Shown piece after piece: positions 1 through 64,000 of a stretch of 64,000 nt of DNA (positions within the stretch are counted from its first letter, which is position 1; every line of letters starts with the position of its first letter). The position numbers and the translations under genes were made by a program. The notes beneath the pieces are model-generated. The model searched no databases and had not been told where the DNA came from. It was given only the letters and a program-made list of their open reading frames with translations. This DNA comes from Trichoplax sp. H2 (taxonomy: Eukaryota), in contig NOWV01000158.1 in assembly GCA_003344405.1 (NCBI GenBank), positions 1-64,000 on the forward strand, written 5' to 3'.

Positions 1-356
1 TGTACTGTACATGCATCAGATTTTTCGAAAAATACAAGCATGGCTATGAAGTTATCTACAAATTAATTTAATTTATACCGTACACGCGTATAATAATTAT
101 TATACAATGCACCCTAAAATCGATTGCAGAGACTTGCAAGAGAATTTTTCCTAGAAACTTCTACTTAATCCAGTAAAACCCCACGATATCTCTGGGTAGA
201 AACAAGTTGATTAAGCCATGCGCTGAATGTTGAAAAGCAATCGGAATCCACCTATGCTATAGACGAAGTTGATTTATGCTAATTATTTCAAAATTGGACA
301 ACCTACAGTACGCTAGAGACTCTCTAATAGGGTCTCTTAACTGCACACGATCCAGA

Positions 357-1979
357 GTACAGTACAGTACTGTACAGTACCACTATGAGTCGTTGATAGA
401 CCTGGTCACTCTAAAAACTAAGATACAGTACTGTACAGTACACTGAGTACAGTACACTAGTTAATAACAGTTTACAGTACAGTATATGGTACAGTACAGT
501 ACTGTACGGTACAGTGTAGTGTACTGTACAGTACTGTACTGTGTAATTATTCCAGTACAGTACAATACAGTATACAGTAATTACAATTATCGCGCTCACG
601 TGCAATTCTGTAACGAGAAGCCCCACCCGTTTAGTGCAAAATCCAAATCGATACAGTACTTTCCTACAGTACTGTACACTGTGCAGTACAGTATGTACTG
701 TAGTTTTCAGTTCAGTCACGTTGAAAGTACTGTACAGTGTACAGTACAGTACTCTGTCTATGGGTACCAATACTAAACAAATACGTTATTTATTTAGTAG
801 CAGCTAATTTGGGTGTCAATCATGTACTGAACAGTGTTCTATCTGCACGATACAGTTAAAACTAGTTGAAACGACCAGTAAAATAGTTGGCCTCTCCATT
901 TTGAGCACAGTAAAAAAAGTCCATTTCCCGTCCCTCTCTTTCTTTTTACTGTCAAGGTAGTGGTTCTGCGTGCTGTACATACAGTACAATAAGTACTACT
1001 TGTACAGTACTGTACTGGACATTTGACTACAGTCAATAGTACTGTACTGTACGTACAGTACAGTAGTCCATGGTAGTGTACAGTACAGTACAGACTACGG
1101 TACTGTTCAGTATTTGCTAAATGGGTGATTTTGGGTTTTTCACATACATGTACAGTAGAATGCATTCTGACTAAGGCAACAGCACTGTGGAGACACTTCA
1201 GTTCTAGTACTGTACAGTACTGTACAGTGCAGTACAGTACGTACTGTACAGTACTGTACTGTATTCACTAGGGTCATGACCTATAGGATTACAGTACAGT
1301 ACGATTCACTCGTGTTTACTGTACTGTACAGTACAGTACCTCTACCGCACAGTAATGTACTGTACACTGTACAGTACTGTATTGCTTAAAGCTGCTTAAC
1401 TGCTTGATTTGAACTTGTAGTACTGTACACTAGTGTACAGTACATTTGTAAAAGTTTAGAACTAAGATACAGTTCAGTACAGTACAATGTACATTTATTT
1501 TCAATAAAAGCATTCACGGTAAGTGATTGTGTGAACACGTCAGGAACATTATTTGTTATGTTATAATAATAATTATTATTATTATTATTACAGCATATTA
1601 TAAGAAAGTTACGGCATCGGCCATAGGGGAAAAAATGAACTAGAAGTAGGATTGCTGGACCTCATTTTTGTCTCGCTTTATTACAGCTATAATACGAAAA
1701 GTTGTTTCTCATTTTTATCACGACGCCACGCTGATCACTTTTAGTATAGTACAGTATTGTATTAATGGTTTCCTACAGTACAGTACTTCAGCACTACAGT
1801 ACAGCGTACTGTACGTACTGTACTGTACTGTACTGTACTGTAGCTGTTAACAGACGCTGGGTCCATCATTACAGTGAATAAGTCATCATGTACAGTACTC
1901 CCACGTCCATACTGTACACTACACTGTACAGTATGGACGTCAAGTGTACTGTACACTGTACTGTACAGTATGGACGTCA
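357..1979. repeat. Low-complexity field of CAGTA/TACTG pentamers forming TACTGTACAGTA palindromes upstream of FoxJ2/3
   Basis: Many copies of tactgtacagta, cagtacagtac and tactgtactg, mainly at ~357-770, ~980-1490 and ~1740-1975. They generate the spurious 'YCTVLYSTVQ' ORFs in the track. Confidence 0.9.
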
Positions 1980-2217
1980 GTGGTGCGCATTTTTAGAGGC
2001 TGTCTTTGACGAGATTGACAACTTGCCAATCAATACTGTTCAATTTGCATAATTTCGCCCACCGTAGAATTTGTACTGTACGCCGCGCCGCGTTCAGTAC
2101 CAGTATGAGGCAACAAAGTGAATCGACCTGGTCGAGCGAGAGTGGTCGAATCACCCCTCTCAAGTGTGTGACAGTACAGTACAGTAGAAGCGACGTGAAG
2201 TCGACTAGTGTATTATT

Positions 2218-10468
<8,251 letters not shown>

Positions 10469-13400
10469 GAGCAAATGATTAAATAATTTGTAAGTTTTTT
10501 GTTCGCTTTAATCCACTTAGAACGACAAAGACGAATACAAGTACATACTTTTTTTGTGTATATATATTGTTGCCAAGTTAGTGGCTGTTACATTGCGAAA
10601 GTTTAATTTTGTGGTATGATCTGTACCAGCTTGTTCAACGAGCTAGTGTAATGTAAAACCACCTGTATCATGTATAATGAAAGATGGGTTCATGTTATTA
10701 GTTTACAGTTAATCACGAAGATCTGAAATGTGCGTTATCTTACTTAACTTTAATTTAAATCCTGTATCGATAAATAATAATGGCATGGTCTTTTATTGCT
10801 TTATCTTGGGATTTGTTACTCCTCGATTCTATGTCTTTCAAAATATTGGAGTGAATGTACAGTAGATAGATCCCTAGTGTACAGTATATTCATAGGCTTG
10901 TGTAGATTACATATTGCATTTTTTGGCCATGACAAGATGCAATTATGTTGGTATTCAAAGTTTTGTTTTTTTCTGCTTGGCCATGTTGTAGTTATAGTAT
11001 ATCAGGATTTCTATATCATTGATATATATATATATTGATTGTTAGTAGACTTTTAGAAGTACTTAATTCTCATCTTTACTAATGAGACGAAAGAAAATGG
11101 TTACAATTTTGTGTCTTGTTGTCTTCATATTATTACAGTAATGATGATATGTTGCGATCTCTATGCAGTTTTGTTTAATTTATTATGATAATACAGTAAC
11201 TACTTTAAATCTACGTTATGTTCTACCTTATACTGAATGAAACACGATTTCATTATTGTTATGCATTTAAACTGTTGCACCTCGAATTGTTTAACGAAGG
11301 CATCAGAATTTAACTGCCTAAAAGAGAAGGCGATGACAGTAATTGTTAAGAAAATTAGTTGAAAAATTAGAATCGTAAATGTTATATTTATCGTTAAGAT
11401 CCAAAATTGAATAAAGTTAAAATATTTCTTGACATTTTGCAAACGGAATTTTTTTATACCTATTCCCTGTAGTACTTGCATTTAATATCGCCTCATTTGG
11501 CTATGATTTTAGGTTTATTTTATCGATATATGTAGCGAGCTTTGACAATGATACTCGTATATTAAATAGCAAAACTGAGGCTTTTTGATAATCTTCATTT
11601 ATATAAAAATGATCCATATACAGTAGTCTCTAAGACCGCGGTACATCATACTTTTAATAGCCCATCAGATATGTCCATTGTATAGTATTAATCGTAACAG
11701 TAGAATTAAATAAAACAATTCGAACTAAAGTAATTTATTGCGCAATAATATAGCTAGTTAACTAGCTTCCAGTTTGATTGGGTGATTTAGAAAGTAATTA
11801 TCATTGATAATTACTCTAATTACATGAGTCTATCTATTTACTAATGGACAATTACATGCACATCTAAAATTTAGAATAGAGTATTCGTATACAGACAGTA
11901 TCAAGAACATTCCGAATAAATCTTTGCTATTTAACAATATTAACAAGTCCAATGATCACGATAATATCCATGAGCTATGCTTTCAGCGCGTATTATATAA
12001 GAATATAGGTATGAATACGATATTGTTCTGAATAATCTGGTTAAGCAATTGAAAATTATAACAAATTTGTTAGTAATGTTTGCCGCCGGTTGCTAATAGT
12101 GTTGAATGCACGCCGCTATGCAATATGCAAGATATCAGCCGCACGAATTTATTAAATCAACAGATTGGTGAATCCTTGAGAGTAAATACATATAAATTCT
12201 TCTTTATACTATTTGATATCATGCACCTGAGTACTGATAACGTTAAAGCTTTACTACTGTATGATGGAGGGAATTTCACAGTCCAGAATTTATTAACTTC
12301 CTGGTTAAGCAAATGCTTAAACGCAGTTATCAGACTTGATATCGTTATATAGTTTCAGCCAATGAATATTGTTCGTATTGAGCTGCTGGTGTATACGAGT
12401 AAAAAAATATGAAATACTCGATACAACTCATGAATTTACGGTGCTGTAGTAAATTACTGTTTGTGCAAATGCTAGAAAACCCGATAAAAGACTTATGTTA
12501 TCCATAAGTATCAATTGCCAAATGATTTGAATGTTAGGAGGCATAAATGAAATAATCAGCTAATCTACACATTTGCTGTATGTAAGATCTTAGACTTTCG
12601 ACTCTGATAATTAATTTACACGTATACGCTGATAAAACTGCAGCCTTCATATCTAATTTATTGGTTATAGCATGCAACTAAATTTTCTTGAACATCACTC
12701 TAAAGCTGATATGTGAATATTGAACTCTTAGCAAGATAAAGCCAAAGTATAACATCTTATCCATCCATAATATAGTGTCTACGTTATAATACTCTAGCTT
12801 AGATAACCCTGAAGGACTTCTGATACGTCATTCTCAGCTATAGTTATTTTATGGTATTTTTATACTTTTAAGAGCTAAAACATCAACTACAATACATGGA
12901 CTAGCCATTCATATTACAGGTCAAGCACTAGCATGCCACATTAATATTAGTCGCATAAAAGCATCTAATCCAATGCATTCTAGCATGTAATCCACGCATT
13001 ACTGGACTATTACAATAGTATACGAGTACTACAAATTAGTAATGCTTAAAGGATAGATACATATGATTTCGATGCTGTGTTTTTAATTAATCTATAAAAT
13101 GTCATCTATTCTTTCCTTTATTCTACATTTTTATAATGGGATGTTATCTAATTAGATAATAGGTAAGCATTTTTTAAACAATAGCCCACGCTATAGATAA
13201 CAATATATCATTTGTTTAGAGAAGAATACTATCCATCCGCCTCTGGGTTGTCAATGACGCTAAAAGACCCATTCTTCCACTTCATCAACATAGCTATCAA
13301 TCTTATGCCAGACAGAATTAGCATTTTAAGTACTCTACGTCAGAACTAACAAGTTAATAGACTATACGATGACCAAAGGAGACTGTAAGTTATATTATAT

Positions 13401-14873
13401 AACCGTTTGTATCATAATTGCCATAATATAGTCTTGAAAGCTTGTGTCATCTTACAATAAATTCCATCTTTCACAGATTAATTACGTTCAACCGCACGAA
13501 TGAATAATTATTTAAGTGGCGATGGCTGTAATTCTAATCTAAACTATTTCAAGTACTGATAATTTCGTTAAATGAGAAAGGTAAGAGATAGGCAGAAATT
13601 TGGCGAGCTTAAAAGGAATGTGTTTATTAGAATCAGCGATTTTCTTGTTACCCTTACGGTAGTCAACTTGCCCATTCACCAACTTGTTATATTGTTGTTA
13701 TCTTTAGTCTATTATTAATTGAAGTAATTACTATATCATTACATGTACGTATATATATAAATAATATACTGTATACTAACGCTGTTGTTATGGGCACCAC
13801 AGCGCTAACGTGAATCAACATAACACTGCCATCGACTATGTTGTTAATGATGTTAAGCTTAAGCTGATTCGACTGCGGTAATATGAATAAAATAGCGACG
13901 CTTAAGTAATGCCGAAATATTTTTAAAATGATAGATAAAATGATCGACTAGCATGATGAAAGGAGAAACGATATCATATACTCCTTCATTTTGGATACGA
14001 ATCTACTACATCTTATAGCTTCGATCATATCTATTTCTTGTAAATATACATTATTAAAAGCATTGATAGAATAGAATGTTAGAAACTTCTACTTCTAGAG
14101 AAGGTGGATTTGTAATCGTATAATGATTAGAAAATGATGGATCACTGAAATTCGTACATCTATGTTATCGGGGTCAACAATATCTTATAAATCACTTTAC
14201 TCTTAATAGAACGTGGGTAATATTTGCGATGATGTAAATATTATCTTCTGCTATGAATACTACCACTACATTATAGCAACTATGAATCGAGGTTCTTAAG
14301 AGGATAGCAGAATAGTTCAGGGCATCCGCTAGCTGAATTGTTGCTAATCCTTCCGATAATATGATATAATCTGAGTTAGACTGTACATTCGATCATACAG
14401 ATGAAGTCATTCTTATGCTATACAGCAATATGAACAATAATCTTAATGTACGAGTAATGTACTCGTATAACCGTTTCCATGTTACGAATTTAATTGTTGC
14501 TAACATACCATTACAAATTTAATTTAAGAATTCATATTGCGATGAAAATAAAGTCAATCTTATATTAATAAGAATGTAACTTTCCTATAAATTAAAATTA
14601 AATCATGGTGTAACTATTTCAACCCGCAATTAAGGCATTTCTTATCCTATCGGTATAACGTTAACCTAAACATTTCATATAACAGAACTAAAGTTAGAGC
14701 ATTTTAAAATGTATAGTCCATCGTAATGTTTCGCTATAGTAATAAAATTAAGCTTCTCAAGTCTCTAAGGACATCAATTATTCGAAACGATACTGATTTT
14801 AATATTACTAAGTAGTTCTAGGAAAGATTTTAAGTTTCAGTTATCATTTTAAATCCGACTATTTTATTACTAG

Positions 14874-17800
14874 ATGGAAGACGAGGAGATTCAACAGATT
14901 AATAAAAGATTAGAAAGTGATGGAATAGATGCAACTGCTACTGCTGAATTGAAATTGCGATATGTATGGAGGAAATTATGCCAAGCTGAAGAACAATTGC
15001 AACATGCTATGCAAGATATTGATGATATCAATGATCGCCATTTTAACGAAAAATCTCAACTGGAAGATTATTTACAACATTGCCAAACGTTAATGAATGA
15101 ATTTCAAGAATATACCGTTGAGATGGCTAAAGCAAAGCAATCAAGCGCGAATAACTCTCACAATTCAAAATTTTCCGCCTATTCAGTGATTAAATCCAAT
15201 ATTAGTATGTCGACACCATTAGCTAAAGGTCGCAATGGAGTTTCTAGTCCATCCAGTACCTTTAGCAGCCCATATATCAGCCCTAGAGAAGAGAAATATC
15301 GAGATATAACCAACACGAATAAGTCTTCCATGGATTCCGTCCTAGCTAATATTAAGCTTGAGCAAGTGCAATGTTATAACGATGAACTAAAGGAAAAAGT
15401 AATTACAACAGTAGATTAACTTTTAGCTGACTTTTAAAAATGAGGCTTGTTTAATAACTTTATAAATTGTTAAAATATCTACTATATAACGAACTTGACT
15501 ACAAATGATTCTGATTTAGATCAGATTAGTTCCTTTACAATAATTCGTCAAGATATATTTTAACTGAGCAATTTATTCTAGAAGAAGTGTTAACCTACTT
15601 CCGATCGTATCATGTAGAGAGAGACATTGCATACTATTATTCGTAACGTTACATTCAGCTGATAATAGATTAGCTATAATTACTGATGGTAATTAATGGT
15701 ATTAAAGCTTATTACTCGTAGCAATCAACAGCGATATACTGTACAGTATGATAAGGAAATGATCTGTTCTAGTAGAAGATGTTGATGTCCATCTTTCGAG
15801 ATTATACCAGGAAGAAGATGCATGGGATACTCATTTGTTAACCAGTTTGGCTATAAACAATGATATCGATCAGTAGCATTAAAAACTATTACTTTACAAC
15901 GGTGAATCGAGATGTATGCTAAAAAATAGTTTTAGTCGTAAGTACTGACATACTTTAACTATACAAGATACGTTTGATACTGTGCTGCTTGATTGAACGT
16001 ACAGTATAATTGGCTATAATTACTAATATCGATTAGCTCGGCAGCTTGAATAACAATTCCATTCAAAATTTTTTCTATAATATTGAATTTGTGAAGCAAT
16101 TTCGAGTTAACAATATCTATAGTTATAGCTAAAGCTGGATTTCAAAGTAATTACGACTAAATACTATCTTGGATCTATTGATTAATTGTTCGATTCGATG
16201 TATAAAATTTGACTATTAACTTATTTCATTAATTTAGGGTAAATTAATTAAAGAATAAAGAATGTAGATAAAGTTGATCAATTATCATATCTATTAAATG
16301 ATGTAGCTTAACCTTCTTATAATTAATGTTATAGGTAAAGCAGCTGAATAAAACGCTCAAAGTAGAGCGTGATCGAGCCATGACACGCGATGTCGAACAT
16401 CAAATTGCCATAAACAAAATTAAGATTACAAGCGAACAAATGGCAACTAATAAAAAATTTAATTTGGTAAGTTAGTTTAATGGCCATTGAAGAAAAATTT
16501 CTACTCCTGTGAATATTTCAAGATGTTATCGTGGTTACTGTAGTCGTTTTAATTTAGCAGAGTAGTATAATACGACTTACGTATCTAAATGTAGCAAAAA
16601 CTAGAGTATATTGCTATAAACTAATTCAAATTGATCTGAGTGATAGGATAACAAAACACGCAAGCTTTACAATTTAATCCGACTATAGATTAGCGTGTCA
16701 TATCATCATTCCATGCTTTGCAGCTAGTATATTTATATACATGAAATTGATAGTCCATTTAGTGATGACTTGAGTGATTGTAGCTATTCAGTTTACTTTA
16801 TTGGGTACTTCACTGTCTTTGGATTAGGAAGCAACATTGTATATTATTACGTTTAATCTGTAATGATGTTTAAATCTAGTTGAAGGTAATAGACCACATT
16901 AATAAAATGTGTTACGTCGATACAGATTGAAACAATTAGGATTACTATTTCAATTATTACGATACTGGCTTGTAATCATTTTAGTGTCTACCCAAAATAT
17001 AAAGTTCTGAACTGTTTTAATTTTGTAAGGAAAGACGGAATCAATTTATGATATAACGATACGGTAAATCGCTAACATTAATGTTTCTTCTTGATGTCTT
17101 TAGGATATATTTAAATTTACTGACTCTAACAAATTAGCAGACCAGATGTCCGAGAATAATGAAAGGTAAGGAGTCACTGTTTTTGTTTACCTATAAGTAT
17201 GTCGATGATGATCGGCTCATATCATTTTTAGGCTTAAATTAAGATGAAATTATGCAATGAGAATACAATACATAAAATTGTTATGATTAATTATATTAAT
17301 TCTAATTAATGGATTGTGATGGAGGGTTCGAAGAGTCAGATAATGTGGTTTTAGTTGCCATGCAGAGAATTGTACAAGGAGCTTAAGAAAAGAGGATACT
17401 TTATTGTAGATTGTAGCTAGGTACAGTGTGATAATTACGGTAGGTCAGTGTGTTAGCTGCCGTGAGTAAAGTGTGAATACTAACTGTGACTAATAATGCA
17501 ACTTAAAACAAATCTAAGGTAGAAAACGGCAGTATTTATAGCTATAGCATTAGAACACATGCAGAGAACATGATTGTAGGATTAGATACAACATATACCA
17601 TAACAGGTTATAGAATAGCAGATGATTGTAGAAAATAGCGAGGACTGTAATAACTAAATGTAGTAAGCCATATTTGAATGCAGAGCGAACAGACTGTAGA
17701 TATGTCTAAATATAAGATCAATACAACATGTCTATATTTAAGAGTAGAATATAGTTACAGTATATTCTAAATACACTACATGGATAATTACCGTGCTTGC

Positions 17801-20800
17801 CATTACGATATAGTGAATCATATAAAGAAAAGCTTTCTAACCTCGCCATGGAAAATGAAGTCTTGAAACATCAAGTTAATGCTATTGCAACTCAATTTAG
17901 CGATCGTTCAGAGCTATACGAGCAGATGCAGTCTGAAATAGATTTTACACAGAAACAAAATCACTTTATAAGACAGCGCTACGATCAACTTGTTTTCCAA
18001 CTTGAACAGGAGGTAAAAGTAGTCTATTGCTCATTTACTGGAAATTTTAAATTTAATACCTCTTAGTAAAGTTGTTATGGTGTTGTGTGTGCTTTGAGAC
18101 TAAAAGTATTGTGATCTGAGGTTTATAACGGAGAAAATAACTAGTACAGGTTCCAACATGTTTCTTTCAAATTTCAACTACTGTATAACTTAGTAGCCAA
18201 TTCATGATCAGGAGGGCATGGTTTTACATGGATCTAGTAACTAGATGAAGTTATAAGTGTGAATTTTATTATAACACAGTCTCATTTTTAAAGTTCTTGT
18301 ATAGATAACCTAAGTATACCTTAATTAGTACCGTGTTTAGATAATATGGTGAAAGGCGATGTTTATCTATCTAAATATGTAAGGCATACATAAGCTCGTT
18401 ATCAGTCGACATTCAAATAAACTATCGATCAGAAATGTCGAGATTGGCAAAATGCGAATTAGTTTTGATAATAATATACAGTACAGTAGTAATTCCGACA
18501 GCATAGCAATACAAACTAATTTGTAGCTAAGCTAGATAAACATTGCCTCATGTTAAGCCGGTAACATTATTAATGTATTCCGCTATTCATACAAACATAC
18601 GCGAATTACCGTATTGAATATGGCTTTCTTTCAATACTTTGTTGAATACTACAGAAGTCACAGAACGAATGTTTCCCATACTTTTTCAGTACAAAATTTG
18701 TATAAAATTGAGTCCAGAATGTATAGGAAACATGGAATTTTTTTCAATTTGGTGTATAATGCATTACTTAACGATAATTAGGCATAGCCTTTCAACCTAA
18801 ATTTTGCAAAATAACATCTAGCGTGCAAAGATGAATCTGCAATAAAGGGTTTATCCCCATTTCCGTTGTTCTTATCTAGATGAGCGATGCAGCTGATATA
18901 GAAATTCGAAATTGTCAAGAGAAATTAAGCCATTATCAGGATATGAGTGAAAGATATGCGGATGAATGTGATTGCTTAAGGATGCAAGTTCAAAAACTAC
19001 AACAGGAATTAGAAGCGACGTTGATTGCTAGTGCAGGAATAGAAAAAGTTTATTCGCAGAGTATTGATGACTTTAGGAAAGAAAAGATCAGGCTTGAGAA
19101 ATTACTGGAATTGAAGGATAATAAAGATAAGAAGCAGGTTTGCCAAATATAAGTATCCAGAATTAAAACGAGTTCTACTTATGAATTTTCATTCCTCTCT
19201 TAATCTTGAGAGTTGGATGTCAGCTATAGCTGATTGTTATATTCGGGTTATACTGCTTCTCTTCTGATCTCTGCTATAATCATTCTGGAACCTTAAGTTA
19301 ATAATTTCTATGGATAAGGTAGAAGTGATTCGTGATATTCACGATCGCTACTCGGTTTCTAGATTCGATAATTAAGTAATTCACGTATTAGATGCAGCCG
19401 GCCTCTATTCGAGTTTATTGTAGCTAAACTAACGATAATAACAAAATTGAGGCGTCTTAATTCAACAGTCTCTTAGATAGAATGCGGATAGGTCCACAAT
19501 TTGGAGTGGTATACCTTATTCAAGAAGAAAATATTAATTGTGAATTTATTTCTCCGCTTAGATTGACACAGTGGCTCGTTATAGCGGCAAACATATTGCT
19601 TTAGAGTGTCAAGTAAACCATTTAAAGAGCCAGTTGAAGAAATTTCAAGATCAAAATACTGAGTTGGAAAAGCAAGTAAGTGAATGGATATAGAAAATCC
19701 TACTACAATCCATCAGTAATTGATGGTCTATTAAAACAATGACATTAGCGTGGAATATAAGATAGGAATATGCAAATATAATAGAAGAATGAAATGAATA
19801 GGAATATTTAAAGTTATATTATGATTTTTTAATCGTATCATATCATACGGTATTTATTTTACTTTAAAGTCTAAATTTGATAAATAAGGAAATTATGTTT
19901 AAATTGTCGCCAAATATAGTTAAAAGCAACAAAGATTACATTCGAAGAGCGATTTAAGAACACTAATGATGATAATATTCGATTGGCCAATCAATTAAGC
20001 GAGAAAATCCAAGATATAAGAAAACAGGTGAGTCTAGATCTGTACTAATATTGCGTGGTTTAGATTTTGGTTACCATGAAGTAAGAATGGATGAATAGGA
20101 TCCACGATTTAGCTGTTGATGATGTTGGAATAATTTCTCTTACTAAATCTCTAATCTAGAGCTCGGAATATTAATTTCATCATTGTTCATCATTGACTCC
20201 CTTTGTTAATCTTGGTAGTCAATCATTACAGCTCATTTAATTCAATTTTGGATAATTCTATGCGAATAGGACGAAACGTTAGCGCAAATTAAGGATTGTT
20301 CAGCACGAGCAGAAAAGGATAAGGAAAAATTAAGGATAGAATTAGATAATCATAAATTACAGGTTGCAAGGTTTGAGCAAGAGGTAAATATTCTTGATTG
20401 TAAGCAGGTGATACTAAGGATCGATATACAAACAGAAGATGTAGAACTTCGCATTAGTTACATATATACATATAATATTCTTAGGATGATAATTCTAAAT
20501 AGAGTTTTTGCTGTTCTAGTTACAAATTAGTATTAAAAATACAAGATTAATGGAAGAGAAATTTTTGGAAGAACAACGCATAAAAAATGGTAAAATTTCC
20601 TTGAACATCATTATAAGTAGTTACATAGGAAAGCACTGTTATCTTTTTACCATAGATATAAATAACAAGCTTGTCCACCTTTATCTACTAAGATAATCTG
20701 GAATTGATAGTTGTTGACCATAAATGCATTATCTATGAATATTATTCGTAAGATTAAAGTAATTGTCCACTTTTTGTTGTTTCATTTTAGGTCTAACTGG

Positions 20801-23347
20801 CTGGATTGAAAAATGCAAAATAAAATTACAGCATTATAGAGTAGCTAAGAAAAGATTAATCAAGGAAAAATCTGTCAGGTTATGACAAAAGTATTTTAAA
20901 TTAATATCTAATCATGAAAATTGTTGACGAATATTCTCTTCAACTAACTTATATAGACATGCCCTACAAGAGAAAGTTAAAAAATCTGGTCGGCAAGTGA
21001 AGCTTTTACAAGAAAATCAGAAAAACTTCAAGGATATCATCGATCAATTACAAAAATCTGTTAATATTACTCAAAATGAATTAAGATTAAATCAAGCCCA
21101 GAAAGAAAATCTACAAAATTTGGTATAGTGGAATAGTAATTTAAATGATTTTAGACCAGTACTTGTATAGATTAGAGGATAGAATGGATTCGATCATTTC
21201 ATAGCAATCAAATTATAGTGAGAGTATCTTGTTTGATGCTTACTGACCGTATGCAGCGAATTTTATAGCCATCAGAGGCGAAATAGAATTGCAGAAGTTT
21301 ATCAAAGCTATATAACGTTGATATTGTCAAGGATACCTACTCTGATAACCATATGCCATTTTCAATTTTATTGCTGTTAGGAGTAAAATGTTAACGTACT
21401 CGTTTGCCATTTCTAATGAGATATAACTATGACTGAGTTAGTGGTAATAAATGGCAGCTGTTAAGCAAAATTTTATAGTCAATGATCACTCAACTCAGTA
21501 TAGCGAAGAAAATGTATAATACCACATATAAAATAGTAGTCACTTTTGCTAGATATCATTTAAATGTTGCCTGGAGATCCATGTGCAGGACTAATTACAA
21601 ACTAAATTAGAATAAAAAAATGTACTGTAGATTCATCAATATGAAATGATGTAGTTATACTGCTACTTTGAGCAAGAAATAAGAAGCAAAATCGCTATCA
21701 TTTTATTCACGTTTACCGGTTTCTTTATTTCATCTTGAAGCTAAATCAGAAACAAGGATCCATTTCGGTACTCCAACAACAAATTAAGCAAATGGAGCAA
21801 GAATGTTACGTCCTAACGACCAATTTTGAAGATGCAAGTAATCAGTTATCCGCTCGAGGCTACAGTCATAAAAATGCTATAACAGAGTTGATTGGTAAAA
21901 TGGAAGAGCAAAGGTAATATATAATCTTAGAGTATAATCAATCTTTCTTAAGTAGGCTATCATTAGTCCCAGATACGCATCATATTTCTGATATACACAG
22001 TAGTTTCCCAATGATTTACTCTTATAGCAAATCCTAAAATTAAAACTTTAGATACTACGTGCAGTAGATCTTTTAAAACAGAAAGTAATCCATGAATGAT
22101 ATCCATCATCCATAATAGATCATGGATAAATTTAAATTGGAGACTTTTTATCCCATAATTTTAATACACAGTCTGTAAAAGATACTATCTGGTAACGAGT
22201 TTTCCTTATTCTATAGCAAGAAGACTGACAATTTTACCTAAAATCCCCTAATTTTAAGTGTAGCTTTTATTTGTTAGAGTACTATTTGTATCAAGGTGTA
22301 TGGTATGTCGTTGGATAAATTGAGTATTTGCACCTATTCTAAATTATTTGAAGTTATTAGCAATGGAATTGAAGGCTTATATGTATGAAATCATCATTCC
22401 TGTAGATATTAATGACAATAGGAATTCACGGCTGTTATACTTTATCTTTGAATTTAGGGAAAGCTATGAAATTGAAAGGGGAAAGTTGGATAATATCATT
22501 CATAGCCTAGAGCATCAATTAGAGATTTATAATGAAAAATTAGGCGAATTTAATTCAATTCATGCTCGTCAGCAGCAAGCTATTTGCCATTTACTGGAGG
22601 AAAAGAAGCAACTGGAAGATCGGTAATGATGCAAATTCGTAATCTATATTATAATTATAATAATGGTTTAGTTTGCTTAGTAATTTTTGCATAAAATCAT
22701 ATACTTGAGCGCATCTATGCGAACATTTTATATTGGAGAATACAGTCGAAGATGATATTTGTAATGTCTGAATCATTGTATATTTGAATGTATATTTGCA
22801 TACTCCTTTTGAAAATACTACTGTAAATGAATGTACAGCAGGAGAAATGGCGTTGTGTTGATTTATCACCTGGTTATAATCTTATCTGTCTTTGTATACT
22901 TACTGTCTTCTATTTGATATGTAGTTTAACTCTCAAATCGCAATTGCAAGAGGACAATAGAATGCTGTTGGATAAAATTACTGCACAATTTGAAATTATT
23001 GAGAAAGAAAATCAGTTACTACAGGATAAAGCAAGGTCGTTGCAATTAGATAAAGAGAGATTGGGGAAAGAATTAGATAATAAGAATATCAACGTAAGTC
23101 CATTGAGATTATTAATTAAAAATGAGAGTTGAGGTTGTACCAGCTCAATGCAATACTTGAAATGTTTATTTTGTAGGATTCATCATGGGATGCAGAGAAT
23201 TTATATAGTAATCCATGGTATCACGTTAAATATCACGATGAAGATATCGATAGCGATCACTACAAGCAATTACATAAAAACTATAATATTGAGGAATTTC
23301 TAAATAGCCCTGGCAAGGGATCAAGCTTGCATGAATTTGATTATTAA
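14874..23347 (+). CDS. Long multi-exon coiled-coil protein; N-terminus tentatively resembles CCDC30-family proteins
   Basis: Frame-consistent exons include 14874-15398, 16335-16466, 17104-17165, 17814-18012, 18880-19137, several more through 23093, and a last exon 23177-23347 (TAA). Heptad-rich E/Q/K/L composition throughout. The segment LESDGIDATATAELKLRYVWRKL...EKSQLEDYLQHCQTL recalls CCDC30-like proteins from memory, not verified. The ATG directly follows an AG acceptor, so upstream exons are likely. Confidence 0.7.
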
Positions 23348-23655
23348 TTTTGCAGTATCAATGGTATCATTATTTATAGCTTATATCGATTTTATATCTT
23401 ATTAAACTTTTTTTGATGATAGTTTGCAATTTATCAAGGCAATTGTAATTCGGATATGTAAAGTTTAGCAGCTGTAATAAGGTAAAGATATTTTTGGATT
23501 ATTTTTGATTTTTCTAATTTTATTCTGTATACAATGAAGCTTTATTCTTCATTTTATACACTAGCCGTAATTACAATGATGTTGATTATATATTATTCCA
23601 AGCCTGCCTTATTATTTGGTAGTCTAATGTAAAGATTTTACTCTACCTCGCTATC

Positions 23656-23925
23656 TAGAATGATTTTAAGTATTTTAAATGGACATTTTACTCGTATATA
23701 GTATAATGATGATGATGATGATCATTCTAATATATACTTAGAATGGTTTTCAGGTATTTTAAATGGACATCTTATTCCTAGGTAGTATAATGATGATGAT
23801 GGTCATTCTAATATTGTCAGTAGAATGATTTTAAGGATTTTGAACGGACATCTTATTCATATGTAGTGCATATAATAATGATGATGATGATGATAATAAT
23901 AAATGGGCATCTTATTCATACGAGT
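23656..23925. repeat. ~83-bp tandem repeat, about 3.3 diverged copies, each with a (GAT)n microsatellite
   Basis: Unit tagaatgattttaag.attttaaatggacat.ttattc.ta...agtataatgatgatgatg starts at 23656, 23739 and 23821, with a partial copy near 23901. Confidence 0.85.
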
Positions 23926-25074
23926 ATGTAGTAGAATCATCTAGATATCGAGTTCCGTTATAGGCTAGCAAGAAGACAAGTTGCTGTATCTCAATACGAC
24001 TATTAGAGTGGCCTATTTCCTAGTCTAATTGTCACGACGTAAGACTAGCCGGTGTCAATTCTTGAATACTGTAGAAAGAATTGCCATGTTGAAAAGCGAT
24101 TTTCTAGCAGTATTTGGGCCGAGTTTTACTTTCTTCTTAGCTCGATGCAGCCTGGAATCCTGGAACAAATACACCACACCCTGCAATATGGTCGCTATGG
24201 CAATTCTATCCAGTATCTATCGATAATAATATTATAATTAGCAACCACTCACCGCCCTTACCGCACCAGTTGGGGTCAGCGGTATGTTTACAAAAAAAAA
24301 TTTCTTGATGAGGAATAATTGGTGTTTGCAGTGCTACTGTAGAAGCTGTTGAAAAAGGAGAGAAAATTTCAACAATGAAACCATATTCAACTGTCTTATT
24401 CATGAGTGAAACTGGAAAAAGTTTCCCTTGCTCTCTTTTTTTCAAATCGTTGTTGTTAGTAGCTGTAGAGCACAGGCAGATTGCATGGCTACATTGATCG
24501 CTCCTCCCCCATTTTTCTTCATTAGCCAGGAATAATTTAGCTCGAGTCCTGCTAACTGCTGACTCATGCCGTTGCAAAGATGGCTGTTAGCCTTTTCGAT
24601 TGGCTTACATGATCAACTTGTAGCAGTTGCAATTTTAGATTTATGGGATGGATTATTGTGAGTAGAATTACAAGGGGTTGCTATTCTCCCATGACATCAG
24701 TTAATTTATAACTTGTTTTTATACACTATTTTCCCAGCTTGAGATCGATATCCGATAGAACCATAGGAGAATTCTCTTTCAGCCCCTTCTAGCTCAGCGG
24801 TGAGCATGATGTCCGGATTGACTTTTGGAAATAAGTCTGTCTTCTATACAACAGTATGAGCACAATCGCCTACATCATACACTACCTAGACAGTCTACGC
24901 TCGACTGCCCTTACTCGATGCTCGATACGATTGTACACCAGTATACTACCCCATACAATACCTTGAATCCAGTCTATATACTACTTCATATGATCAGCCC
25001 ACTTGGCTATATAAAGTAACTCAGAAAGTGCATTTTCTTTCTTCTCATCTTATCCCATCAAGACGGATAGCTTG

Positions 25075-26630
25075 GCTATATTCAGCTCGACAATCCTCTC
25101 TTAATCGATCTAGCGTGATTTTATCACTTCTGCAATCAAGTTAAGCATGTCGTCAAATAATGGAAAGTAAGTCTAGCGTAACTTCCTTGTACTGTTTGCT
25201 ATTTTATTGCCGAGAGAGAGAGAGACAAAAAAAATACACAGCTGATGCTTTACTCGTACAGTATTCGGAGATTCGCTTATTGCAGGATACATTTGAGCTC
25301 GATAATCCTTAACTTATCTAGCGTGATTTGATTACTTCTGTAATCAAGTTAAGCATGTTGTTGAATGATGAAGAGGAAGTCTAGTGTTGCTGTTTTATTG
25401 CTAAGTGAGAGAGACACACACACACACAAAATACACAGCTGATGCTTACTCGTATAGTATTCGTAGATTCGCTTATCGGAGAGTACATTCAGCTCGACAA
25501 TCCTTAATCGATCTAGCGTGATTTCATCGCTTCTACAATCAAGTTAAGCATGTCGTCAAATAATGGATAGTAAGTCTAGCCTTACTTCCTTGTACTGTTT
25601 GCTATTTTATTGCCAAGAGAGAGAGAGAAAAAAATACACAGCTAAGCTGATGCTTTACTCGTACAGTATTCGTTGATTCGCTTATTGGAGAGTACATTCA
25701 GCTCGACAATCCTTAATCGATCTAGCGTGATTTCATCGCTTCTACAATCAAGTTAAGCATGTCGTCAAATAATGGATAGTAAGTCTAGCCTTACTTCCTT
25801 GTACTGTTTGCTATTTTATTGCCAAGAGAGAGAGAGAAAAAATACACAGCTAAGCTGATGCTTTACTCGTACAGTATTCGTTGATTCGCTTATTGGAGAA
25901 TACATTCAGCTCGATAATCCTTAGCCTATCTAGTGTGATTTGATTACTTCTGTAATCAAGTTAAGCGTGTTTTTGAATGATAGAAAGGAAGTCTAGTGTT
26001 GCTATTTTATTACCAAGAGAGAGAGAGAGAGACCAAAAAAAAAATACACAGCTGATCCCTACTCGTACAGTATTCGTAGATTCGTGTATACTGTTGCTAT
26101 TTTATTACTAAGAAACAGAGAGAGGAAAAAAATACGCAGCGGATCCTGACAGTACAGTATACAGTAGAGATAGTCTTGGATATTGGAGATGAGGCGTGCT
26201 ACGCCTATCTCGACCACATTGAGCTCGACAATCCTTAACCTATCTAGCATGATTTCATTCCGTCTATAATCAAGTTAAGCATGTTGTCAAATGATAGAAA
26301 GTAAGTCTAACGTTGCTTTCTTATACTATTGCTATTTTATCGTTAAGAAAGAGAGAAAAATATACACAGCTGATCCTTGCACTCGTACAGTATAAACAGT
26401 ACAGGGATGTTGTAGATAGGGTATGACAGGTGTTGTATCTTGGCTATATTGAGCTCAACAATCCTCAACCGATCTAGCGTGATTTCACTACTTCTGTAAT
26501 CAAGTTGCTGTAAGCATGTCGTCAAATAATTAATGGAAAGCCTAGCATTATACTATTGCTATTTTTCATTGCTAAGAGAGAGAGAGAGAGAGAAAAAAAA
26601 AAACACAGCTGATACTTTTACTCGTATGGC
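25075..26630 (+). repeat. Tandem array of seven ~200-bp units, each holding a copy of the apparent PGD first coding exon, plus (GA)n, an A-tract and CACAGCT
   Basis: Shared unit ...agctcgacaatcct...atctagcgtgattt...aatcaagttaagcATGtcgtcaaataatggaaa|GTAAGTctag...gctattttattg..gagagaga..aaaatacacagctgatgc.ttactcgtacagta. Start-codon positions are 25147, 25355, 25550, 25759, 25967, 26281 and 26516. Confidence 0.92.
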
Positions 26631-29600
26631 TAGATGACATTGGATATTGTCGATGGGGTGTGGGCTACAAGAAGAAGAGAGTGTGCTTTGTCATTGCAAC
26701 AGCTGATCATCATCATGAGCCCACACACTGTTCTAGGATCGAGAAAGGTTGTGTTCAAATGCATCATCATCATCATGAACAAGTGTTCTATACTGATGGC
26801 TAGATAAATGGGCATCATACACAACTTGATTAGTCTTAATTGGATAATCATCTAACGCTTGATAGCGCGATGATAATAGAAAACTGATCTTTTATGTAAA
26901 TTCTATCTTTTTAGGGCAGATATTGCACTCATTGGTCTGGCTGTTATGGTAAGCTTGCATACTAACATTCTAGAGTGGATCGCTACTCTTATTATCGCCA
27001 TAGGGCTAGATAGCGGTAGACAGTCGACATACAATACTGTAGGTGGTACAATTTAGCAGAAAATGACCAATTAAGTTATTAATCAAGAATGCTCCAACTT
27101 AATACTGTTGATAAATACATGATGATTTGGTGTACATGCAGGGCTGCTACTGCTTGTAACTATGAAAGCTTATACTTTGTCTTTCTTACAGCAATTTTTT
27201 TGTTCTCATACCTTGGCATACTTGCATATATTATGTACTGTACTACTTTATCGTTGTCAATCTTTGCCTCTTATACTCGTATGAGCAGATACAGTATTCT
27301 ATCGAAAATTGAACTGTACCTTGATGGTAACGCAATGTACATTTATGGAGAGATTGTAGTGGTGATTAAAATGTTGAAGTGCAATTTTACTATAACACAT
27401 AGAGTAGTAGTTGCCGCCATTGAATTAATTACCAGTAGACTGCAACGTATCTATATCTGTGATGGAAGAATTGCAAGGTTCTAACCAACGTTGTCATTAA
27501 ATGACATCGAAGGACGCCACGATTCTACTTCAGAATTCGAAGTTTGAATCAAAATTTGGCTTTGATTACTAGAATACCCATATAAAACCCTTAAAAGAAA
27601 TTATTAATTAATGTTACACGATATATTCTTGCCATAATTTATTGTTTAGGGCCAAAATATCATCTTGAATATGAACGATCACGGCTTTGTGGTAAGCTAC
27701 TAACCTCTATGCTAAACCATGTAGCAATCTACTGCCACTATGCGTATTAATGCAGCTAAATATCCTGTTGATATTAGATATGATAAATAAATGTATTTGT
27801 TATACGGGTAGTCAATGCTGTGTCTATTGTAATCTGCTCAAAAGTTTGAGCCCGTCTACTGCCATCAAAGTAAATGAGGAAAGAGCACTATATTGTAATT
27901 GTTGAGTCTTCATTGAATCTTATCAATCAATTACTGTTAAGTTTCTTACTTTTAGACCCTATACGTTAACATAGTTCTCGAATGTAGACAGAAGGATGTT
28001 TAGGCTTTTTGATTAAATTACGCAATGATCTATACCACTAATTTCTATCCATTTCAAAATCTTGGCAGGTTTGCGCTTACAATAGAACAGTTCAAAAGGT
28101 CGAACACTTCTTACAAAATGAAGCAAAAGGTTATACCAATGACCAATTATTTGAGCAATTTTTTATTTAAAGTGCAAGTTAACTTTTAAAAGTGATGTTA
28201 TTGTCGCCGAACTGAAGTTGCTGAATAGTATTCTTGCCGTGTTACATCCTCGATGTATCTGATTACATGCTTATTTAATGGACCTCTTTCTCTTGTTCAA
28301 GAATTGTATTTCAACGTTCTTGCTGTTTCATATCGTGGACCTACAATTTATACTAAAAAATTCAATTGTCGTCTAATAAAGGTACTAATGTTGTTGGTGC
28401 TAAAAGCATTGAAGAAATGGTCTCTTTATTAAAGAAGCCGCGCAAAGTGATGACGTTAGTTAAAGCTGGAAGAGCAGTGGATACACTTATCGAACAATTG
28501 GTAATTTGATTTTGGAGAAACATTCAAATTTCTGTTTTAGAACTTACTACTACAGTATCTACTATTATCAAACGACACAATTATAGAATTACATAAAAAA
28601 TTGTGTTAGCAATGAGATCTTTATATCGAAAAGAGTTTATTATTTTGATATTAGAGAATTCTTTGATTACGAAGTCCAGTTATGATGATGTAATGATGAA
28701 TGTTTTCTCTTCGTTGAATATTTGTTTTTCTTTCCTTATGAAATACTATGTATTTCATTAACGATTGTATGCTAAAATATAATAAATTAATATTAAATAC
28801 TCATTTGATTCTGTAAAAATTTAAAACTAAGCTAGTAGTATTACTGATCACCATATAGAGGACTTAAGTTCAATGCTACCGTTGACACGGTTTTTCTTAT
28901 TTCTTAAGGTTCCTTTGTTAGAGGCTGGAGATATCATTATTGATGGTGGAAATTCACAATATACCGATACCCAGGTACCGTTGGATATGCAGTTAATCGT
29001 ATCATTCAAAATGTTTCATTAAATAGCGATTTAATAAACATATCTAATTATAATTAAATATCTATGGCAATGTCTTCTATCCTTTTTTCTGCTTTAGCGT
29101 CGATATAATGAACTAAAAACTAAGGGTATTTACTACTTGGGCTGTGGTGTTTCTGGAGGAGAAGATGGAGCTCGGTATGGACCTTCTTTGATGCCCGGAG
29201 GTGCCGCAGAAGCTTGGTAAAAATAACGCTAGAAAATTGATAGGAAGTTTCATTTGATATACCTTGTATATAATTCCTATGCTCTTAATGATTTACTAAA
29301 TTGTTACATTGCATATTCGTCTAAGCCATATTTAGCTCATTTATTACCGATTAATTGTTACGACCAATTGTCTAGGCCGTCACTTAAGCCAATCTTCCAG
29401 TCCATTGCAGCTAAAGTAGGAACTGAACCCTGCTGTGATTGGGTAAGAAATGCATGATTAGAGAAATTTTTGAAGCAATGAACTTTTATTTTCAAATTGC
29501 TTGCGTAAACTAACATTGAAAGCTATAAGTAATACGTGCATATGCTTATCATATTTGTAAGAGTAATGGTTACGTTTGCATCTTAGGTTGGTAGCGATGG

Positions 29601-31409
29601 AGCGGGCCACTTTGTTAAGATGGTACACAACGGCATTGAATATGGTGATATGCAGGTAATGATAAGAAATTGCTTTTAGACTGTTGGTCATATCAGCATT
29701 AATGAGCAATAATTAAAACTTTTAAAATACTCGATTTATAGCTTATCTGCGAAGCTTACCATTTGATGAAAGATTCTCTTGGAATGAGTGATGACGAAAT
29801 GAGTTCGGTATGATCTTAAATTGTTTAATATTTAAATTTTATTATATAGCATATAATAACATTTAGGGCTCTTGGTGTTTTACAACGCAATTGTTGTCTA
29901 TATGTAGGTTCTGAAAGAGTGGAATAAAGGTGAACTCGATTCATTTTTAATTGAAATCTCTGGTGATATATTAGCCTATAAAGATAGTGATGGGCAACCA
30001 TTATTAGAAAAGATAAGAGACGCTGCTGGTCAGGTAACCGAATGCATGTTATTAATTACAGTAGACAGTTTGAATGCATAGGAGAGCACACTTGCGGAAT
30101 ACAAATATCTTTTAGTCAGAGAAATAAATTATTCGGTATTTATATTCAAATTAGAAAGGAACTGGCAAATGGACTGCTATTTCTGCTCTTGATTTCGGCA
30201 TGCCTGTAACATTAATTGGTATGTAGATCAAAAAATGACGTTCTGTGCAACTATTTTGATAACCTATTGCGTTTCTGCAGTCTTATTAAACGCCATTTTG
30301 TTAAATACAGGTGAAGCCGTGTTTGCTAGATGTTTATCGTCTTTGAAAGATGAGCGTGTTCGAGCTAGTAGCGTATTGAAAGGCCCTTCTAGTGCAAAGT
30401 ATACTGGTGACAAGAAGGAATTTATCGAAAATATTCGAAAGGTTCAAAGTCTTCGATTGACATATTTATTTTGAATCAGTTAGTAAAATGGTTCTATTAT
30501 GATAATTGTAGGCGTTATATGCTTCGAAAATTGTATCTTATGCGCAAGGCTTTATGCTATTGCGCGAGGCCGCAAAACAGTTTAACTGGACGTTAAATTA
30601 TGGCTCGATTGCTTTGATGTGGCGAGGTGGATGTATTATTAGGAGGTTAGAAACTCAGTCAATTAATTTATTGCTTTATTATTACTAAATTACTCATTCT
30701 CCAAATTTTTCATTGATTCTCAGTGTGTTCTTGGGCAATATCAAATCCGCGTTTGATAAAAACCCTAATTTGGAAAGTTTATTATTAGATGATTTTTTCC
30801 ATTCTGCAATTGATTCCTGCCAAGTATGTACTGTATTGATATTATATTAGAAATTGGTATGCCTTGCCTAATGCTAACGTACGATTTAATCAATAGGAAT
30901 CCTGGCGTAAAGTTGTGGCAAATGCTGTATTACTTGGAATACCTACTCCATCATTCAGTTGCGCTTTGGCCTTTTATGACGGCTATCGGTACTGTGATCG
31001 ATTTATCTATTTTTATGCTGTATTTGCTGTATCATGGTTTAGTGGTGCTTTGTTTATGATCCAGTTCCATTTCCAATTACTTATAAAAGCCGTATTTATT
31101 TCAATTATAGCTCGTCCCGCCTACCTGCTAATTTAATCCAGGTAAGATCTATACGAATATTAAGTACTGCTAATTTATTATTAGCAATATACTGCATAGC
31201 ACATCTTTAGTTACTAAAAGGGATATGTCCAGTGTCTCTTGATATTTTACTTATTCTAAGTATATGATTTGCTCTATCTCTTTTTTTAGGCACAACGTGA
31301 TTACTTTGGAGCTCATACCTACGAGTTACTTTCCAATCCCGGACAGTTTATCCATACTAATTGGACTGGTCATGGCGGATCGGTTTCTGCATCTACATAC
31401 CAAGCTTAA
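25147..31409 (+). CDS. PGD: 6-phosphogluconate dehydrogenase, decarboxylating (multi-exon)
   Basis: Exon 26915-26948 ([11 protein letters not shown]), 27650-27691 ([14 protein letters not shown]), 28069-28129, 28382-28500, 28909-28974 (IIDGGNS), 29098-29216 ([19 protein letters not shown]), then [26 protein letters not shown] and MWRGGCII, to the last exon 31290-31409 ([11 protein letters not shown]...HTNWTG...TYQA*). The first exon must be phase 2; candidates are 25147-25166 (MSSNNGK) or 26281-26300 (MLSNDRK), so the start is uncertain. Confidence 0.95.
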
Positions 31410-33606
31410 TCTCTTAGTTCTAGCTATCATTTATCTCCTTCAAGGTCATATGGATTTCATTTTTGTTGTAGTTTATGACCTTTCTTTAAAGGTGGCATTA
31501 TGATTATTTCTGCAATACTTCTTTCTATGATAATTTTACTGTTTCGCAATCCTGCGATTATGATCAGTCACCTTGTTACAGACAGTTGGTCAAGCGTATT
31601 GTGAAAGTAGTGATAACTACATGAATGCAATAAAATGATAACGTTACATGAATTAATTTTAAATCGCTTGTTTTTCTTATAATTTAACCCATACTTTCAA
31701 ATGATAAATGGCAAGATTGTTATGCATTTAAAAGTGTAGTGTAATAGTGACAGATGCTGATTCATTTTAGGAGACATCAACACTGTACAGTTAAGGATAT
31801 GATCAAGACATTTATAACTCGATGTTAGTGTGACACGTATGCTCTAGAAGATGTATTTCTATAATGTTGGCAGTACAACAATCAGCCATGCGTACCATAA
31901 TAATTATCAGTTAATCTTGCTTATTAAAAGAACCTTAGTTTATAGTTGATTTATGGTACTATTTTCATATTTTTATATTTTGCAAAATGAATTTGGCCCT
32001 AGCGAAAGCAGCAAAATGCTACCGGACTTTGTCCTATTCTACTTTGACCTGATATTTGATCTTCAGCTAATGTTGCTACTGCCAAAATAGATGTACAGTA
32101 GTGATTGGTTAATCTATGATGTTGTATAGGATAACGGTAAAGTATAAGTTTAAGTTGATGATAAATAGGATATTTTCCAGTACGAAGTAACTGAAAGTGG
32201 AAGATTAGTTTAACCTAAATAATGTGTCGGCATCACTACAATACAAGGTGCATGATTTTTTGATATATTTTTTTACATCGCTAGTCCACTATTGGTATTA
32301 TGAATAGTCTAAACGAAGTCAAAGTCCCTTGCACTACAACAAGTCCGTTATCGACTATTTCAGTTTAAATTCGATATCATGTGCTTATTTCATAGTAGGG
32401 CGGTGATACATCTTAAAGAAGAGGTTTAATCCAAACATATGCATTAATTATAATAATTATTAGTTAATTGATTTGCAAGCATGTGTGAGGATCACGTCAA
32501 CGATTGGAAATCCTGTCGATCGGCCATGAGCGGGTGGCAGTCAATTGAATTGAAATGAATGCTGTAATCATGATCATTATACCTGATTCAAGAAGTCGCA
32601 TGGGATATTATTTCCAGTAGAATGTTATGAGCAATAACCATCAGTATCTTGATCGTTCTCTTTTTTGTATGATGAATTCTATCATCAATATCATGCTAGC
32701 CATGTGGCTGACGGCTAATAACGTTTCCATCGTAAAGCAGCACGATAATATTTCCAAGCTGCCAAGTGACCCAATATAAGAGTAATAATTTCGCAAGATT
32801 GATATACTTTACTTTGGAATTATCCAATTTCAGAGTTTTTACCTATAAAACTTCAATTTTATAATCCATCCTACAACAATTGGACATTGCCCGAACCGAT
32901 GGTCAAATCATGCATTCAAATTCATTCTATTTATTTATTTCTATCATGATATACAGAGGAAGAAGACGAATTGAACGATAAAAGTTGAATTTGTAAAAGT
33001 AACTGCACCAAAATCCAATTTAAAACATTTACTATAACATCCAATACGACTAGACTGTTATCCTATATTGGTTCTCCGTATGCCATTTTGAATGACAAAA
33101 AGTGCTAGTTCGAGCTAGAACTATTTTTAGTATGCAAACGATTCATCAATTTCATTCATTTTTGTCATGACTAAAATCTCCATTTTAATCGCTGTCATGC
33201 AGATCTTGAAGAAGAAAGTCATACTATTCGAAGAAGTACTTTCTACTGTATAGAATGATATCCATAACAGTAATTATTTCATAAGATTGGGACATTAATT
33301 TGGATATTATCCAACTCCAACGTATGCCCATGACTTAGCCATTGTCAGCAATGGACTACAGCTGCTTTACACGCTGCTCCATAACCCTCTATGGGTAGGT
33401 GATGCACTACCCTATAGTGAACAGTAGTATGCGCAGTATGGTCTCGGGCATACCATTGGATTCCCATACTCTACACTACACGCTATAGTGACTACGTCGA
33501 TCGAATAGTAATTCAAGTATAAATTCGTCCACTGCAAAGGTTCTTCTCATCATTTGTGGAGAAGACGATTTTGCCAGTTTGGGCTTGCGATTGTGTCGAC
33601 CAAACC

Positions 33607-35477
33607 ATGCCTAAATTAGATTTTGCTATAGTATGCTCTAGTAATCAAAATCGAAGCATGGCTGCTCATAAGCTACTGAGGTAAATCAACCATCATGGGG
33701 ATCTCTGATGGATGATAAACTACAATTATTATTCGTAATTGTCTTTCGTGTTAGTACTGGATTGATTTTTCATCGCCTTTTTGACGATACGAGTTATGAT
33801 CACGATCTTGGTTGCCAGGCATAGCTATAGGATAGCCTTTGAGACGGAAAATGGATTGTATTGGTAGAAAAAGCACAACATGATAACATTGGATAGTGAT
33901 TGAGGATATATTGTAGACGCATGTCTTCGGCTCTGTAAATCCAATGTGTAGATGATAGAAAAAAGTAACAAGATTAGTACAGTAGTGAATGAGACTTGAG
34001 TCGGCTTACTTGACAACGAATTCATTTCTTCTAACTGATCATCAATGGTAAAACACAGGATTATAAATCGAATACTGCCGTTTATTCTTGTCATATCTTC
34101 ACTATACATTGTAGTGATAAAAGTACTTACTTGATCATGAACCATCGTCATGTTTTTAACAAAGACGATCAATCATACAAACTGTTGAAATGATTAAACT
34201 TCAGTCAATTCTCACAGCTTAAACAAAAGTTGATTAATTTACAACTATCGCACGTACAGTATTCCTTTGCACATACTACCATAACCATATTGATAGAGCC
34301 ATAGTTAAAGGAGGTAAAGTCTTTATCCTGTTGATTATGTTCGTAACAGAGAGCCTGCCATGTTACTCTAGCAAGAAATTAAACATATTTTGTCTGTTTC
34401 ACTAACAATGCGGATATCAGATCCAGGCTGGATGTGAAAGAGTTAAATCTCCAATCGAGCGATTGATTGCTTTTAATACCTATTTTTATCATCTTGCTTT
34501 AGTAAGCGAGGCTTCAATGTTACTTCATTTGGTTCCGGTACTCATTGCAAATTACCTGGCCCAACTCCGGAAGAGCCTAATATTTACTCATTTGATTCCA
34601 GCTATGATGAAATGTATAACGATTTGACCAAGAAAGATAAAACATTGTATCCTGGTGTCACAATATCAACATTACAAATCTCCTCTGTAGGGGATATCGT
34701 CCATTCTTGTTGTTATCCATCAATTTTAATTCTACATAGGATACGGAAATGATAGCGATAATCATACACAGTGATATCTTAGAAAGTTGTATTTTCTTTA
34801 ATTTTAATGACTAATGATACGTTCAAGATATACACAAAATGGTATATTACACATGTTAGATAGAAATAGAAGGATTAAAACCAAGCCCGAAAGATTTCAA
34901 GATTGTACTGTTAAACACGATTGTGTTATTTCATGCGATGAGCGTGTTTACGATCAAGTCATCGAAGGTGGGTTAAGATAGACGTACGAGTATATGTTAT
35001 AATAAAAAAGTTGCGATAAATTCCCTTAGCGCTACTTCTTGATCAATGCTTTCCAGAATGCAACGATTATACTGTACTGATTTTCTTTGCGATCTTTGCT
35101 AATAACAAATAGATTTTGAAAATCGTGGCAACGTTAATGGCACTCCCGTACACTTAATCAATCTGAATATAATGGATAATCAAGAAGAAGCCACCATTGG
35201 AGCTGTTTTAATTTGCGAACTTTGCCAACAGGTCTGTATGATAGCAGTCCTAAGTTGAATACCTAGCTTAAAACTTAGTACAAGCCTGCACTCTTTCTAT
35301 CATTCCATTGAATCGCTTAACCGTTTCGTTCATTTCTTTTATTAATATTATAAATGATTGACATCCTTGTTGAAGATTGAAGAATGTGAAGACTTAGATG
35401 ACAATATCGAGAATATTATTAAAGAGTTTGAGGATAAAAATAAGAGAACTTTATATTATCATGTAGCTTTCTATTGA
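33607..35477 (+). CDS. SSU72: RNA polymerase II CTD phosphatase SSU72 (5 exons, 192 aa)
   Basis: Exons 33607-33680, 34503-34646, 34828-34967, 35113-35231 and 35376-35477 give MPKLDFAIVCSSNQNRSMAAHKLLSKRGFNVTSFGSGTHCKLPGPTPEEPNIY...YTQNGILHMLDRNRRIKTKPERFQ...DNQEEATIGA...HVAFY*. The catalytic CX5R motif (CSSNQNR) is intact. Confidence 0.96.
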
Positions 35478-37038
35478 TAAATTAAAAAGTTATTCCTCTT
35501 ATAGTTGGTCTTTATTAATTACCGTTTCTATATAGTACTTTTATCTGTAATGATATAGTGAAACTATTATACCAGTATTATTTATAACCTTCATAATGTT
35601 GTAAATTAGTATTATACTAGCAGTTGATTATTTATCTATAAAATAGATCACCTTACCATTTTGCAGAATAAAACATTAAAACTGTAGCTAAGATTACTTA
35701 CTTACATAGTAAAAAGTTACAATCTGCCGAAATTGTAATATTGGTTGTAATCACGCTCAGAGGTGGTTCATGCCTCAAAATGGGGTTTGTACATTTTCGT
35801 GATTGTAAGCATTCTAATTCGAAATGATTTTGTCTTTACTGGAGATGTACATTGAACAGTACTAGGATACAGTAGCTCCTCCATACAGTAGAATGGGTAT
35901 TTAGAATAGCTTTCATTAAAATTTCTTCCTGTCTGTATAATCATTTAATCAGCTGAGGTGCATAGGATAGGACTACAGTAGGACTTTGATGATGTATCCT
36001 AATCTGATTTCACGGTATGTTGTTATTAGTTGCTTTTAATATAATCGTGACAGCCATCGTATCAACTAATTATGTGTCAGAGTCTTATAATGGCTGGAGC
36101 AACGATATCATTGCTACGTATCGGAATCGTACCGTATTAGGCTTTTCCGCCTGCAGTGGATATTTTAATAAGGTAGCTTATGCTTTCAACTTTTGATATA
36201 ATCATGGTTATTATGGTATTACTTGTGGTTAATAACATCATGCCGTATAATGCAACTCGAACCTTTATAAAATAAGATTTATATTAGTAGTTCGTCAGGG
36301 GATCGCATTTCAGCATCGGAGTTTTTCCGACAAAATAAGGCAGAATGCTTGTTCCATCTTACAACCGTAACACTAGGAGAAACACATCAACATCTTCAAT
36401 AGTTCACCTTTTATTGATTATAAGTGCAGACAACAGCTTCGTCTACATCAATCTGATCTTGGCTGTGTCCGCTGCTATCAATAGCACCGGCCGGTTTCAT
36501 TGCTATAATTTCTGAAACTTACTGTATATAAAGTGTATCACATAGCAACAATAACAAAATAATTTTTTACATGTCAATGCAAAACTCACTTCGTGACAAC
36601 CATTTATATTAATACTTATTAATCTCCTTAAAATCAGTACCAGAATCTTCATAATTTACAACGGTTTTACAATGTCCTTAAGAAACATGGGACGGAAATT
36701 AATACTCCTTTTCCAGTAACATTGAAAAAGAGTCTTTAATAAGTTAACATTTATTAATAGTAATTTGAATATCCGGCAACTCTATTATTCCTGATATCTC
36801 AATTTTCATTTGTAATATTTCAAAACAACAAAATTCAATGCTATATTACAAAGATAAATAAATAGTTTAGCGTGTAGTGCTACAGTTATGTCACAGTACT
36901 GGCTACTAAGATAAATGTTGTATAACTTATGAAGGAAGAGAACAGTGCTTATTCGGTAATATCCGACTAACAGAGCAGACAAGCAATCTCCTCTAGTACT
37001 CTCTACCGAAGTCAAAAATTAAATTTTTTTAATACGTT

Positions 37039-47228
<10,190 letters not shown>

Positions 47229-47229
47229 A

Positions 47230-48400
47230 CCGGTAGGCAACTGCAAAATCTCGGCTCCCAAGCTATGCCTTCCGCATGTAAAATGATATCCAACAATGTT
47301 GGTGTGGTAGTCCCTTTGGTGAGGAAGACGTTGTAGGCTGTAGCAACTTTTTCTTCTGTCTTTGTCCTTCTGAAATGGAGAGATACCGGACAACATTTCT
47401 GTTGATTTTAGTCATGCTCAGTTGGACTGTAGATTGTAAGCTACAAATAGACCTACACCAGTTGTGAACGGACCGGAACGGAACGGTGCTTCGGTTACTG
47501 GTACTCTGGTGCTCTTGTTGTACAGTACAGTATATACTGTACAGTACAATGTACTGTACTGTACAGTACGGCATTACTGTTGTGTACCGCAAAATACGGT
47601 ACAGTACCAGTACAGGACAGGACAGGATGGACTGGACACTTTCGTCTTGTTTGACACGGATACTGTAGATATCTCATTTTGGTTGCTGCAACCGCAGACT
47701 CACCTTGTAGAATAAAATGAAATATGAATTTTTCATCTATTCATTAATTAATGATCAATTGATTTCTCAGAAAAATGGATGTATCATAGTAAAAGATTAA
47801 GTTTGTCAATGGATATAAAATCAATTCAATCTAGGATGTGCTAAAAATCAAGCTTTGCTTGCAGCTGCTTTGCAGCCCGTGCTAAAGGTAATGCTTACAG
47901 TACTTTACTGCGTTACCGTAAGCCATTCTGAGTCTACTAGAGAAAATTCTTGTCAATTCCTTAGCATAACTTGCATAACTGTAAAATGGGAAGAAAAAAA
48001 AAATTGGACGCCAGTCACATGGCGACTCTGTACGAGGAAATGTCTGTCAGTACTGTCAGTCTGTCTCTGATCAGATTGCAGTACAGTACTGTACTATAAA
48101 TGTAATGATTGTCAGCTCGTACTGGACCATCGTTGGGGGGACCGGGACCAGTACGGTATGAGACTAAAAACCTTTCTGTTTTCTACAGTCTACAGTCTAC
48201 AGTCTACAGTACAGCGCTTCAACAGACCCAAGCACTGTACACACTGCAAAGATACGCACGCGTCTAGAGACCCCAAAGAAAACCGTATCACAAGTCCGGC
48301 CGGACTAGGAAAGCGTCGTAGTAAAAGACTTGACGATATAAACAGATCCACAGTTTCGACACTATTCGTGGCTAGCAGTGACCATCAGAGAGAAATCATC
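47230..48400. promoter_or_regulatory. Putative bidirectional promoter between Mi-2/CHD (-) and SSR3 (+)
   Basis: Divergent start codons ~1.17 kb apart. CAGTA palindrome clusters at ~47520-47615 and ~48080-48245, and TATAAA at 48095-48100. Confidence 0.55.
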
Positions 48401-50629
48401 ATGCCGGCTTCAAAGTCTCGTAAAAGTGAAGACGACTTGCTATTGCAAGATTTTAGCAAAAATGTTACCACTGCTTCTTCAGTCATTTTTTACATCAACG
48501 CCTTGTTGGTTTCTGTGGTGCCGATATGTAAGTTAATCAATGCTTTTCATTGAGTATACACCTGTTTGTTTGACAGTCGTAGAGGAAAGTATCTGAAAGC
48601 AACATTTTCTATCACGGATGCACGGTACACGTTGGGTGGATTGCTTCCCATTTTATGATGATATGTTCTGTCCTTATTGTCGTCATATTGGTCCGAGATC
48701 ATTTTACCGATGTCTAAATAATTGATATCACTCGCCATACATTTTCTCCTACCTAACTTACACTTCACTGTAGGCACTTGATTACTTGAAATTTAGTTAC
48801 GGTAGGCTTTGTTCCAACTCCCAACGACGTTACTCTACAGTACTGTAAATGGCGATTCTGCAATTGATGAAACCATCTCAATGTACGTGCTACTTATCCT
48901 TCATATAAAGCATCTAGAAATTTCGGGATCGGAGCCGAAAATGTTCTTTTGAAAGTTGATGGTAATGAAGTTGAAATTAATTTAGGAACCACTACTTTCA
49001 CATACCCTGTCAATGGCTGTCAGGACGGTACTCAATAGCGTGGGTTACAGCCGTGTTGCTGTCTTGTACAGTACAGTACAGTGAGCGCACAACAGCGCTT
49101 CTGTACAATACAGTACAGTAAAGTGGCTTGCTTTTCCTTGCTTAGTACGTGAGGCATTTTAGACTTGTTGGCGCAGGTTTCATTTAGCTTATTGTATGAT
49201 GGACTAGAATAATTCAATCTGTCCATATTCTTATCCTTTACTTCAAACATTATTGATTTGTATCTATTACTAGAAAAGGATGACAAAAAAGAGACTGGAG
49301 ATGAACATTTTCATTGTGTACTCAGTATAACATTATTGATCCTACGCCATTGCATGTAAAGTTAATAACATTGTCATCTTTACAGATCACTGTAGTGAGC
49401 TCTTGATAGGCGTAAATATACGCTCATACAAGTATATAAATTAAGAATAAACTTCACTTTTGGTATCCGTAAAGCTTGGCAAGTTGTTGCCATTCTTTAT
49501 GAGTCTACATTACAGTAGTAATACTTGGTTCCGCGATGTCGCCTGTATTTTTTGACCAGCTAGCTTTGAAGCATACTTGCATATGCACACACACATTGAT
49601 GATAGAGCTTACGTCGGCTACTCGATTACATTATGCATCTAGTCACTAAAAGTTTCTTAAAATTCTTCAACTATAGGGGTCTTTTGGAGAATCCATCAGT
49701 TAGATCCAAGATCTGCGGTGATTATCTATGTTCTAGGCGCAGCAGTCAGCACTTATATGGTGGCTTTTGCTTACAAGAACGTTAAATTCAATTTGAAACA
49801 CAAGTATGAATATTATTTCATCAAGTTTGCGTTTAAATCGTAAAATATGGTATCGACTGCAAGTTACTATCTATTTGGTTTTGAATTTCATAAGTTTATA
49901 GCTGCTATCTGCACTATACCATAGTCAATGTTTTTGAATACAAATCTATTTAATTTAATATAATGCTGTAGTAGGGGTTTCTAAGAGAAAAACTCCCAAA
50001 ATCCCTGGCTGTAGTAATTTAGACGACTTTATTTCTTGATAGAATCGCTGTTAGTCGCGACGAAGGTGTAACAAGAGAAGTAAGCAATCAACTCAACAAT
50101 TCTGCCAATGGGAAAAAGATCAATAAGAAGGAAAGAGATGAGAGGTTAGTTCTGCATTAGCGTTTCGCCTACCTTTCCTTAGTATAATTGTTTGGTGGCT
50201 TAAATATGAGATATCAGTGAATAATTTTCATATGAGCTTTTGCGTTACTGAAGAGTCGTTTCGGAATTTAGAAAGCATCATTAAATTTTTCAGAGTTTTA
50301 TGGAAGAAGAATCAAGTTGCCGATTATGAAGCCACGGCCTTTTCCATCTTTTACAACAATGTACTTTACATGCTACTTTTGATTGGAGCTTCCTTCTACA
50401 TTTTACGAAATTTCAGCCCTCAATCGTATCCTTTCATATAGTAATTTAATCAATTGTAAGGGTATGGGTTTGTTTATTACTCTATTCGATAGTAGTATAG
50501 AAATTTTATGTACAGCGTTTATATTTTCGATTAAGTACAATACTTATTCCTTAACGTTATTTTAGCAATTATATTTTATCCACTGCTGTTGCTGCTGGTC
50601 TTGTCGCTCTTTTCTCAACTGGCTCTTAA
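48401..50629 (+). CDS. SSR3: Translocon-associated protein subunit gamma (TRAP-gamma), 5 exons
   Basis: Exons 48401-48527, 49677-49803, 50043-50143, 50294-50425 and 50566-50629: [22 protein letters not shown]...[27 protein letters not shown]...[29 protein letters not shown]...[20 protein letters not shown]. Confidence 0.96.
50426..50565 (+). other. U12-type (minor spliceosome) GT-AG intron, SSR3 intron 4
   Basis: 5' splice site GTATCCTTT and perfect branch sequence TTCCTTAAC at 50547-50555, 10 nt before the 3' end. Frame-consistent. Confidence 0.93.
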
Positions 50630-51878
50630 ATTTTAAATTTAAATTTTCAATTTGCTTTATGCAATTGATAAATATGATTGTTCGAATTTATAAATGAGAC
50701 GATACCATTAAATCTTGGAATGTTGTTCTCATACATTATTGCTTCTCTTCACTGGTGTTGCTCTATTTATTTCACAGACTACAGCCGTTGTTTACTATTC
50801 ACGAAAGTTAAGGATGTTACTAACCACTGTAGCTGTTCCTAGAGTTAGGACTGTAATAATGACTGTTAACGGCTTGACATAGTGGTAAAGTATTCTTAGT
50901 TTATGACTGAGTTTTTACATTTAGTAAGATAGAACTAGTGCTCTATTAGGGTCCTAACTTGAGTTAAAAAATTCAGTTCGTGTAACCGGAGATTATTGTA
51001 CTATAGAACCGTAGTTTTTGGTACAGTAAAAATTGCTATAATTATATTATTTAGTCTAATAACACTGCTTAACTAGGTATAGGTTCCTGTGCATAACGAA
51101 AATTGAAAGTAGAAACAGACAGAAACGAAATGATTTCTATTAGATTTCCTTTAGGTGTACTGTATTAGGTTCGATCGACGATATACCGGCAGTTAGGAAA
51201 TAGGCGTACCGAAGAAAATATTTCATTTCCGTGTTGTGTTTAATTAAGTTGGTCAAGAACAACGAATGTCAGTGATTTCTTAACTTTCTATCATTGAGTT
51301 TATTTAGAGTAGTATTTATAATTTATGCATGATATCCTCCACTCATCGTATTACGCATATGTGCATAATTTTAAGGCTACACCATATGAATACATGAATG
51401 CCTTTGATTTCGGTTTATAAGAATTTATAAAGTTATCTTAGTTATGAGACGTAAAATCGTTTAATGCGTCATACCGAGTAGAAGAAATCGCAGAGAGTAA
51501 TAATGCAAAACTACTAACCAAGAACGCTGTTAAATCTCTCGCAAGAAGCGTGCGAAATAACTATTCTTAATACGTCATTAATAAACCACGGAAAGAATAA
51601 TTTTCAAGTGTTTGGCATCCATATACGTTTTCTACCATACACTGTCATTGTTCCATTTCTGTAGGCTTACTCTTAACGCCAGTCATACATACAGAAGGGT
51701 ATTACGCCTCTTATTTATTGTAAGGATTATGTTGCAGTCCTAAAGTGCACATAAATATAGCATACGAGTATATGATAATCACCATCGGTAGGAAGCGAAA
51801 ATTGTTTACACATTTCATATATCCAGAATATGTTGTTACCTCCAACGAATACATCAATGGCTTAGGGACAGTACTGAG

Positions 51879-54546
51879 CTAGTAAGAGCAGAAAGATCGC
51901 GAAGATCTATTTTCTAATTGTGCAGATAATTTATCCAGGATACTTGACGATAAGTCGTAAAGTTTGGGATTTAAACTAATAGCTGTCTTGAGTTCTTCAG
52001 TTGATAAGTAGTTACCACACACAGCATTTAATTTAGCAACAAGTGGCGAGGAAATTATGTCTTGATCAGATAATTTAAGCAGCTTTGAAAGGTCACGATT
52101 TTGTCTGAAGAGATATTTTTGATGGTAGCTAAAAATGATAATAATAAAGCGAAAACTGAGGATATAGCGTAATTTCTAATATTTGTGCTTAAGTGACATG
52201 CATAACTATAAATAGAATGTACAGACTCTATTACATAATTAATATGATTACAGCAAGTAAAGATACAGTACATGCCTACCAGTTACTTTTTTGTCACAGT
52301 ACTGTAGTCGTAATGAAATAAATTAATCTTCATTGATTCAAGCCATTCAAATGGGTGTTCAATTTTACTGTTTACTGCACTGATGAACTGTAATGTACTA
52401 CCTATTACTTATCCACCAGTAATCAAAATTATATTTACTACGAGTATTATCTTAATTGAAAGTTAATAAGCGTATAATAATTTTTAACTCGACGTACAAT
52501 ATACTCGCGATATATCGTATGTGAGGATTTCCAGCATCTCATAAATACTCACTAACATTACAGCAGACAGTACACGGTACGGTATAAAGTTACTGAACCT
52601 CTGTTAAATGAGCACATTATCGTAAACCGTCAGTAAAGCGACGGGAGCTTGCACTAAAATTATATATAAATATATATATTATACAGTATGAATGAGTGAG
52701 TAAGAGTGTTCCACATAGCTAAAAATGGAGAGTTACTGTAAGATTAGAGAAATGCGGTATGTATATCAGTATATGTCATACACTCTACTACTACACAGTA
52801 CACGGTATAAAGTTNNNNNNNNNNNNNNNNNNNNGTACTACCTATTACTTATCCACCAGTAATCAAAATTATATTTACTACGAGTATTATCTTAATTGAA
52901 AGTTAATAAGCGTATAATAATTTTTAACTCGACGTACAATATACTCGCGATATATCGTATGTGAGGATTTCCAGCATCTCATAAATACTCACTAACATTA
53001 GCAGTATGTCAGAATCCGACAGAAATACTGCACTATGATAACACTTATTACTTAACTACTCAAATGTTACTGAAATTCAATCTAACTATGATATTGACTA
53101 GCGATCGCCGATATTCAGTAGTGACGACTGATTCAGTGATAGCCGTAATCTTATTCACTTCAGATATGGAATTTCGGACTAATAGTTTAATGCTGCAGCT
53201 AAAACTCTCTAACATTTTTTGTTTCTTTTGCTGGTCAACTTATGACAAATGATTCATATTTGACAGACTGTAGAGAATACACACTTGCAGTAATACAGTA
53301 CATACTTCTCTGCAAGGAAAAATTTGCCAGCAGGTTGTATTACGGTGACAATTTTGCGGTAGACATGTTTTTGGCGGTCAGCCATTGATCGCTTTGCTGC
53401 TGCTTCTTGCTTAGCATCATGATAAAATATTGCGGACATATACTGATTGCTTCTCTTGCTGGTGGGATTGTGGGATGTCCAAAACTTTGTCAGTAATTCT
53501 TCGTATGAGATAACATTAGGATCATATTCAATTTGGATGGTCTCGGTATGATCGCCCCTAATCATGCAATATCAGCGTATACAAAATAGCTTCAGCATCA
53601 AGTTACAAGCGACAACAAGCCACATATAAGTATAGACAGAATATCATTCAATTATTGAAATTGTACATGTTACAAACTGCAACGGTTATCTTAAAATATA
53701 GGACTAAGGCCTACCCACAGAATACTCGTACATTATACCATAGACTACTTTTGTTATGCTGTACGTATATTCTCGTATATGTTATATCGATAACAATATA
53801 CAGTACACATAGCGAAAGCTAAAATATTCTCAGTTATGTCGTAGACTGAGTTCGATAAACCGATACGAAATCTAGTCTACTGTACGACTTGGTCTGATAT
53901 GATCTGAATCGATGGCTGACCTTATTTGTAAATAGCAGAGTCGAACTACTACTGTACGAAATAGAATACTCGGTCGATATGTACATGAAAAAGGAGAGGG
54001 TCATAACTATAATTAATTCACCGAAAACTCAGCACATTTCGTGCAACGCTTTACCAGTACAGTACTGTACAGTATAGCACTCGGACCCAAGGGCGTGTTG
54101 ATTAGAGCTGGAGATAAGTGTATAACGCACTTTCCATTACTATTCCCTTTACGAATGAATAATTTAAACGAAAAGTATCATAGGTAATGAAGAATGTTTC
54201 ATACAATTCTGCATTAAATGGCCGCTTCTTTTTAATCCTATGAAAATGGGTTTAAATCAAGTATGATTACTGTATGAATCATCACAATAACAGCAGCGAA
54301 TTTAATGTACGAGTATTTCGCCGGTAACTTTTCTTGATGCTATCATGATTCCAATAATATTGATTGTACAGTATTTAGTGTACTTTGCTGCAATTATCCT
54401 TACAAATTGTAATAAGTTGGATTTAAGGTCTTGCCCCCAGCAAATCCAACTTTAGTCCTGATGACGCCATTAAGAGCGGCGAACTGGGCTTCGGGAAACC
54501 AAAATCAGCTTAATGCGAGGGTTGCTTTAGCGTAAGTCGATGCCAT
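51879..54546 (-). CDS. MSRA: Peptide methionine sulfoxide reductase A, predicted selenoprotein (Sec at residue 14), 214 aa
   Basis: Exons 54546-54404, 53557-53306 and 52128-51879: MASTYAKATLALS(TGA)FWFPEAQFAALNGVIRTKVGFAGGKTLNPTYYNL|GDHTETIQIEYDP...QYMSAIFYH...FFLAEN|YHQKYL...FCSY*. The TGA (plus-strand tca, 54505-54507) aligns to the Cys of the GCFW active-site motif. Confidence 0.93.
52395..53000. other. Assembly gap (20 N, 52815-52834) with a ~166-bp exact direct duplication
   Basis: 52395-52560 is repeated at 52835-53000, immediately after the N run, inside MsrA intron 2. Confidence 0.9.
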
Positions 54547-56134
54547 TTTATTTATTTATTATTACGTTTTAGACGGTGTACTGGCCTATATGTAGTACTG
54601 TATAATGTGTGACATATTGTATACTGTATATGGCATATACATTATACAGTACTACTGTTGCTGAGCATGCGTAAGTCTGTTGCACTGTGTTGTGTGTACT
54701 GTACAGTACAGTATATTGTAGAATTGGAGCTTTTATACTGTAGGGTGTAGCGGATACGGCAGCCCCTTCATGTACATGTATTACTCGGTGTTACTGTACC
54801 CTACTGTACAGTATACAGTCTGTACTGTAGTAACTGTGCCATGACTGCTGATGGGTGCTCCGTGCCGTACACTGTTACAACGTCAATCTTCGGCCCGCCC
54901 CGGTCTGGCTCGGTCTGGCCCGAACTGGCCAGGACTGGCCTATAGTTAGTGCACAGCTTGACGCAGTAAAACTGCTTTCCTATACAACTACTGTACTGTA
55001 CAGTATTTTACAGTATTTGGAAAGAAGAATGGCACCGTGCCAGGTACAATAGCACCGCGCCAGGTAGGTTGGTTGTTGTCGGTCTGTTTATGATGAGTCA
55101 CACCTTACAGTACTGTACAGTATCATAAAGATCAGAGTGTACAGTCCACTGTCAATAGCCAGCAATGCATGGCTGGTGTAGTAAAATAAAACTGCAAATT
55201 AATTAATTTTTGCATGTAGCAGATTGATCTACACTACAGTACACAGTCTACAGTACTAGTGATTGATTAATTCACTTCGCGACATTGGCTCCATTCAAAT
55301 TCGTTGCTGTCGCTGTGGCGTCGTGCCAACCAGTGCAACAGGAAGTCAGTACTGTAGAGCACTAACGTACTGTAATCATGCCAACGGGAGAGAGATTTAC
55401 ATGAAGTGAACTCAATTGTTCATTATTAAATAAATAAACTGAAATTAAATTTAAATTAGGGGGGATATCTCTGATATATTATTATTCGGTCCAATAGTCC
55501 TTCAGACAGGACTAACAAGACTCCTCCCGTTTTTACTCCGTCATTGTGACATAGTCATATCGTGAGATCTTGGCTATTGTCAAACAGACAGGTAGAAAAA
55601 CCTCTGGTAGATACTGTTCAAACTCCCTCTTTTATTAGGGTCCGGGGCAAAGTGGGCCAGTTTTACTTGTCATGTACTGTACACTGTACAGTACAGTAAG
55701 CTACCCCGCGCAGTACTGTATATGTAGTACCAAACTGCACAATGTACAGTACTAGCAGTAACGTACAGTACTGTACTGTACTGTACAATGTCTGGAATTT
55801 CAAAATTGTTTAGTTACCCTGCTAGTGCAGTCGAACGATACTGCGCTGCGCACGAGCACTACATGACGTCACTTTCAGCTTTCTACAAGGGTTGTAAGAT
55901 TCTGCGTTTCTCTCATCCTTTACATTGGGACTCGCAAGGTTAGCCATATTGAACATCACTATGTTATCCGCGTAGAATCATATGTGATCGATCATCTAAT
56001 TCACTAAAAGTTCAATTCTTTCAGTTCCAAGACATCTAAATTATGTATTTTTAAGATATATTGGTTCTCATTGCTAATAGGGTCCGAGGATTAATCGATA
56101 GTATTTTAATCTTGGATTGCCTTTCAAGTCAGTA
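54547..56134. promoter_or_regulatory. Putative bidirectional promoter / 5'UTR region between MsrA (-) and eIF4G (+)
   Basis: Divergent genes. CAGTA palindrome clusters at ~54590-54830, ~54985-55260 and ~55670-55790. GC-rich patch with a GC box at ~54891-54940, ETS-like CAGGAAGT at ~55339, and a perfect CRE TGACGTCA at 55864-55871. Confidence 0.55.
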
Positions 56135-59100
56135 ATGACTACTCCGAGTTTCAGCCAATATAGTCAGAAAAATAAACCAGCCCGAGGAAGTCAATCGTAT
56201 CTTTTTTTTTACAATAGTACTGTGTAATATTAATTTAGGATCTGCTTATTCGTAGTATTTCTGTAACATTATGCTATATCATTTGGTCATGTACTAATTA
56301 TACCTTAAAGCCATTTCACAGACATGTCCTATAGTAGCATGTCGTGCACTCAATATAGAATCTGCCTTCAACTATGGGTGTAATTTAATAACTAGAATAT
56401 TGGTACTGATTTCTTTTTACGCCTTCACAGCGGACTGTACTTAGCTATACAGTCTTATTGATCATCTCTATCTAGTTAAAATATTTATAGATTGATACTA
56501 CAGTGAAGTTTTCAATAGCTCTATGCTACGACGTAGATTTTAGGCCGCATAAGCTTACCTATGAAAATACAATGCACCGGTGTAGTTTCACGACAAGTTA
56601 CTTCGTTTAGTATGGCGTAGGATATTCATTGAATTAACCGGCCATTGTCATGAAATGTGCTTTAATTGATTCGAAATTTAAGATCGTTGTCGTCTACCTT
56701 GTTTTATTAAAATAGTTTCGTTATTCTGCCTTAACTAAAATTTTATTCGACATTGTCAAAGTGGGGCTCCACACTATCCAAGTAAGTTCAACTTGAAAAC
56801 TTTTTTTACTTGAAATCGGTAGAAAAAAGCTTTTTTCCTCGGATCGATTCTTGTTTGTTAAATAATTACAGTGGAATACAATTGATGATGACTTCTTTCT
56901 ATACGTATCGTAGTAAAATTTATGTTAGGAACGATATCTGTTAATAGACATCCATAGTTAATACTAGTAGTAAAATTGCTTCCTTTACCTCATAGTTATA
57001 AGCCATTAACGTCTTATTTATCAATCTTCTTACTATCAAGTCGTAATCAAAAGTTTAAAGTCTACTATAACATTGATTATAATTGTTGTCGTTGATTTCT
57101 TTCACGATGTACAAGTACTGTACATCGTGGTTGATAAATATCCGCCATAACAGTTTTCGTGCAGTAGTCATGCATTTCAAGGGGTACATATGCACCTGGG
57201 CATGTTTTATGAATTTGTTCTTATACTTTTTTTCACCTGACTACTCTAGAAACACAATTTACACAATTTTTAATTGATCCGTTTCTACTATTCTAGGACG
57301 TGATGACCACAGTAATTCACATAGAAGACCATATGACCAGCAACGTGTAAGTTTGATTGGTTTTATCTGCATGCCTGATCACCAATCAGCAGGATGATAA
57401 AGTTACAGCATGTACTACATTATCTAGACGGATTAATTAATCATCCGCTTTGCATTTTTTTTCTATATTTGAAAAATTGCATCAGTAACTTGATCAGCTA
57501 TTATTTGCTAAGCTGTATAATTTGATGTCGGTTATCAAAATTGTCGAATATTTCATGTAATAACTTCACAATTCTTTGCTGATATATTCAGATGTCCCAG
57601 CAGCCCTATATGCCTACCGGTAATACTCAGCATGGCTCTGGTGCTTATAAACTACAAAATCGCGGGCAATTAATGACAACTAGTCGATCCGCTGAAATGC
57701 CTCGCTATCCGCCTGCTGGGGTTTTGTATTCATTTCCACAGCAGTCTGTTCAGTCACCTTACCCAGCGTATGACAACAACAACATGGTACGTTATAGACG
57801 TGTGCTTTAGTAACAGTTTTTTTAAGTGAATGTTACATGTAGTCAGTAAAAATGTATCAAACTTCATCAATGCAATAGCGGAAATATTACAATCGATCAA
57901 TACTTTAATATTGTAGGGAAAAATACCGTATAGAGGAAGTATGTTTTATATTTCTTTGAATTTTGTCAGTTATTAAGTGTGCTTGATGACTAAATGATCT
58001 TACTTAAGTTTACGGAGCTATATTGTAAACTTTAGCACAGAATTACGAACAAAAAATGCATTAATGAACCACCTTAAGTATGGCTGTACAAAATTAGGCT
58101 ATAAACTATATTCTTACTTTTTTAATGATATATTAGGTAATGCAAAATAGGCCGGCCTATGGACATCAAAATTTTAACCTTATGAACACTTATGTTGGTA
58201 ATCAAGGTATGAGCAACCCTGGGTACAACACGCAAATGAACGTCGCTATGTCGCAGCCTGCAAATATGGCCTTCGCGACGATGCATGATCGCTCTAGTAT
58301 ACAAAATAGAACCACACCAGTTCAAACTATGCCTCATCAAGCGGAATCACAAAATATGAATAATCCAATGAAGGCACCACCAAAGAAAAAGAAAAGCCAT
58401 GCCTTAACTATTGTCGATCCTAACACTAAGGAAGCTGTGAATGTAAATGATACTACTCAATCGAACAATTTCGATAGTAACATCGAACGTTCTATTATGC
58501 ATACGAAGCAAGCCGATAATAATGATCGCCGAAGCTATCAATCAAAAGCAAAAGGCTCGATAAATGATAGTCATGATGTTATTTCTAATAGTACCACAGC
58601 TTCCAACAAAGAAGTGTCCAAAACAGAACAAGACAAAGAAATACAACCTCAGAAGTCAATTAAAAGTAGTGACGACAGTAGTGCAAATGCTGATGAACTA
58701 CCAACGACGTCAGAAAGTGGCAAAGTGCCTGTGCCTAAAACTGAAATAGAGGATGACGCTACAAAAGTTGAACCTAACGATAGTTCCAATTTAGATAATA
58801 TAATTGATCAACCAAATATGGCATCAGATAATTACGAAAATGAAGTAGTGAAAGTTGATCTGAAAGATGTAACTGACGGGATTAGCGAGATGCAGGTAGA
58901 CAATACTGATGATAAGAAAGCTGAGTTGATTGAAGAAGTTGTTGTAAGCAACGATTCATCAGGTGAGATTGTACTTATTACGAAGAAGGGTAAATGAATG
59001 GCATATATTAATAAATCAAATGTTACGTAGCACCTGCAGAAGACGGAAGTAAGAACGCTCAAGCGGTTGTAGAGGAAGAGCAAAAACCGAAGCCCTCTAA

Positions 59101-62100
59101 AGAGAGTTTACATAAACCGGAAGCTGATTCAGAAAATATTAAAAAGGACGAGGTAGTTAAGAATCTAGCACTGCCTATTAATATGCGAACGCGGCATTGA
59201 AAATTGAAATTGTTTTAAAATTTTTAGCCAGTATTAACAGAAGAGAAGGGAACTGAATCGTTTATTGAAATTAAGAATCAGGAGCCAACTATGGAAGATG
59301 AACAAAAGTCAGACACTAATGATGATCAAAGTCAGTCTGATGACGATAGCTTAGAACAGAATGAAGAAAGCGATGAAGGTAATTAATTAAGGTTGCTTTA
59401 CCAGTAAAACTTACTTTTTTATCCACTGAAAGGAAAGGGTTCTAGTACCTTTGCTTGTGAAACTGTGGAGAATTTTATGTTCAATCATAATTACTGATAA
59501 ACAATTTCCATAGGTAATCGTCACTATGATCGTGAATTCCTACTAAAGTTTCGAGCTATGGGACCGGCCCAAGCTCGACCTGACTTACCGAACGTCGAAT
59601 GTGTGCTAAAAGAGGTAATTTTGTTAATGACGTTAACCTAATTTACAGTAGAAATATGTTATAGCATTTATAACCACTTTTTTGCTAATAATTACTATTT
59701 ACTATTATTTGTAGGGAAGCAATATTGGCGATGTGTTAAGGTTAAAAATGATTGTTTTATCTTGTAATTCTAACATTAAAAATAACATGCTTCATTTTCT
59801 ATTTAGTAAAGCTATTTATCAATTTGTTTACAGGCATCCCGCCGATTTCGTCCTTCCGCCATACAGCCGTCAAAAATCAAGTGTAAGTTTCATTCCATAT
59901 AGACCTACATCTTAAAGCAATTTTGCTTATTTATCACATGATTGTCACATCAGGGCTCTGGTAAAGGAAGGAGTCAACGAGGATCCAAAAAAATAATTGA
60001 TCATAGTATCTCTACTAATATTACGCTCAAGAAAGCAGACAATAAATGGCAGAGACCTAGCGAAGAACGTGATGAAGATAAAGTAAACAGACTGTTTTTC
60101 TCTAGCAGTATTTTCTGTCTCAGAAAGCTTATGTATGCCGTTTTTAAATTTTTATAGATTATTCTAAATAAGGTTAAAGCTATTTTAAATAAATTAACGC
60201 CTCAAAAGTTCGATGTCTTGGTTGGGAATTTTAAAGAATTGACGATTGATAATGAAGCAAGATTAATGGGTGCCATAGACCTAATCTTTGAAAAGGTGCT
60301 AATATTCTGCTGATGTTTTAGATGATATTACGTAGCATTTAATCGTTGTGAATTTCCACACTTTTAGGCAATTGCTGAACCAAGCTTTAATCGCTGCTAT
60401 GCTCAACTCTGCCTGCTATTACAGGATGTATGACAAATCAAACGTTTTTGATAGAGGTATAATTTGTAGGTCATTTGCTCATTGTAGAAGCTTCTATTCT
60501 GTTTTACAGACCTCAATACAAAAAGGAGCGGATGGATTATCCGGCAAATCTAAAAATGTAACATTAAGACGATTGATCTTGAATAAGTGTCAAGCAGAAT
60601 TTAGCAAAACTAAAAGTTTCGATAGCAATAAAGCGGAGCGAAAAGAAAAAAGACTAGCCGAATGCAACACGGTATGTCTTTACGATCACATTATACAGCA
60701 CATATTATCAAATATTATAGTAATTGGAGCTACTATTTTAAAATCATAGAATGAAGAGAAGCGTCGGGTACAGGAAGAATTGGACATAGAAGAAATTAAA
60801 GCAAGAAAGCGATCACTTGGAAATGTTAAATTTATTGGAGAGCTATTTAAATTAGGGGTAAATTTACGTATAAATTGCGTATCGGTATTCTATCCTTTCG
60901 GTCAATAGATTATTATATTAAAGTGCTTATAATATAATCTTCATCATTGTAGATGCTTAAGGAGAATATTATACATCAAGATTGCCTTGTACAATTATTT
61001 CATAACAGTGATGAAGATTCTTTGGAAAGCTTATGTGGCTTTATGACAAGCGTTGGAAAACTTCTCGATAGGCCTGATATAGCAGATAGGATGGATCAAT
61101 ATTTTGACCGATTGAAAAAATTAACGCAGAAGAAAGATAGGATTTGTGCTCGCATGCGATTCATGATTCAAGATGTAATTGACTTAAGACAGGTATACTC
61201 TATTCGTAGATTACGACCTCAAATATTGCCTAGTTATAAAAAGAACCTTGCTTTATTTCTAGAATAATTGGGTGCCTAGAAGGGCAGATAACAATCCTAA
61301 GAAAATTGATGAAATTCATCGTGAAGTTGAAAAAGAAGCTGCAATGCAAGAAGAACAACTGCGTGCGCACCAGCCTAGAGAGAAAAACATGCCTAGAAAT
61401 AGAGGTTAGCTCAATGGTTTTTCTTGTATTTGTCATCGTGTATGATGGAAATTGTACGATACAGAACTCTTTTATTACAATAAATCAGGTCGAGGGAATG
61501 ACATGGACGATAGAAGACAAAATTATGGTGCAAGCCGACAGCGAATGGATAGATCTGAAATAAATGTTTCTAAGTTTATGGAAGCTGCAAACAAAAAAGA
61601 TGAAGCTATAACGTTAGGACCCCCAAGCTGGATCAAAAAGACTGCTAACAATTCCGGAGGTTCGCCACGTACGAAGTTAGTATCCTAAATCGAAATAGAT
61701 AATCAAAATAAATTTATCTGTTGATGGATCGAAGTATCTAAATCAGTAAAAAATCTCTTACAGTCAATCGAAAGATCTTCATTCCAAACACTATAAAGCC
61801 CAAGGGTCGACTAGGTATATCTATGATTATTTATATTATTGTGTATTTAAATCATTTAACATTTCGGTGATGTACTTTCTGTAGTGGTATTATGAAAGAA
61901 CGCAGCGCGATTTTCCATGACAGAAAACGTGATAATGCGAATATTAAAGAGAACAATAAGTTAACTGAAGTATCATCAGATAGATTATTGTCTATTGTAG
62001 AAGAAGTTTTTGAAGAATACCGTAATAATGGTGATTTTAAGGTATTGGCTCAAAATTCCAGCAATTGTTTCCTTCTCAGAAATTTTTAGGAATCTAATGC

Positions 62101-63611
62101 AAGTATTACTTTTAATTGTAGGGTCCTGTTCAAGAATTGAGCGATAAATCGAATTTTGTAGATAAACTTGTTAACTACGTTCTGGATAAGAAGGATGAGG
62201 ATCAGAAGGCTGCTTCTTTGTTGCTGCAGGTCTTATTCGAAGATTCAATTATACCGTCTGATGACTATTCAAAGGCGTAAGTTAATTTCTTTGCCTCTTA
62301 CCGATTCTTATAGAGTATGGTGTTTCTCATCAGTTATTTAATTATTTATTGTTATCTTGCATCATAGATTTGTGAGTATCCTAGATGTTGCTACGGATGT
62401 GGCAATTGATGTTCCACTGATTTATAGGTATTTAGCGAAGTTGTTTTCGCCGTTAATACCAAGTTGTGTTTCATTACAACAATTAATTAAAATTGCAAAG
62501 AACAATGTAATTGCAAGTTGTAATGGCCATAAATTGATTTGTGAAATCTTAGTCAACATCAAGGATATTAAGGTACATTATTCTCATTTGAAGTGAAATG
62601 GTATGGTAGGCAATACAAAGTTACTGAATTCAGAACGATTGCATACAAATATATAGGGCGTAGATTTTGTTAGCAAGGTATGGGCAGATAGTGGTGTTTC
62701 TGTTTCTGATTTCACAAGCCTGGATAGCGCGAAAGTATTGCGTGAAAACGTATGTTTAGATGTAATAAAAATTAACTTTACGAAATATGTGGAGATTAAT
62801 TTGTATTTTATTATCATGAATGCGTAGGGTCTTGAATTTCTGATCAAACCTAAAATCAGTTCTGAAGAGATAGAAGATGAAATTCTACGTATGCTTGAGA
62901 ATAGAAATGATACCGCAGTCCAGCAAATGGATCAATTATTGAACACGGTATTGATGAACAATATTTTCGTATTGTATTTACACGTGCATTAGCATAACGC
63001 ATTAGAAAGTAATTATCTAATTAATTATCTTGATCAATTAGTACGCAATTACTCATCAATTGGAAGATTTATTGCATAAAGCCACGATTGCAATTTGCCG
63101 CAGTTGTGTTAAAGGTTGGTTGTCTTTACCGATTTAATTTATTTTGGATTCATTTGTGTAATAAATTGTTTCTGCTGTTTTAATTATTGATGTCACATTA
63201 TTGTCGCTGCAATTGGCAGGAAATAATTGCGATGAAGGAAAATTAAAGAAGAATATTGTTGTGCTCGACTCTGTATTAAAGAAATTTTACGATACTAACA
63301 AAGGTGGACTTGCTTGTTTGAGTCGTATAGAAGAATTTGTGTCCGGTTTAGGCCACCCGCCAGGTAACGTTATGTTTATGTTGCCTTGAAGTATCAAAAT
63401 TGGTTGTTATAAAAATTGCTAATGGTAATTTCATACTATCAATGCAGATCTTCTAGCAAAAATTTTTAACAGTTTATACGATTTTGAAAGTATTAATGAA
63501 GCTACCTTCAAGGAATGGCTTGATGATAAAAAGTCGAGATCACCTGAAGTTGCACGTTCTCTTAGCCATTTTATTGATAGAATTGAGAAGGGCGATGTGG
63601 AATCAGAATAA
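56135..63611 (+). CDS. EIF4G: Eukaryotic translation initiation factor 4 gamma (eIF4G1/3-type)
   Basis: PABP-binding-like KKKSHALTIVDPNT, eIF4E-binding YDREFLL at 59525-59545, MIF4G domain (ILNKLTPQKF...AIAEPSF...RSLGNVKFIGELFKL...RMRFMIQDVIDLR|NNWVPRR), MA3 domain (DVAIDVPLIYRYLA) and W2 domain ending in TAA at 63609-63611. The 5' exons 56135-56196, 56762-56781 and 57297-57346 are inferred from frame and splice consistency and are less certain. Confidence 0.93.
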
Positions 63612-64000
63612 AGATATAAGATTGTTACATATTGTTTAGCGTTTGAATTTAGATTGTTGGGATAACAGACACTTGCAAAGTAAGTTATGCCTAATGTGTA
63701 TAACACTGTATGTTACTATGCATACTTGACAATCATGGTACAATGACTTCTTGTCCGATATCGAGACGTAGATAGATCTGCCAAATGCTTTATGTCACTT
63801 TGGTTTATGGATAAAGTATTATTTTGTGAAGCGCAGATATAACAACTATTTAGATATCGTACGAAGGAATATATTTGTAAGTAAATAATCATATACTTTG
63901 ATATTGGGTGTATTAAACTAAACTATCGTCGCTTGATTTATACTATTACTATTACTTGAATCGAAGAGTTTGTTTTGTCTGATTACAGTCAATAAATCGA

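Follow-up and report, generated by a model that had tools for sequence, protein, structure and literature searches.

At the 5' end of the gene for 6-phosphogluconate dehydrogenase, decarboxylating (PGD), in a window of 64 kb of Trichoplax sp. H2 DNA, seven homologous first exons stand in tandem before one common second exon. The question raised by this locus is whether several of these copies start the gene, or whether one of them does the work and the rest are remnants. The RNA contigs analysed use the first copy only, and the other six therefore look like decaying leftovers in the first intron.

The host gene was defined by joining its exons (Table 1). The spliced model is a complete open reading frame of 486 amino acids. 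It departs from the T. adhaerens protein P0121 at a single residue and from the Trichoplax sp. H2 protein P0002 at three, which all fall within exon 1; PGDs of cnidarians and sponges were retrieved together with the Trichoplax proteins. The N-terminal NAD(P)-binding domain (Pfam PF03446) was recognised in the exon 7 translation (41 bits, cut-off 21), the exon 5 translation staying under the same cut-off with 17 bits, and the C-terminal 6PGD domain (PF00393) in four of four exon translations (28.5-68 bits, cut-off 27). The RNA contigs extend past the stop codon, to 31482-31497. Exon 2 codes for 11 residues, part of the dinucleotide-binding motif, and begins in phase 2, as the first-pass annotation of this DNA had deduced in calling for an upstream exon of matching phase. 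The first six or seven residues vary among animal PGDs, and the choice of N-terminus should therefore matter little to the enzyme.

The array itself occupies positions 25060-26668, 5' of exon 2, and consists of seven units of about 195-314 bp plus one exon-less partial unit. In a full unit, some 70 nt of 5'UTR precede a start codon, which is followed by 17 further coding bases and a splice donor; all units share the identical 12 nt immediately before the ATG. MAFFT aligned all seven units, with pairwise identities of 75-100%, and TRF reported a period of 209 with a score of 949 and 94% matches for the young core. The array thus has the form of a minisatellite, with seven head-to-tail units longer than 6 bp in register, and the repetition is far above chance expectation. 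The proposed tandem amplification of the PGD 5'UTR, together with start codon and donor, is supported. When the units were searched by BLAST against the 64-kb window, 63 matches were obtained, all within 24900-26900, and the rest of the window contained no copy. No transposon could be recognised within the units or next to them, the only flanking repeats being short simple inverted matches of the (ATG)n type, and an exact 31-nt unit pattern had no match in metagenome contigs. About 1,500 nt of intron 1 are made up of the array, and this intron is the longest of the 17, the other 16 measuring 70-701 nt.

All seven start-codon copies listed by the first-pass annotation were recovered in place, each in the state it had assigned. 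Copy 1, spliced to exon 2, reads MSSNNGK-ADIAL, while five of the six copies downstream of it have suffered disabling changes. Units 2 and 5 are 87% identical and have a 17-nt deletion in common. Units 1, 2, 5, 6 and 7 differ mutually by 13-25%, the identities of units 6 and 7 dropping to 75-83%. The units diverge freely, with indels of 17-100 nt, and in the old copies the 5' part is only slightly better preserved than the intron part (80-88% versus 74-81%).

Table 1. Features of the PGD locus and of its first-exon array (positions in the 64-kb window)
Feature	Position	Strand	Remarks
PGD (host gene)		+	18 exons, 17 introns
Candidate TATA box, TATAAA	25010-25015	+	upstream of the whole array; read from the sequence, putative function
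Exon 1 as seen in RNA contig	25040-25166	+	X19; 5'UTR of at least 107 nt plus 20-nt coding part (copy 1)
Unit 1 (type A)	25060-25279	+	intact, used; 93-94% identical to units 3 and 4
Copy 1, coding part	25147-25166	+	ATG plus 17 nt (MSSNNG and 2 nt of K), then donor GTAAGT; joint seen in X19 and X20
Intron 1	25167-26914	+	1,748 nt; GT..AG joint; contains copies 2-7
Unit 2 (type B)	25280-25474	+	copy 2 at 25355; donor GT changed to GG (GGAAGT)
Unit 3 (type A)	25475-25683	+	copy 3 at 25550; GTAAGT kept; exon ends GGATA, giving TAG with exon 2
Unit 4 (type A)	25684-25891	+	copy 4 at 25759; 99-100% identical to unit 3; same TAG-making change; GTAAGT kept
Unit 5 (type B)	25892-26085	+	copy 5 at 25967; ATG changed to GTG; donor GGAAGT
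Partial eighth unit	26086-26205	+	intron part only, without 5'UTR or exon part; aligns locally to intron parts of units 5, 6 and 7
Unit 6	26206-26435	+	copy 6 at 26281; formally intact, MLSNDRK plus GTAAGT
Unit 7	26436-26668	+	copy 7 at 26516; exon as copy 1 except for a 4-nt insertion giving TAA; donor deleted
Exon 2	26915-26948	+	phase 2 at 5' end; joints 25166→26915 and 26948→27650
Exons 3-18, to stop codon	27650-31409	+	15 joints; introns 3 and 4 read off the sequence

The use of the copies was followed in the contigs of two true RNA runs, X19 and X20, both from one study; such contigs drop rare isoforms and can neither show RNA starts nor prove absence. A further run labelled 'RNA?' (X14) was treated as DNA, because it had no joints and its introns were covered. 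The missing start codon of PGD was supplied by copy 1, as anticipated, through a GT..AG joint present in both runs. In X19, a contig joins 25040-25166 to 26915-27574; in X20, the contig with the same joint has a depth of 63.1 and continues from 26948 to 27650. Among the 15 joints listed out of 18, this is the only one leading from the array to 26915, and the other donors that had been put forward for this acceptor, 25569, 25778 and 26300, start none of them. By bin arithmetic, two of the remaining three joints most probably correspond to introns 3 and 4 in the 5' contig of X20, and the third to one odd X19 joint. X19 also shows a piece of roughly 25 nt joined at 28470. X19 depth is zero over 25210-26814, compared to 17.8-27.7 over exon 1, and the sole RNA-run contig across copy 6 (X20, 25747-26520) has a background depth of 4.8 and passes the copy 6 donor unspliced. 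These data lend no support to the suggestion of an array in use, be it for alternative promoters or N-termini, for first exons that create a stop or for competition between donors, and agree best with the fallback offered with it, a birth-and-death array in decay.

At their 5' ends, the RNA contigs begin at 25040 (X19) and at about 25056 (X20, by bin arithmetic), that is, 25-45 nt downstream of the TATAAA and upstream of the point, at about 25068-25075 in the alignment, where homology between the units starts. The 107-nt leader (25040-25146) contains no ATG; the stretch 24467-25039 contains 12. X19 RNA is also present at 24467-25069, with a depth of 27.7, upstream of the presumed start, and the open reading frames of the transcribed upstream stretch 24209-25144 matched no Pfam family. 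The depth of the 5' contigs (17.8 and 63.1 in the two runs) is far lower than that of exons 6-18 (556 and 860). Both the upstream RNA and this difference in depth count against the reading that we prefer.

That reading, which we consider likely, is that the array lies within the transcribed region, that the cap-proximal copy provides AUG and donor, and that copies 2-7 are removed together with intron 1 and are in a state of decay. The starting material would have been a segment of about 200 bp inside the transcribed 5' end of PGD: some 70 nt of 5'UTR, the start codon with 17 coding bases, its GTAAGT donor and, from intron 1, the first 110-230 nt. Tandem amplification, probably by unequal recombination or replication slippage, would have turned it into seven copies and a partial one. 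In the proposed duplication history, the units follow each other as A B A A B C D, and the two edge copies would have retained the ancestral exon. With the promoter presumably placed in the unique DNA upstream of the array, every pre-mRNA would start with copy 1, whose AUG would be the first one and whose donor, presumably at an advantage through its proximity to the cap, would be spliced to exon 2. Copies 2-7 would thus be nothing but intron 1 sequence, neutral and unselected, in which a GT to GG change in the donor, an ATG to GTG change, a stop-making change and an insertion with donor deletion could accumulate. The persistence of an intact copy 6 in spite of about 20% divergence counts against this scheme.

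Copy 6 is also the starting point of the first alternative, in which the array would contain functional alternative first exons or promoters: copy 6, and perhaps others, would have its own start site and, in certain cells or under certain conditions, yield an isoform beginning with MLSNDRK, while stop-containing, NMD-prone transcripts from copies 3 and 4 would tune PGD output. Copy 6 retains its ATG, its reading frame and its GTAAGT, and it is used as first exon by the deposited H2 protein P0002, which starts with MLSNDRK and derives from an evidence-based Maker annotation, as described in PMC6057997. In T. adhaerens, the protein is labelled 'expressed' by its source and begins with the copy-1 type MSSNNGK. 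A search for Trichoplax N-terminal fragments (shorter proteins; query P0121 residues 1-60) returned 1,778 matches at E<=1e-8 among 1,881 candidates; none of the 120 listed exceeded 92% identity, and these therefore included no Trichoplax fragment to show which first exon is used. Since the H2 model uses copy 6, and contigs cannot prove absence, a minor use of this copy may occur. Every unit, moreover, holds the 12 nt before the ATG and at least one ACAGT motif; PMC2871265 reports ACAGT repeats in the 1 kb upstream of genes, in 54% of cases, and promoter activity within the units is therefore conceivable. That more than one start site may be active in an array of this type is shown by Drosophila hydra, as described in PMC1904467. 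Against this stand the splicing and depth data described above, the lack of the TATAAA and of the unique upstream DNA in the units, and the barely better conservation of their 5' parts. Taken together, we regard functional alternative first exons as unlikely.

The ACAGT motif also bears on a second alternative, namely that the array acts as DNA, as a multimerised promoter-proximal or intronic enhancer or as a chromatin element, its copy number setting PGD transcription. The motif occurs 217 times on the plus strand and 179 times on the minus strand of the window, compared to about 66 expected per strand, and in addition to its location near genes it has been reported to be associated with chromatin in Trichoplax (bioRxiv 10.1101/2024.11.14.623548). 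However, one ACAGT per about 200 bp is only some 1.5 times the window average (217 in 64 kb), and the units have been free to diverge and to gain indels. A role of this kind appears rather improbable.

We give still less credit to a more elaborate scheme, in which the array would be a relay of mini-promoter and first-exon modules, copies 1 and 6 serving different cell types or states to give two N-termini and copies 3 and 4 acting as stop-containing decoys. If it were true, the entry enzyme of NADPH production would be tuned through copy number, and this in an animal that is among the simplest.

An assembly artefact, by which a single unit or fewer units had been wrongly expanded, would fit the near-identity of units 3 and 4 and the fact that the U2/U3 and U3/U4 boundaries are unbridged among the contig pieces listed. 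The mutual differences among the other five units argue against it, as does the existence of two public protein models, from two assemblies, that use two different copies. In addition, contigs of other runs bridge five of the seven unit boundaries (U1/U2, U4/U5, U5/U6, U6/U7 and U7/unique intron), including independent contigs from X3, which bears another organism label (25937-31530 and 25227-25344), and from X20, the contig across copy 6. The array as a whole is therefore not an assembly artefact, an explanation to which we assign a very small probability. The depth of X3 is 56-70 over the array and 33.5 in the flanks, values not usable as copy number because pieces fitting two places are summed.

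A spliced-leader RNA gene array, considered for its short exon and GT donor in tandem units of about 200 bp, found no support: an Rfam scan of 23300-27700 at E<=1 gave no match to this or any other known RNA, snoRNA arrays included, and the RNA contig is collinear with the unique upstream DNA and joined in cis to exon 2.

Arrays of this kind are already known. Variable first exons of the protocadherin type are tandem and homologous and share downstream constant exons, each being long, domain-coding and under its own promoter. UGT1A has, as reported in PMC9013439, the same arrangement of tandem homologous first exons and common constant exons, with long first exons coding for functional domains and one promoter each. 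In contrast to both, the PGD exon codes for only six or seven non-conserved residues, and most of its extra copies are disabled. A closer likeness is found in the Drosophila melanogaster gene hydra, for which Chen et al. 2007 (PMC1904467) report recurrent tandem duplication of exon 1 and nine tandem alternative first exons before one common exon 2. Unlike hydra, PGD is an ancient housekeeping enzyme, its units are not associated with any transposon found, and only its first copy was seen spliced. Unannotated tandem exon duplicates in introns and UTRs are likewise on record (Ivanov & Pervouchine 2022, PMC9013439; Letunic et al. 2002, cited therein); there too, exon-homologous copies in the adjacent intron or UTR are described as arising by local tandem duplication, many of them unexpressed. 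The PGD array differs in having seven copies, complete with start codon and donor, in a compact placozoan genome, whose minisatellites are given in PMC2871265 as mostly having fewer than four copies.

In conclusion, the array reveals no new mechanism. It corrects, or at least calls into question, the public H2 PGD gene model, which starts with copy 6, in contrast to the copy 1 start of the RNA contigs and of the T. adhaerens model. The array is also a likely copy-number-variable marker between placozoan lineages. Finally, it provides a natural example of what may follow when a start codon and a donor are duplicated within a transcription unit: the cap-proximal copy would keep the job, and the rest would become intronic fossils, each with different lesions.

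The host gene, PGD (6-phosphogluconate dehydrogenase), was modelled from fifteen RNA joints and two introns read from the sequence as 18 exons carrying a 486-aa ORF. Six exon translations matched Pfam NAD_binding_2 or 6PGD, five of them above the curated cut-off, and exon 13, used as a query, matched with 100% identity a protein of Trichoplax sp. H2 that is named 6-phosphogluconate dehydrogenase. At the 90% level, the H2 PGD protein clusters with a single further protein, which comes from T. adhaerens. Compared with the T. adhaerens protein, our model shows a single difference (T87A); compared with the H2 protein, it differs at residues 2, 5 and 6 and nowhere else, which amounts to the choice of first exon. 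Exon 2 starts in phase 2 without a start codon, and the next in-frame Met lies within a GLAVMG stretch, which we take to be the dinucleotide-binding motif. Therefore an upstream first exon is required, and the first-pass annotation's proposal that exon 2 needs a phase-2 upstream exon is borne out. Intron 1 measures 1,748 nt, versus 70–701 nt for the other sixteen PGD introns.

Between 25060 and 26668, seven units of 195–314 bp each are arranged head-to-tail. Each comprises about 70 nt ahead of the start codon, a coding stub of 20 nt, a donor position and an intron-like stretch of 110–230 nt that includes an (AG)n/A-rich tract; the 12 nt directly before the start codon are identical in all six insertion-free units. 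The states of the seven stubs, reported below, match exactly those listed in the first-pass annotation.

Copies of the PGD first exon in the tandem array
Feature	Position	State
Copy 1	25147	Intact; MSSNNGK once joined to exon 2
Copy 2	25355	Donor GG
Copies 3, 4	25550, 25759	Donor retained; TAG would form with exon 2
Copy 5	25967	Start GTG and donor GG
Copy 6	26281	Intact; MLSNDRK
Copy 7	26516	TAA from 4-nt insertion; donor deleted
Partial eighth unit	26086–26205	Intron part only

Disabling lesions are thus found in five of the six copies downstream of copy 1. By identity, units 1, 3 and 4 form group A (93–100%), while units 2 and 5 form group B (87%), both having the GG donor and lacking the same 17 nt; unit 6 (group C) and unit 7 (group D) show 75–83% identity to the remaining units. 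Read along the array, the groups run A B A A B C D, a succession suggesting that unequal exchange duplicated blocks of units. Since the edge copies 1 and 7 have the same exon sequence save for the 4-nt insertion in copy 7, the pattern fits a history in which they would retain the ancestral state, MSSNNGK being the old N-terminus. A BLAST comparison of the units with the whole 64-kb window gave 63 matches, all within the array and none outside it; hence the unit is not a dispersed element, at least in this window.

Four of 24 public runs were examined as contigs: X19 and X20, which are RNA runs of two samples from a single study; X14, with the label 'RNA?'; and X3, DNA under another organism label. 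In keeping with RNA, X19 and X20 show the GT..AG joints of PGD, and X19 has a depth of 0–0.6 across silent DNA. X14, which has no joints and covers the PGD introns, behaves like a DNA run and was treated as one. Contigs of X3 (23767–25162, 25227–25344, 25937–31530), X20 (25747–26520) and X14 (24844–25147, 26493–26798) bridge five of the seven unit boundaries by at least 31 nt on each side. No contig bridging U2/U3 or U3/U4 was found among the pieces listed (90 more exist), so that, for the near-identical units 3 and 4, the copy number comes from the assembly only.

The joint 25166→26915, which uses the copy 1 donor, is present in both RNA runs. Specifically, X19 provides a single contig (25040–25166 plus 26915–27574) with intron 1 spliced out and intron 2 (from 26949) retained, and X20 a contig carrying the joint at depth 63.1 and continuing 26948→27650. 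The first-pass annotation had raised the possibility of several array donors in use; 25166 was the only one seen among the 15 of 18 RNA joints listed, with no joint from 25569, 25778 or 26300. Bin depth multiplied by bin length shows that the X20 5' contig matches exactly about 25056–25166 plus exons 2, 3, 4 and 5, so introns 3 and 4 should account for two of the three unlisted joints. By this calculation, the third would be about 25 nt of the X19 main contig lying in the exon-1 bin (24889–25209). For such an X19 joint to exon 5 no GT..AG parse was found, and the reading frame would not be kept; a template-switch artefact may explain it. X19 depth is zero across 25210–26814, and copy 6 is covered by only one RNA-run contig (X20, 25747–26520), unspliced and at the background depth of 4.8. 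These contigs, which lose rare isoforms, come from one study.

Exons 1–5 lie in far shallower contigs than exons 6–18 (63 versus 860 in X20), with no X19 contig for exons 3–5, a contrast to be read knowing that the depth of contigs is no basis for ranking one part of a gene against another. Both main mRNA contigs start inside exon 5, 31–32 nt from its end (28469–28500), where depth jumps from 63 to 860 in X20.

If all pre-mRNA began before copy 1, copy 1 would supply the first AUG as well as the cap-proximal donor, which the splicing machinery tends to favour, and thus copies 2–7 would be excised along with intron 1. Use of a later donor would place an in-frame TAA, in retained sequence, after the copy 1 AUG. 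What speaks against such a reading is that the H2 protein on deposit begins with MLSNDRK, as copy 6 does; the H2 annotation is described as an evidence-based Maker pipeline with Augustus, GeneMark and assembled transcripts (PMC6057997). The T. adhaerens protein, 'expressed' according to its source, begins with MSSNNGK, the copy 1 type. Two public protein models of near-identical genomes therefore choose different copies (25147–25166 versus 26281–26300). Because the RNA contigs support copy 1, the N-terminus of the H2 protein may be mis-annotated. When N-terminal protein fragments derived from transcript assemblies were searched for, no Trichoplax entry was among the matches listed.

Contigs do not show RNA starts; the RNA extends back to 25040 in X19 and about 25056 in X20, both ends being upstream of the point where the units become alignable (~25068–25075). 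A TATAAA at 25010 precedes these two ends by 25–45 nt. No ATG occurs in the leader (25040–25146), versus 12 in 24467–25039. Consequently, the whole duplicated segment seems to be transcribed, from a promoter that would lie in the unique DNA on its left. Further upstream, an X19 contig (24467–25069, depth 27.7) overlaps the exon-1 contig by 30 nt, while X20 shows background only (24292–24805, depth 5.2). The ORFs of this stretch matched no Pfam family, and 24292–25069 gave no Rfam match; candidate explanations for this RNA are an isoform with a long 5'UTR, a divergent or antisense transcript, and carry-over of DNA. The upstream neighbour (14874–23347, +) resembles a long gene of several exons for a coiled-coil protein; Pfam matches to pieces of its ORF all stayed below threshold. 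Between this neighbour and PGD lies a tandem repeat with (ATG)n tracts (23656–23904; about 3 copies of an 84-bp unit, 81% matches).

As for the genome background, Trichoplax is described as having few transposons and 9,208 minisatellites, mostly of fewer than 4 copies, and an ACAGT excess is reported upstream of its genes (PMC2871265), with which the window agrees. ACAGT occurs 217 times on the + strand and 179 on the − strand, versus about 66 expected per strand, often in short tandem runs, with clusters at 1–3000, 46000–49000 and 54000–56000 and at least one in each array unit. An assembly gap of 20 N lies at 52815–52834.

Drosophila hydra, with nine first exons and at least four active starts (PMC1904467), is a described case of tandemly duplicated initial exons, and UGT1A is another (PMC9013439); the latter source also describes unexpressed exon-like copies as common in introns and UTRs. 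The literature on Trichoplax, tandem repeats and first exons yielded no paper on the PGD array locus among the matches listed. The PGD array shares with hydra and UGT1A the tandem first exons, but differs from them in that, on present data, use of more than one copy is not seen. In conclusion, tandem first-exon arrays are already known as a kind, and the PGD array fits it structurally.

Follow-up and report, generated by a model that had tools for sequence, protein, structure and literature searches.

An expressed gene for a predicted helical-domain selenocysteine MsrA in Trichoplax

Selenocysteine (Sec)-containing MsrA is an established enzyme of invertebrates. Jiang et al. 2012 (PMC3473315) reported Sec-MsrA in five of six invertebrates and list one in T. 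adhaerens in their Table 1; centipede, Daphnia, tick and amphioxus were described in PMC4244043, and the hosts named in these two sources also include sponge, sea anemone and annelid (PMC3473315, PMC4244043), while algae and a fungus are covered by PMC7539508 and 10.1101/2021.02.26.433065. As presented in the first two of these sources, vertebrate MsrA arose by Sec-to-Cys conversion of the invertebrate selenoenzyme (PMC3473315, PMC4244043). The closest solved relative of the protein described here is the selenoprotein MsrA of Clostridium (Alkaliphilus) oremlandii (CoMsrA; E 2e-39, where mammalian MsrA reaches about 1e-22), which, as far as its published accounts describe it, lacks Cys entirely, depends on glutaredoxin for recycling, has an active site that needs the helical domain, and is 20-fold more active in its Sec form than in its Cys form (PMC4333827, PMC4479559).

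Sec-MsrA in Trichoplax is thus already known (PMC3473315), and the T. adhaerens protein of that report is most likely the product of the gene described here, since of the two MsrA matches in the genome the second carries Cys. The new details are a 100-nt intron in the 3′ untranslated region (3′UTR) and a second, Cys-type MsrA paralogue; relative to PMC3473315, the present analysis contributes that intron, evidence from RNA and placement in the helical-domain type. It also locates a SECIS-like element and mends the truncation of two public models of this selenoprotein gene, which belongs to an animal lineage that branched off very early.

The window, by which we mean the whole stretch of DNA analysed, comprises 64,000 nucleotides of Trichoplax sp. 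H2 (contig NOWV01000158.1). The features of the gene within it are as follows.

54404..54546, minus strand: coding exon 1, residues 1–47 plus 2 nt
54505..54507, minus strand: in-frame TGA, codon 14, at the catalytic position (S-U-F-W), unchanged in 4/4 runs and TGA in 69/80 homologous loci (best 80 of 530)
53558..54403, minus strand: intron 1, 846 nt, GT-AG, spliced in 3/4 runs
53306..53557, minus strand: coding exon 2, containing GDHTE and QYMSAIF
52129..53305, minus strand: intron 2, 1,177 nt as assembled, GT-AG, spliced in 3/4 runs
51840..52128, minus strand: exon 3, with YHQKY, the helical domain and TAG at 51881–51879, then 39 nt of 3′UTR
51888..51890, minus strand: codon of Cys212, a candidate resolving cysteine
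51740..51839, minus strand: 3′UTR intron, 100 nt, GT-AG, joint found in X13, X14 and X9 (3/4 runs)
51714..51719, minus strand: AATAAA between the 3′UTR intron and the SECIS-like element
51593..51656, minus strand: SECIS-like element (pattern scan, fold and RNA contig cover)
51299..51304, minus strand: AATAAA downstream of the SECIS-like element, a candidate poly(A) signal

The original prediction placed a TGA at the catalytic position of an MsrA encoded by three frame-consistent exons with intact downstream motifs, and this arrangement was recovered throughout. Exon 1 (54546–54404, minus strand) translates as MASTYAKATLALS*FWFPEAQF...GFAGG...NPTYYN, with the TGA of codon 14 at 54507–54505, and GDHTE, QYMSAIF, AENYHQKY and the terminal FCSY* are all found. 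The three coding exons join into 645 nt, encoding 214 residues and ending in TAG, and codon 14 is the sole internal stop of this frame. Numbered along the protein, the motifs U14-FW, NPTY42, GDHTE49, QYMSAIF86 and YHQKY133 occupy columns that are nearly invariant in the alignment. The Pfam family PF01625 (PMSR; curated cut-off 23.7 bits) matches exon 2 with E 2.3e-21 (77.1 bits) and, over its positions 1–40 and with the TGA read through, exon 1 with E 4.7e-11 (43.6 bits); the exon 2 product is 100% identical to two named proteins, one from Trichoplax sp. H2 and one from T. adhaerens. In-frame stops immediately 5′ of the ATG exclude a longer N-terminus within exon 1.

Gene predictors had been expected to truncate such a gene, and both public Trichoplax models do indeed avoid the TGA. 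The T. adhaerens model (TRIADDRAFT_6339, XP_002113880.1) is a partial protein of 152 residues that starts at the FW following the TGA and is identical to residues 15–166 of the Sec-MsrA, while the other (P0001) has 169 residues and starts at a Met in intron 1.

Intron 2 contains a 166-nt duplication, the copies of which, at 52395 and 52835, flank a high-copy repeat and a 20-N gap (window 52395–53000). Run X4 skips 440 nt of this region and an X14 contig continues into the repeat; probably the repeat insertion is polymorphic and its flank was duplicated in the assembly. Elsewhere in the window, a multi-exon gene divergent from MsrA lies on the plus strand at 57583–63611, which we take to be eIF4G-like from its MIF4G-, MA3- and W2-like exons, and minus-strand exons at 43834–47411, presumably CHD/Mi-2-like, carry PHD-finger-like sequence (44354–44593).

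The 3′ part of the gene was present in 20 of 24 listed runs, and four runs from three studies were compared in detail: X13 and X14, which are RNA from one study; X9, from another study and RNA by our guess; and X4, which behaves as DNA, since its introns are evenly covered and splice joints are absent. Contigs of X13, X14 and X9 skip exactly introns 1 and 2 and cover exon 1 with no differing letter, spanning 54403–54589 and thereby extending the 5′UTR to at least 54589, so that exon 1 is part of the transcripts rather than omitted from them. The TGA, which the original prediction had asked to see in reads and cDNA, is kept in contigs from the three spliced RNA runs as well as from the DNA-like run, and both coding variants seen among the runs are synonymous. 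These run data are contigs that report presence rather than level or transcript ends, the window's DNA may itself derive from one of the samples, and the TGA and the SECIS-like element are linked through splice joints, never lying within one single contig record.

A scan of metagenome contigs for homologous loci yielded 530 relatives, and the best 80 were used for reading the codon at the catalytic column. Among these best 80 of 530, it is TGA in 69, TGC in 6 and TGT in 5, and all 14 loci of the eukaryote-type S/Q-x-FW(F/H)PE form carry TGA; the Sec/Cys pairing anticipated for orthologues thus holds in 80 of 80 loci. In a set of 120 protein matches, by comparison, the residue before FW is W in 42 and C in 4, three entries begin at FW, and 71 fall outside the search motif, most of them through truncation or mis-splicing at that point. 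The 42 W entries most likely represent TGA translated with a TGA=Trp table. Public models from Amphimedon, Nematostella, Lytechinus and Patiria also begin at the FW after this position, and among public models from mites, crustaceans, bivalves, echinoderms, sponge and sea anemone nearly all are truncated or mis-spliced at the Sec position.

Downstream of the coding region, the 3′UTR intron begins 39 nt after the stop and gives the transcript a fourth, non-coding exon; a form retaining this intron also exists, as unspliced contigs covering 51712–51868 in X14 and X9. In the spliced mRNA, the SECIS-like element lies 130 nt after the stop, with AUGA at 51648, a 10-pair helix II, an AAAA loop and a closing GA ending at 51603. 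RNA contigs cover this hairpin, and the UTR splice joint ties them to exon 3. Scanned for the SECIS pattern on both strands, the 64-kb window returned four matches, the MsrA hairpin being the best of them (10 pairs, −9.4 kcal/mol), and of 1,000 dinucleotide shuffles of the 599-nt region 14 contained any match and none an equally good one, a figure that is somewhat favourable because the scan was written after the hairpin had been seen. The fold of the 101-nt hairpin segment has a z score of −2.59, and the same strict pattern scan found matches in the 3′ regions of 7 of 14 eukaryote-type homologues compared with 1 of 66 others (best 80 of 530). The SECIS sought in the true 3′UTR is accordingly represented by a SECIS-like hairpin in a transcribed 3′UTR. 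Two AATAAA motifs flank it. The upstream AATAAA, if used, would produce an mRNA without the SECIS; an X14 contig ends at 51293, just past the downstream candidate signal, but contigs of X13 and X9 continue beyond 51000.

The genome also holds two parts of the Sec-decoding machinery, a tRNA-Sec (78.1 bits, anticodon TCA) and a multi-exon SepSecS gene, and in addition a thioredoxin-reductase-like gene that ends GC-TGA-G-TAA with a SECIS behind it. The last served as a positive control.

L006, G000:C463:1119669-1119734, minus strand: SECIS_1 match 289 nt behind the thioredoxin-reductase-like gene, 32.5 bits, below the cut-off of 35

Covariance models rate the MsrA hairpin low. Rfam SECIS_1 aligns to it over its full length with 15.6 bits (E 1.8; cut-off 35), the 14 weak matches returned by Rfam over 49000–56000 include no SECIS and none near cut-off, and a genome-wide search with RF00031 returned one site, which is not the MsrA hairpin. 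A covariance model built from nine other SECIS candidates gave 19 matches in the window, the MsrA hairpin absent among them; this home-made model derives from a poor alignment with six pairs and no consensus fold, which realignment changed little. Rfam appears weak on such elements, given that it recovered 2 of 14 homologue SECIS candidate regions and scored the thioredoxin-reductase SECIS below its cut-off. Separately, palindromic TACAGTACTGTA-rich repeats with very high read depth occur at 54050–54080, 54590–54720 and 55660–55800, and account for weak Rfam microRNA matches.

Among the alternatives to Sec decoding, the one that survives best, itself very unlikely, takes the TGA as a true stop, leaving a pseudogene that is still transcribed, or a shortened protein that begins further downstream, while the Cys paralogue does the work. 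The genome does contain a second, Cys-type MsrA, the public model P0001 does begin at a later Met, and the low covariance scores of the hairpin would fit this explanation. However, the Met of P0001 sits in an intron that splicing removes, a protein without exon 1 would have no catalytic residue, and a decayed stop would not share one column across 69 loci (best 80 of 530). The original prediction had argued against a pseudogene, and the intact 214-codon frame and the synonymous nature of the two coding variants are both on its side.

Still less probable is that UGA14 is read as Cys or Trp through a changed code or leaky readthrough. The W found at this position in 42 of 120 database homologues could be cited in its favour, but those entries are gene-caller products, whereas readable DNA gives TGA or Cys and in no case TGG (0/80, best 80 of 530); moreover, the genome carries a TCA-anticodon tRNA of the Sec type, and Trp would be unable to serve as nucleophile. 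The chance that sequencing or assembly turned TGC or TGT of an ordinary Cys MsrA into this TGA is practically negligible for, although intron 2 holds an assembly gap and a duplication, four of four runs from three studies show no difference at 54505–54507, the T. adhaerens public model also begins directly after codon 14, and TGA occupies the column in most of the homologous loci (69 of the best 80 of 530).

We therefore hold, with high confidence, that the gene at this locus is intact and expressed and that its product is a cytosolic selenoprotein of 214 residues, a methionine-S-sulfoxide reductase A of the helical-domain, CoMsrA-like type. Residue 14 is almost certainly Sec, judging from the sequence, the UGA in RNA, the hairpin and the genes for tRNA-Sec and SepSecS. 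By analogy with eukaryotic Sec decoding, the SECIS would recruit SBP2 and eEFSec with Sec-tRNA, and UGA14 would be read as Sec. Where insertion failed, the mRNA would be expected to enter nonsense-mediated decay, since 101 nt separate UGA14 from an exon junction downstream and the usual limit is 50–55 nt; the 3′UTR intron, 39 nt after the stop, falls below that limit.

Assignment to the helical-domain type draws on profile and structural comparisons. A profile made from 94 homologue C-termini, none of them from Trichoplax, gives the C-terminal 77 residues 33.3 bits and 500 shuffles at most 8.6, while Pfam PF20939 has no match in exon 3, in the Trichoplax C-terminus or in P0001. A predicted model of residues ~46–214 has a mean pLDDT of 83.7, with about 90 in the C-terminal helices, and finds its best structural match in CoMsrA, where 155 residues align (Z 10.7, rmsd 4.1), through CoMsrA residue 210, compared with ~80 residues for all other MsrAs. 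The GCFWG motif, long active-site loops and absence of a helical domain are not features of this protein.

If CoMsrA biochemistry applies, Sec14 would attack the sulfoxide, methionine would be released, and the C-terminal helical domain would hold the active site together. Recycling could then proceed via Cys212, carried by a mobile tail, or follow the CoMsrA route, in which glutaredoxin acts directly. We lean slightly towards a resolving role for Cys212. Its column is Cys in 37 of 95 homologues, and in the 120 protein matches, the rows of which are related to one another, a Cys within the last eight residues occurs in 4 of 4 catalytic-Cys forms compared with 19 of 42 presumed Sec forms; among the best 80 of 530 loci, bacterial-type Cys loci mostly have no C-terminal Cys. 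The C-terminal tail is of low confidence in predicted models of both the Trichoplax protein (~46–214) and a full-length homologue (L007), with block pLDDT of 52 and 54, so that neither model bears on the role of Cys212. A 2019 study reportedly found a disulfide between the active site and a C-terminal Cys of Drosophila MsrA. Cys169, by comparison, stands in a column that is mostly V, L or I and is probably structural.

The second Trichoplax MsrA, found by genome search, differs from the Sec-MsrA in domain content as well as in its catalytic residue.

G000:C204:37008-37265; L002:1459-1914 (minus strand); L087:6964-7533: second MsrA, Cys type

It has the GCFWG motif, long active-site loops and a catalytic domain in one unbroken exon, and lacks both a helical domain and a C-terminal Cys. 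Among solved structures the bovine and mouse-type enzymes match it best (163 bits, versus 106 for CoMsrA). Its database matches, besides itself and one 84% match, are 59–67% identical, all the named ones being bacterial, and orthology with vertebrate MsrA does not follow from them. It lies among intron-containing host genes and adjoins one that we take, from its motifs, to be decarboxylase-like. A possible origin is horizontal acquisition in placozoans. The upstream exon of its public model occurs twice around a 20-N gap (L087 8714–8893 and 9625–9804).

In a quick tree of 48 hand-chosen MsrA rows, none of them from vertebrates, 37 helical-domain rows of bacterial and animal type separate as a group from a short Cys group with support of 100 (starred), and the Cys homologue of the insect Lycorma sits within the Sec clade. 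With a profile drawn mostly from animal-type homologues, the catalytic domain of CoMsrA reaches 200 bits, mammalian MsrA 133–137 and E. coli MsrA 132. Because this profile places vertebrate MsrA level with the E. coli enzyme, these comparisons suggest, as a lead, paralogue loss in vertebrates rather than the published Sec-to-Cys conversion. On balance we favour a picture in which animals would have two deep MsrA types, vertebrates would have lost the helical-domain Sec gene, only insects would have converted it and Trichoplax would keep both, its Sec enzyme being recycled by way of a Sec14–Cys212 bond, in contrast to CoMsrA with its lack of Cys. The literature searched, mostly outside subscription journals, held no statement of the paralogue-loss reading, which may nonetheless be published. 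Should vertebrate MsrA be of the other type, one line of selenoproteome history would change, and insect and mammalian MsrA would not be direct orthologues.

Set against the known systems, the Trichoplax Sec-MsrA resembles CoMsrA (PDB 4LWJ–4LWM, 4U66, 4W8C) in its catalytic Sec, its short NPTYYNLGDH loop and its C-terminal helical domain, and differs from it in its two cysteines, Cys169 and Cys212, in its S-U-F-W-F motif, and in a gene with introns and a SECIS-like element of eukaryotic kind in the 3′UTR. It is thus of the CoMsrA structural type, yet not of the 1-Cys type, under which we do not file it because both cysteines are present. With the Cys MsrAs of vertebrates and E. coli (PDB 1FVG, 2L90, 6AGV, 1FF3) it has the catalytic fold and PF01625 in common, whereas those enzymes have a Cys nucleophile, longer active-site loops and no helical domain. 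Finally, it clusters with named animal homologues among the invertebrate Sec-MsrAs (SH-aLRT 89, unstarred), while its helical domain is divergent and the remaining 24 eukaryote-type rows group without it (93, unstarred).
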